Source: an uncultured Deferribacteres bacterium
GTDB lineage: Bacteria; Zhuqueibacterota; JdFR-76; DREG01
DNA: 51,009 nt
Direction: 5' to 3'
Assembly (NCBI GenBank): GCA_964464595.1
Contig: CAYXGW010000029.1
Span: 1 to 51,009 of the forward strand
Shown: piece after piece, positions 1 to 51,009 of the stretch
Layout: every line of letters begins with the position of its first letter
How positions within the stretch are numbered: the first letter of the stretch is position 1
The notes under the pieces: generated by a model
Database searches by the model: none
What the model saw: only the letters and a program-made list of their open reading frames with translations
What the model was told of the DNA's origin: nothing
Made by a program: the position numbers and the translations under genes

Positions 1-119
1 ATTTTTTAAAACTTGAGGCCCTGGCAATTTTTCAAGCAATTCTTGCTTATTTTGCAGTCGATCCATTTGATGTTGCCCCGGTTAGTGGTATTATTCGGGA
101 CGCTGATACTCAAAAACCA

Positions 120-1847
120 ATGGACAATGTTTCCGTTCAGATATTAAACTCAAATAATAATTACTCTACGGATAATTATGGAAACGGCATTTATGTATTT
201 CCCGATTTGCAGGAAGGACAATATATCTTTGAAGTGACTGCTACGGGATATCAACCTAAAGTAGATTCCATTGAAGCCAAATCAGTTGAGTTTAACTTTT
301 TGGATTTTTCTTTACTCCCCAATATTTTGCCATTAATTGAGAATTCTTCACCTAGTCAAGGTGATTCCCTTTTTTCGCCATACGAATGGATCGAGATTCA
401 ATTTACACGGCAGATGGATATACAAAGTGTTGCTTCAGCCATTCTAGCCCTGCCGAATTTTCCAATGAAATTACTTTGGCTAAATCAAAACAGCAAGTTG
501 AGGATTATTCCTCAAGTAATATTGAGCTTTAATGAGGTTTATAATATTCAAATTGATACAACAGCTATGGATTATAATGGTAATCCAATCGACGGCCAGG
601 GCGATGGAAGTGAAGTAAGGCCATATGTTTTAAATTTTAAAACCGCTCCAATTGATTTATCAAAACCCCAGATTTTATCAACATCCCCAATCAATCTAGA
701 GGACGAAATTGTTGTCACGGATTTAGTCCGTATTGATTTGAATAAATCACTTGATCAATCGACTTTAATCAAAGAAAATGTAGTTTTGTTGGATCAAAAT
801 CAAAATAGAGTCGATGCGACATTTCATCAAGCCGCAATAAATGGTAACTACAGTTTATCAATCATTCCTGACAATCCTTTTAATGAAGCAGAAAAGTATA
901 CGGTAACTTTAAGGAAATCCTTAAGTGATTCAAATGGCGCTGGAATGGATCAACATTATCAATTTCACTTTAAATCAGATGAAACAATCCGAGATTATGT
1001 TTTGATTGATGACCTTAATTTAGGATTGGATCAATGGCCTAATCCCACAAATAGCGAGAGGTCTTTTGGATTTGTTGAAGAGCAAACAACTGTTTCCAGC
1101 TCAACTAACAAAGTTTTCAGAGATAGCATTGGGGTCATGCAAATAGAGTATGAAATAGTAGACAACGGTATATTGGATATTGCCTTTCAAGGGGAAAAAG
1201 TAGTATTGTATCCGGAAGATATTGTTGGAATTTATGTTTTTGGTAATGCTTCTAATGATTTAATTAGATTCTATTTTAACGATCCTTCGGATGGTCTGGA
1301 ATCAGGAGATTGGCAAGTAATCGACTGGGTGGGATGGAAACTGGTTGCTTTCCAAGTTGATAAGGATCAATTATTTGATTATGAAAATGGAAACGGAATT
1401 GTAGAAGATCATTTGGAATTTGCCGGATTTCAAATTTCAGGAAATGGCCATGGAACTTTGTTTGTTGAAAATGTCCATCTATTATCAATACCAAGAGTTA
1501 CAGCAGTAGAAGAGAGTGTAGTTGATGATGAGGGAAGCATTCCTGAAACACAAATGCTTGTCCAGGGATATCCTAATCCGTTTTCCAGGAACGCAAATCA
1601 TTCGGGAATATCAATCAACTATGTAATTCCTTCTTACCTCGAAAATGCTAAAATAAACCTTTCAATTTACAATATACTCGGTCAACAAATCCTGGAGTTG
1701 GTTAGTGATAATAAAATGCCTGGGTCTTATGAAATATTTTGGAATGTTCTTGATGAAACAGGTCAAATTTTACCAGCTGGCATTTATTTCTACAGATTGC
1801 AAGTAAATGAAATGGCAACCAATCAACGCCTTGTGATATTAAATTAG
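120..1847 (+). CDS. Secreted T9SS cargo protein with an N-terminal CarboxypepD_reg-like beta-sandwich and a C-terminal T9SS (Por) sorting domain. The reading frame is open back to window position 3, so the 5' end is probably cut by the window edge.
   Basis: The N-terminus reads 'VSGIIRDADTQKPMDNVSVQILNS...GIYVFPDLQEGQYIFEVTATGYQP', typical of a carboxypeptidase-regulatory-like domain. The C-terminus reads 'LVQGYPNPFSRNANHSGISINY...GIYFYRLQVN', matching the type-A T9SS C-terminal domain. There is no in-frame stop between position 3 and 120, and the upstream stretch is hydrophobic (signal-like). Confidence 0.6.
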   Translation: MDNVSVQILNSNNNYSTDNYGNGIYVFPDLQEGQYIFEVTATGYQPKVDSIEAKSVEFNFLDFSLLPNILPLIENSSPSQGDSLFSPYEWIEIQFTRQMDIQSVASAILALPNFPMKLLWLNQNSKLRIIPQVILSFNEVYNIQIDTTAMDYNGNPIDGQGDGSEVRPYVLNFKTAPIDLSKPQILSTSPINLEDEIVVTDLVRIDLNKSLDQSTLIKENVVLLDQNQNRVDATFHQAAINGNYSLSIIPDNPFNEAEKYTVTLRKSLSDSNGAGMDQHYQFHFKSDETIRDYVLIDDLNLGLDQWPNPTNSERSFGFVEEQTTVSSSTNKVFRDSIGVMQIEYEIVDNGILDIAFQGEKVVLYPEDIVGIYVFGNASNDLIRFYFNDPSDGLESGDWQVIDWVGWKLVAFQVDKDQLFDYENGNGIVEDHLEFAGFQISGNGHGTLFVENVHLLSIPRVTAVEESVVDDEGSIPETQMLVQGYPNPFSRNANHSGISINYVIPSYLENAKINLSIYNILGQQILELVSDNKMPGSYEIFWNVLDETGQILPAGIYFYRLQVNEMATNQRLVILN

Positions 1848-2055
1848 TACCAATCTAGCCAACCGCCCTCCTCTTCAAATTTATATTAGCTACCAAATTG
1901 GATTTACAAATCCGCGAAAATTCATACTTTTTGTCATATTGCTATAGACTCTGCAATATTGACACTCTATTGGTTTTGATAATTAGTTATGTTGTAATTC
2001 CTGTAACAATATAATATTAATAAAGTTATAGCATGGTATTATATTATTCTTTTTT

Positions 2056-2071
2056 TGGCACGCCTATTGCT
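2056..2071 (+). promoter_or_regulatory. Candidate sigma54 (RpoN) -24/-12 promoter for hsp20
   Basis: TGGCACGcctaTTGCT matches the TGGCACG-N4-TTGCW consensus exactly. The GC of the -12 element lies 71 nt upstream of the hsp20 ATG. Confidence 0.55.
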
Positions 2072-2140
2072 TTCCAAAGAACAAAGAAATAAAAGTGAAA
2101 TCGAGTAAAATAAACAAAATAAATAGAAGGAGATAAAATT

Positions 2141-2590
2141 ATGACACTAGTAAGATGGCGACCGAGTAGAGATCTACTGAATATAAACAGCGATTTTGAT
2201 CGCTTATTCAGCGATTTTTTTGGCAATAGTCTAAGTAAAAGATATAATGGATCGGAAAGAACCATTTATCCAAGCATTGACCTTTTGGAGTCCGACAAAG
2301 AATTTGTCGTGAAAGCTGAGTTGCCGGGAATTGATAAAGACAATGTTAAGATAACTTTGCAGGAAAATATCTTAACTTTACTTGGTGACAAGATCCAGGA
2401 AAAGGAAGAGAAGAACGAAAATTATCGTCATAATGAAAGAATTTATGGCGTATTTGAGCGTTCGATTCGACTTCCAAATTTTGTTGATGCCAAGAAGATT
2501 AAGGCAAATTTTAAGGATGGAATATTAAGTATTAACTTGCCAAAATCAGCAGAAGCAAAGCTTAAAGAGATCCCTATTTCAGTCAATTAA
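2141..2590 (+). CDS. Hsp20/alpha-crystallin family small heat-shock protein
   Basis: The alpha-crystallin domain reads 'VVKAELPGIDKDNVKITLQENILTLLGDK...GVFERSIRLPNFVDAKKIKANFKDGILSINLPK'. An AGGAG RBS lies 8 nt upstream. Confidence 0.9.
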   Translation: MTLVRWRPSRDLLNINSDFDRLFSDFFGNSLSKRYNGSERTIYPSIDLLESDKEFVVKAELPGIDKDNVKITLQENILTLLGDKIQEKEEKNENYRHNERIYGVFERSIRLPNFVDAKKIKANFKDGILSINLPKSAEAKLKEIPISVN

Positions 2591-2605
2591 TCATTAAAGA
2601 GATAA

Positions 2606-2639
2606 AGGGTGGCGATTTTACTGCCACCCTATTTTTTTC
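2606..2639 (+). terminator. Rho-independent terminator after hsp20
   Basis: Stem AGGGTGGC/GCCACCCT with a 9-nt loop, followed by a T7 run. Confidence 0.75.
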
Positions 2640-2697
2640 AATCAATCCAAAAAAAATATTAGTAACAATTTCAAATTTTATTAAAAGAGATGCATTA

Positions 2698-3201
2698 ATG
2701 ATTAAAATTGATATTGAGTTTGATAAAACAAATAAAACGGTAGAAAATACGCCAAGTAACAATAGCAACAACCAGAGCTCTAAAAGATCTGAATATTTAG
2801 AGTTATTTCAAATGACAAAGGCGGAGTTCGATAATTTTAAAAAAAGAACGGAGAAAGAAAAGTTGGAATTGTCGGAATTCGTTGAAGGAAATTTAATTTC
2901 AAAAATTCTTCCGGTATTGGATGATTTTGAAAGAATGTTGCAATCTGAAGTTCAAGTTAAACCGCTATTAGAAGGTTGTCGCTTAATTTACAAAAATCTT
3001 AATTCAATATTTACTGCACTTGGCTTAAGTGAGTTTGGAAAAATAGGAGATTCATTCGATCCAAATATGCATGAGGCAATCGCAGTAAATAAAGGGGAAG
3101 ATGAGATCGATAACAAAATAATGTCAATATTAGAAAAAGGCTATATATTTAAAAATAGAATACTTAGGTATGCGAAAGTTGAAGTTGGAGCAGCACAATA
3201 A
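2698..3201 (+). CDS. grpE: Nucleotide exchange factor GrpE
   Basis: The GrpE-like coiled-coil and head region reads '[15 protein letters not shown]...[12 protein letters not shown]...[23 protein letters not shown]'. The gene lies immediately upstream of dnaJ. Confidence 0.85.
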
Positions 3202-3221
3202 AGCAAAGGTATTACATAACA

Positions 3222-4115
3222 ATGTCTAACAAAGATTATTACAATATTTTAGGAATTAAAGAAAATGCTTCTTCAGATGAAATTAAAAAAGCCTATAGAA
3301 AACTAGCTAAAAAATATCATCCGGATTCGCATCCAGGTGATAAAACTGCAGAATCTCACTTTAAAAAGATTGCTGAAGCTTATGATGTTTTGTCAGATGT
3401 TACAAAAAGAAAGCAATATAATCAATATCGTAAATATGGTGGTTCTTTTCCCGGTGGTAATTTTGGCAATTCTCAATATGAGTGGAACACTTCAAATGGC
3501 TTAGGCTTTGATTTTGGAAGTAGTTTCGGTGATATTTTTTCCAATTTATTTGGTCAAAATGGCAGTAGTTCCAGGCGAAGCAGGGAAAGAAAAAGTCAGG
3601 ATATTTTTGCTGATTTACAAGTTCCTTTTAAAACAACTGCTTATGGTGGTAAACAAACATTTAGCATACAGGCTAACGGAGTAAAAAAAACTCTCTCAGT
3701 GAATATTAATCCGGGAATAGAGAACAAAGATCAAATTCGCTTATCAGGTCAAGGCTCTAGGGGAATCGGAGGCGAGCCAGGTGATTTGATTTTAACGGTT
3801 TATATCACACCTATAGCTAATTTTAAGAGAGAAGGATTAGATATTATTAACATCGTAGAATTAAATTTAGCTCAAGCTTTACTTGGAACAAAACTTAAAG
3901 TTCAAACATTAGAAGGCAGAAAGGTGCAAGTATCAATTCCTGAAGGAAGCCAGAATGGACAAAGACTTCGTCTTAAAGGACTAGGTATCAAAACTCGGAA
4001 TAATAAGTCTGGAGAATATTTTTTGGAATTTAAGATTAATATGCCAGCAAAACTTAATAAAGACCAAAAAGAACTAATTGAAGAATTTGCACGTAAGAGT
4101 AGTCTAAATTTTTAG
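3222..4115 (+). CDS. J-domain co-chaperone, class B (CbpA/DnaJB-like; J domain plus G/F-rich region, no CxxCxGxG zinc finger)
   Basis: J domain '[31 protein letters not shown]', followed by a Gly/Phe-rich linker and C-terminal substrate-binding domains. No Cys repeats are present. Confidence 0.85.
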
Positions 4116-4128
4116 AAAGGAAGCTATC

Positions 4129-5643
4129 ATGTTAAAAAATAGAAAATTTGGATTAGGTGTATCTTTAATATTTGTAATTGGACTAATGGTTGGAATAATC
4201 CTGACGTCTCAATTGAACACCGCAACCCCCTTAAACGCAACAACTGCGAATCCTGAAATTAATCCTAATCTTGTTCAGAATGCTGAACTAACACCTCAAC
4301 AGGATGATTTAATATCACAGTTAAATGGAATTTTTACGCAAGCTGCAAAAAAAATAAAACCGTCGGTTGTAACTATATTCAGCAAAAAAATCATAAAAAC
4401 TCGAGGCTATACAAGTCCACGTGATCTTTTTGATGAATTTTTTCGCGGACGACGAAGGCAACAACCTAATGAACGAGAATTTGTCCAAAAAGGAATGGGT
4501 TCTGGCGTTATTATTGATGCAGATGGTCTGATTCTAACAAACAACCATGTTGTTCAAGGTGCCGATGATATCAGTGTAAAAACAATAGACGGGAAAATCT
4601 ATGATGCTGAAATCATTGGGACAGATCCAAACACAGATTTAGCGGTAGTAAAAATCGATGTTACAGGTTTACCCGCAGCTAGTTTAGGTAATTCTGATCA
4701 ACTTGAAGTAGGCGAGTGGGTTTTAGCAGTTGGTAATCCTTTTTCAGAAGAATTGCATCAAACAGTTACTAAGGGAATTGTAAGTGCAAAAGGGCGTCAA
4801 GATTTAAATTTAGCTGCATATGAAGATTTCATTCAAACAGATGCTCCGATAAATCCTGGAAATAGTGGAGGGGCTTTGGTTAACTTACGTGGTGAATTAG
4901 TAGGAATTAATACTGCAATTATAGCTCCAAATGGGGCTTTTTCGGGCATCGGTTTTGCTATTCCTGTAAACTTGGCTAGAAGAATCATGAAGGATCTTAT
5001 TGATAAAGGTAGAGTAATTCGTGGCTATTTGGGGGTGGTCATTCAACCTGTAAATGCAGATCTTGCTAAGGTATTAAACCTGAAAGATACAAAGGGTGCA
5101 ATTATTTCGAGCGTTGAAAAAGATAGTCCGGCATACAATGCAGGGTTTAAATCATCGGACGTTATTTTAAAATTTGACGGTACAGAAATTCGTGATGATG
5201 ACCACCTCAGATTTGTAGTTGCGGACATTCAACCGGGGAAAAAAGTTCAGACAATCATTAATCGTGATGGGAAAGAAAAGAGACTCTCGATTGTTATAGG
5301 TGAACGGTCAGAACCGGGGCAGGAGTCCACTCCATCAGTCTCATCAACAATTAAACAAAAATTGGATATAGAAGTTAGCAATTTAACTTCTGAATTAACC
5401 GGACAATACGGCTATACCGAGAACAGTGGTGTGTTGATTACTCATGTTGGAACGAAAATTCAAACCCAGCGAAAAGATTTACGTGTGGGAGATTTAATCA
5501 AAGAAGTGAATCGAAAGAAAGTCACGATTGTTTCAGAATTTTATGAAATAATCAGAAACCTTGAAAAGGGAGATAGAGTATTATTTCTTGCCCAAAGAGG
5601 AGCGAATAACTTTTTTGAAGCATTAGAAATCAATGAGGATTAA
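4129..5643 (+). CDS. htrA: Periplasmic serine endoprotease HtrA/DegP family (trypsin domain plus two PDZ domains)
   Basis: 'LTNNHVV' carries the catalytic His, 'TDLAVVKI' the Asp and 'GNSGGALVN' the Ser. There is an N-terminal TM/signal and a PDZ-like C-terminal half. Confidence 0.9.
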   Translation: MLKNRKFGLGVSLIFVIGLMVGIILTSQLNTATPLNATTANPEINPNLVQNAELTPQQDDLISQLNGIFTQAAKKIKPSVVTIFSKKIIKTRGYTSPRDLFDEFFRGRRRQQPNEREFVQKGMGSGVIIDADGLILTNNHVVQGADDISVKTIDGKIYDAEIIGTDPNTDLAVVKIDVTGLPAASLGNSDQLEVGEWVLAVGNPFSEELHQTVTKGIVSAKGRQDLNLAAYEDFIQTDAPINPGNSGGALVNLRGELVGINTAIIAPNGAFSGIGFAIPVNLARRIMKDLIDKGRVIRGYLGVVIQPVNADLAKVLNLKDTKGAIISSVEKDSPAYNAGFKSSDVILKFDGTEIRDDDHLRFVVADIQPGKKVQTIINRDGKEKRLSIVIGERSEPGQESTPSVSSTIKQKLDIEVSNLTSELTGQYGYTENSGVLITHVGTKIQTQRKDLRVGDLIKEVNRKKVTIVSEFYEIIRNLEKGDRVLFLAQRGANNFFEALEINED

Positions 5644-5693
5644 ATTTTTCTTAAAATTGCTTAAAATTTAATAAATCCGGATAGTATTTTATT

Positions 5694-6938
5694 ATGATCT
5701 TCCATAGTAAAAGCAACATTCTTTTAATTGCATTCTTCATTGTGCTTGGATTGATGAGCATGGGTAGTCCTACCTTTTCTCAGACAAGCAGAACAATGAA
5801 TTATAATTTCCAGGTAAAACAATTTCCTACCGAAAACCCGGATAGCTCTTTGGTTCGATTTTATATTACTGTTTCTTTTGGTTCTTTGGTGTTTGTTCAT
5901 GAAGATTCAGGATTTGTTGCGGCAATTAGCTTTAATCTCTTTGTACAAGATAATGAAAAAAGCATTGTTTATGAATACCCTTGGCGAGAGAAAGTCCATG
6001 TCCGTAGTTATAAGCAAACCAGCAATGATTCTATAACAATTCAACTTAAAGACCAGGTAACCCTAAAGTCGGGAAAGTATAAGATAATCATAGAAGCGAC
6101 GGACGAAAACGTTGGGCTTTCAGACTACAGAGAAATCGAACTTATAGCAAAAGAGGGTACTAGTGAAGTATTAGTTCTCGGGGAAATCTTAAATGTTTAT
6201 GAATCGGTCAATAAAGATTTTGTTTTTAATGAGTTACACCCAATCCCGGACAATACAATTCATAATAAATTTAGCCTGGTTAGCGAAGCATTTGTAGTTA
6301 AACAAAATATTCATTGGACCGGGGAAGTTATCTGGATTGAGAATAATGAAGAAATTCGAAGGGATGATTTGAATTTATTTCATGTTGGTAGAAAATTAAA
6401 ATTGTCTCGTTCTTATTCTATTGAGGATACACCACTGGGTCATTTTTCGGTTTATTTTCGGTTAAAAGGAAATGGTTTTACTTCGAAGACTTTACCAATT
6501 GAGCTTGAAATATTTAAATTGGTTACCTTTATGGACGAAGAAAATTTGGATAAAGCTGTTGAACAAATACGATATATAGGAAGTGGGGCAATTTATGATT
6601 CTTTAACCTCAGCCAGAACGCTTGAACAAAAACAGCACTGGTTCCGTCAATTTTGGAATTCCAATTACCCTTCCAATGATTCCCTTCGAAATCCTATTAA
6701 AGAAGAGTTTTATCGAAGAATAAGGTTCTCTAATAGGGCTTTTGGATCCGGGTTTGAGGGTTGGAAAACAGATCGAGGCCATACTTATATAGTTTATGGG
6801 CCACCAGATGAAATTAATAGAGAGACAAATCAACGTATGTGGCGCTATGAAATTTGGGCGTACACTTCGTTAAGGAAACAATTTATTTTTGTCGATGAAT
6901 ATGGTACCGGAGATTACCGTTTGATTAGAGAGTACTAA
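5694..6938 (+). CDS. GWxTD domain-containing secreted protein
   Basis: Signal peptide, then a C-terminal 'GWKTDRGHTYIVYGPPDEI...WRYEIWAY' match to the GWxTD family signature. Confidence 0.7.
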   Translation: MIFHSKSNILLIAFFIVLGLMSMGSPTFSQTSRTMNYNFQVKQFPTENPDSSLVRFYITVSFGSLVFVHEDSGFVAAISFNLFVQDNEKSIVYEYPWREKVHVRSYKQTSNDSITIQLKDQVTLKSGKYKIIIEATDENVGLSDYREIELIAKEGTSEVLVLGEILNVYESVNKDFVFNELHPIPDNTIHNKFSLVSEAFVVKQNIHWTGEVIWIENNEEIRRDDLNLFHVGRKLKLSRSYSIEDTPLGHFSVYFRLKGNGFTSKTLPIELEIFKLVTFMDEENLDKAVEQIRYIGSGAIYDSLTSARTLEQKQHWFRQFWNSNYPSNDSLRNPIKEEFYRRIRFSNRAFGSGFEGWKTDRGHTYIVYGPPDEINRETNQRMWRYEIWAYTSLRKQFIFVDEYGTGDYRLIREY

Positions 6939-7002
6939 ACTCGACTTGATATTTTCAAAATAAAAAATAAATAGTATCTTTTGGTATCGGAGGTTGCAAT
7001 TT

Positions 7003-7302
7003 ATGCCTACTTATGAATATCGTTGTACTGTATGTGAAAATCAATTTGAAGTCTTTCAATCGATAAAAGATGATCCGATAGACTTATGTCCGGAGTGCGG
7101 GGGAAAAGCAAAAAAACTCTTAAGTGCCGGAATTGGATTAATTTTTAAAGGAAGTGGATTTTACATCACCGATTATAAAAATAATGGCAACAAATCTGAT
7201 AAAAAAGAAAATATTGAAAAAGAGAAAAAAAAGGAAACAGTTAGTTCCGGAAAAGGGGATGGTTCTCAATCCAAAACTTCAGAAAAATCAAAAAATCAAT
7301 AG
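7003..7302 (+). CDS. FmdB-family zinc-ribbon protein with a Lys/Ser-rich tail
   Basis: 'MPTYEYRCTVCENQFEV...CPECGG' is the FmdB CxxC...CxxC zinc ribbon. The ATG at 7003 lies 9 nt after GGAGG. The ORF-track TTG at 6994 is less likely. Confidence 0.7.
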   Translation: MPTYEYRCTVCENQFEVFQSIKDDPIDLCPECGGKAKKLLSAGIGLIFKGSGFYITDYKNNGNKSDKKENIEKEKKKETVSSGKGDGSQSKTSEKSKNQ

Positions 7303-7507
7303 AGAATATATTTGGTGGATTAAGTAAATTTCCGGTTTTTTCATCCGGAATATTCAATATGTAGAAATAATATCTGTCACATAGTCTAGCTCTTCTGACA
7401 ATAAGACCTTAATTTCTGTCATAATTTCAAATCACTCCTTTTTGTAGCATTTTGACAATTGTTCATAACTCATTGATAAATAAGAACTAATATCAATAAA
7501 CAAAACT

Positions 7508-7523
7508 TGGTACAGTGCTTGCT
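7508..7523 (+). promoter_or_regulatory. Candidate sigma54 -24/-12 promoter for the hsp20-dnaK operon
   Basis: TGGTACAgtgcTTGCT gives GG/GC at the canonical spacing, with the -12 GC 41 nt upstream of the hsp20 ATG. Confidence 0.5.
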
Positions 7524-7561
7524 AGTTAAATAGAAAATAATTATTTAGTTGGAGGTTCAAA

Positions 7562-7936
7562 ATGTCAGTTGGTCATATGTTAATGAAACAGAATACCCAT
7601 AATTGCCAAGTTCAAAAAGGGGTTTTCCCTGCAGTGGATGTTTCTGAATCTGATAAATCATTATTATTTCGAGCTGAATTGCCAGGATTTGATAAGAATG
7701 AATTGGAAGTAGCCTATGAAAAGGATAGGCTCATTCTTAAAGGTAAACGAAAACTTGAAATTAAATCTATGAAAGTTCATTTGAAAGAACGTTTTCAAGG
7801 GAAATTTGAACGTCAATTTGTTGTTTCTGAAGAGCTTAATCCGTCGGAATTTAAAGCCAGTTACAAGGATGGTATTTTGAGTGTATCGATTCCTAAAAAA
7901 GAGGAATTGAAGTTTTTGGATATCCCGATTAACTAA
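7562..7936 (+). CDS. Hsp20/alpha-crystallin family small heat-shock protein (second paralog)
   Basis: 'LLFRAELPGFDKNELEVAYEKDRLILKGKRK...FERQFVVSEELNPSEFKASYKDGILSVSIPKK'. A GGAGG RBS is present. Confidence 0.9.
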   Translation: MSVGHMLMKQNTHNCQVQKGVFPAVDVSESDKSLLFRAELPGFDKNELEVAYEKDRLILKGKRKLEIKSMKVHLKERFQGKFERQFVVSEELNPSEFKASYKDGILSVSIPKKEELKFLDIPIN

Positions 7937-7992
7937 CTATTTAATAAAATGAGATAGAAATTAATAAAAATTTACTAACGGAGGTAATTTAA

Positions 7993-9915
7993 ATGGGAAA
8001 AATTATTGGAATCGATTTAGGGACAACGAATTCATGTGTGGCGGTGATGGTCGGTGGTGAGCCGGTCGTTATCCAAAATTCTGAAGGGGTAAGGACTACT
8101 CCATCTATGGTGGGATTTCTGAAGAATGGTGAGAGGGTTGTTGGGCAACCTGCCAAGCGGCAAGCAATTACAAATCCGCAAAAAACAGTTTATTCCATCA
8201 AACGATTCATGGGTAGACGAAATAATGAAGTAACTGAAGAGATTAAGCAAGTGCCTTATAAGATTAAAAAGGGACGTGGAAATGTAGCTGTTGTAGATAT
8301 TGATGGAAAAGACTATACACCGCAAGAGATTTCCGCGATGGTTCTGCAAAAGATGAAGCAAACTGCCGAGGAATATTTAGGCGAAAAAGTAACAGAAGCT
8401 GTGATAACCGTTCCAGCTTATTTTAACGATAGCCAACGCACAGCTACGAAAGAAGCTGGTGAAGTTGCCGGTTTAAAGGTTAGACGAATAATTAATGAAC
8501 CTACAGCAGCTTCCCTGGCATATGGATTAGACAAGAAACATGATGAGAAAATTGCAGTTTATGATCTGGGTGGAGGGACTTTTGATATTTCGATCCTGGA
8601 ATTAGGTGATGGTGTATTTGAAGTGAAAGCAACAAGTGGTGATACTCATTTAGGTGGTGATGATTTTGATAAAAGAGTAATCGACTGGATGGTTGATGAA
8701 TTCAAAAAACAAGAAGGTGTAGATTTAAGCAAAGATCCTATGGCATTGCAGCGGTTAAAAGAAGCTGCTGAAAAAGCTAAAGTTGAATTGTCTAGTACTG
8801 CGCAAACCGATATTAATTTACCCTTTGTAACTGCTACTGAATCCGGGCCAAAGCATTTAACAGTCACTCTTTCTCGAGCTAAATTCGAACAACTTTGTGA
8901 AGATTTATTCGTACGATCCATTGAGCCTTGCAAAATCGCACTAAAAGATGCCAAGTTATCGGTCAATGATATTAATGAAGTTATAATCGTTGGTGGCTCA
9001 ACACGGATTCCTAAAATTCAAGATTTAGTAAAGGAATTCTTTAAGAAAGAGCCTAACCGAAGTGTAAATCCTGATGAAGTTGTGGCAATTGGTGCTGCAA
9101 TCCAGGGTGGTGTGCTTGCGGGTGAAGTTAAAGATGTTCTATTGCTTGATGTTACTCCGTTATCGCTCGGTATTGAGACTTTGGGTGGTGTAGCCACCAA
9201 ACTGATTGAAAAAAATACAACAGTTCCTACAAAGAAGACTGAAATATTCTCTACTGCTGCGGACAACCAGACTTCTGTCGAAATCCATGTATTGCAGGGT
9301 GAACGGGAAATGGCGACTTATAATAAATCTCTTGGCAAATTTCACCTAGATGGAATCCCGCCTTCGCCGCGTGGAGTGCCTCAAATTGAAGTGATCTTTG
9401 ATATCGATGCAAACGGAATTTTACACGTGAAAGCAATTGACAAAGCAACAAATAAAGAGCAATCAATTCGAATTGAAGCTTCCTCCGGATTATCTGATGC
9501 GGAAATTGAAAAAATGGTAAAAGATGCAGAACAGCATGCAGACGAAGATAAGAAACGTAAAGAAATAATTGATACTAAAAATCAGGCGGATCACCTGGTA
9601 TATACAACTGAAAAGAGCTTGAAGGAAAATGAAGAAAAAATATCAGACGATGATAAGAAGTCAATCGAATCTGCAATCGAAAAACTGAAAGAAGCAAATA
9701 AAGGTGAAAATGCTGAAGATATTAAGGCAGAGTTAGAAGCTGTAAACCAGGCCTGGGCTCCGGTTGCTCAGAAGCTTTATGCCGATGCTTCAACTGCTCA
9801 GGCTCAAGCTGAACCGCAACCAGATAGTGACGAAGCTCAAACAAGTAAAAATGGCAAAGAAAAAGTTGAAGATGCTGATTATGAAGTAATCGACGATCAA
9901 GATAAAAAAGAGTAA
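7993..9915 (+). CDS. dnaK: Molecular chaperone DnaK (Hsp70)
   Basis: '[18 protein letters not shown]', '[12 protein letters not shown]' and the C-terminal lid. 640 aa. Confidence 0.98.
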
Positions 9916-9935
9916 ATTACGAGGAATCTAATATT

Positions 9936-9975
9936 ACGGCGAGTTGGAAAATATCCTCTCGCCGTTTTTTATTTT
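9936..9975 (+). terminator. Rho-independent terminator after dnaK
   Basis: Stem ACGGCGAG/CTCGCCGT followed by TTTTTTATTTT. Confidence 0.8.
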
Positions 9976-10037
9976 CAGTTACAATTATTATGATCATAAA
10001 TATTCTTTGGAGAATTTAGGAATTTGGTATATAGCAG

Positions 10038-12650
10038 ATGACATTTGATAAATTGACAATAAAAGTACAAGAGGCATTGAAAAAAGCACAAGAAATTGCT
10101 TCTGAATATAATCAGCAAAAAGTAGATGTGGAACATCTTCTCTTTGCTATGTTAACTGATCCGGATGGAGTTCCTGTTTCAGCTTTAAATAAAATTGGAA
10201 TTAATGCTCAGGTGATTCAATCTCAGGTTACTAAACGGATTGAAAGCATTCCCAAAGTATATGGCGAGGTTTCTCAATTATATATGGATCAGAGGCTCAA
10301 TAAACTAATTGAGAAAGGATTTAAAGAAGCGAAAAATATGAAAGATGAGTATGTGAGTCTCGAACACCTACTTATCGTAATGACCGAGGATGAAGAGGAA
10401 ACGGGTAATATCCTTCGAAGTAATGGGATAACACGGGATAAATTGTATGATGTCCTCAAATCAATTCGGGGCAATCAGCGGGTGACAGACCAAAACCCTG
10501 AAGCAAAATATCAAGCGTTAGAGCGTTATGGACAAAATTTAACAAGTTTGGCAGAACAGGGGAAGTTGGATCCTGTAATCGGAAGAGACGAAGAAGTTAG
10601 ACGGGTTTTGCAAGTACTATCTCGCAGGACTAAAAACAACCCGGTATTGATTGGTGACCCGGGTGTTGGGAAAACTGCAATTGCTGAAGGATTAGCTCAA
10701 AGAATTGTTAGCGGCGATGTACCTGAGAATTTAAAGAACAAACAAATCGTCACATTAGACCTCGGTTCATTAATCGCCGGCTCAAAATATCGAGGTGAAT
10801 TTGAAGATAGATTAAAAGCGGTGCTAAAGGAAATCGAGGGGTCTAATGGCAAAATTATCCTGTTTATTGATGAGTTGCATACTCTGGTTGGAGCAGGAGC
10901 TGCAGAAGGATCTATGGATGCATCGAATATGCTTAAACCTGTATTGGCGCGTGGAGCGCTACGCTGTATCGGTGCAACTACTATAGATGAATTTAGAAAA
11001 TATATCGAAAAAGATGCAGCACTGGAACGCCGTTTCCAGAAAGTTTTTGTAAATGAACCCTCAGTATCGGAAACCATTTCAATTTTACGCGGACTAAAAG
11101 AGAAGTATGAAGTTCATCATGGTGTTCGGATGACTGATTCAGCCATTATTGCAGCGGCAACTTTATCGCACCGCTATATTAGTGATCGATTTTTGCCGGA
11201 TAAGGCTATCGATTTGGTAGACGAGGCGGCTGCAAAACTGCGGATTGAAATTGATAGTATGCCAGATGAGCTTGACGAAGTTGAGCGAAAAATAAAACAA
11301 TTGGAAATAGAACGAGAAGCTGTAAAACGAGATAAAGATGATGCTGCCAGAAATCGTTTAAACAAAATTCAAAAAGAATTGGCTGACTTGAATGAGCAAA
11401 GGAGGGAACTCCGATCACATTGGACTTTGGAAAAGAACTCCATCCAAACCATTAGATCCGTGAAAGAAGAACTGGAGAAAGTTAAAACTCTAATGGCGCA
11501 GGCGGAAAGAGATGGCGATTTAAGTCGAGCCGCTGAATTGAAGTATGGTAGGACGATAGACCTGCAAAAGAAACTTGAATCAGAAAATATTAATCTTCAG
11601 AATATTCAGAAAAATTTCAAAATGCTTAAAGAAGAAGTAGATGAGGAAGATATTGCAGACGTTGTATGTAAATGGACCGGAATACCAGTTAGCAGGATGC
11701 TTGAATCGGAGCGTGAGAAACTCTTGACAATGGAAAAACGCTTGAGAAAAAGAGTAATTGGGCAAGACGAAGCTGTCCAGGCAATTTCGGATGCAATTCG
11801 AAGGTCTCGTGCTGGTTTACAGGATGACAATAGACCCATTGGATCATTTATTTTCTTAGGGTCAACGGGTGTGGGCAAAACGGAATTAGCCAGGGCGTTG
11901 GCTGAATTTTTATTCGATGATGAACATGCGATGATTCGAATTGATATGTCCGAATATATGGAAAGACATTCGGTTGCCAGGCTTATCGGAGCGCCCCCGG
12001 GATATGTTGGCTACGAAGAAGGTGGGCAGTTGACCGAAGCCGTTAGACGAAAACCGTATTCAGTTGTTTTGTTGGATGAAATTGAAAAAGCACACCCTGA
12101 GGTCTTTAATATTCTTCTGCAAGTTTTGGATGATGGACGATTAACGGATAATAAAGGTCATACAGTCAATTTTAAAAATGTTATTGTGATCATGACTTCC
12201 AATTTAGGGGCTCCCATGATCCTGGAAAAATCATTATTGATTACAGAAAAGAATCGAGAGAAAATCTACCAGGAAATCAAATATGAAGCGATTGACTTAT
12301 TAAAAAGGTCAATGCGGCCAGAATTTCTAAATCGCATTGACGAAACTATCGTTTTTCATCCACTTGATTACAAACATATTGCTGAAATTGTGAAATTACA
12401 ATTTCAATTAGTTGCAAAAAAAGCCAATGAGAACGGAATCATTTTATCTATTGTAGACGATGCAATTCAACTACTTACTGAAGTTGGCTACGACCCTGCA
12501 TTTGGAGCCAGGCCAATTAAAAGAGAAATACAAAGATTGATCACCAATAAGCTTGCAAAAGAATTACTAGATGGAAGTATTGTTTCCGGAGATTTAGTCA
12601 AAGTAATTCGCGGTGGAAATTCTCTTGAATTTACAAAGAAATCAAAATAA
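10038..12650 (+). CDS. clpB: ATP-dependent chaperone/disaggregase ClpB
   Basis: Clp N domain, two AAA+ modules ('GDPGVGKT', 'GSTGVGKT') and a long coiled-coil M-domain between them. 870 aa. Confidence 0.97.
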
Positions 12651-12720
12651 ATTATAGAGTTTGTTTTCATAATTTTGTAATATAATTTATTTTGAGAGTT
12701 GATCCTGGAGAGTTGAAGTT

Positions 12721-13236
12721 ATGAGCTATTATATAGTAAAATTCCTAGCATTTATGCTAATCCTTTTTTTATTTGGTTGTGGCGAAAAGGTATCGGAGAA
12801 AGAATATTTTGAACGTGCACAACTTTTGGAACAGAACGAAGAATACGAAGAGGCGGTTGAGACCTATCAGGGTATTTATAAAAAATTTCCTGGTGGGGAA
12901 TTAGGAGATGAGTCTCTATTCAGATCCGCTATCATTCAGGCAAACATTTTAAGACATCATGAGGATGCGATTAAAACCCATGACCGTCTCTTACTGGCTT
13001 TCCCGGAAAGTAGATATGCTCACCAATCTTTTTTTATGAAAGGATTCATATACGCGAACGATATTAAAGATTTTGAAAAAGCAAAAATTATTTATCAAGA
13101 ATTTCTCGAAAAATATCCAAATAGTGAGTTGGCAACTTCTGTTGAATGGGAGATTAATAACCTTGGCAAAGACATCAATCAAATTGAATTTTTAGGGGCC
13201 GATAAAGTCGATAGCAATACAGTTAGAACTCAATAA
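12721..13236 (+). CDS. TPR-like lipoprotein
   Basis: Lipobox 'LFLFGC', then helical TPR-like repeats ('EEAVETYQGIYKKFPGGE...', 'KAKIIYQEFLEKYPNSE'). Confidence 0.6.
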   Translation: MSYYIVKFLAFMLILFLFGCGEKVSEKEYFERAQLLEQNEEYEEAVETYQGIYKKFPGGELGDESLFRSAIIQANILRHHEDAIKTHDRLLLAFPESRYAHQSFFMKGFIYANDIKDFEKAKIIYQEFLEKYPNSELATSVEWEINNLGKDINQIEFLGADKVDSNTVRTQ

Positions 13237-13311
13237 AATAATAATTTGAAAATAATTAGGTCAATCCTTTGGTGCATTTCTATTAAAGCGATTGGCTTTT
13301 TTAAATAGCAA

Positions 13312-14322
13312 ATGGCTAGTTTAATTCGGAGCAATTATTCATTGATTAAACAATTTGGAGATAGAATGGTGCAGAAGAAAAGCCTCTTTTGCTTTGTTTT
13401 TATTATCGCATTCGTTGCACTAAATGCTCAAATGATTATTGCGCAAACTTCAGTATTGGATTCGTTAAATACAAGAATTGAAATCTCGGCAAAAGTTGAA
13501 GAAACAACAGTTCCATTAAATCGCACTATTCAGTTGTATGTTACATTATCCTGGATAGGCGGACCGGATAGATATTCAATTATAAGTTTTGATAATCCTG
13601 TATTGACAAATTTTAATATTGTGGGCACATCTACTGTAAACCGATCTGAAGTAATTAACCAGCAAGCTTATGTTTTTAAAGATTATATCTATACTCTCCA
13701 ACCCCGCGATTTAGGGATGGCATACGTGGAGGGTGTGATTGTAAAATGCAGAGATTCTGTTTTGCAGCGCGATGAGAATATGGTCACCCAAAGGATTCCA
13801 ATAGAAGTTATTGATCCACTTCCGGAACCCGGTTCTTCTAATCTAATTTGGATTTATGCATTGATTATTGTTCTGATTTTAGGTTTTGGTACAGGGTATT
13901 ATTTTTGGTTCAAACGACGCCGAGAGGCAAAGGAGGAATTAGAAATTGAACCACCTCCACCTCTTGAAGAAGTATATTTAAATTTGATACGAGAACAAAT
14001 TAAACTTGATCTCCCAAATTTAACGGAAGATTTTGCAACTTTATCAAAGTTGATAAGACGCTACTTAACCGAACGGTTTAATATCCAAACCTTGGAAGGG
14101 ACGACAGATCAACTGCTTCAGGATTTACATGAGAATGATATGGAGGAACACCAGGTAAGCAGCCTCAAAGAGGTTCTAACGAGATGCGATGAAATTAAAT
14201 TTTCAGCCGTTGAAGGAACTACCGAAGAGTTAAATCGCTTTTATACCCTATTTGAAGGAATACTACAATATTTTTTGCAACAAAAAGAGACAACAGAGAC
14301 GAATAATTTTACAGAAAAATAA
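13312..14322 (+). CDS. BatD-like membrane protein (signal peptide, extracytoplasmic beta-rich domain, single TM, cytoplasmic helical tail)
   Basis: Signal 'FCFVFIIAFVALNAQ'. The N-terminal domain resembles the BatD N-terminus. TM 'LIWIYALIIVLILGFGTGYYFWF' is followed by 'KRRRE' and an acidic tail. The gene sits directly upstream of moxR. Confidence 0.5.
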   Translation: MASLIRSNYSLIKQFGDRMVQKKSLFCFVFIIAFVALNAQMIIAQTSVLDSLNTRIEISAKVEETTVPLNRTIQLYVTLSWIGGPDRYSIISFDNPVLTNFNIVGTSTVNRSEVINQQAYVFKDYIYTLQPRDLGMAYVEGVIVKCRDSVLQRDENMVTQRIPIEVIDPLPEPGSSNLIWIYALIIVLILGFGTGYYFWFKRRREAKEELEIEPPPPLEEVYLNLIREQIKLDLPNLTEDFATLSKLIRRYLTERFNIQTLEGTTDQLLQDLHENDMEEHQVSSLKEVLTRCDEIKFSAVEGTTEELNRFYTLFEGILQYFLQQKETTETNNFTEK

Positions 14323-14396
14323 GAAAAATAATCATTTTTAAACGTCTATAATTATTGAATACTAAAACATAATGAGTCGAAAAAGGAGGCCCAGTT

Positions 14397-15389
14397 TTGT
14401 TACACAAGGATATTAAAGAGATTAATGAGATGATTCAAAAAGAAAGTGAATTTGTTGAGAAGCTGCTTGGCGAATTCAACAAAATTATTATTGGTCAAAA
14501 ATATATGGTCGAACGTTTATTAATAGGCTTATTAAGCAATGGTCACATTTTACTCGAAGGTGTACCCGGCCTGGCCAAGACACTTGCCGTTCGTGTATTA
14601 TCCGGTGCAATAAAAGCTAAATTCCAGAGATTGCAATTTACTCCGGATTTACTTCCTGCTGATTTAATCGGAACGATGATTTTTAACCAACGCAGTGGAG
14701 ATTTTTCTACCAAAAAAGGTCCCATATTTGCGAATCTCATCTTGGCGGATGAAATCAACAGATCGCCTGCTAAAGTTCAAAGTGCACTTCTTGAAGCAAT
14801 GATGGAACGCCAAGTTACAATTGGAGAAAATACTTTTAAGCTGGACGATCCCTTTTTAGTGCTCGCTACACAAAATCCAATCGAACAAGAGGGAACCTAT
14901 CCATTACCGGAAGCCCAAATTGACCGATTTATGTTAAAGCTTTCCATCGGTTATCCAAATAAAGATGAGGAATTGGAGATCATGCGACTCAATTCAGGAG
15001 ATGGGTTACCGGAACCTACACCTGTGGTTAGTACAAAAGAGATCATTCGAGCTCGGAAAGTTGTATCTCAAATCTATATTGATGAAAAAATTGAACGCTA
15101 TATCATCGATATTGTCTTTGCTACTCGAAATCCTTCGGATTACCAACTCACCGATATGAAGGATCTGATTGCTTTTGGCGCCTCACCACGTGCTTCAATT
15201 GGGTTGGCTGCTGCCAGCAAGGCACATGCATTTTTAAGGCGAAGAGGATATGTAACTCCTGAAGATGTCCGAGCAATTGGCATGGATGTATTGAGACATC
15301 GTGTTATTCCAACGTACGAAGCCGAAGCGGAAGAAGTAAGTTCCGAGGACATAGTACGTAAAGTATTAAATCATATTGAAGTACCTTAA
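14397..15389 (+). CDS. MoxR-family AAA+ ATPase
   Basis: Walker A 'GVPGLAKT', Walker B 'LILADEINR', and 'ATQNPIEQEGTYPLPEAQIDRF'. A TTG start lies 7 nt after AGGAGG. Confidence 0.9.
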   Translation: MLHKDIKEINEMIQKESEFVEKLLGEFNKIIIGQKYMVERLLIGLLSNGHILLEGVPGLAKTLAVRVLSGAIKAKFQRLQFTPDLLPADLIGTMIFNQRSGDFSTKKGPIFANLILADEINRSPAKVQSALLEAMMERQVTIGENTFKLDDPFLVLATQNPIEQEGTYPLPEAQIDRFMLKLSIGYPNKDEELEIMRLNSGDGLPEPTPVVSTKEIIRARKVVSQIYIDEKIERYIIDIVFATRNPSDYQLTDMKDLIAFGASPRASIGLAAASKAHAFLRRRGYVTPEDVRAIGMDVLRHRVIPTYEAEAEEVSSEDIVRKVLNHIEVP

Positions 15390-15409
15390 TCGCTTTTCCA
15401 AAAATTAGT

Positions 15410-16288
15410 ATGATCCCTAAAGAAATACTTAAAAAAGTTAAGCGCATCGAAATTACAACCCGCGGTTTGGTAAATGATGTATTCTCCGGACAATACCATT
15501 CGGTATTCAAAGGAAGAGGGATGGATTTTACCGAAGTACGTGAGTACACTCCGGGTGATGACATACGTGTAATTGATTGGAACGTATCCGCACGAATGGG
15601 CCATCCTTTTGTTAAAGTATATGAAGAAGAGCGAGAATTAACGGTCATTTTAATGGTTGATGTCAGCTCATCTGGGAATTTTGGTACTTTTGAGCAAATG
15701 AAAGGTGAAATTGCAATTGAGATTTGTGCACTGCTGGCTTTTTCTGCAATTAAAAATAATGACAAAGTCGGTTTGATAATATTTACAGATGGAGTCGAAA
15801 AATTTGTAGCACCTAAAAAAGGCAAGAGTCATGTGCTTCGTGTGCTAAGAGAATTATTATTTCATAAACCCCAAAGTACAAAAACCGATATCGGTGGAGC
15901 CTTGGAATTTTTAAATCACATAGCAAAAAGAAGGAGTGTTGTTTTTTTGGTTTCAGATTTTATGTCAGAAGATTACAAAAAAGCGCTGCAAATAGCGAAT
16001 AAACGTCATGATGTAGTTGCAATCACAATCACAGATCCAAGAGAGACGGAATTGCCCGCAGTTGGATTTATCGAATTCGAAGATGCCGAAACCGGTGAGA
16101 TTTTCATGGTTGACACCAACAGTTCCGATATCCGTACCGGTTTCGTTCAAAAAGCGGATGCTCGCAAAATTGAACGTGAAAAACTATTTAAATCAATGAA
16201 TATCGACCATATAGATATTTTTACACATCAAGCTTACCCAGAGCCTTTAATGCGATTTTTTCGAATGCGAGCGAAACGGTTCAGATAG
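15410..16288 (+). CDS. DUF58 (vWA-like) protein, MoxR partner
   Basis: 'VREYTPGDDIRVIDWNVSAR', a DUF58 signature. Conserved gene order with moxR. Confidence 0.85.
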   Translation: MIPKEILKKVKRIEITTRGLVNDVFSGQYHSVFKGRGMDFTEVREYTPGDDIRVIDWNVSARMGHPFVKVYEEERELTVILMVDVSSSGNFGTFEQMKGEIAIEICALLAFSAIKNNDKVGLIIFTDGVEKFVAPKKGKSHVLRVLRELLFHKPQSTKTDIGGALEFLNHIAKRRSVVFLVSDFMSEDYKKALQIANKRHDVVAITITDPRETELPAVGFIEFEDAETGEIFMVDTNSSDIRTGFVQKADARKIEREKLFKSMNIDHIDIFTHQAYPEPLMRFFRMRAKRFR

Positions 16289-16317
16289 AAAAAACAAGAA
16301 TAGGAATATAAATAACA

Positions 16318-17244
16318 ATGAAATGGTGTAATTTGATTTTTTTCGTTATCTCTTTGGCGATTTTGACGGGTTGTAGTTCAAGTTCTCAACCGGATTTTAG
16401 TGCTGAAAAAATCCGGGAATTTGCCAATGAACTTTATAATCGACAGCTGTTTGAACAAGCAGTCGATCAATATCAGTTTTATCTCGAAAACTACAACCTG
16501 AAGCCAAAAGAGCAGGCGAATATTACCTATCAAATTGCTAATATTTATTTTGATCGCATGCGTGATTATAAAAATGCACTTGCACATTTTCTTAAAATCA
16601 AAACTTTATATCCGGAAAGCCCGCTTATTTCGGAAGTGAACAAAAAAGTCATCATCTGTTTAGAACGATTACAAAGACCCGCCGATGCTCAACAAGTGTT
16701 GAGGGAAAGCACATCGTTTGAAGGTCAGACCCGCAAAAGTCGCCCGGGAGAAGTCATAGCTAAGATTGGCAAGCGAGATATCACATTAGGAGACCTGGAT
16801 TTTGAGATCAGCAAATTGCCACCTGAGCTCCGGTCACAATATATCACGATTGATAATAAAATAGAATTTCTTCGCAGGTATTTGGCAACAGAATTATTGT
16901 ATGATTCTGCCAAACGACAGGGGCTCGAAAATGATGATCAGGTTTTGGAAAACGTTTTTCAAGCAAAAAAAACTTTTATGGTAACAAAGTTATTAGAAGA
17001 AGAAATCAGTAAAAAAGTAAAAATCACAGAAGATGATGTTAAACTTTATTATGATGCACATAAAAATGATTTTGCGGAAAAAGATGAAGATGGAAATGTG
17101 AAACGGATGTTGTCCTTTGAAGAAGCGGGTCAACAAGCAGCACAAAAATTAGCTTTTGAGCGACAAGAAAAAGCATATAATGAATTGATTTCCTCGTTAT
17201 TTCTAGCCGAAAAAGTCGTAATTTATGATGACCTGATAAAATAA
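16318..17244 (+). CDS. Lipoprotein with a TPR-like N-terminus and a SurA-N-like chaperone domain
   Basis: Lipobox 'ILTGC', then helical repeats. The C-terminal half has periplasmic-chaperone-like character. Confidence 0.45.
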   Translation: MKWCNLIFFVISLAILTGCSSSSQPDFSAEKIREFANELYNRQLFEQAVDQYQFYLENYNLKPKEQANITYQIANIYFDRMRDYKNALAHFLKIKTLYPESPLISEVNKKVIICLERLQRPADAQQVLRESTSFEGQTRKSRPGEVIAKIGKRDITLGDLDFEISKLPPELRSQYITIDNKIEFLRRYLATELLYDSAKRQGLENDDQVLENVFQAKKTFMVTKLLEEEISKKVKITEDDVKLYYDAHKNDFAEKDEDGNVKRMLSFEEAGQQAAQKLAFERQEKAYNELISSLFLAEKVVIYDDLIK

Positions 17245-17257
17245 ACCGGTAGATTAA

Positions 17258-18355
17258 ATGATGTTTGGTTACAAAAAAATTTATTTAATTTTAATTCTCA
17301 TTTATTTATTTATTTTCAATTTTGTTTCCGATGGATTCGGTCAGGGTAACATTTCGCTGTCTGCCAGTGTGGATAAAGCGACAATTACCATTGGTGATAT
17401 CATAACCTATTCAGTATCTGTTATACGAGATGAGGATGTATCTGTCGAACTTCCAAGCTTGGGTGGAAACCTGGGACAATTCGAAATTCGTGATTATAAC
17501 ATTTATGAACCTGAAAAAAAAGATGGCAAAATCATTGACCGGGTTGATTATACAATTTCGACCTTTGAGGTTGGTGAATTTGAGATACCACCGGTTGGTA
17601 TCAGGTATTTTATCCTACCGGATTCAACTGAACAAAGCCTCAAAACCGAAGTGATTAATATTACTGTAGAAAGTGTTAAACCCAGCGAAGAAGGCGATAT
17701 CCAAGATATTAAACCACCCTGGGAAATCTTATTCAATTGGAGGCCCATTATTATTGGCGGATCGATCGCATTAATTGTGATTCTACTAATAATCGGTTTG
17801 ACTATTTATTTGCGCAAGCGGAAAAAAGGCGAATCATTTTTGCCGAAAAAAATTGAAATACCCAGGCCTCCCCATGAAATTGCTTATGAAGAGCTTAAAA
17901 TATTACAAAATTCGGATCTTCTTAAACAGGGTCAAATCAAGCTTTATTATTCAGAAATATCGGAAATTATTCGGAAATATATTGAGGGGCGATTTCAAAT
18001 TATTTCGCTTGAACTAACTACTACAGAATTGATGATTGAACTTAATACTACAGATTTATCTTCAGAAAATGTATCACTTTTTGAAATGTTTTTTACCAAT
18101 TGCGACCTGGTTAAATTTGCAAAGTTTATTCCAGGTGATGAAGAAAATGATGAAATTATGAAGTCAGCTATTCGCATTTTAGATGAAACCAAATGGGTAG
18201 AGGAACTAATTTCGGAGCTGCAAGAAAAAACGACGGATGATGAAGTGAAAGTCGATGACAAAGATCAAATGAAAGATGAAAGGAATCAACATGCTGAAGT
18301 TGCAATTGTCACGGATGAAGAGCTTTCGTCAAATTTGAATAAGGAAGATAATTAG
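17258..18355 (+). CDS. BatD-like / Bat-operon membrane protein (signal, extracytoplasmic domain, one TM, cytoplasmic tail)
   Basis: 'ISLSASVDKATITIGDIITYSVSV...' resembles the BatD N-terminal domain. TM 'WRPIIIGGSIALIVILLIIGLTIYL' is followed by RKRKK. The gene sits between DUF58 and batA, where Bat operons carry a small membrane protein. Confidence 0.5.
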   Translation: MMFGYKKIYLILILIYLFIFNFVSDGFGQGNISLSASVDKATITIGDIITYSVSVIRDEDVSVELPSLGGNLGQFEIRDYNIYEPEKKDGKIIDRVDYTISTFEVGEFEIPPVGIRYFILPDSTEQSLKTEVINITVESVKPSEEGDIQDIKPPWEILFNWRPIIIGGSIALIVILLIIGLTIYLRKRKKGESFLPKKIEIPRPPHEIAYEELKILQNSDLLKQGQIKLYYSEISEIIRKYIEGRFQIISLELTTTELMIELNTTDLSSENVSLFEMFFTNCDLVKFAKFIPGDEENDEIMKSAIRILDETKWVEELISELQEKTTDDEVKVDDKDQMKDERNQHAEVAIVTDEELSSNLNKEDN

Positions 18356-19351
18356 ATGCTTTATCGATTAGCCGATCCATATTTTTTATTCTTATTGCTG
18401 TTTTTACCGGTATTGCTCTTTTTGCATTTCAAACGGCGCTCTCCACAAACTGTAACTTTGCAATATTCTAATTTAAATATCATTAAGTCTGCCGGCAAAT
18501 CTCGATGGTATTTTTATAGGCATATCTTATTTGGTCTTCGGCTGTTGGCAATGGGATTCATCATTATTGCTTTGGCAAGACCACAATCTGGCAGTAAGGA
18601 AGAGGAAATTACAACAGAAGGGATCGATATTATTTTGGCTTTGGATATTTCAAGTTCTATGCTGGCAGAAGACTTTAAGCCCAAAAATAGATTGGAAGTT
18701 GCAAAACTTGTCGCAGAGAATTTCGTAAAAGGTCGAACAAGCGATAGAATCGGTATGGTGGTTTTTGCCGGAGAAAGTTATACGCAATGTCCACTAACTT
18801 TAGACTATGGAATCTTGTTGAACTTTATAAGAGATGTAAAAATAGGTTTGGTTGAAGACGGCACTGCAATCGGCATGGCTGTTGCAAATGCCGTTAACCG
18901 CCTTCGTGATAGTAAAGCTAAGAGTAAAGTAATTATTCTATTAACTGATGGCCGCAACAATTCCGGCGAATTACACCCTTTATCGGCTGCACAAATTGCC
19001 AAAGCTTTAGATGTAAAGATTTACACCATTGGTGCAGGCAGCAAAGGTACTGCATTGTACCCAATTGTAGATCCCGTGTTTGGAAAAAGATATCAACGCT
19101 TGCCCGTTGAAATTGATGAGGACCTTTTACAAAAAATGGCATCTATGACAGGCGGGCAATATTTCAGAGCCATAGATAAAAGTTCTCTTGAGAAAATTTT
19201 TGATGAGATTGGTCAACTAGAAAAAACCAAGATTGAAGTTAAAGAATACACTCGTTATCGGGAATTGTTTTCAATTTTTCTTTCTGTAGGATTGATTTTG
19301 TTTGGGTTGGAAATGTTATTATCAAATACAAAATTCAAGAAAATACCATAA
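18356..19351 (+). CDS. batA: vWA-domain protein BatA
   Basis: Two N-terminal TMs and a vWA domain with MIDAS 'DIILALDISSSM'. Confidence 0.85.
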   Translation: MLYRLADPYFLFLLLFLPVLLFLHFKRRSPQTVTLQYSNLNIIKSAGKSRWYFYRHILFGLRLLAMGFIIIALARPQSGSKEEEITTEGIDIILALDISSSMLAEDFKPKNRLEVAKLVAENFVKGRTSDRIGMVVFAGESYTQCPLTLDYGILLNFIRDVKIGLVEDGTAIGMAVANAVNRLRDSKAKSKVIILLTDGRNNSGELHPLSAAQIAKALDVKIYTIGAGSKGTALYPIVDPVFGKRYQRLPVEIDEDLLQKMASMTGGQYFRAIDKSSLEKIFDEIGQLEKTKIEVKEYTRYRELFSIFLSVGLILFGLEMLLSNTKFKKIP

Positions 19352-19367
19352 GACTTTTAGGATTACA

Positions 19368-20399
19368 ATGTTTCGATTTGCAAGCGAACAATATTTATAT
19401 ACTCTTTTATTTGTTCCGGTACTGTTCCTGTTTTTTGTTTGGGTCCAAAAATCAAAAATGAAAGCCCTTGAGCGTTTCGGCAATATAAAATTGATGGATA
19501 AATTAATGTTGTCAAAAAGTCCAAAACGACAGAATTGGAAAAAAGCGCTTTTGATTCTATCATTATTTTTCTTTCTTGTTGCCCTTGCCCGGCCTCAAAT
19601 TGGGACAAAACTTGAAGAAGTAAAGCGCAGCGGAGTTGATATTTTTGTCGCGATTGACGTATCCAAATCGATGTTGGCGGAGGACATCAAACCCAACCGG
19701 TTGACCAAAGCAAAGCATGAAGTAGCAACACTTATACATCAACTGCGAGGAGATCGTATTGGGCTAATTGTGTTTGCCGGGGAAGCATTTGTCCAATGCC
19801 CGCTTACTTTAGATTATGGCGCGCTAAAAATTTTTCTGGATATTATCGAACCGGGATTAATTCCAAGGCCTGGTACGGCTATAGGCAAAGCAATAGAAAA
19901 ATCAATTGAATCATTTGTAGAGACTGAAAGAAAACATAAAGTATTGATTCTCATTACAGATGGAGAAGATACCGTAAAGGATCCTATGAAAGTTGCAGAG
20001 ATTGCAGAAAAAGAAGGTATCGTAATCTATACAGTAGGAATTGGTTCTTCACAAGGAGTTCCGATCCCTGAGTTTGATGGATCTGGAAAACAAGTGGGGT
20101 TTAAAAAAGACAAAAAAGGGAATGTGGTTACTTCTAAATTGGATCCACTCACTCTCGAAAAAATTGCACTTCAAACGAATGGTAAATATTATAATGCTAC
20201 ACCCGCGGAAATGGAACTTTCCAAAATCTATGAAGATATAGATAAAATGGATAAAAAGGAGTTATCGTCAAGAATATTTTCACAATACGAAGATCGATTT
20301 CAATACTTCTTAGCCATCGGCCTATTTTTGCTATTAGCTGATCTATTTATTCCGGAACGAAGAAAAGTAAAAACCGAGTGGAGAGGAAGGTTTGAGTAA
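19368..20399 (+). CDS. batB: vWA-domain protein BatB
   Basis: N-terminal TMs, MIDAS 'DIFVAIDVSKSM', C-terminal TM. The ATG at 19368 follows the batA stop at 19351. The ORF-track start at 19302 overlaps batA and was rejected. Confidence 0.85.
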   Translation: MFRFASEQYLYTLLFVPVLFLFFVWVQKSKMKALERFGNIKLMDKLMLSKSPKRQNWKKALLILSLFFFLVALARPQIGTKLEEVKRSGVDIFVAIDVSKSMLAEDIKPNRLTKAKHEVATLIHQLRGDRIGLIVFAGEAFVQCPLTLDYGALKIFLDIIEPGLIPRPGTAIGKAIEKSIESFVETERKHKVLILITDGEDTVKDPMKVAEIAEKEGIVIYTVGIGSSQGVPIPEFDGSGKQVGFKKDKKGNVVTSKLDPLTLEKIALQTNGKYYNATPAEMELSKIYEDIDKMDKKELSSRIFSQYEDRFQYFLAIGLFLLLADLFIPERRKVKTEWRGRFE

Positions 20400-20425
20400 A
20401 CTTATTCGACCAAATAGGTAATATT

Positions 20426-21148
20426 ATGAAATTGTTTAGATATACAACTGTTTTACTTGTTCTGATTTTACCAACTATTCTGTTTTCCCAATCTACCAGG
20501 GAAAGGGTAAAAAATGGTAATGAATTATTTGCTGATAAGAACTATGATCAGGCATTAAATAAATATCAAGATGCTCTTTTGTCAGATCCTGAGAATGATA
20601 GAATTCAATTCAATGTTGGCAATACATTATACAAAAAGAATAATTATGAAGATGCTTTGCAAGAATACCAAAAAGTTATGGGGAGTGAAGATTTGCAGCT
20701 AGAACAACAAGCATATTATAATGTTGGCAACACTCTATATAAACTTGGGAAATTACCTGAGAGTATTCTTGCTTATCAGCAAGCGTTAAAAATGAACCCT
20801 GACGATATCGATGCCAAATACAATTTAGAATATGTTCGCCGTAAATTAAAAGATAATAAAGATGAGCAGAACCAGGATCAACAGAACCAACAACAGCAAC
20901 AACAGCAAGACCAACAGAATCAGCAGCAACAACAAGGAGACGATGAGCAAGATCAGCAGCAACAAGAACAGCAAGGTGATGAGGAACAAGAGCAACAAGG
21001 TGAGCAACAAAACCAACAGAGCTCTGAACAATTGTCAAAAGAAGATGCCGAACGAATTTTAGATGCCTTAAAGAATGATGAAAAGGAGATTCAGAAAAAA
21101 CGGAAAGTTAAGAGTAAAGGGCGGTATCGGGTGGAAAAAGATTGGTGA
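20426..21148 (+). CDS. batC: TPR-repeat protein BatC with a Gln/Glu/Asp-rich low-complexity tail
   Basis: Signal peptide, three TPR units ('YDQALNKYQDALLSDPEND', 'YEDALQEYQKV', 'LPESILAYQQALKMNPDD'), then roughly 60 aa of poly-Q/E/D. Confidence 0.8.
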   Translation: MKLFRYTTVLLVLILPTILFSQSTRERVKNGNELFADKNYDQALNKYQDALLSDPENDRIQFNVGNTLYKKNNYEDALQEYQKVMGSEDLQLEQQAYYNVGNTLYKLGKLPESILAYQQALKMNPDDIDAKYNLEYVRRKLKDNKDEQNQDQQNQQQQQQQDQQNQQQQQGDDEQDQQQQEQQGDEEQEQQGEQQNQQSSEQLSKEDAERILDALKNDEKEIQKKRKVKSKGRYRVEKDW

Positions 21149-21152
21149 GAAA

Positions 21153-23036
21153 ATGACTTTTAATAAGAACATAAAAATCAAATTTCCAAATAAAAATTTA
21201 GATGCACTTTATTTTCTTGTTTTATTCTTTTTTACATTTCCACATTTTCTCTTTAGTCAGGATTTAACGCTGAAAACCTTAGTCGATCGCACGAAAGTAG
21301 CAACCAACCAACAATTCTCTTTAACAATTGAAATATCAGGAAAGGAAGCTCAATCCGTAGGAATTCCCAATCCACCGGATTTATCATCATTTGCCATTTT
21401 ATCCGGCAACTCAGGTACCACATCCAGTTTTCAGCTATTAAATGGCAGAATGTCAGTTTCAAAGAGTGCAACCTACAACTATATTGCGAGCACAGAAGGT
21501 GAATTTAATATTCCATCCATCTCGATTAATTTTAGCGGAAACACATATCGTTCAAGGCCAATTAAAATTGAAATCGTTAAGGGTACTACCCCGCCTTTAA
21601 CTGCTCGAAATCGGAGTTCAAGGAGTGGCGGTATTCAACCGGAAGGGGAGCTTGAAGGGAATTTGTATTTAGCCGCAGAAATCAATAAGAATACGGTTTT
21701 TAGAAATGAACCAATTGTCGTTACCTATAAAATTTATACCAGGGTTGAGGTGAGTAATTACAGCCTGATCAAATCGCCGGATCTGATCGGTTTTTGGACT
21801 GAAGATTTTGAGATTCCCAAGCAACCAAATACTTATGAAGAAATTATTGATGGTAAAAGATTTCTTGTAGCTGAAATCAAAAAGATTGCACTTTTTCCTA
21901 CCCAAACAGGGGAAAAAATTTTGGGGCCGATGGAAATAGATTGTGAAGTCCGGCTCAAAACACGAAGAAGAAGTCGTGATATTTTTGAGGATTTTTTTGA
22001 TAGTAGCAGTCTTTTTGGTCAAAGGGTTCGGACAACCATTACAAGTAAACCACTTAAAATTACGGTAAAACCCTTGCCTCTGGAGGGAAGACCTTCAGAT
22101 TTTAATGGTGTGGTTGGCAGTTTTAGTTGGAACGTATCTTTGGATAAGAATGAAGTATCCACCAACGAGGCGATTACTCTGAAGATGAAAATCAAAGGGA
22201 GAGGAAATATTAAAATATTGCCTGAGCCAAAATTTAAATTTCCTCAAGGGTTTGAAATGTATGAACCGGAAGTAAGCCAGAAAATAAATCGAACCGGTAA
22301 TGTAATAAGTGGTGAAAAAGTATACGAATATGTTTTTATTCCCAGGTTTGCAGGGACACACAGGATTAAGCCAATATCCTTTGTATATTTTGATCCAAAT
22401 TCTTTTTCTTATAAGAGGCTGGAAACACCTGAATTTGTAATCAAGGCCAAAGCTTCGACGGGAACGGGTGCGCCAATCACAAGCGGGTTAACTCGTGAAG
22501 AGATAAAATTCATAGGTAGGGATATTCGTTTTATTAAAGAAAGACCGGTTGAATTCCAGAAGATTGGCAATCATTTTCATAAATCATTTCTTTTTGGATT
22601 TTTAATTAGTATCCCCCTTGTTGCTTTTGGTGGCACATTATTATACCGCCAAAGGCAAGGAAAAATGGAAGTGAATGTCGCGTATGCAAGAAATCGGCGG
22701 GCGAATCAGATGGCGAAGAAAAAACTCGCAGGAGCCCACAAAATATTAAAACCCGATCACCAAAAAGAATTTTATGCTGAGATTTCAAAAGCTTTGCTTG
22801 GATTTATCTCTGACAAACTAAACCTATCAGCGGCTGGATTAAACAGTGATGAGGTTGAAGAAAAGCTGAAAGAAAGAAAAGTTAAAAAGGAAGTTGTTGC
22901 AGAGGTATTATCCATTGTTCAAGAGTGTGATTTCCAAAGATTTGCACCTTCGAATACTACGGTAGAAGATATGCAGCAATTCTATAATCGAGCGACTTCC
23001 GCAATATCTAACCTGGAAAAATCAGATCTTAGTTAA
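21153..23036 (+). CDS. batD: BatD (oxygen-tolerance) protein
   Basis: About 620 aa: signal peptide, large extracytoplasmic region, TM 'FLFGFLISIPLVAFGGTLLY', cytoplasmic C-terminus. Sits in the canonical batC-batD-batE position. The ATG at 21153 follows the batC stop. Confidence 0.8.
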   Translation: MTFNKNIKIKFPNKNLDALYFLVLFFFTFPHFLFSQDLTLKTLVDRTKVATNQQFSLTIEISGKEAQSVGIPNPPDLSSFAILSGNSGTTSSFQLLNGRMSVSKSATYNYIASTEGEFNIPSISINFSGNTYRSRPIKIEIVKGTTPPLTARNRSSRSGGIQPEGELEGNLYLAAEINKNTVFRNEPIVVTYKIYTRVEVSNYSLIKSPDLIGFWTEDFEIPKQPNTYEEIIDGKRFLVAEIKKIALFPTQTGEKILGPMEIDCEVRLKTRRRSRDIFEDFFDSSSLFGQRVRTTITSKPLKITVKPLPLEGRPSDFNGVVGSFSWNVSLDKNEVSTNEAITLKMKIKGRGNIKILPEPKFKFPQGFEMYEPEVSQKINRTGNVISGEKVYEYVFIPRFAGTHRIKPISFVYFDPNSFSYKRLETPEFVIKAKASTGTGAPITSGLTREEIKFIGRDIRFIKERPVEFQKIGNHFHKSFLFGFLISIPLVAFGGTLLYRQRQGKMEVNVAYARNRRANQMAKKKLAGAHKILKPDHQKEFYAEISKALLGFISDKLNLSAAGLNSDEVEEKLKERKVKKEVVAEVLSIVQECDFQRFAPSNTTVEDMQQFYNRATSAISNLEKSDLS

Positions 23037-23801
23037 ATGCTTATTCGAAAAACTATATTTCAATTTTGTCTATACTTTCTTTTAATATTTTGTGGCAATG
23101 TCTATGCAGATCATCAAGAGCATAAATTTAATGAGGCAAACCAGTTTTATCAAAATGGTCAGTATGAAGAAGCGATTAACGCTTACGAAGAAATTCTGGA
23201 AATGGGGTATGAAAGTGCAGAACTATATTATAATCTTGGTAATTCTCTTTATAAATTGGGAAAAAATCCTCGAGCGATTTTAAATTATGAGAGAGCTTTG
23301 CGACTGAAACCAAATGATGAAGATATCCAATTCAACTTACAAATTGCTAATTTACAAGTACTCGATAAGATTCCATCCATCCCAGAATTGTTTTATGTAA
23401 AATTCATTAATGAGATAGGGAATTATTTTAGCCTGCATTCACTTACATTGTTGACAATATTCATTTATATCTGTTTTTTTTCTTTTTTGATAATCTGGAT
23501 TCTAATTAAACCCGGTTCGCTCAAGAGAATATTTAAGACAATGTCATATGGACTTGGTATAATTCTAATCTTTTTTTCTTTCTTATTCATTTCCAAAGTA
23601 TCCCATAAAAGAGTTGATGCCATCGTTATGGAAAGTGAGATTGATGTTAGAAGCGCCCCATCCTCAGATGGAACTGAGATATTTAAAATTCATGAAGGCC
23701 TAAAAGTAAAAATAACGGATCGACGAGGTGATTGGATCGAGATCAGGCTTTCTGATGGAAAAGAAGGATGGCTTGAGTCTTTGACCATCGAAACAATTTA
23801 G
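23037..23801 (+). CDS. batE: BatE (TPR repeats, TM segments, C-terminal SH3b-like domain)
   Basis: TPR units ('YEEAINAYEEILEMGYES', 'NPRAILNYERALRLKPND'), two TMs, C-terminal 'GDWIEIRLSDGKEGWL' (SH3b-like). Confidence 0.75.
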   Translation: MLIRKTIFQFCLYFLLIFCGNVYADHQEHKFNEANQFYQNGQYEEAINAYEEILEMGYESAELYYNLGNSLYKLGKNPRAILNYERALRLKPNDEDIQFNLQIANLQVLDKIPSIPELFYVKFINEIGNYFSLHSLTLLTIFIYICFFSFLIIWILIKPGSLKRIFKTMSYGLGIILIFFSFLFISKVSHKRVDAIVMESEIDVRSAPSSDGTEIFKIHEGLKVKITDRRGDWIEIRLSDGKEGWLESLTIETI

Positions 23802-23873
23802 TTTTTAATCACGGTTTTATTCAAAACGAGTATTTAATTCATCAAGCGAATATTCAAAAAGGAGAATAACTGA

Positions 23874-24374
23874 ATGATTAGTAAAAAAATGGAAAAAATG
23901 TTAAATAAACATATTCAAGAAGAGTTTGACTCTTCGGCAATTTATCTAGCCATTTCAGCTTGGTGTTCGGCCAATGATTTAAATGGAACCGCACTTTTTT
24001 TCAGGAGGCAAGCTGAAGAGGAAAATGCTCACGGAATGCGAATTTATGACCATTTATTCAATGTAAGTGCTAGAGCGAATGTACCGTCTGTCGCTCAACC
24101 TTTGGCCAATTATGATTCTGTGATGGACATATTTACAAAAGCCCTTGAGTACGAACAACATATTACCGGATGTATAAACAAACTTGTGGACCTGGCAAAT
24201 CAAGAGAAGGACTATGCAACTTTAACTTTACTAAATTGGTTTGTGACGGAACAAATTGAGGAAGAAGCTACCTTTAAATCTATTTTGGCTAAGATCAAAA
24301 TGATTGGTACTGATGGCAGAGGTTTATATTTACTTGATCGGGAGTTAGGAGAAAGACAACAAACAAGCGGATAG
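23874..24374 (+). CDS. ftn: Non-haem ferritin
   Basis: Ferroxidase-centre residues lie in 'EEFDSSAIYLAISAWC...EENAHGMRIYDHL...ALEYEQHITGCINKL...WFVTEQIEEEA'. Confidence 0.9.
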   Translation: MISKKMEKMLNKHIQEEFDSSAIYLAISAWCSANDLNGTALFFRRQAEEENAHGMRIYDHLFNVSARANVPSVAQPLANYDSVMDIFTKALEYEQHITGCINKLVDLANQEKDYATLTLLNWFVTEQIEEEATFKSILAKIKMIGTDGRGLYLLDRELGERQQTSG

Positions 24375-24434
24375 GAAAGAAAAATGGCAGGTCAATTAAG
24401 GATTCCTGTTTATTTTTGTATTCAGTCGAAAAAC

Positions 24435-24875
24435 TCATAATGGCTTAGTATATACCAAATAGAAAATTGCAGCAATAATAATCAGTTGCAGGTGTTTGTA
24501 AAGGTTCATTTTCTTTTGGGCAAGAACCAGGGACTCATTTGCATTCTCTGTCTCCATTCGTAACTTGAGCGCTTTTGTCCCCAATGCACCCATTAATGCC
24601 ATCCATACAATATACAGGATAAATTTTAAGATTATCCATAATGCTCCAACCTTAAAAAATGGAGTTCCCATATATCCACCGATCAAGAATGCAGCAATTG
24701 CACTAAAAGTTACCCCTCTGTGGATTTTTCGCATTGTCTGGTTGAATTTTTGATATTCAGTTGAATTAGATTCCATTCTCCCAATTCTATAATCCAGCCA
24801 ATATAGTAGTAAAGCATAACTGGCTATAACATAACCTATTGCGGCATGTACATAATACAGGATTTGGTAAATCAT
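24435..24875 (-). CDS. Small polytopic membrane protein (4 TM), function unknown; downstream of the receiver gene on the minus strand
   Basis: Four hydrophobic helices. No recognisable family from sequence alone. Confidence 0.5.
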   Translation of the reverse strand: MIYQILYYVHAAIGYVIASYALLLYWLDYRIGRMESNSTEYQKFNQTMRKIHRGVTFSAIAAFLIGGYMGTPFFKVGALWIILKFILYIVWMALMGALGTKALKLRMETENANESLVLAQKKMNLYKHLQLIIIAAIFYLVYTKPL

Positions 24876-25064
24876 TCAATTCTCCTTTTTGAAAATGGAA
24901 TACTCTTACATATTTTCAAAATAAAAAATTTAAGGAAACTAGCAAGCAGTATTAAGTGTAGTTAAAAAAATCTTTATTGAGGACTAATATTGGAATCTAA
25001 ATTTAAAGGCTGTTTTTTGACTAAAGAACTTCATTCATTTCAGATTAAAGGTGTAAATCGAGGA

Positions 25065-25532
25065 TTACCGCAATAAATTAGCGAGAATGATTCCCAAGAT
25101 CAACCAGAATGGGATTGATATTAATAATGACCAGTTGGCGCCTTTAAATATTTTTAATGAATGGCCAAGTTTAGATCTTTCTAACCCGCGATCAACTTTT
25201 ACTTTTAGTTCATCCAAATCGATGGGTTTGATGAGATAGTCGTATGCGCCTTCTTTCATGGAGTGCACGGCTGATTCCACAGATGGATAGCCCGTCAATA
25301 AAATAACTGTTAGATTTGGGTTGACTTTTTTTAGGTTTTCCAGAAAAGTCATGCCATCCATTTTAGGCATTCGGATATCAGATAAAACAAGCTCTATAGG
25401 AACATCCTGCAATTTTTGCAAGGCATCTTCGCCATCCCTTGCTATAATAGGTAAGTGTCCCCATTTTTTTACAACATCAGATAATAATTCTAGTATATCC
25501 TCTTCATCATCCACTATTAAAATATTATCCAT
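25065..25532 (-). CDS. Single-domain response-regulator receiver (CheY-like) with a C-terminal hydrophobic TM tail
   Basis: 'ILIVDDEEDILELL...LVLSDIRMPKMDGMTFLENLK...VILLTGY...YDYLIKP' has the conserved D, D, T and K positions. The C-terminus 'WSLLISIPFWLILGIILANLL' is a predicted TM. Confidence 0.75.
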   Translation of the reverse strand: MDNILIVDDEEDILELLSDVVKKWGHLPIIARDGEDALQKLQDVPIELVLSDIRMPKMDGMTFLENLKKVNPNLTVILLTGYPSVESAVHSMKEGAYDYLIKPIDLDELKVKVDRGLERSKLGHSLKIFKGANWSLLISIPFWLILGIILANLLR

Positions 25533-25807
25533 TGTTACTTTCCTTTTGTAATTTCCACAGTTCTTTTTGTGAATTATGAAACCACCTACTAACTAAAACG
25601 AAGGGTTTCCAATCAATATTATCGACCGGATTGGCAATTAAATTTATGTGCATCAGCAAACAAAACATAAATTAACAAATGGATGTGTTAAAAGTATTAC
25701 CAAATGCACGATTGGATTTATATTGACTTTGATCAAAATTTATCTAAATTAAATTTTCTATATTTGAAAATATATTCTCATTTGAAATGACGAAATAAGG
25801 AGCGTAT

Positions 25808-27265
25808 ATGTCAGTTCCTGAAAGATTTACTTCAAGATGGGGTTTGATTTTAGCAGCAATTGGTATGGCGGTTGGTGCAGGAAACATCTGGCGCTTTCCA
25901 AGAATGGTGGCAGAAAATGGCGGCAGTGCATTTTTAATTCCCTGGATTATCTTCCTTTTCATTTGGTCAATTCCATTATTGATTGCAGAATTTGCAATCG
26001 GTAAACATACACGTAAAGGAACGATTGGATCCTTTGCCCAAATAATGGGTGGGAAATTTGCCTGGATGGGAAGTTTCGTCGGATTTTGTACAATGGGAAT
26101 TATGTTTTATTATTCAGTTGTAACCGGATGGAGCCTTTTTTATTTCATCCAATCGATTTCCGGAAAGCTTGCAACTACAGCCGATTATGCAAAGAACTGG
26201 AATGGGTTTACTACTTCAAATTGGCCATTACTGGTCCATTTAATTGCTATTTCATTTGCCGGTATTGTGGTATATAAAGGAATTGTAAAAGGAATTGAAA
26301 AAGCAGCAAAAATTTTCGTGCCATTATTATTTATACTATTGGTAATTGCAGCTACCCGCGCTTTATTCTTACCAAATGCTTTAGAAGGATTGAATTTCCT
26401 TTTTAACCCGGATTTTGATAAACTTGTAGACTACCGGGTATGGTTGCAAGCTTTGTCACAATCAGCATGGTCAACCGGGGCTGGTTGGGGATTAATTCTT
26501 ACTTATGCTGTGTATATGAAACAAAAAGAAGATGTAAACTTGAATGCCTATATTGTTGGTTTTGGGAATAATGCGGCTTCACTAATTGTGGCATTAGCGA
26601 TTATTCCAACTGTATTTTCAATCTTAGGTGGGACCCAAGCTCTAGAAGTAATGGGCCAGGGTAACCAGGGATTTACATTTATTTGGATGCCTCAACTGTT
26701 CAATCAAATGGCCAATCCAAGTTTGTTTTCAACTGTGTTTTTCTTTGCTTTATTTATTGCAGCGCTTTCTTCCCTGATCCCAATGGTTGAATTGACTGCT
26801 CGAATTTTTATGGATTTTGGCATGGAACGACAAAAGGCCGTTAAATTTGTCTGGCTTGGTACATTGTTGATTGGAGTGCCATCGGCGTTATCTTTGGATT
26901 TTTTTAACAACCAGGATTGGAGTTGGGGCCTGGGTCTTATGTTAAGTGGATTCTTTTTTGCATTAGCAGTTAGAAAATTTGGAGCGGAAAAATTTAGATC
27001 AAAATTGGTGAATACTGCACCTAATGATTTGCGAGTTGGGAAGTGGTATTCGTTTTTGATAAAATATGTCATTCCAATCGAGTTTGTTGTTTTAATCGTT
27101 TGGTGGGCTTATCAATCCGTAACAGTTTTGGAAACGGAAAGTTGGTGGAATCCCTTCAAAACATATAGTCTGGGCACTTGTATATTTCAATGGGGAATTG
27201 TGATAGGTTTGTTTATGTTATTTAATAAGAAAATAGTGAATAAAATTCATCTGGAGGCGCAATGA
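25808..27265 (+). CDS. Neurotransmitter:sodium symporter (NSS/SNF) family transporter
   Basis: The N-terminal 'GNIWRFPRMVAENGGSAFLIPWIIFL...AEFAIGK' is the NSS signature. About 12 TMs. Confidence 0.9.
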   Translation: MSVPERFTSRWGLILAAIGMAVGAGNIWRFPRMVAENGGSAFLIPWIIFLFIWSIPLLIAEFAIGKHTRKGTIGSFAQIMGGKFAWMGSFVGFCTMGIMFYYSVVTGWSLFYFIQSISGKLATTADYAKNWNGFTTSNWPLLVHLIAISFAGIVVYKGIVKGIEKAAKIFVPLLFILLVIAATRALFLPNALEGLNFLFNPDFDKLVDYRVWLQALSQSAWSTGAGWGLILTYAVYMKQKEDVNLNAYIVGFGNNAASLIVALAIIPTVFSILGGTQALEVMGQGNQGFTFIWMPQLFNQMANPSLFSTVFFFALFIAALSSLIPMVELTARIFMDFGMERQKAVKFVWLGTLLIGVPSALSLDFFNNQDWSWGLGLMLSGFFFALAVRKFGAEKFRSKLVNTAPNDLRVGKWYSFLIKYVIPIEFVVLIVWWAYQSVTVLETESWWNPFKTYSLGTCIFQWGIVIGLFMLFNKKIVNKIHLEAQ

Positions 27266-27375
27266 AACCATTAGCCATTGTATTTATGATTCTACTTTTG
27301 ACGATTGTATGGGGAGGTTTTGCTGCACTAATTGCTATAGCCTTTCGAAAAGAACGACAAGCTCAGTCGAATTAA
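27262..27375 (+). CDS. Small (37 aa) single-TM protein, MetS-like NSS-associated subunit
   Basis: MKPLAIVFMILLLTIVWGGFAALIAIAFRKERQAQSN. An ATGA start/stop overlap with the NSS gene. The ORF is below the track's 60-aa cutoff. Confidence 0.55.
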   Translation: MKPLAIVFMILLLTIVWGGFAALIAIAFRKERQAQSN

Positions 27376-27390
27376 ATATTAAATGCGAAA

Positions 27391-28395
27391 ATGAATTTTC
27401 AAGAATTCCTTAAACAGTTCAATTCCGGAAAAGTATCTCCTGTCTACTTTTTTTATGGAGCCGAAAATTATTTTAAAAACCAGGCTTTAGACATTATTTT
27501 CTCCAAATATGTCACCAGCCAGACTGCCAGTTTTAATAGAGATATTTTTTACGGAGATGATGGAGATGCTGCACAAATTGTGAATACAGCATTAACCATA
27601 CCTATGATGTCAGAGAAGAGGGTTGTTGTTGTTAAGAATTATCAACGATTGTCTCAACCCAATAAAGAATTGATCCTGAAATATTGTAAAAAATCAGTTT
27701 CTCAAACAATATTGGTTTTAATAGCGGATGAGATAGATTTTCGCAAAAAGGATTATTCCTCACTAAGAGATTGTGCAGAATGTATTGAATGTAAACCCCC
27801 TTATGATAACCAGGTACCAATGTACATTTCACAATTTTCTGAAAAGCAAGGGAAAAAAATATCGCTTGCTGCTATCAATCTTCTTCAATCCAAATCAGGA
27901 AATTCACTTGGAGAACTAATGAGTCAGGTTGAGAAACTTATTAGCTATACAGGCGATAAGGAAATTATCTCAGAAGATGATGTGGAAAAATTGGTTGGGA
28001 TTTCCAGAAATTACAACATTTTTCAACTTCGAGATGCGATTGGAGATAGAAGGATTTCGGAAAGTCTAATCATCTTGAGAAGAATGATTGAGATGGGAGA
28101 ATCACCTATTTACGTTGTTTCATCTTTGACGAATTTTTTTACTGTGCTTATTCGAGCCAAAGAATTAATTAGAAAGCGAATTCCAAGAAGTGATATGGCT
28201 AAACAATTGGGAGTGCATCCTTATTTTCTAGATGCAACAATCAGACAAGCGAAATCATATACTGATTCTGAGATTAACACTATTTTTGAATTATTGCTTG
28301 AGGCCGATAAAAACTTGAAAACAAGTTACCAGAAACCCAAAATTGTAATGGAGATTTTGGTGTTTCAAATTTTGAATCAAAAGAAAGCAGCTTAA
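27391..28395 (+). CDS. holA: DNA polymerase III delta subunit
   Basis: N-terminal 'VYFFYGAENYFKNQALDII', with typical HolA length and helical C-terminal domain. Confidence 0.8.
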   Translation: MNFQEFLKQFNSGKVSPVYFFYGAENYFKNQALDIIFSKYVTSQTASFNRDIFYGDDGDAAQIVNTALTIPMMSEKRVVVVKNYQRLSQPNKELILKYCKKSVSQTILVLIADEIDFRKKDYSSLRDCAECIECKPPYDNQVPMYISQFSEKQGKKISLAAINLLQSKSGNSLGELMSQVEKLISYTGDKEIISEDDVEKLVGISRNYNIFQLRDAIGDRRISESLIILRRMIEMGESPIYVVSSLTNFFTVLIRAKELIRKRIPRSDMAKQLGVHPYFLDATIRQAKSYTDSEINTIFELLLEADKNLKTSYQKPKIVMEILVFQILNQKKAA

Positions 28396-28419
28396 CAATA
28401 GTCATTCGATAAGTAGAAT

Positions 28420-29046
28420 ATGAGTTTTTCAACAAAAGAAAATTATTTACAAGCTAAACAAAGAAGGTTGGAGTTATCTGATCAGGATGATGAAGATTTA
28501 ATATTTTCATTTCAACAAGGAGAAGTTCTTGCATTTGACGAAATAGTAAAACGCTATAAAGATCCTCTAATGAATTTTGTCTATCGATTTTTAGGAGATT
28601 CAATAGAATCCGAAGATGTTGTACAAGAAACATTTTTGCGAGTATTTAGAAATAAACATGCATACAAAAAAATTGCAAAATTCTCAACTTGGATATATAC
28701 TATTGCTGGGAATTTGGCAAAAACAGAGTTGCGTAAAAGGAAGAAAAGAAACATTCACTCTTTAAGTGAAATTGGTTTTGAAGACAAAGATTATGAAATC
28801 TCCGATGAATCGCAAAGTCCGGAAAAAAACACCAATTCAAGTATGTATGACGAAATTATTCAACGAGAAATTCAGCAACTTTCTCCTAAGTTTCGTGAAG
28901 TGGTTATTTTGCGTGATATTCAGGAACTTTCATATGAAGAGATCAGTAAGATTATTGATGTGCCACTTGGGACAGTTAAATCACGTGTGAATCGCGCAAG
29001 ATTACGATTACAGGAGAAACTTAAATTTTTAATGGATAAAAAGTAA
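28420..29046 (+). CDS. ECF (group IV sigma70-family) sigma factor
   Basis: Region 2 'FLRVFRNKHAYKKIAKFSTWIYTIAGNLA' and region 4 'VVILRDIQELSYEEISKIIDVPLGTVKSRVNRARLRL'. Confidence 0.9.
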   Translation: MSFSTKENYLQAKQRRLELSDQDDEDLIFSFQQGEVLAFDEIVKRYKDPLMNFVYRFLGDSIESEDVVQETFLRVFRNKHAYKKIAKFSTWIYTIAGNLAKTELRKRKKRNIHSLSEIGFEDKDYEISDESQSPEKNTNSSMYDEIIQREIQQLSPKFREVVILRDIQELSYEEISKIIDVPLGTVKSRVNRARLRLQEKLKFLMDKK

Positions 29047-29056
29047 TAATTAATTC

Positions 29057-29698
29057 ATGGAGGAAATGGTGTTAAATTGTGAAGATGTTAAAAGTAGAAT
29101 ATCAGATTATTTGGACAGAACTCTCGATAGTAGGGAAAAACTTAGCTTTGAGCAGCATTGTAAAGAGTGTGTCGAATGTAATTCTGTTCTTAATCGCATG
29201 AAAGAGCTAAGTCATCATCTCAATAATCTTGAGAAAGTTAAGACTTCTGATTCATTTCAGGCTGTTTTAAGAAGCCGACTTAGAAGAGAACTTGAACATG
29301 AATCTGAAACTATTATTGGTAAAATTTTTCTGTTTTTCCAATCAAAAACAACACCTGCATTAGGTTATTCTTTAGCGGCAGTTCTATTTCTTGTTTATTT
29401 ATCTTATGATGTTTATCATCACTTTGGGAATGAAAATATACAGCATGTCAGTACTCAAAATTCGCCGCAGAAACTTCTTACAATAATTCCCGATCAAAAG
29501 CCAATTGTTCTTGATCAAGAACAAAGTACGGAGCAATTATATTATATTCTTGAAGAAGTGAAAGAAAAAGATATTCTTAAGGATTCGGAATGGAACCATT
29601 CGGAATCTATAAAAAGATATAAGCAGCAAAGACCTCTGCAAACTGTTGCTGATAAAAACCGGATCTTACAAACCAATCTTCTAACAGTAACTTTTTAA
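29057..29698 (+). CDS. Zinc-binding (ZAS-type) anti-sigma factor with a single TM
   Basis: 'HCKECVECNSV' (H-x3-C-x2-C) and TM 'ALGYSLAAVLFLVYLSY'. Immediately downstream of the ECF sigma gene. Confidence 0.75.
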   Translation: MEEMVLNCEDVKSRISDYLDRTLDSREKLSFEQHCKECVECNSVLNRMKELSHHLNNLEKVKTSDSFQAVLRSRLRRELEHESETIIGKIFLFFQSKTTPALGYSLAAVLFLVYLSYDVYHHFGNENIQHVSTQNSPQKLLTIIPDQKPIVLDQEQSTEQLYYILEEVKEKDILKDSEWNHSESIKRYKQQRPLQTVADKNRILQTNLLTVTF

Positions 29699-29714
29699 CT
29701 AGTTTGAGGATAAT

Positions 29715-30767
29715 ATGCGGAATAAAAATAAAATAAAATATACCCTGGGGACTGGAATTATACTACTCCTGTCTGGTATTAATTATTCCGCTATTGCGCA
29801 AAGTCCGGCTTTTAATACGCTGGAAACTGAATTACAAAAGTTAATCTCATATTCCCAACAGTATGTTGTAACCGTAATCGGGGTATCCCAGGAAATGTAT
29901 GATGAAGAGACTGTTCAATCTGCAGATTCTATCCAAAGTCCTAGATCGATTATAAAGCCAGTTTATTATAAAAATGTAGGTTCAGGGTTACTAGTGGATT
30001 CTCAAGGGATCGTGCTTACAAGATCTAGCATAGTTAAAAACAAAAATAAGATATACGTTCGATTATTTACAGGTGAAGAGGTTGATGCAGAAATATTAGG
30101 TGAGCAACCCAATGGGATAACAGTATTGAAAATTAATCGAATTAATATTGCAAATCCATCTTTTGCTCATGATTCTGGAATGAGACTTGGAAGTTGGATT
30201 TATGTTATGGGTTCTTCTTTCGGTTATGGTCCAGCTGTTGCGCTTGGCCTTGTTGAGGGGATCCTTGATAATGGTTATGTCTTGATTGGTGCACGTGCCT
30301 GGAATGGCTGTTCCGGGGCGCCTGTTTTTAATTTGAATGGCCAGGTTGTTGGAATTTTAGCAGCAAAAGTTGAATTGACGCAAGAGTTAACCAAATATAC
30401 CGGCATAGTAGACCATGATGAATATGTAGTAGTCCCAATTGGTTCTCTTCTCCCCCGAATTGCTCAAGTTGTTGACAAATCGGCAGGATGGATTGGATTA
30501 TCAATTACGGAGAATCCCCAACAAAGGGGGGTTTTCCAAATTAGTCAAATTCAAGAAGACAGCCCTGCTTCACAAGCCGGCATCCAAGTTGGAGATGAAA
30601 TTGTTTCGTTTAATGAAAGAGAAGTTAAGAGTATTTCTGAGATTTGGTCTCAAATAAAAAATAGTAGCGTTGATGATCAAATTAAATTAAAAGTAAAACG
30701 AGGCAATGAAACTATTCAAACTAATATAAAATTTGCTCCCCGTTCAATAATTACACTAAAGAAATAA
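29715..30767 (+). CDS. HtrA-like trypsin-fold protein plus PDZ domain, with the catalytic triad apparently degenerate (His and Asp substituted, Ser retained)
   Basis: 'GSGLLVDSQGIVLTRSSIV...GEQPNGITVLKI...GCSGAPVF' aligns to DegP 'GSGVII..TNNHVV...DPRSDIALI...GNSGGAL', with H->S and D->G. A C-terminal PDZ is present. Signal peptide. Confidence 0.65.
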   Translation: MRNKNKIKYTLGTGIILLLSGINYSAIAQSPAFNTLETELQKLISYSQQYVVTVIGVSQEMYDEETVQSADSIQSPRSIIKPVYYKNVGSGLLVDSQGIVLTRSSIVKNKNKIYVRLFTGEEVDAEILGEQPNGITVLKINRINIANPSFAHDSGMRLGSWIYVMGSSFGYGPAVALGLVEGILDNGYVLIGARAWNGCSGAPVFNLNGQVVGILAAKVELTQELTKYTGIVDHDEYVVVPIGSLLPRIAQVVDKSAGWIGLSITENPQQRGVFQISQIQEDSPASQAGIQVGDEIVSFNEREVKSISEIWSQIKNSSVDDQIKLKVKRGNETIQTNIKFAPRSIITLKK

Positions 30768-30954
30768 AAAAATTTAGGGGTTTTAAGGTTTATTTCCCTT
30801 TCAATCGGTAGTTGTGATTGAATTTTAATTTAATGTATTTATCCGTCCTCAAAAAAAATAATAATTGCTTTTAAGCTGCTTGTTTATCAATTATTTATAT
30901 TGAATATCAAGGTTAATTTATTATATTTATGATTCAATAAAATAGGATAATTGA

Positions 30955-32244
30955 ATGAGGAGTTCTACAAGCTCTGATAAGCAAACAATCTGGCACATAT
31001 TTAGCGAACGTTATATATTAGGCCTGCTTGCGTTACTATTTATTGTAGGCCTTTTTCTTTCTGTTCTTTTCAAGGAATTATTTATCATCTGGATATTAAG
31101 ATTTGTTATTCTAGGTTTAGGTCTTGCATTGTTTTATTTACTCCGGAATTATCAAATCAAATCTGAAAGTGGATATAAAAATGTTTCAGATGAAATTACA
31201 CAATCCAATTCTGCGATTCAATCAATAAAAGAATATTCGGTAAGTTCGTCAAATGAAAGAGAAGAACAATTTGATTTTTATCAGGAAATTAACCAGTTTT
31301 TTGGAAATACAATTAAAATAATCCAGGCTTCTTTTGCTGCAAATTCGGCAGTCGTTTTTTTATGGAATGATCATTTTAAGGCGCTGCAAGTTGAATTTTG
31401 CTCAAGCAACAGTAGTGCTTTAAAAGCTGGGACTCATATAGATCGAGATGGCACACTTCCTGGCAGCGTTTTAGTGAATAAAACGGTAATATCTGAAAAA
31501 AATATTCCATCCGGTCAACCTGTTCAATATTATGAAAAACCGGTCGACATTCGATCTTTTCTCGGTGTTCCAATGACAATTAGTGGCGAGATCAAAGGTG
31601 TTCTGTGCATCGATAGTTTAGCCGCCAACGATTTCAGTGATAATGATGTGGATTTACTTACATCTTTTGAAAAACTAATTAGTCAAGGTGTTGAATTAAT
31701 CAGTGAGCGAGAAAAAGTTAGATTAATTAATCAGTCTATTTCAGCTCAAAAAGTGTTTCTGGATAGTTTAAATGATGACTTTTCTAAGGGCAACGCATTT
31801 GTAGCTATTGGAAAAGCTTGTAAAAAAGTGTTTAATTATGATCGTCTTTCAATTAGCATGGTTACGCAAGAAAACAACGATGAAGGAGTTGTAGTTAAAG
31901 TCTTCGGTCAACAAGATAGTATGCAAGAAGGATATCGATTCGCACTTTCTGACGGTATCAATGGGTGGGTAATTCGTAAAAATGAACCGTTGTTACTTGG
32001 CGATTTGGAGAAAGGAGAATTATTTAGGCCTCGTTATTCGAAACATGATAAATCAAATTTTGGATTGCGATCTTTTCTCGGTGTCCCAATAAATTTTCAA
32101 GATAAAGTATTTGGAAATATAAGTCTTGAAATTAAACTACCTGAATACTATACGGAATGGGATCAAACTATTTTGATGATTCTGGCTTCCAATTTTGGGA
32201 TGGCTTTTTCCGTAATGACAGATTCGTCAAACAGAAATAATTAA
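30955..32244 (+). CDS. Membrane-anchored tandem GAF-domain protein with no recognisable output domain
   Basis: Two N-terminal TMs, then two GAF-like modules ('FLGVPMTISGEIKGVLCIDS...', 'FLGVPINFQDKVFGNISLE'). Confidence 0.65.
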   Translation: MRSSTSSDKQTIWHIFSERYILGLLALLFIVGLFLSVLFKELFIIWILRFVILGLGLALFYLLRNYQIKSESGYKNVSDEITQSNSAIQSIKEYSVSSSNEREEQFDFYQEINQFFGNTIKIIQASFAANSAVVFLWNDHFKALQVEFCSSNSSALKAGTHIDRDGTLPGSVLVNKTVISEKNIPSGQPVQYYEKPVDIRSFLGVPMTISGEIKGVLCIDSLAANDFSDNDVDLLTSFEKLISQGVELISEREKVRLINQSISAQKVFLDSLNDDFSKGNAFVAIGKACKKVFNYDRLSISMVTQENNDEGVVVKVFGQQDSMQEGYRFALSDGINGWVIRKNEPLLLGDLEKGELFRPRYSKHDKSNFGLRSFLGVPINFQDKVFGNISLEIKLPEYYTEWDQTILMILASNFGMAFSVMTDSSNRNN

Positions 32245-32270
32245 CAACAAAAAATAAAATTGGAGGAAAC

Positions 32271-32471
32271 ATGGCAAAAGGGCAATCATTTGCAGACAAA
32301 TTGGCTAAAAAATCCCAGGTATCAACCAATACCTGTCCGGTCTGTAATGGAGAATATAAAAGAATTAAATCAGTTAAGTCTTATCAATCAGACTCTTCTG
32401 GAAGCTGGAAGTTCAACCAAAAAATGGTTAATGTTTGTAAATGCAATGAAAAAGAGGTTTACTCGCTTTAG
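32271..32471 (+). CDS. Small Cys-rich zinc-ribbon protein (66 aa)
   Basis: 'CPVCNG...CKCNE'. GGAGG lies 5 nt upstream. The stop abuts the rdgB start (32472). Confidence 0.5.
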   Translation: MAKGQSFADKLAKKSQVSTNTCPVCNGEYKRIKSVKSYQSDSSGSWKFNQKMVNVCKCNEKEVYSL

Positions 32472-33137
32472 ATGGAGATAAATCTTCAAAAGATAGTTGT
32501 AGCTACCAATAATGAAGACAAATTGAATGAAATCAAAATGCTTCTTAATAATTTGGAACTAAATATTTTAAGTAAAAATGATTTTGTGAATTTTCCGGAA
32601 ATAGAAGAAACAGGGAAAAGTTTAAAAGCAAACGCGTTGCTAAAAGCAAAAGGAACATTTCAAGGGACGGGCTTACCATCAATAGCGGATGATACCGGGT
32701 TGGAAGTGTATGAACTAAACGGCGCTCCAGGGGTTTATTCGAGTCGATATGCAGGAACATTAGCGAGCTATGATGATAATGTGCAAAAACTACTAAATGA
32801 AATGAAAAATGTTCCTAAGGAAAGAAGAGGAGCTCAATTTCATTGCGTTATAGCTTTCGTTGATGGTGAACATGAGTTTACAGTTGAAGGTGTTTGCAAA
32901 GGAATAATTATTCATTCTCCACAAGGTAAAGACGGATTTGGCTATGACCCCATTTTTTTCGTCCCTGAATATGGAAAAACGTTTGCTGAAATGTCGCCTG
33001 AATTAAAAAATAGCATCAGCCATCGCGGAAAGGGTTTAACAAAAATTAATTCCTATTTATCCAAGTATTTTGAAGCAAAGGTTATTCATCAAAAAGTAAA
33101 TATTCAAACGAACAGTAATATAAACAAAATTGTTTGA
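32472..33137 (+). CDS. rdgB: Non-canonical purine NTP pyrophosphatase (RdgB/HAM1 family)
   Basis: 'KIVVATNNEDKLNEIK...GAPGVYSSRYAG...FGYDPIFFVPE...SHRG'. Confidence 0.9.
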   Translation: MEINLQKIVVATNNEDKLNEIKMLLNNLELNILSKNDFVNFPEIEETGKSLKANALLKAKGTFQGTGLPSIADDTGLEVYELNGAPGVYSSRYAGTLASYDDNVQKLLNEMKNVPKERRGAQFHCVIAFVDGEHEFTVEGVCKGIIIHSPQGKDGFGYDPIFFVPEYGKTFAEMSPELKNSISHRGKGLTKINSYLSKYFEAKVIHQKVNIQTNSNINKIV

Positions 33138-33179
33138 AATTTAATTATCTAAAACGTAAATTGTGATCTTTGAAAAAAT

Positions 33180-33256
<77 letters not shown>

Positions 33257-33320
33257 TTCTTTTAGCTATTCCATTTAAAACAGGAATTCTATTTGCAGGT
33301 AGTTTATTATATTCACTTCT

Positions 33321-33599
33321 GTGTCGATATATTGTAAAAAATCAATTTATACATTGCCTACCTATAACGATATATTAAGAAATTATGTTGGAGCCGTAGG
33401 GAAACTAACCCGGTTTAAAGGCGAGTTCCATCGCTTCAGAGTTGCATTCAAGATTGCAGATCCGTCAGTAGTTAAAGATATGCGTAGCCAGGGAGCCGAG
33501 TTGTATACTCTTGTCGAAGTCGGCGACGATTATATTGCTTTTCAAACCTCTAATACTAAAGTGTACCTTCCAACGTCGACCGTAGTTTTAGAAGACTAA
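33321..33599 (+). CDS. Hypothetical small protein (up to 92 aa; alternative ATG at 33386)
   Basis: Open frame only. No recognisable motif and no strong RBS. Lies between the tRNA and the BMC locus. Confidence 0.3.
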   Translation: MSIYCKKSIYTLPTYNDILRNYVGAVGKLTRFKGEFHRFRVAFKIADPSVVKDMRSQGAELYTLVEVGDDYIAFQTSNTKVYLPTSTVVLED

Positions 33600-33630
33600 A
33601 TTTAACTATATCTACACCCTATTTTCGTAA

Positions 33631-33718
33631 TTTGTCAATTAAAACTTGACAAAGTAATATTTTTTTAATACGTTTTGGACAAATGTTCAACATAAGTGAA
33701 CATATGTTCAAATGAACA
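33631..33718 (+). promoter_or_regulatory. Candidate operator region of the DeoR/SorC regulator: two palindromic elements upstream of and overlapping its start codon
   Basis: TTTGTCAA-n7-TTGACAAA at 33631-33653. Alternating TGTTCA/TGAACA half-sites at 33684-33718, including the perfect palindrome TGAACAtaTGTTCA. Confidence 0.45.
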
Positions 33719-34677
33719 AAAATATAAATCAAACACACATGATAGTAGAAGCAGCTCAATTATATTACGAGCATCAATTTAGTCAACAATTGATATCAAA
33801 GAAGTTGGGTATCTCCCGCCCCGGGGTATCTCGACTTCTAAAGCAAGCTCGAGATAAAGGTATTGTTAAGATTGAAGTTATCGATCCAACAAAAAAAGGG
33901 ACTCGATTAGAAGCAAAATTAAAAGAAAAATTTGGATTAAAAAAAGTTATAGTTGTCCCAATCGATACAGATTCTTCCCAAAGTATTAAGCAGATGCTGG
34001 GTAATGCAGCAGTTAAAATTCTGGAAGTATTGGTTGAAGATAACATGATTTTGGGGGTGTCTTGGGGAACTACTATGCAAGAAGTTGCCCGGCAAGTAAA
34101 TGTGAAAATGTTTAAAGATTTAATTGTAGTTCAACTAAACGGTGGGGTTTCACGTGCCGAATATGATACTCATGCTAGTGAAATTGCCTTGAAGATTGGT
34201 GAAAAATTCCATGCAATTCCATTTTTGCTTCCCTTGCCAGCGATTGTTGATAGCCCGGAAGTTAAAAAGGCCATTGTATCAGACAAAAATATCGCTCGAA
34301 CTTTAGATTTAGCTAAACAAGCAAAAGTAGCAATATTTACAATTGGCTCATTTGGGTTAGAGTCAGTTTTGGTAAAGGCTGACTATTTCGAACAAGATGA
34401 GATAGATGCCTTATTGAAACAAAAGGCAATTGCGGATGTTTGCTCAAGAATTATAGACTCTGAAGGTAATTTATGTTCAAGTGAGCTTAACTCTCGTACA
34501 ATAGGCATTGAAATCGAGGAATTACAAAAAAAACCTTATTCAATCGCGGTTGCAGGTGGCAAAGAAAAATTAAATGCGATTCAAGCTGGTTTAAAAGGAA
34601 AAATTTTCAATATTCTAATAACAGATGAATGGGTTGCCAAAGAGCTTTTGGAAATTGATACCGACGAAAGATACTAA
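33712..34677 (+). CDS. SorC/DeoR-family sugar-phosphate-responsive transcriptional regulator
   Basis: N-terminal HTH 'LISKKLGISRPGVSRLLKQARDKGIVKI' and a C-terminal sugar-binding (SorC-like) domain. First gene of the BMC locus. Confidence 0.85.
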   Translation: MNKNINQTHMIVEAAQLYYEHQFSQQLISKKLGISRPGVSRLLKQARDKGIVKIEVIDPTKKGTRLEAKLKEKFGLKKVIVVPIDTDSSQSIKQMLGNAAVKILEVLVEDNMILGVSWGTTMQEVARQVNVKMFKDLIVVQLNGGVSRAEYDTHASEIALKIGEKFHAIPFLLPLPAIVDSPEVKKAIVSDKNIARTLDLAKQAKVAIFTIGSFGLESVLVKADYFEQDEIDALLKQKAIADVCSRIIDSEGNLCSSELNSRTIGIEIEELQKKPYSIAVAGGKEKLNAIQAGLKGKIFNILITDEWVAKELLEIDTDERY

Positions 34678-34686
34678 AAAAATAAA

Positions 34687-36093
34687 ATGACCGCAAAGAA
34701 AAATATTAACATTGCAATTGGTTCTGATCATGGTGGTTTTGATCTCAAAGAAAATTTAAAAATATTTTTATCTGAGAAAGGCTATCAATTTTCTGATTGT
34801 GGGACGGATAGTAAAGAATCAGTAGATTATCCAAAATTTGCCTATGCGGTTGCTAATAAAATTGCAAATGATGAAGTACATTTCGGCATTATGATAGATG
34901 GCGCTGGTATAGGCTCTGCTATAGCAGCAAATAAGGTTAAAGGAGTTCGTGCAGCATCTTGCTACAATGTTCAAACTGCAAAAAATGCGCGAGAACACAA
35001 TAATGCAAATATGCTCACTTTGGGAGGTGGTTTAATAGAACCAGGGTTGGCTAGGCAAATCGTTGAAATATTTTTAACTACAGATTGTACTATCGATAGA
35101 CATTTGCGCCGAGTGCAAATGATCAATGAATTAGATAATACAATGCCACCAAACAAGTTATTAAAAGATAATAGTCTAACAAACAAGGAGAAAACCTTGA
35201 TAAATATTTCTAGTGCAGATCTTGCTAGAATTGCTGAAAGAGTGGGTGAATTAATCGTAGGTTCCAGTGAGAGTACACAAGGCGCGAATTGTGGAACGGA
35301 TATGGTGTGCGCATGCGGTATGTGTGTAGAGCGAAAGCCTGAAACCATTCGTAAATTCCTCAATTCCGGAGTTGAAAGAATCGGTTATCATGATGGAACT
35401 GGCTGTGAATGTGTACCTCAAGACATCGCGCATTGTATCGATCACACCTTGCTGAAACCTGATGCCATGGAAAAAGATGTCATACAGCTTTGTAATGAAG
35501 CGAGAGAATACAATTTTGCTACTGTGTGCATTAGTCCAAGTTATGTTAGGTTAGCGGCAAAACATCTTGCAGGAACCCGGGTTAAAGTCTGTACCGTTGT
35601 GGGTTTCCCATCGGGTGCACATTTACCAGAAATTAAAGCAATGGAAACGAGACAAGCAATCCGCGACGGCGCTAGTGAGATTGATATGGTCATCAATATT
35701 GGCGCTTTAAAAAGTGGAAATGATGACCTAGTCTACCGGGATATTCGCATGGTTTGTGAAGCATGCGAAGATGGAGGTGTAATCAGTAAAGTTATTATAG
35801 AGGCGGCTCTGTTATCAGATGATGAAAAGCTTCGAGCTTGCAATTTGGCAAAGATAGCTCGTGCAAATTTTGTTAAGACCTCTACCGGTTTTGGACCTCA
35901 TGGGGCTACAGCTGAAGATGTTTCTCTTATGAGCAGGGTAGTGCAGCAGTCAGGAATTGAAGTAAAAGCTGCAGGAGGTATTCGCGATTTAGAATCAGCA
36001 AAAGAAATGATTGCAGCGGGTGCAACTAGAATTGGGGCAAGTGCAGGCATCAAAATCTTGCAAGAAGCTAAATCAATTACAGTATCAAATTGA
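34687..36093 (+). CDS. Bifunctional fusion: RpiB/LacAB-family sugar-phosphate isomerase (aa 1-150), Cys-rich linker with an amphipathic helix (aa 151-245), then deoxyribose-phosphate aldolase DeoC/DERA (aa 246-468)
   Basis: RpiB: 'NIAIGSDHGGFDL...DYPKFAYAVA...GIMIDGAGIGSAIAANK'. Linker: 'ADLARIAERVGELIV' and 'CGTDMVCACGMCVERK...GTGCEC'. DERA: 'HCIDHTLLKPDA...ATVCISP...VGFPSG...FVKTSTGF' (Schiff-base Lys). Confidence 0.85.
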   Translation: MTAKKNINIAIGSDHGGFDLKENLKIFLSEKGYQFSDCGTDSKESVDYPKFAYAVANKIANDEVHFGIMIDGAGIGSAIAANKVKGVRAASCYNVQTAKNAREHNNANMLTLGGGLIEPGLARQIVEIFLTTDCTIDRHLRRVQMINELDNTMPPNKLLKDNSLTNKEKTLINISSADLARIAERVGELIVGSSESTQGANCGTDMVCACGMCVERKPETIRKFLNSGVERIGYHDGTGCECVPQDIAHCIDHTLLKPDAMEKDVIQLCNEAREYNFATVCISPSYVRLAAKHLAGTRVKVCTVVGFPSGAHLPEIKAMETRQAIRDGASEIDMVINIGALKSGNDDLVYRDIRMVCEACEDGGVISKVIIEAALLSDDEKLRACNLAKIARANFVKTSTGFGPHGATAEDVSLMSRVVQQSGIEVKAAGGIRDLESAKEMIAAGATRIGASAGIKILQEAKSITVSN

Positions 36094-36168
36094 AACGGAA
36101 TAAACAAAAACTGGTAAGGTTTTTACGAATGAAATTCAGTAACAATAATAAAATGAGGAGACAATCAA

Positions 36169-36789
36169 GTGGTTGATCTAAGAGCTTACGTATTTTTAGA
36201 TAAACTGCAGCCACAATATGCTGCATTTTTAGGAACAATAGCTCAGGGATTTTTACCGATTGCGGGTATGGCATCTTTATATATCGAAATATCTCCTGGC
36301 ATCGAAATTAACCGGATCACCGACATCGCTCTAAAATCTACCAATGTAACTCCGGGTATGCAGATTGTAGAAAGATTGTATGGCATGTTGGAAATCCACT
36401 CGGAATCCCAAGCAGATGTTCGTCAAGCGGGAAGGGCAATTCTGGATGCGCTTGAATTGAATGAAGAGGATCGGTGGAAACCGAAGATATTTTCCAAACA
36501 GGTCATTCGACGAATAGATGATCACCAGACCCAATTAATCAATCGGATGCGGCATGGTAACATGATAGTTCCCGGTGAAACACTTTTCGTTATGGAGGTT
36601 CAACCGGCGGCTTACGCAGCCCTGGCAGCAAACGAAGCAGAAAAAGCTTCGGAAATTAATATCTTAGAAGTCCGGTCGTTCGGTAGTTTTGGAAGAATTT
36701 ATTTGGGCGGAGAAGAACGGGATATAGATGTTGGTTGGCGCGCTGCCGTAAGGGCAATTGAAGAAGTTACAGGTAAAGAAAAAGAATAA
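36169..36789 (+). CDS. BMC shell protein, tandem/permuted BMC-domain type (BMC-T, EutL/PduB-like)
   Basis: 206 aa. '[25 protein letters not shown]' is a permuted-BMC N-terminus and a second BMC-like repeat lies in the C-terminal half. The gene sits among shell genes. Confidence 0.6.
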
Positions 36790-36844
36790 TGATTGAAATT
36801 TAGAATTCTCGTATTTACACCAAAATTATCTGGAGGTAATTAAG

Positions 36845-37156
36845 ATGGCTGAAGCATTAGGAATGATAGAAACACGTAGTTACCCGGCAATGGTAGAAGC
36901 AGCAGATGCAATGGTAAAGGCTGCAAAAGTTGAATTAGTGGCATTTCAAAATACAGGTGGGGGCTATGTTACCGCAGTTGTGCGTGGCGATGTAGCGGCT
37001 GTGAAAGCAGCTTGCGACGCCGGCAGGGCAGGCTCTGCGCGAGTGGGTGAAATTGTAGCAGTTCATGTCATTGCACGTCCTCATAACAATGTGGATGAGG
37101 TTTTACCATTGGGCCGACAAGAAGAAAGCAAGTCTCCGTCCAAGACTAAAAAATAA
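36845..37156 (+). CDS. BMC-H hexameric shell protein (PduA/EutM/CcmK-like)
   Basis: '[58 protein letters not shown]' is the canonical Pfam BMC-domain consensus. Confidence 0.95.
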
Positions 37157-37168
37157 TAGGGAGGCACA

Positions 37169-37468
37169 ATGGTTCTCGCTAAAGTTGTGGGTACTGTAGT
37201 ATCCACGCGTAAAGAGGAAAGTATGGAAGGACTTAAATTCCTTATCTTACAGCAAGTTGATTTGGATGGTAATAATAGCGGAGGCATTGTTGTCGCCGCC
37301 GATGCGGTTGATGCGGGAGTTGGCGAATTGGTCCTTTATGCCAGCGGCAGTTCAGCTCGTCAAACCATAAAAACAGATAAACGCCCATGTGATGCGGTTG
37401 TTATGGCTATTGTGGATAATTGGGAAGTTGGTGGTAATATTAAATATAAAAAAGGCATTGATGATTAG
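37169..37468 (+). CDS. BMC-P pentameric vertex protein (EutN/CcmL/PduN family), paralog 1
   Basis: '[31 protein letters not shown]...[26 protein letters not shown]'. Confidence 0.9.
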
Positions 37469-37543
37469 TGTATTTTAGTATCCAGTTTTTAATGAAAATA
37501 GCGGTTAATGACAATGAACGAAAAATGTTTATGAAGGTGTAGT

Positions 37544-38998
37544 ATGTCACAGCTAACCCAAGAACAAGTAGATTTGATTGCTTCGCAAGTAGCAACCCTG
37601 ATAAAAGGCAAGCCCAATCAAACCACTTTGTCTCAAGCAACTTCTCACCAGACCTCAAATCCTCAGACCGCGAGTATGGGTGTATTTCCTGATATTGATT
37701 CAGCAGTGGCTGCAGCGAATCATGCTCATCTGCAATTGATGTCAATGACTCTACAAAAACGCAATGATATTATAGCGAGCATCCGAAAAAAAATGTTGGA
37801 GCACACTGAGGAATTGGCCAAACAAGCGCATGCAGAAACGGGGCTCGGAAGAGTTGAAGATAAAATTGCAAAAAATCGCTTAGTGACTGAAAAAACACCA
37901 GGTACAGAAGCCCTGGAACCAGTAGCTTATTCCGGAGATCGAGGATTAACTTTAATGGAGTTGGCTCCTTATGGTGTTATTGGAGTCATTACACCAACTA
38001 CTAATCCGACTTCAACGATTATCTGTAATACCATTGGCATGGTAGCGGCTGGCAACGCGGTTGTGTTTAATGTCCATCCTGGAGCAAAACAGGTAAGTGT
38101 TTACAACGTTGAGCTCTTAAATGAAGCTATAACAGAAGTCGGCGGACCTGCAAATTTGGTCACCACAATAGCTGATCCAACCATTGCAAGCGCTCAAGAG
38201 CTAATGACTCATAGTGGAGTTCGGCTATTGGTTGTTACCGGGGGCGCTGGTGTTGTCAAAGCAGCAATGACCAGTGGAAAACGGGCGATCTGTGCCGGGC
38301 CTGGAAATCCTCCCGTTGTAGTAGATGAAACTGCCGACATTGAAAAAGCTGCGAAGTCGATCATTGTTGGTGGGTCCATGGACAATAATATTATTTGTGT
38401 GGATGAAAAGGAAGTCTTCGTTGTTGAATCCGTAGCCGATCAATTAATTGCAGCCCTTGCGCAAGTAGATGCAATCATTTTAACTCCGGAGCAAGTTCAA
38501 CAAATAGAAAAAGTTATTTTTACAGAAAACCGTGGACCGGGCAAACCGGGAGTAATGTGTAAGGACTATATTGGGAAAAATATCAACATCATTCTTGCTA
38601 AAATTGGTTTGCAGGTAGAGAATAAAATTCGATTAGCCATAGCTCCTGTCCCTCAAGACCATCCTTTGGTGTGGAGTGAACAGATGATGCCAATTATGCC
38701 GGTAGTACGCATGCCAAATGTGGATGCGGCAATCGATATTGCAAAAGAAGCTGAGCATGACTTTCGCCATACTGCGGTCATGCATTCGCGGAATTTAGAT
38801 AACCTGAGCCGGATGGCGAAATTAATGAATTGTAGCATTTTTGTAAAAAATGGACCTTCCGTAGCGGGGCTTGGTTATGGTGGTGAAGGGTTTTGCTCAT
38901 TTTCCATAGCGAGTCCGACGGGAGAAGGCTTAACGAACCCAAGAAGTTTTTCAAGAGAAAGACGTTGTGTTTTGGTCGATCATTTTAGAATAGTATGA
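37544..38998 (+). CDS. CoA-acylating aldehyde dehydrogenase (PduP/EutE-like) with an N-terminal encapsulation-peptide-like amphipathic helix
   Basis: ALDH fold with catalytic Cys in 'ICVDEKE' and 'GPGNPPVVVDETAD'. The N-terminal 'LTQEQVDLIASQVATLIKG' amphipathic helix is followed by a polar linker. Confidence 0.85.
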   Translation: MSQLTQEQVDLIASQVATLIKGKPNQTTLSQATSHQTSNPQTASMGVFPDIDSAVAAANHAHLQLMSMTLQKRNDIIASIRKKMLEHTEELAKQAHAETGLGRVEDKIAKNRLVTEKTPGTEALEPVAYSGDRGLTLMELAPYGVIGVITPTTNPTSTIICNTIGMVAAGNAVVFNVHPGAKQVSVYNVELLNEAITEVGGPANLVTTIADPTIASAQELMTHSGVRLLVVTGGAGVVKAAMTSGKRAICAGPGNPPVVVDETADIEKAAKSIIVGGSMDNNIICVDEKEVFVVESVADQLIAALAQVDAIILTPEQVQQIEKVIFTENRGPGKPGVMCKDYIGKNINIILAKIGLQVENKIRLAIAPVPQDHPLVWSEQMMPIMPVVRMPNVDAAIDIAKEAEHDFRHTAVMHSRNLDNLSRMAKLMNCSIFVKNGPSVAGLGYGGEGFCSFSIASPTGEGLTNPRSFSRERRCVLVDHFRIV

Positions 38999-39002
38999 TA
39001 AT

Positions 39003-39614
39003 ATGATGAATAGATACCCGGCACTTGCCTTAATCGAATATTCTAGCATTGCAACCGGAATTTATTGCGGTGATGCAATGGTAAAACGTGCACCCATTAC
39101 AGTCCTCAAATCAGGAACAGTCCATCAAGGGAAATTTCTTGTGCTCATTGGCGGAAGTGTAGCTGCTGTTGAAGAATCCTACGAAGAAGGTCTTGCAATG
39201 GGTGGAGATTCTGTAATAGACAAAGTATTTCTACCATTTGTTCATACCCAGGTTCATGATGCAATTTTGGGAAAACGGCAGCCTTGTTCAAATGATGCTG
39301 TTGGAGTGATAGAAACAAACACCGTTGCTGCTACGATTCAATCGGCGGATGCTGGAGTAAAAGGCGCAGATGTAACTATTGTAGAAATCAGGTTGGCAGA
39401 TGACATTGGTGGAAAAGCAATAGCTGTTTTCAATGGAAAATTGGAAGAAGTAGAAGCCGCTGTCATGATTGCGAAAGACCAGGTCACAGAACAAGAACAT
39501 TGGCTTGGAGATGTAATAATTCCGAGAATACATGCTGAAATGGCTCATCAAATCGAACAGTCTACCAGTTTTGCTAATGTAGATCTCAATCAAGTTGAAG
39601 GGTTTGAGGTCTAA
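39003..39614 (+). CDS. BMC-T shell protein (two tandem BMC domains, PduT-like)
   Basis: Domain 1 'ALIEYSSIATGIYCGDAMVKRAPITVL...', domain 2 'VGVIETNTVAATIQSADAGVKGADVTIVEI...'. 203 aa. Confidence 0.8.
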   Translation: MMNRYPALALIEYSSIATGIYCGDAMVKRAPITVLKSGTVHQGKFLVLIGGSVAAVEESYEEGLAMGGDSVIDKVFLPFVHTQVHDAILGKRQPCSNDAVGVIETNTVAATIQSADAGVKGADVTIVEIRLADDIGGKAIAVFNGKLEEVEAAVMIAKDQVTEQEHWLGDVIIPRIHAEMAHQIEQSTSFANVDLNQVEGFEV

Positions 39615-39896
39615 ATGCTGCTTGGTAAAGTCATAGGAACATTAACGCCTTGCGTAGTTTATGAAGGACTGGAAGGTGTCCCATTGCTTTTAATTCAACC
39701 TCTCGATAAAAATAAAAACAAAACCGGCACACCACTTGTTGCTGCAGATTCAACCAGAATGGCAGGTCCTGATGAACTTATCTATTACGAAGGTGGAAGG
39801 GAAGCAGCGATGGCGTTGGAACCATGGTTTGTGCCTATAAACCATACAATTATCGGGATCGTTGATGGCGTTCATTTACTTGATTTGGAGGACTAA
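39615..39896 (+). CDS. BMC-P vertex protein, paralog 2
   Basis: 'MLLGKVIGTLTPCVVYEGLEGVPLLLIQPLD...PLVAADSTRMAGPDELIYYEGG'. The start abuts the upstream stop. Confidence 0.85.
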   Translation: MLLGKVIGTLTPCVVYEGLEGVPLLLIQPLDKNKNKTGTPLVAADSTRMAGPDELIYYEGGREAAMALEPWFVPINHTIIGIVDGVHLLDLED

Positions 39897-40190
39897 ATGA
39901 TTTTGGGCCGCATCAGCGGAGCTATTCATTCGACAATAAATCATGATTTTTATGACAACAAAAGACTTCTAATTGTTGACCTGCTAAACATTGACGGGAA
40001 GCCAACTGGCAAGTATTTAATCGCAGTTGATTCAGTAGATGCCGGCGTGGGTGAAACGGTGCTAGTGATAGACGAAGGCAATTCGGCCAGGCAGATCCTG
40101 GATGATGCACTGGCACCGATAAGATCTATTATCGTCGGCATTGTTGATGAAGTGCATTTACCAGGCATAATTAATTCTTTTAATTTGTAG
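39897..40190 (+). CDS. BMC-P vertex protein, paralog 3
   Basis: 'MILGRISGAIHSTINHDFYDNKRLLIVDL...YLIAVDSVDAGVGETVLVIDEGNSARQ'. The start abuts the upstream stop. Confidence 0.85.
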   Translation: MILGRISGAIHSTINHDFYDNKRLLIVDLLNIDGKPTGKYLIAVDSVDAGVGETVLVIDEGNSARQILDDALAPIRSIIVGIVDEVHLPGIINSFNL

Positions 40191-40495
40191 GACAAAATAT
40201 CTTGGTCAGATTATCACTTAACCTTTTATCAACTTCAACTAATGTGTAAAAACATTTATTAGCAATGGATCAAAATAGATTTTATATGAATTTCCCAAAA
40301 GACCAATTCATGTCATCCCGTCGTGGACGGAATCTCGTTAATAAACAACAACTTACGTTATGTCTAAGTAGATTCCTCCTGAATGACATTAGATGTTTAT
40401 TTGTGTTTTGTAGAAATATGTTATGTTTTCAGTCAGTCTCACATTTACCGGGGATCTATTTTATATCATGCTAACCTTGTTGAAAGATTACTAAA

Positions 40496-41143
40496 ATGTT
40501 TACAGATTGGGAAGCAAGGCGACAGATCGTCAGTTTTGGTAAAAAGACATATGAAAAGGGTTTGGTAGCCGCGACAGATGGTAATATTTCGGTCCGAATG
40601 ATGTCTGACCGATTCATGATAACACCCAGTGGAGTTCCTCTTTCGGATCTTGATTTAAATGATCTTGTCTATGTTAATTTAGACGGACAGGTTTTGCAGG
40701 GGCGAAAAAAGCCATCCTCCGAATTACCGATGCATCTGGAAATTTACCGGCAACGTCCCGAAATGAATGCAGTCATTCACGCCCATCCGCCCACAACTGT
40801 TGCATTTACAATAGCCGGGGAGACTTTTATTCAGCCGGTATTACCGGAACTTGTCGTTCTATTCGGTGAAATTCCCATCGCCACCTATGCTACTCCCGCC
40901 ACAGAAGAAAGCGCTAACTCCATTCGTGATTTAATTCCAAATAATGATGTAATTGTTTTAGATCACCATGGTGCCGTAACTGTAGGTAAGTCCCTGGATG
41001 ACGCCTTTGCAAAAATGGAAAAATTAGAGCATTCTTCAATCACGTTATTAGCAGCAAAACAAATTGGCCGCATCAATCCTTTAGAGCCTTCCGACGTCCG
41101 CAAACTTGAAAAGATGCGTAAAGAGAAGGGGTATAGCAATTAA
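40496..41143 (+). CDS. Class II aldolase/adducin-family protein (FucA/AraD-like)
   Basis: 'DGNISVRM...ITPSG...ELPMHLEIYRQRPEMNAVIHAHPP', metal-binding His cluster. Confidence 0.85.
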   Translation: MFTDWEARRQIVSFGKKTYEKGLVAATDGNISVRMMSDRFMITPSGVPLSDLDLNDLVYVNLDGQVLQGRKKPSSELPMHLEIYRQRPEMNAVIHAHPPTTVAFTIAGETFIQPVLPELVVLFGEIPIATYATPATEESANSIRDLIPNNDVIVLDHHGAVTVGKSLDDAFAKMEKLEHSSITLLAAKQIGRINPLEPSDVRKLEKMRKEKGYSN

Positions 41144-41480
41144 CCTGAATTTTTCAGTATTAGCAAAAACCGAAAACATTTATTGAGTGAAAACAAGAGG
41201 TTAAGACAATATTTTAATTTGCAAGAAGAATCCAAAATTGCAATCCTAATTAAAATCCGTACTATTTCATCGTTTATCGTCGGTTGTCTTTCGATGTTTA
41301 TAAATTGATAAGGTCAACTGTTCGAAATTTTGAAATCAGAAGCCTATACAAAAATGTCAGGTCACTTACTTATTTTGAATCGATAGTCATTCAAAATTCA
41401 TTATTCTTGTTTGCATTCTATTTCAATCAAAAGTATTATTATTTTACTCGATTAACATCCAATAAATGAGGTTATAATTC

Positions 41481-42029
41481 ATGCGTATTCAAATCAACAA
41501 AAGCGCAATTCACATCATGCAGGGAGATATCACGCATCAAAATACGGATGCTATTGTGAATGCTGCAAATAATTCATTAATGGGTGGCGGTGGTGTTGAT
41601 GGCGCCATTCATCGGGCAGGCGGACCTGAAATATTGGCAGAAAACAAGAAAATAGTAAAAGAAAAAGGACCGTTACCAACCGGTGAGGCAGTTATTACTA
41701 CTGCAGGCAAAATGCCATCAAAGTATGTGATTCACACCGTCGGACCCATCTATAAAAATGGTGCCTCAGGAGAAGCGGAATTGTTGACCAATGCATATCG
41801 GAATAGCCTTGTTTTAGCGGCAGAAAAACAACTTGAATCGATCAGTTTTCCTTCTATCAGTACCGGTGTTTTTGGCTATCCAATTCCTGATGCAGCTGAT
41901 ATTGCCATTGAAAGTGTGATTCAATTTCTAAGAGAGAATGTTCAAATAAAATTGGTACGATTCGTCCTATTTGACGATCGCACTTTCTTGTCTTATCAGC
42001 AAGCATTAAACAAGATTGGGAAAGACTGA
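41481..42029 (+). CDS. Macro-domain protein (O-acetyl-ADP-ribose deacetylase / ADP-ribose-binding, YmdB-like)
   Basis: 'IMQGDITHQNTDAIVNAANNSLMGGGGVDGAIHRAGG...FPSISTGVFGYP'. Confidence 0.85.
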   Translation: MRIQINKSAIHIMQGDITHQNTDAIVNAANNSLMGGGGVDGAIHRAGGPEILAENKKIVKEKGPLPTGEAVITTAGKMPSKYVIHTVGPIYKNGASGEAELLTNAYRNSLVLAAEKQLESISFPSISTGVFGYPIPDAADIAIESVIQFLRENVQIKLVRFVLFDDRTFLSYQQALNKIGKD

Positions 42030-42057
42030 TACCGACTAACCTGAAGAATTCTTAGGC

Positions 42058-42089
42058 ACAAAGTAACAAAGTAACAAAGTAACAAAGTA
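42058..42089. repeat. Tandem repeat (ACAAAGTA)x4, intergenic
   Basis: Four perfect 8-bp units read directly. Confidence 0.9.
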
Positions 42090-42248
42090 TTGAATAGAAA
42101 GAAGAAAATAAGTTTTATCATATAAATTGAAAAAAGCTCAGTTTTTAGTGGTAGTTTTTCTAAGTTATATAATCTTGTGTCTCAGATCTTGGTGGCAGAA
42201 ATTATAAATAACGCAGGCTAATTTAAACAACATAAACGAGGTAATTTT

Positions 42249-42749
42249 GTGAAAATCTATATTTCAAAATTGGAATCACCTTTTGGCATTATTTATTTGG
42301 CATCCTCTGATGATGGCCTGGTTCAGATTGGACTATCAACAGAAGAGAAATTTTTGGTTGAATTGAATAAAAAATATCCCAAGTCACAAATTGAAGAGAA
42401 CGATGCTAAAAACGAAATGGCATTGCAACAGCTTAAAGATTACTTTAGTGGAGAACGAAACGAGTTTTCTGTTCCGATTAGATTGGCCGGAACTGAATTT
42501 CAAAAGAAAGTATGGAATGAACTGCTAAAAATCCCTTATGGCCAAACGATTTCCTATGGAGAAATCGCCAGAAATATCGGCAATCCGAAAGCGGTAAGAG
42601 CGGTAGGTTTGGCGAATAATCGGAATCCTGTCTCAATTATTGTCCCATGCCATCGCGTTATAGGAGCAAACGGGAAATTGGTAGGGTATGGTGGTGGTTT
42701 GGATATGAAAGAAAATTTGCTTAGATTAGAGGGAGCTTTGTTGGCCTGA
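42249..42749 (+). CDS. ogt: Methylated-DNA-protein-cysteine methyltransferase
   Basis: Active-site 'PCHRV' and 'GYGGGL'. GTG start. Confidence 0.9.
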   Translation: MKIYISKLESPFGIIYLASSDDGLVQIGLSTEEKFLVELNKKYPKSQIEENDAKNEMALQQLKDYFSGERNEFSVPIRLAGTEFQKKVWNELLKIPYGQTISYGEIARNIGNPKAVRAVGLANNRNPVSIIVPCHRVIGANGKLVGYGGGLDMKENLLRLEGALLA

Positions 42750-42797
42750 CATAACTAACTTCAGGATTAAATCACGAGTATTAGGAGATATAATTAG

Positions 42798-42977
42798 ATG
42801 GAGACTTTAAAACAAGAAGCGCTTGAAGCAATCTCAAAGTTACCTGAAAGTGCTGAAATTGATGATATAATGTACCGAATTTATGTTATTGATAAAGTAA
42901 GAAAAGCAAAGAAATCTATCAATGATGGCGAATCGATAAGTATTGAAGATCTTAAAAAAGAAATAGAATCAAGGTAA
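42798..42977 (+). CDS. Small antitoxin-like protein (59 aa; 'addiction module component' type)
   Basis: 'METLKQEALEAISKLPESAEIDDIMYRIYVIDKVRKAKKSINDGESIS'. Not in the ORF track (under 60 aa). Immediately precedes a ParE-like reading frame. Confidence 0.5.
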   Translation: METLKQEALEAISKLPESAEIDDIMYRIYVIDKVRKAKKSINDGESISIEDLKKEIESR

Positions 42978-42979
42978 TA

Positions 42980-43369
42980 TGGTCTTCCCCTGCAAAAGAG
43001 GACTTAAAGATTATTTATGATTACATTGCGAAAGATTCTAAAGTCTATGCAAAAAAAGTAGTTGAAAGAATTGTTGAAACTACGGAAAAGCTAAATGAAT
43101 TTCCAAAAATAGGTAGAATGGTTCCTGAGATTGATAGTCAAAACGTGAGAGAGCTATTCATCTATTCCTATCGAATTATTTACCAAATAGCCCAAAATAG
43201 AATTGAGATTCTTATAATGTTCATAGTAAAAGAGATTTCTCTTCAGGAATTCTTAAATAAAAAATTAAATACCATTACAATTAAAAACTTTAACCGGAGA
43301 AATAATGCAATATGGCATAGTCAAGAATTGGGATTCATCACGGGGATATGGATTCATTGTTACGGATGA
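42980..43369 (+). pseudogene. RelE/ParE-family toxin-like reading frame without a canonical start codon in the expected position. 3' boundary uncertain: overlaps the csp gene.
   Basis: The frame encodes 'WSSPAKEDLKIIYDYIAKDSKVYAKKVVERIVETTEKLNEFPKIGRMVPEI...ELFIYSYRIIYQIAQNRIEILIMFIVKE' (ParE-like). The frame is open from 42956 but has no ATG/GTG/TTG before 43118. Confidence 0.4.
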
Positions 43370-43511
43370 TGATGAAGATATATTTGTGAACGTAATTGAT
43401 CTGGACATCACCATAAAAAAAAGAGGACTTCAAGAGGGTGACAAGGTTTCTTTTGATGTTCGCAGTGATCTGAAAGGTGAGAAAGCCATAAATGTACGGT
43501 TGGCCCATTGA
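43305..43511 (+). CDS. Cold-shock domain protein (CspA family)
   Basis: 'GIVKNWDSSRGYGFIVTDDDEDIFVNV' matches the RNP1-like motif of cold-shock domains. Confidence 0.8.
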   Translation: MQYGIVKNWDSSRGYGFIVTDDDEDIFVNVIDLDITIKKRGLQEGDKVSFDVRSDLKGEKAINVRLAH

Positions 43512-43529
43512 GACAGTTTTGGAGGATCT

Positions 43530-44360
43530 TTGCCAGAATTACCTGAAGTTGAAACTGTACGCCAGGGTTTAATTCAGGCAGTATTGAATAGAAAAATTAA
43601 GGATGTTGAAATCTTTCAACCGCAATTACGGTTTCCAGTTCCGGTTGAAAAATTGCAGAGGGGAATCATTGGTTGTGAATTTCGATCTATCCAAAGAAGA
43701 GCCAAATACTTATTACTCGAATTGAATAATGGTTTATCGCTTATTGTCCATTTGGGTATGAGTGGGCGATTATTTGTAACCTCTCATAACAGCAAAATAG
43801 ATAAACATGACCACATCATTTTCAGGCTTGAAGGAGGAGATCATCTACGATTTCGTGACCCCCGGAGGTTTGGAATGATCGATATTTATCCTTCTGATGA
43901 TTTGGAGAATCACGCCAGGTTAAAGGAACTCGGTGTCGAGCCTTTAACATCTGACTTTGATAATAATTATTGTTTAAAAAAAGGTAAAAATTCCAAAAGA
44001 CCCATAAAAAATATGTTAATGGATGCATCCTTTGTGGTCGGTTTGGGAAATATCTACACAAGCGAAGCGCTTTATGATGCAAAAATTCACCCCGCTCGAG
44101 CATCAAATTTACTAACAAAGAAACAGTGGAAAATGCTAATTGGTTCGATTCAATCTGTTCTTAAAGAAGCCATTGTTCAGGGTGGAACTACCTTACAGGA
44201 TGAAGGATTTAAAAATGTTTTAGGATCAGGTGGCATGTTCCAGTTAAAACTAAAAGTATATGGAAAAGCAGGTGAGCCCTGTGAAACTTGTGGCCATTCG
44301 ATTATCAGGTTGGTTCAACAAGGAAGAGGTAGTTTTTTTTGTAAAAAATGTCAACGGTAA
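43530..44360 (+). CDS. mutM: Formamidopyrimidine-DNA glycosylase (Fpg/MutM)
   Basis: N-terminal 'PELPEVETV' (catalytic Pro after the initiator), H2TH, C-terminal zinc finger 'CETCGHSI...CKKCQ'. TTG start. Confidence 0.9.
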   Translation: MPELPEVETVRQGLIQAVLNRKIKDVEIFQPQLRFPVPVEKLQRGIIGCEFRSIQRRAKYLLLELNNGLSLIVHLGMSGRLFVTSHNSKIDKHDHIIFRLEGGDHLRFRDPRRFGMIDIYPSDDLENHARLKELGVEPLTSDFDNNYCLKKGKNSKRPIKNMLMDASFVVGLGNIYTSEALYDAKIHPARASNLLTKKQWKMLIGSIQSVLKEAIVQGGTTLQDEGFKNVLGSGGMFQLKLKVYGKAGEPCETCGHSIIRLVQQGRGSFFCKKCQR

Positions 44361-44458
44361 GTTTATGCAAATCAAAGAATTAATCCTATTCATGTTTGAT
44401 CAGTTTAATAAATATGGACGATGAACTTTTTAATATCATTGCCGTTTAAAATTTTAAT

Positions 44459-45646
44459 ATGGAGGAGATAACGATTAACAGAGCCTTGGTTTTTTATGTT
44501 TTATTTGTTTGTATTTTCAATCAAAATTGTGCAGATTTACAATATGCAAAATACCTGTTACAAGGCAGGTTGATCACTTCTATTGAAAATCATATGACAG
44601 AAATTGACCTTGATGCCCAACCAAGGTTTGCAGATGCTTTTGATATCGACAATGATGGGGATGATGATTTGGTAATAATCGACGATCATGATGTGCTCCT
44701 TATTTACAAAAATGTTTCTTTAGGCAGGTTCTCAACACCGCCCTATGAGTTTGTTATTGAAGAAGGCGCCCAACGAATCGCACATGGGAATTTCGACAGT
44801 AATGGATCGGTTGATATGGCAGTTTCAAACCAATATTCGGATGATATAGCCATTATGCTCAATGAGGGTAGTGGAGATTTTTTTGAAGTTTATTATAGTG
44901 AAGTCGGAATTGAACCTTTTGCGATCCGTGCCGGAGATCTCAACAATGATGGCAAAATCGATTTACTGGTGTCTCACCTCAGCGAAAATTCAATCATTAA
45001 TATTTTGGTGGGACAAGGAGATGGTGATTTCAATATCAAGAAGATGATAGAAGTTGGTCACATTCCATACGATATCGCATTGATTGATTTGGACAATAAT
45101 GGTTTCCTGGATATTTTATCGGCTAATTTCGATTCAAATGATCTTTCCGTTTTCCACAATGTCGGTGATTTCTTGTTCCATACTGAAAAAGTATATTCAA
45201 TTACGGGTAATCCGTTTAATTTGACGGCGGTAAATTTTAATCAAGACGATTTTCCTGATGTTGCGGTTACCTTGTTTGATGTTGATTCTCTTGCCATTTT
45301 AATCAATAACGGTAAAGGAGAATTTGACGAAATACTGAAATTTAATACAGGGAAGTCACCACTATCTTTGGCATCAGCCGATTTCGATGGAAATGGTTGG
45401 GAAGATATAGTTGTAGCAAATTCTGAAGAGGATTCACTATCATTTTATTTCAATGACTCAGACTATCTTGAACAATTCAAAATAGGATTGGAGGATAATT
45501 TTCAACCAACAATGGTAAAAATTTGTAATTTTAACCAGAATGACTATCCTGATTTAGTCTTAACTTATTTTGATAACCAGAAAGTTAGAATCTATTATGA
45601 CATTTTCAGCCCAGAAAGCAGAGATAATGAAATTAGGAAATTCTAA
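44459..45646 (+). CDS. FG-GAP-repeat (integrin-alpha-like beta-propeller) protein
   Basis: Repeated 'D-x-D/N-x-DG-x-x-D' Ca-binding-like loops ('DIDNDGDDDLV', 'DLNNDGKIDLL', 'DLDNNGFLDIL', 'DFDGNGWEDIV'). Confidence 0.7.
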   Translation: MEEITINRALVFYVLFVCIFNQNCADLQYAKYLLQGRLITSIENHMTEIDLDAQPRFADAFDIDNDGDDDLVIIDDHDVLLIYKNVSLGRFSTPPYEFVIEEGAQRIAHGNFDSNGSVDMAVSNQYSDDIAIMLNEGSGDFFEVYYSEVGIEPFAIRAGDLNNDGKIDLLVSHLSENSIINILVGQGDGDFNIKKMIEVGHIPYDIALIDLDNNGFLDILSANFDSNDLSVFHNVGDFLFHTEKVYSITGNPFNLTAVNFNQDDFPDVAVTLFDVDSLAILINNGKGEFDEILKFNTGKSPLSLASADFDGNGWEDIVVANSEEDSLSFYFNDSDYLEQFKIGLEDNFQPTMVKICNFNQNDYPDLVLTYFDNQKVRIYYDIFSPESRDNEIRKF

Positions 45647-45732
45647 TTGTGTTTAAAGATAAAAAACATACTATTTTTGATAATTCCATTTTAATGATAT
45701 ATATTAAAAGCTAAAAGTTGAATGGATTTTTT

Positions 45733-47373
45733 ATGAAGCATAAAACCAAATTAACATTACTTTTTCTTTTCATTTTCTCATCCAATAATAATGCGCAGCA
45801 GAAGTCTACATGGGAAATTATACAAGATAAAATCTTAACGCCTACCTGTACGAGTTGTCATGTTGCAGGATCTTCTTTTGCCATTCAATCCGGGTTGGTT
45901 TTAACCAAGGATGTTGCTTATAAAAATATAGCAAATCGCACGCCTAACAATGAAGCAGCAAGGAGCGATGGATTATTGCTGGTGGGTAATAAAGGGCTGG
46001 AAAGTCTTTATAAAAGCTATTTGTGGGAAAAAATTGATGCTATCGATCAGGAACATTTTTATTCGGATCATCCGTACTATGGTTCCTTAATGCCTTTGGG
46101 GGCGCCACCTCTTACAAATGGACAATTAAAATTTATAAGAGAATGGATACTTGCCGGAATCCCTGAAACCGGAATTGTGGCAGATGAATCCATTCTTGAA
46201 GATATGAGTCGATTTGAAATTCCTGAGTTCCAGGCATTGGCAGCACCTGAACACGGTGTGCAACTTCATCTTGGCCCTTTCGACGTTCAAACCAATTTTG
46301 AAAGAGAATTTTTTTATTACCTGCCGCTGAATAATAATGAGGAGATTTTTATAAATCGTATTGAAATAAATATGCGGCGAGGTAGCCATCATTTTATTGC
46401 ATATCAATTTAATTCTGAAATCCCTGATTATTTAATCCCCCAGGCGAATGTTATTCGAGATATTCGTAACAGTGACGGAAGCTATAATATTTTAAATTTA
46501 TTAGCCACGCCATTTCATACTTTTGTTACTGGTACGCAATGGCCAATCTTGAATTATCATTTACCCCCGGGGGTAGCCTTAAGACTACCGGCCAATATCG
46601 GATTGGATCTAAATCTACACTACGTAAATAGAACTGATGAGATCATGCAAGGTGAAATATATGCAAATTTACACTTTGTAGAACCTCAGAATGTTGTTCA
46701 TGAAGCAAAGGCACTTAATCTTGGGAAATTTGATATAGAACTTCCCCCTCACCAAGTTACTACTTTAACTAAAACATTTACATTTTGGGAGACTAGACAT
46801 ATCTTCCAGCTATTTTCTCATGCACATGAGCATATGACAGAATTTAGAGTTGAGATTGATGGAGGTCCTAGGAATGGAGAGCTTGTCTATATCACTTACG
46901 ATTGGGAACACCCGCCTATTCTGGAATTAGATCCCCCATTAGTCATAGAAGAAGGCCAGGGTTTAAAACTAATCACAACGTATAATAATTGGACAGATCG
47001 TACTTTAAATTTTGGCTTGCGTAGTGATGATGAAATGATGATTCTGTTTGGGGCATATTACTTGAAAAAGGCCACGGGTGTTGATGATAATGAGCGAGGT
47101 AACCTGCCTGAAGTTTTTACCTTGGAGCAGAATTATCCAAACCCATTTAATCCACAAACTACGATCAGTTACAAATTGCCTCAACAAACTCAGGTCAATT
47201 TGGCTATTTATGATATAACAGGGAGAGTGGTTGAACAATTATTTGATGGTACCCAGCCTGCGGGAATCCATCAAATCATTTGGAACGCAAATGGCGCCCC
47301 ATCTGGCATGTATATTGTTAGAATTAAAACGGATAGTTTTCAGTCTATGCGGAAAATGCTGTACTTGAAGTAA
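45733..47373 (+). CDS. Secreted PHM/DBH-like copper type II monooxygenase fold, fused to an N-terminal mono-haem cytochrome c domain and a C-terminal T9SS sorting domain
   Basis: Signal peptide. 'CTSCH' haem-c motif with downstream 'SLMPLG'. 'GSHHFIAY' (HH), 'LHYV', 'HAHEHM' (HxH), 'SDDEMMILFGAYY' (Met-ligand region). T9SS CTD 'NYPNPFNPQTTISY...GMYIVRIKT'. Confidence 0.6.
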   Translation: MKHKTKLTLLFLFIFSSNNNAQQKSTWEIIQDKILTPTCTSCHVAGSSFAIQSGLVLTKDVAYKNIANRTPNNEAARSDGLLLVGNKGLESLYKSYLWEKIDAIDQEHFYSDHPYYGSLMPLGAPPLTNGQLKFIREWILAGIPETGIVADESILEDMSRFEIPEFQALAAPEHGVQLHLGPFDVQTNFEREFFYYLPLNNNEEIFINRIEINMRRGSHHFIAYQFNSEIPDYLIPQANVIRDIRNSDGSYNILNLLATPFHTFVTGTQWPILNYHLPPGVALRLPANIGLDLNLHYVNRTDEIMQGEIYANLHFVEPQNVVHEAKALNLGKFDIELPPHQVTTLTKTFTFWETRHIFQLFSHAHEHMTEFRVEIDGGPRNGELVYITYDWEHPPILELDPPLVIEEGQGLKLITTYNNWTDRTLNFGLRSDDEMMILFGAYYLKKATGVDDNERGNLPEVFTLEQNYPNPFNPQTTISYKLPQQTQVNLAIYDITGRVVEQLFDGTQPAGIHQIIWNANGAPSGMYIVRIKTDSFQSMRKMLYLK

Positions 47374-47621
47374 TGTATTTTTTGTCGACCTCCTCAATTT
47401 ATTCAAACCTCGAAACTAATCCTCATTCATTTCGTATTTTTTGAATCAATATAACTTCAAATCCTTAATTACTTTGGTTGTTCTTGACTTTAAGATCATG
47501 AAAAAGTAATTTAATAATAAGCGTTTTATTTAGATTTAATACACGGAAATGGTAAAACTAGTCTAAATTCCTGTCTGAAGGAATTATAAAATTTTGAATC
47601 CATAAAAACTTCAGGAGGCTT

Positions 47622-49718
47622 ATGTTAAAATCATCCTTAATTTATAGATTGGTTTGTACTTTGATCTTCAGTACAAGTTGTGTTTTTGCCCAGCAGGCGA
47701 TGCTGGAAAAGCAACCGGTACTTTTTGCGGAACCATTGAGTCCACGAATTGCCAATTATGATATTGATGTCAAGCTGGACACGGACACCCGCATTCTTAC
47801 GGGAAAACAAACCCTGGTTTGGCACAATACATCAAATGAACGGATTGATGAGCTGCAATTTCACCTGTATCTTAATGCATTCCGCAATAATCAATCTACT
47901 TTTATGCGGGAATCCGGCGGCACGCATCGTGGTAACGCGATAGATGATGATGGCTGGGGTTTTATGGAAGTGGAAAAAATCTCAATTGCTGATGGAGAAG
48001 ATTTGACTTCAGTCTTGGAATTCGTTCATCCGGATGATAATTATTTAGATGACAAAACTGCTGCAAGGGTACCGCTTTCGAAGTCAATTCCACCGGGAGG
48101 ATCGATTGTCGTAAATATTGATTTTAAAGCCAAATTACCCAGCCCTCCGTTTGCCCGTACAGGGGCAAAGGATGAGTATTTTTTTGTTGGACAATGGTTC
48201 CCCAAAATAGCGGTTTATACCGAGGATGGCTGGAATAATCATCAATTTCATGCCAATTCAGAATTTTTTGCTGATTACGGTGTTTATAATGTCAAAATTA
48301 CTGTACCTGAAGAGAATGTGGTAGGTGCGACAGGTCTTGAAGTAGAACTGACCAATAACGGCGATGGCACATCGACTCACTATTTCCATGCCGAGGATGT
48401 GCATGATTTTGCCTGGACTACAAGCCCGGAATTTGTTGAATTTACCGGTAAAGCACAAGATGTTGACATTCGTGTTCTTATGCAGCCGAATCATGCTTAC
48501 CAGGGTGAACGACATTTAGCTGCTTCGATTGCATCTGTTGAATATTTTCAAAATTGGTATGGTGATTATCCATTCCCGAATTTAACGGTAGTTGATCCCA
48601 GGCGTGGAGCTGGTGGCTCCGGCGGCATGGAATATCCAACTTTAATAACTGCCGGGACACAATATGGTTTGCCTGAAGGGTTAAGATTTGTTGAGATGGT
48701 TATAGTGCATGAGTTTGGTCATAATTTTTGGTATCATCTTCTCGCTTCAAATGAGTTTGAAGAAAGTTGGATGGATGAAGGGATCAACACCTACACAGAA
48801 ATTCAAATTATGGATGCGGAATATACCAAGAATGGAGGTGGGGCAGCGATTGATTTTTTAGGCATTAAGATCAATGATGTCCAGATGCAGCGTGGTCAAT
48901 ATATTTTTGGTAAGGACCTGGATCCGGTAGTAAAAAAGGCATGGGAATTTTATAATAACACCAGTTATGGGGTCAATTCGTACGCAAAACCTGGCGTCAT
49001 TTTAACAACTCTGCAGAATTATATCGGTACAGAAAAAATGAAAGAAGTGATGCAGGCCTATGTCCATCGCTGGCGTTTCAAACATCCGAAATCACAGGAT
49101 TTCTTTGATGTGGTTAATGACGTTACCGGACAAGATTTCACCTGGTTTTTTGACCAGGCATTTTATTCAAGAAAACAAATTGATTATACCGTAGCAAACG
49201 TTTTTTCACAGGAGATTCGAGACAAAACAGGATTTGATTTTTCTGTTTCGACTGATGAAATGGATACTGATTTAGCAATTAGTATTTCCGATTCAACTTC
49301 AGAATTTACCCTGGAAGAAACCGAACCTATGGAGGGTGACTCTGTTGAATCCATCGAAGAAGAGGCCAGCCCCAAAATGTTTCACAACGAAGTAAGAGTT
49401 CGGCGTTTGGGCGACTTTGTTTTTCCGGTTGAAGTCCAAATCGTGTTCGATAACGGTGATACTTTAGTTGAAAATTGGGATGGTAAGGACTTATGGAAAA
49501 AATATAAATATACAAGACCAAACAAGGTGGTTTCGGCAACAGTCGACCCGGGACAAAAAATTATTCTCGATGTGAATTATACCAACAACAGTCGGTTGGT
49601 TGATAGCCGTTCGATTGGGATTAATAAACTGTCAATCCGTTGGATGTTCTGGATGCAATTCTTGATCGACCAACCGGATTTTATGAACTTGTTGTCGGCA
49701 TTTAATGAGGTATTTTAA
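47622..49718 (+). CDS. M1-family zinc metallopeptidase (aminopeptidase N-like), secreted
   Basis: 'VIVHEFGHNFWYHLL...ESWMDEGINTY' is the HExxH-x18-E gluzincin motif. Signal peptide. Confidence 0.85.
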   Translation: MLKSSLIYRLVCTLIFSTSCVFAQQAMLEKQPVLFAEPLSPRIANYDIDVKLDTDTRILTGKQTLVWHNTSNERIDELQFHLYLNAFRNNQSTFMRESGGTHRGNAIDDDGWGFMEVEKISIADGEDLTSVLEFVHPDDNYLDDKTAARVPLSKSIPPGGSIVVNIDFKAKLPSPPFARTGAKDEYFFVGQWFPKIAVYTEDGWNNHQFHANSEFFADYGVYNVKITVPEENVVGATGLEVELTNNGDGTSTHYFHAEDVHDFAWTTSPEFVEFTGKAQDVDIRVLMQPNHAYQGERHLAASIASVEYFQNWYGDYPFPNLTVVDPRRGAGGSGGMEYPTLITAGTQYGLPEGLRFVEMVIVHEFGHNFWYHLLASNEFEESWMDEGINTYTEIQIMDAEYTKNGGGAAIDFLGIKINDVQMQRGQYIFGKDLDPVVKKAWEFYNNTSYGVNSYAKPGVILTTLQNYIGTEKMKEVMQAYVHRWRFKHPKSQDFFDVVNDVTGQDFTWFFDQAFYSRKQIDYTVANVFSQEIRDKTGFDFSVSTDEMDTDLAISISDSTSEFTLEETEPMEGDSVESIEEEASPKMFHNEVRVRRLGDFVFPVEVQIVFDNGDTLVENWDGKDLWKKYKYTRPNKVVSATVDPGQKIILDVNYTNNSRLVDSRSIGINKLSIRWMFWMQFLIDQPDFMNLLSAFNEVF

Positions 49719-49785
49719 TCAGTTCAATTTAATGGAACCTGTAGACGAGAGCTCCTAACAGTTAATTTAAAGTAGAGGAAGAAAA

Positions 49786-50703
49786 ATGGTAGGAACAGCT
49801 TTGAAAACTGGCTTTTCAAACATGTGGATAAACAAACGCATGTTGATCGTTTTTTATGTAAGCAATTTATTTTTTGGCATGATTTTGATGCTGCCGTTTC
49901 GTGGAGTACTTTCCGATTATATCGGCAACAGCAAAATGGGTGAGATCCTGGCAGGCCGATTGGACATGGATTTCGTATTGGAATTCATCCAGAATATTGA
50001 TTCTGTGATGGGTCTATTTGGGTCGTTAGTTCCTTTGGTGCCGATCCTTTTTTGGTTATTCCTGATATTCCTTTCCGGCGGCGCATTTGCAGTTTTTGCC
50101 AGTGGAGATAAATATACACCTGTTGCTTTCTGGGGCGGTTGTGCGCAATATTTCGGACGGTTTATTCGGTTGGTTTTATGGAGTTTGCTGTTCGGTGTGT
50201 TATTCTTCCTTTTGCAATTATTGGTTTCTATAGTTGGAAAATTATTTGGCGACGATCCTTACCAGAACGTAACCTATTGGTTAGGATGGGTAACGGTTGG
50301 CGTCCGTTACATCAGTATTATTTTATTTGGAATATTGTTGGATTATGCCAGAATTCATGCAGTCACAACAGGAGATCGCAGAATGCGAGTCTCGGTTTGG
50401 TATGCTTTCAAGTTCATGTTCAGGAATTTTATTAAAACCTTCAGTCTTGCTTTTTTCTTGTTTGCTATTGGCGCTATCGTTTTGGTGATTTATAATCTTA
50501 TATCCGGCAGTTTATCGGCTCCGAGTGCTTTTGTCATTCTTTTGTTATTCGTTTTTCAACAGATTTATATGATCTTTAGAATGATGATGAGGTTGACTTT
50601 TTATTCGAGTCAGACGAATTTATTTCAGAGCTTAAGTGATGAGAACGTTACGGTGACTGAGTCTTCGGAAGGTGAGGTTGGTATGGAGGGTGCACCGGCG
50701 TAG
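49786..50703 (+). CDS. Polytopic integral membrane protein, function unknown
   Basis: At least six hydrophobic helices. No recognisable motif. Confidence 0.5.
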   Translation: MVGTALKTGFSNMWINKRMLIVFYVSNLFFGMILMLPFRGVLSDYIGNSKMGEILAGRLDMDFVLEFIQNIDSVMGLFGSLVPLVPILFWLFLIFLSGGAFAVFASGDKYTPVAFWGGCAQYFGRFIRLVLWSLLFGVLFFLLQLLVSIVGKLFGDDPYQNVTYWLGWVTVGVRYISIILFGILLDYARIHAVTTGDRRMRVSVWYAFKFMFRNFIKTFSLAFFLFAIGAIVLVIYNLISGSLSAPSAFVILLLFVFQQIYMIFRMMMRLTFYSSQTNLFQSLSDENVTVTESSEGEVGMEGAPA

Positions 50704-51009
50704 ATGGTTTTTCTGATTCGTAAAACTATGGTTATATATGGGATAAGTTTTTTATAGGAATAATAAAAGCTATAGACTCAAGCATAAAAAAATGTTATTC
50801 GGAGGAATCTATTTTGCCTGGCTAAAGTGCCGCTATTAATTTAGATTCTTCGTATTATTTATTTAATAAGGCCACTCTTAGAAAGTCATCCCTTTTTTAT
50901 TTGTTCATAATCCAATTCCAGCTAAATATCCTATATAAAAAAATCCCCTCGGATGAGGCTGTTGCAGAATAGGCAAAAAGCCTGGAATTGTCATCCTGAA
51001 TGGAGCGAA

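Follow-up and report, generated by a model that had tools for sequence, protein, structure and literature searches.

A bacterial PHM/DBH-fold protein with a c-type cytochrome-like domain, a candidate haem-dependent copper monooxygenase

Results

Gene and domain architecture

The window, by which we mean the whole stretch of 51,009 nucleotides that was analysed, carries the gene described here (Table 1) as a solitary gene flanked by unrelated housekeeping genes. Genes for Fpg, Ogt, a macro-domain protein and an FG-GAP protein lie upstream, and a microcompartment locus, DnaK, ClpB and the Bat genes are found farther upstream. Downstream follow an M1 peptidase (47622) and a membrane protein. The list of open reading frames offers an alternative TTG start at 45718. 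In a scan for promoters and terminators, matches did not exceed the frequency seen in shuffled sequence. The public protein P0001 has the identical 546-aa sequence. A relative with 93% identity is named at NCBI just 'T9SS type A sorting domain-containing protein [candidate division KSB1 bacterium]'.

We confirmed that the 546-aa product consists of four parts, namely a signal peptide, a c-type cytochrome-like domain, a two-domain core of the PHM/DBH (peptidylglycine alpha-hydroxylating monooxygenase/dopamine beta-hydroxylase) fold and a T9SS type-A tail. All motifs named in the original prediction were found: CTSCH at residues 39-43, MP at 120-121, HH at 219-220, H296, HAH at 363-365 and DEMM at 433-436. 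These positions are the most conserved columns among 223 relatives. The protein contains two cysteines, both in CxxCH, and no other ORF of 80 aa or more in any of the six reading frames of the window has such a motif. Together with the match in ligand register described below, these features place the motif set far beyond chance.

Table 1. Features of the gene and its product, with nucleotide positions in the window
Feature	Position	Strand	Remarks
Whole gene	45733..47373	+	ATG start 45733, stop 47373; 546-aa precursor; from the ORF list
Sec signal peptide (residues 1-21), predicted cleavage after MKHKTKLTLLFLFIFSSNNNA and before QQ	45733..45795	+	Basic N-terminus, hydrophobic core, small residue at -1
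c-type cytochrome-like domain, all-helical (residues ~25-150)	45805..46182	+	
CTSCH haem c attachment motif (C39, C42, H43)	45847..45861	+	Sole cysteines of the protein; conserved in relatives
M120-P121, candidate distal haem ligand	46090..46095	+	M in 194/197, P in 195/197
Short conserved linker, haem domain to copper core (residues 151-165)	46183..46227	+	pLDDT 85-92 in the full model
PHM-like N-terminal beta-sandwich, CuH-type site H219, H220 (nt 46387-46392), H296 (nt 46618-46620)	46228..46677	+	
PHM-like C-terminal beta-sandwich, CuM-type site H363, H365 (nt 46819-46827), M435 in DEMM (nt 47029-47040)	46678..47070	+	hhalign to PHM H242/H244/M314
Flexible linker (residues 447-467)	47071..47133	+	pLDDT <50 at 449-457; unconserved in the alignment
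T9SS type-A C-terminal sorting domain (residues 468-546)	47134..47370	+	PF18962, TIGR04183

The haem domain is joined to the copper core by a short linker that is conserved and modelled with confidence. D157 and R160 within it are almost invariant in the alignment. In the structural model this suggests a fixed arrangement of the two modules and no floppy tether.

The core has the PHM fold and all six copper ligands

Two consecutive jelly-roll beta-sandwich domains make up the core, which is the PHM fold, and PHM was the best structural match. The family alignment A3, a diverse set of 53 sequences reaching down to 25% identity, was compared with the catalytic core of rat PHM by hhalign. This comparison yielded a probability of 97.3% (E 2.2e-11) over 246 columns that span both sandwiches, with all six ligands in register. 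The diverse alignment was needed, as the shallow alignment A2 gave a PHM probability of just 3.6%. PHM was not reached when PDB sequences were searched with a family profile. For the PHM sequence, PDB 4e4z served as the reference for verification, and the residue numbering was checked as well.

In the second sandwich, hhalign places H363 and H365 on PHM H242 and H244 and M435 on M314, the three CuM ligands of PHM. In the first, H219 and H220 fall on H107 and H108, and H296 on H172; the identities of the CuH ligands of PHM are stated in PMC6123673. The CuH pattern, an HH pair in domain 1 and a third histidine about 65-75 residues later, is present. The spacing from HxH to the methionine is 70 residues in both proteins, and the S-D-D-E-M-M segment aligns with S-S-D-E-M-C of PHM. 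The PHM/DBH ligand pattern that had been read from the motifs is thereby borne out, since the histidines and the methionine lie on the PHM copper ligands both by fold and by profile alignment.

Conservation was scored in 223 core-covering sequences down to about 25% identity. The HH pair is kept in 221 of them, H296 in 223, H363 in 222, H365 in 223 and M435 in 213, and at the last position histidine replaces methionine in six of the 223. Across phyla, at 50-64% overall identity, E434, N294 (the counterpart of PHM Q170) and the DEM motif are kept together with both copper sites.

The profile comparison suggested in the original prediction, with PF01082 and PF03712, failed for the window protein itself but held in part for the family. 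In the single sequence Pfam gave no match to PF01082, and PF03712 (Cu2_monoox_C) remained sub-threshold at 13.7 bits against a cut-off of 23 (E 0.044). PF03712 matches 73 of 75 close homologues, with a best E of 2e-7, and in the distant members P0190 and P0206, which came from the exhaustive phmmer search, it reaches 33.9 and 38.0 bits, above the gathering score. NCBIfam, searched with the window protein and seven relatives, holds no model for the copper core. Enzymes of the PHM/DBH superfamily hold two copper ions about 11 Å apart and use O2 and two electrons per hydroxylation. The fold and the ligands of the window protein are strongly supported, and we infer copper occupancy and monooxygenase chemistry.

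The N-terminal domain resembles haem c proteins

When the N-terminal domain was modelled by itself, it gave a bundle of helices with high confidence (pLDDT 91.5). Its top fold matches are all haem c proteins, with FoxE as the closest. A Foldseek comparison of the domain with the PDB gave no meaningful match and no cytochrome. The profile of the domain, run against PDB sequences, found FoxE as its single match; this match is non-significant (E 0.93) and serves as corroboration only. The domain shares the motif MP(L)G...WIxxGAP with FoxE (MPLG...IKEWILAGAP) and with the stand-alone cytochromes of the split loci described below.

The CxxCH motif, on whose conservation in orthologues the original prediction had been staked in advance, is kept: C39, C42 and H43 occur in 196, 194 and 195 of 197 domain-bearing relatives. 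With the conserved MP, the export signal and the haem c fold matches, this is consistent with the reading of the domain as a c-type haem module. The assignment of M120 as distal haem ligand follows canonical expectation and gives it a candidate role; it is uncertain because in a FoxE homologue the methionine of the MPLG motif ligates the second haem and not the haem of its own CxxCH (PMC10654088).

Curated models contributed little to this reading. The class I cytochrome models of Pfam stayed below threshold, so that the suggested cytochrome c profile check turned out negative. Sub-threshold matches were seen in some members and relatives (Pfam CTI, Cytochrom_C550, Cytochrome_CBB3 and PSCyt1; NCBIfam TIGR03806). 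A weak Pfam match to the haem-bearing N-terminus of fatty-acid cis/trans isomerase (CTI) was present in 71 of 75 members, and in relatives the weak matches were to Cytochrome_CBB3, PSCyt1, PccH and a di-haem family.

We considered that the domain might not be a redox haem module at all. It could have lost its haem or never have held one and act as a structural or substrate-binding lid, with a small-molecule reductant serving the copper core as it does in the animal enzymes. We judge this unlikely. The near-invariant CxxCH and M120, with the only cysteines of the protein in the former, are hard to explain without haem attachment, the stand-alone versions of the domain retain CxxCH or CX4CH, and, as stated, its top fold matches are haem c proteins throughout.

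Haem and copper modules also occur as separate genes

About 10% of the family lack the N-domain. These members are lipoproteins of ~312 aa that keep all six copper ligands. A metagenome scan based on A6 returned mostly fused proteins, and 12 truly domain-less loci with flanks were scored with the N-domain profile. In seven of the 12, a separate cytochrome lipoprotein is encoded in the same cluster. Five of them (L086, L089, L092, L096, L097) have an N-domain homologue as a stand-alone lipoprotein directly upstream on the same strand. These homologues are roughly 155-165 aa long (hmmsearch E 1e-14 to 1e-26) and carry CTSCH or CX4CH (CALSGCH, CGVNGCH) together with MP...WIAxGAP. CX4CH is a known variant of the haem-attachment motif. 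In L093 and L095, a lipoprotein cytochrome of 108 aa (CISCH...NPMP; Cytochrome_CBB3 E 3e-5) is encoded two genes downstream. The other five domain-less loci showed no cytochrome gene within 4 kb.

The two modules are thus found in one protein, in adjacent genes or in genes close by. Although the sample is small, this is classic evidence for modules that would act together, and their linkage is strongly supported. The original prediction had proposed that the haem could take the place of ascorbate as electron donor; the occurrence of the haem domain as a gene of its own beside domain-less family members lends independent support to this idea.

The linkage in fused and split genes carries no information on the direction of electron flow. 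Electrons might therefore run in reverse, with the copper core acting as an oxidase or dehydrogenase that passes them to the haem and on to periplasmic or surface carriers, so feeding respiration. The closest structural match of the haem domain, FoxE, is an electron-harvesting Fe(II) oxidase (PMC10654088), and the record titles place the hosts mostly in sediments and low-oxygen water, both of which would suit such a flow. Against it stands the full His3 + His2Met ligand set obtained from the hhalign mapping. This set is the signature of O2-activating PHM/DBH chemistry, which takes two external electrons per turnover, and we know of no PHM-fold enzyme that is a dehydrogenase. We regard reverse flow as rather unlikely.

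Export and C-terminal tail

The C-terminal tail was recognized by both curated models above their cut-offs, PF18962 with 43.2 bits (cut-off 27) and TIGR04183 with 50.2 bits (cut-off 23), over residues 468-542 of 546. The type-A T9SS sorting tail claimed originally is therefore real. It is present in 49 of 75 close homologues. Homologues without the tail have a lipobox cysteine at the position equivalent to the signal-peptide cleavage site. Judged by these signals, the forms of the family are all predicted to be extracytoplasmic. Some forms of ~810 aa contain an extra insert of ~260 residues ahead of the tail. A second protein with a related tail is encoded in the window at 120-1847.

Substrate pocket and genomic surroundings

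In PHM, R240, N316 and Y318 bind the carboxylate and backbone of the peptidyl-glycine substrate. The hhalign alignment shows them replaced by F361, I437 and F439. At position 361 the family has F, T, S, V or M, and arginine occurs there in none of the 223 sequences. Because the residues that hold peptidyl-glycine in PHM are replaced by hydrophobic ones, the protein is probably not a peptide amidase, and a neutral or hydrophobic substrate appears more likely. Peptidyl-glycine specificity was rejected on the ground that the substrate-binding residues are not kept.

The gene neighbourhood was searched for a substrate clue, and none was found in conserved neighbours across 83-84 loci. A conserved association with the M1 peptidase at 47622 had been suggested; by tblastn, M1-like genes occur in only two of 83 related loci, so that this suggestion was dropped. 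The genes for the FG-GAP protein and the downstream membrane protein were found in none of the 83 by the same method. In a KSB1 homologue, the downstream gene is unrelated to that of the window. Unbiased clustering of neighbours from 84 loci revealed no partner common to different phyla. What appeared to be the second-largest cluster was rejected, as it consisted of antisense ORFs inside the gene itself. Synteny with amidohydrolase, Exo_endo_phos and isochorismatase-like genes in loci labelled Latescibacterota or Gemmatimonadota looks lineage-specific.

Peptidases and amidases of differing families adjoin the gene in several places: M1 in the window, M16 in a KSB1 genome (L001), S9-type peptidases in ten loci and penicillin amidase in two, in Ekhidna lutea (L064, with the family gene at 7905-9263) and the related contig L003. 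These recurrent neighbours are a weak hint to function at most, because the host organisms are rich in such genes. They would nevertheless fit a true peptidyl-glycine alpha-hydroxylating enzyme, that is, a bacterial peptide amidase acting on peptides released by neighbouring peptidases such as M1, as would the fact that PHM is the best structural match. The exchange of R240/N316/Y318 speaks against this, and so do the rarity of M1 next to the gene, the failure to find any neighbour family conserved across phyla and the fact that no lyase (PAL) partner was seen. We consider a peptide amidase very improbable.

The solitary position of the gene among housekeeping genes, with no substrate clue or operon partner found, could also point to a non-catalytic surface protein that binds, buffers or senses copper or redox state and uses the PHM fold as a scaffold. 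The conservation of the copper sites, E434, N294 and the DEM motif across phyla fits a constrained active site instead. In addition, a dedicated haem partner, kept both fused and split, would be superfluous for simple binding. We give this explanation very little credence.

Discussion

Proposed function

With moderate confidence we favour a secreted two-copper monooxygenase that would receive electrons through its own c-type haem in place of the ascorbate of the animal enzymes. Ascorbate is the electron donor in animal PHM/DBH enzymes. In the proposed mechanism, the precursor would be exported by Sec and the haem attached covalently to C39/C42 in the periplasm. Two coppers would be loaded, one into the CuH-type site (H219, H220, H296) and one into the CuM-type site (H363, H365, M435). 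The C-terminal domain may then target the protein, once folded, to the type IX secretion system, which in a KSB1-like host would place it on the cell surface or release it into the medium; other lineages would have this core as a lipoprotein. The haem domain would accept electrons one at a time from a donor, either external or periplasmic, and pass them to the CuH-type site, and the CuM-type site would bind O2 and hydroxylate a C-H bond of the substrate. Haem occupancy, the direction of electron flow and the class of substrate are points that we infer. The supply of electrons to a T9SS cargo that is surface-exposed or released is a point against this model.

A wider proposal is that the family forms an ascorbate-independent bacterial branch of PHM/DBH enzymes in several phyla, in which extracytoplasmic, O2-dependent C-H hydroxylation of a non-peptide and probably hydrophobic substrate is driven by a dedicated c-type haem that is either fused to the core or encoded by an adjacent gene. 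We put this forward tentatively, as a possibility that we would not call likely.

Comparison with known systems

The window protein is about 15% identical to PHM, the catalytic core of PAM (PDB 1SDW/1PHM). Unlike PHM it is bacterial, carries a haem domain and a T9SS tail and comes without a PAL partner. The disulfides of PHM are impossible in it, with its cysteines solely in CxxCH. Dopamine beta-hydroxylase, tyramine beta-monooxygenase and MOXD1 (PDB 4ZEL) have an accessory domain unrelated to that of the window protein, which is an all-helical c-type cytochrome module with predicted covalent haem. Compared with these three, the window protein also lacks the dimerisation domain and has not kept the substrate pocket.

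Fusions of this logic are known from other copper enzymes. Copper nitrite reductases such as RpNiR of Ralstonia pickettii have a fused c-type cytochrome as built-in donor, which is a separate partner in related organisms (PMC7201279, PMC6038957). The window protein is alike in that a c-type cytochrome is fused to the predicted copper enzyme and separate in relatives. It differs in that RpNiR has a cupredoxin trimer fold, reduces nitrite and carries its cytochrome at the C-terminus, whereas the cytochrome is N-terminal here. In Cellvibrio japonicus, the X183 c-type cytochrome domain of Cbp2D reduces LPMOs (PMC8981238). Both cases pair a secreted bacterial c-type cytochrome module with a secreted copper monooxygenase, electron supply being proposed in ours. 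In contrast, the fold of LPMOs is unrelated and holds one copper in a histidine brace, and their cytochrome resides on a separate multi-domain protein. FoxE, for its part, is a di-haem Fe(II) oxidase in which the motif methionine serves the second haem. To our knowledge, none of the N-terminal haem c modules of the FoxE, PccH, PSCyt1 or CTI kind is fused to a PHM-fold domain. With respect to novelty, the components are known, the fusion logic has precedents and the family is conserved yet unannotated; it is not a new category.

Distribution and significance

The textbook copper enzymes PHM, DBH and tyramine beta-monooxygenase have been studied almost solely in animals, and debate continues on the route by which electrons reach their two distant copper sites and pass between them. 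A tractable system, in which electron transfer could be triggered and followed directly, would be a bacterial version whose haem donor is covalently attached and visible to spectroscopy and which could be produced in a bacterial host. It would also bear on the evolutionary origin of eukaryotic PHM-fold enzymes. Furthermore, an oxidative activity of common, mostly uncultured heterotrophs may be absent from metabolic reconstructions. If the wider proposal is true, an unrecognised class of haem-copper monooxygenases takes part in marine organic-matter turnover, its FoxE-like haem possibly draws electrons from external donors, and the family is a candidate for the prokaryotic root of the animal amidating and catecholamine-forming enzymes.

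In a literature search with incomplete coverage we found no publication on PHM/DBH-like proteins of bacteria or on forms fused to a cytochrome. In a 2022 survey, PHM is presented as the eukaryotic member of its clan (PMC8812541). The public annotation of the family reads 'hypothetical' or 'T9SS sorting domain-containing protein' only. It is a large, unannotated family of mostly marine bacteria: the exhaustive search returned 1,788 clusters (at 50% identity) with E <= 1e-3, and when one genome per species was scanned, 235 relatives with 47-64% identity to the window protein emerged. Carriers, among them Marinoscillum, are found in Marinimicrobia, KSB1, Calditrichia, Gemmatimonadota, Cytophagales, Rhodothermia, Latescibacterota, Verrucomicrobiota and Planctomycetota, and one cultured carrier is Ekhidna lutea DSM 19307 (Cytophagales).

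Copper and haem motifs among the homologues

The Met copper ligand of the copper-monooxygenase-like protein (M435) was compared across the 223 family sequences that cover the copper core in the alignment. In six of them, a His replaces the Met at the position equivalent to residue 435. As read from the alignment, this replacement would give a His3 CuM-type site. The haem motif varies as well. The stand-alone cytochrome partners in L086, L089 and L092 carry CX4CH in place of CxxCH (variants CALSGCH and CGVNGCH; see table), and one fused homologue has lost the second cysteine, giving CxxGH.

Extra segments were also observed. The subgroup P0043, P0045, P0057, P0061, P0062 and P0076 reaches about 785–826 aa and has an additional segment of ~260 residues, which follows the copper core and precedes the T9SS tail. 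N-terminal additions in other relatives include DUF5648 in P0140 and PD40/FG-GAP/TSP3 repeats in P0212.

Genes adjoining the homologues

In six loci (L087, L089, L092, L093, L094 and L095) a gene for a ~200-aa protein lies directly 3' of a PHM-like gene whose product lacks the N-terminal haem domain, so that the cytochrome, PHM-like and barrel genes form a cassette. These proteins share 24–44% identity, end in an aromatic residue and have a weak MipA match as their sole database match; they look like small outer-membrane beta-barrels. No homologue of this protein was found in the window.

In several lineages the homologue is adjoined by a peptidase or amidase gene, the family of which differs between lineages. 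An S9-type peptidase of ~1010 aa occupies this position in 10 loci (L026–L031, L035, L039, L054 and L056); M16 peptidase and penicillin amidase genes are listed in the table. Since these genomes are peptidase-rich, the recurrence could be due to chance.

Antisense ORFs of 77–204 aa were detected on the minus strand within the main gene (window 45733–47373) and at the equivalent place in about 40 related loci. They cluster across loci and seem conserved. They do not point to a second gene: the apparent conservation arises as a by-product of the strongly conserved coding strand.

Other features of the window

A second protein with a T9SS C-terminal sorting domain related to that of the main protein is encoded at 120–1847. 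Its tail matched a profile built from the tails of the main protein's homologues (E 5e-19), and it contains Big_5 Ig-like domains. Genes in a row on one strand (14397–23036) end with a BatD-domain protein, which suggests a Bat aerotolerance-type operon. A bacterial microcompartment locus spans 34687–41143.

Coordinates of features in the window and in related loci
Feature	Location	Position	Remark
DnaK	window	7993–9915	upstream of Bat-type run
ClpB	window	10038–12650	upstream of Bat-type run
BatD-domain protein	window	21075–23036	end of same-strand run
DeoR/SorC-type sugar-binding regulator	window	33712–34677	upstream of microcompartment locus
RpiB-DeoC fusion protein	window	34687–36093	microcompartment locus
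BMC-domain shell protein	window	36169–36789	microcompartment locus
Aldehyde dehydrogenase	window	37544–38998	microcompartment locus
BMC-domain shell protein, second	window	39003–39614	microcompartment locus
Class II aldolase	window	40496–41143	microcompartment locus
M16 peptidase	L001	5022–7769	KSB1 genome
Penicillin amidase	L003	5029–7182	contig related to L064
Penicillin amidase	L064	5693–7858	Ekhidna lutea
Stand-alone cytochrome, CX4CH	L086	2523–2996	
Stand-alone cytochrome, CX4CH	L089	3438–3956	
Stand-alone cytochrome, CX4CH	L092	3389–3919
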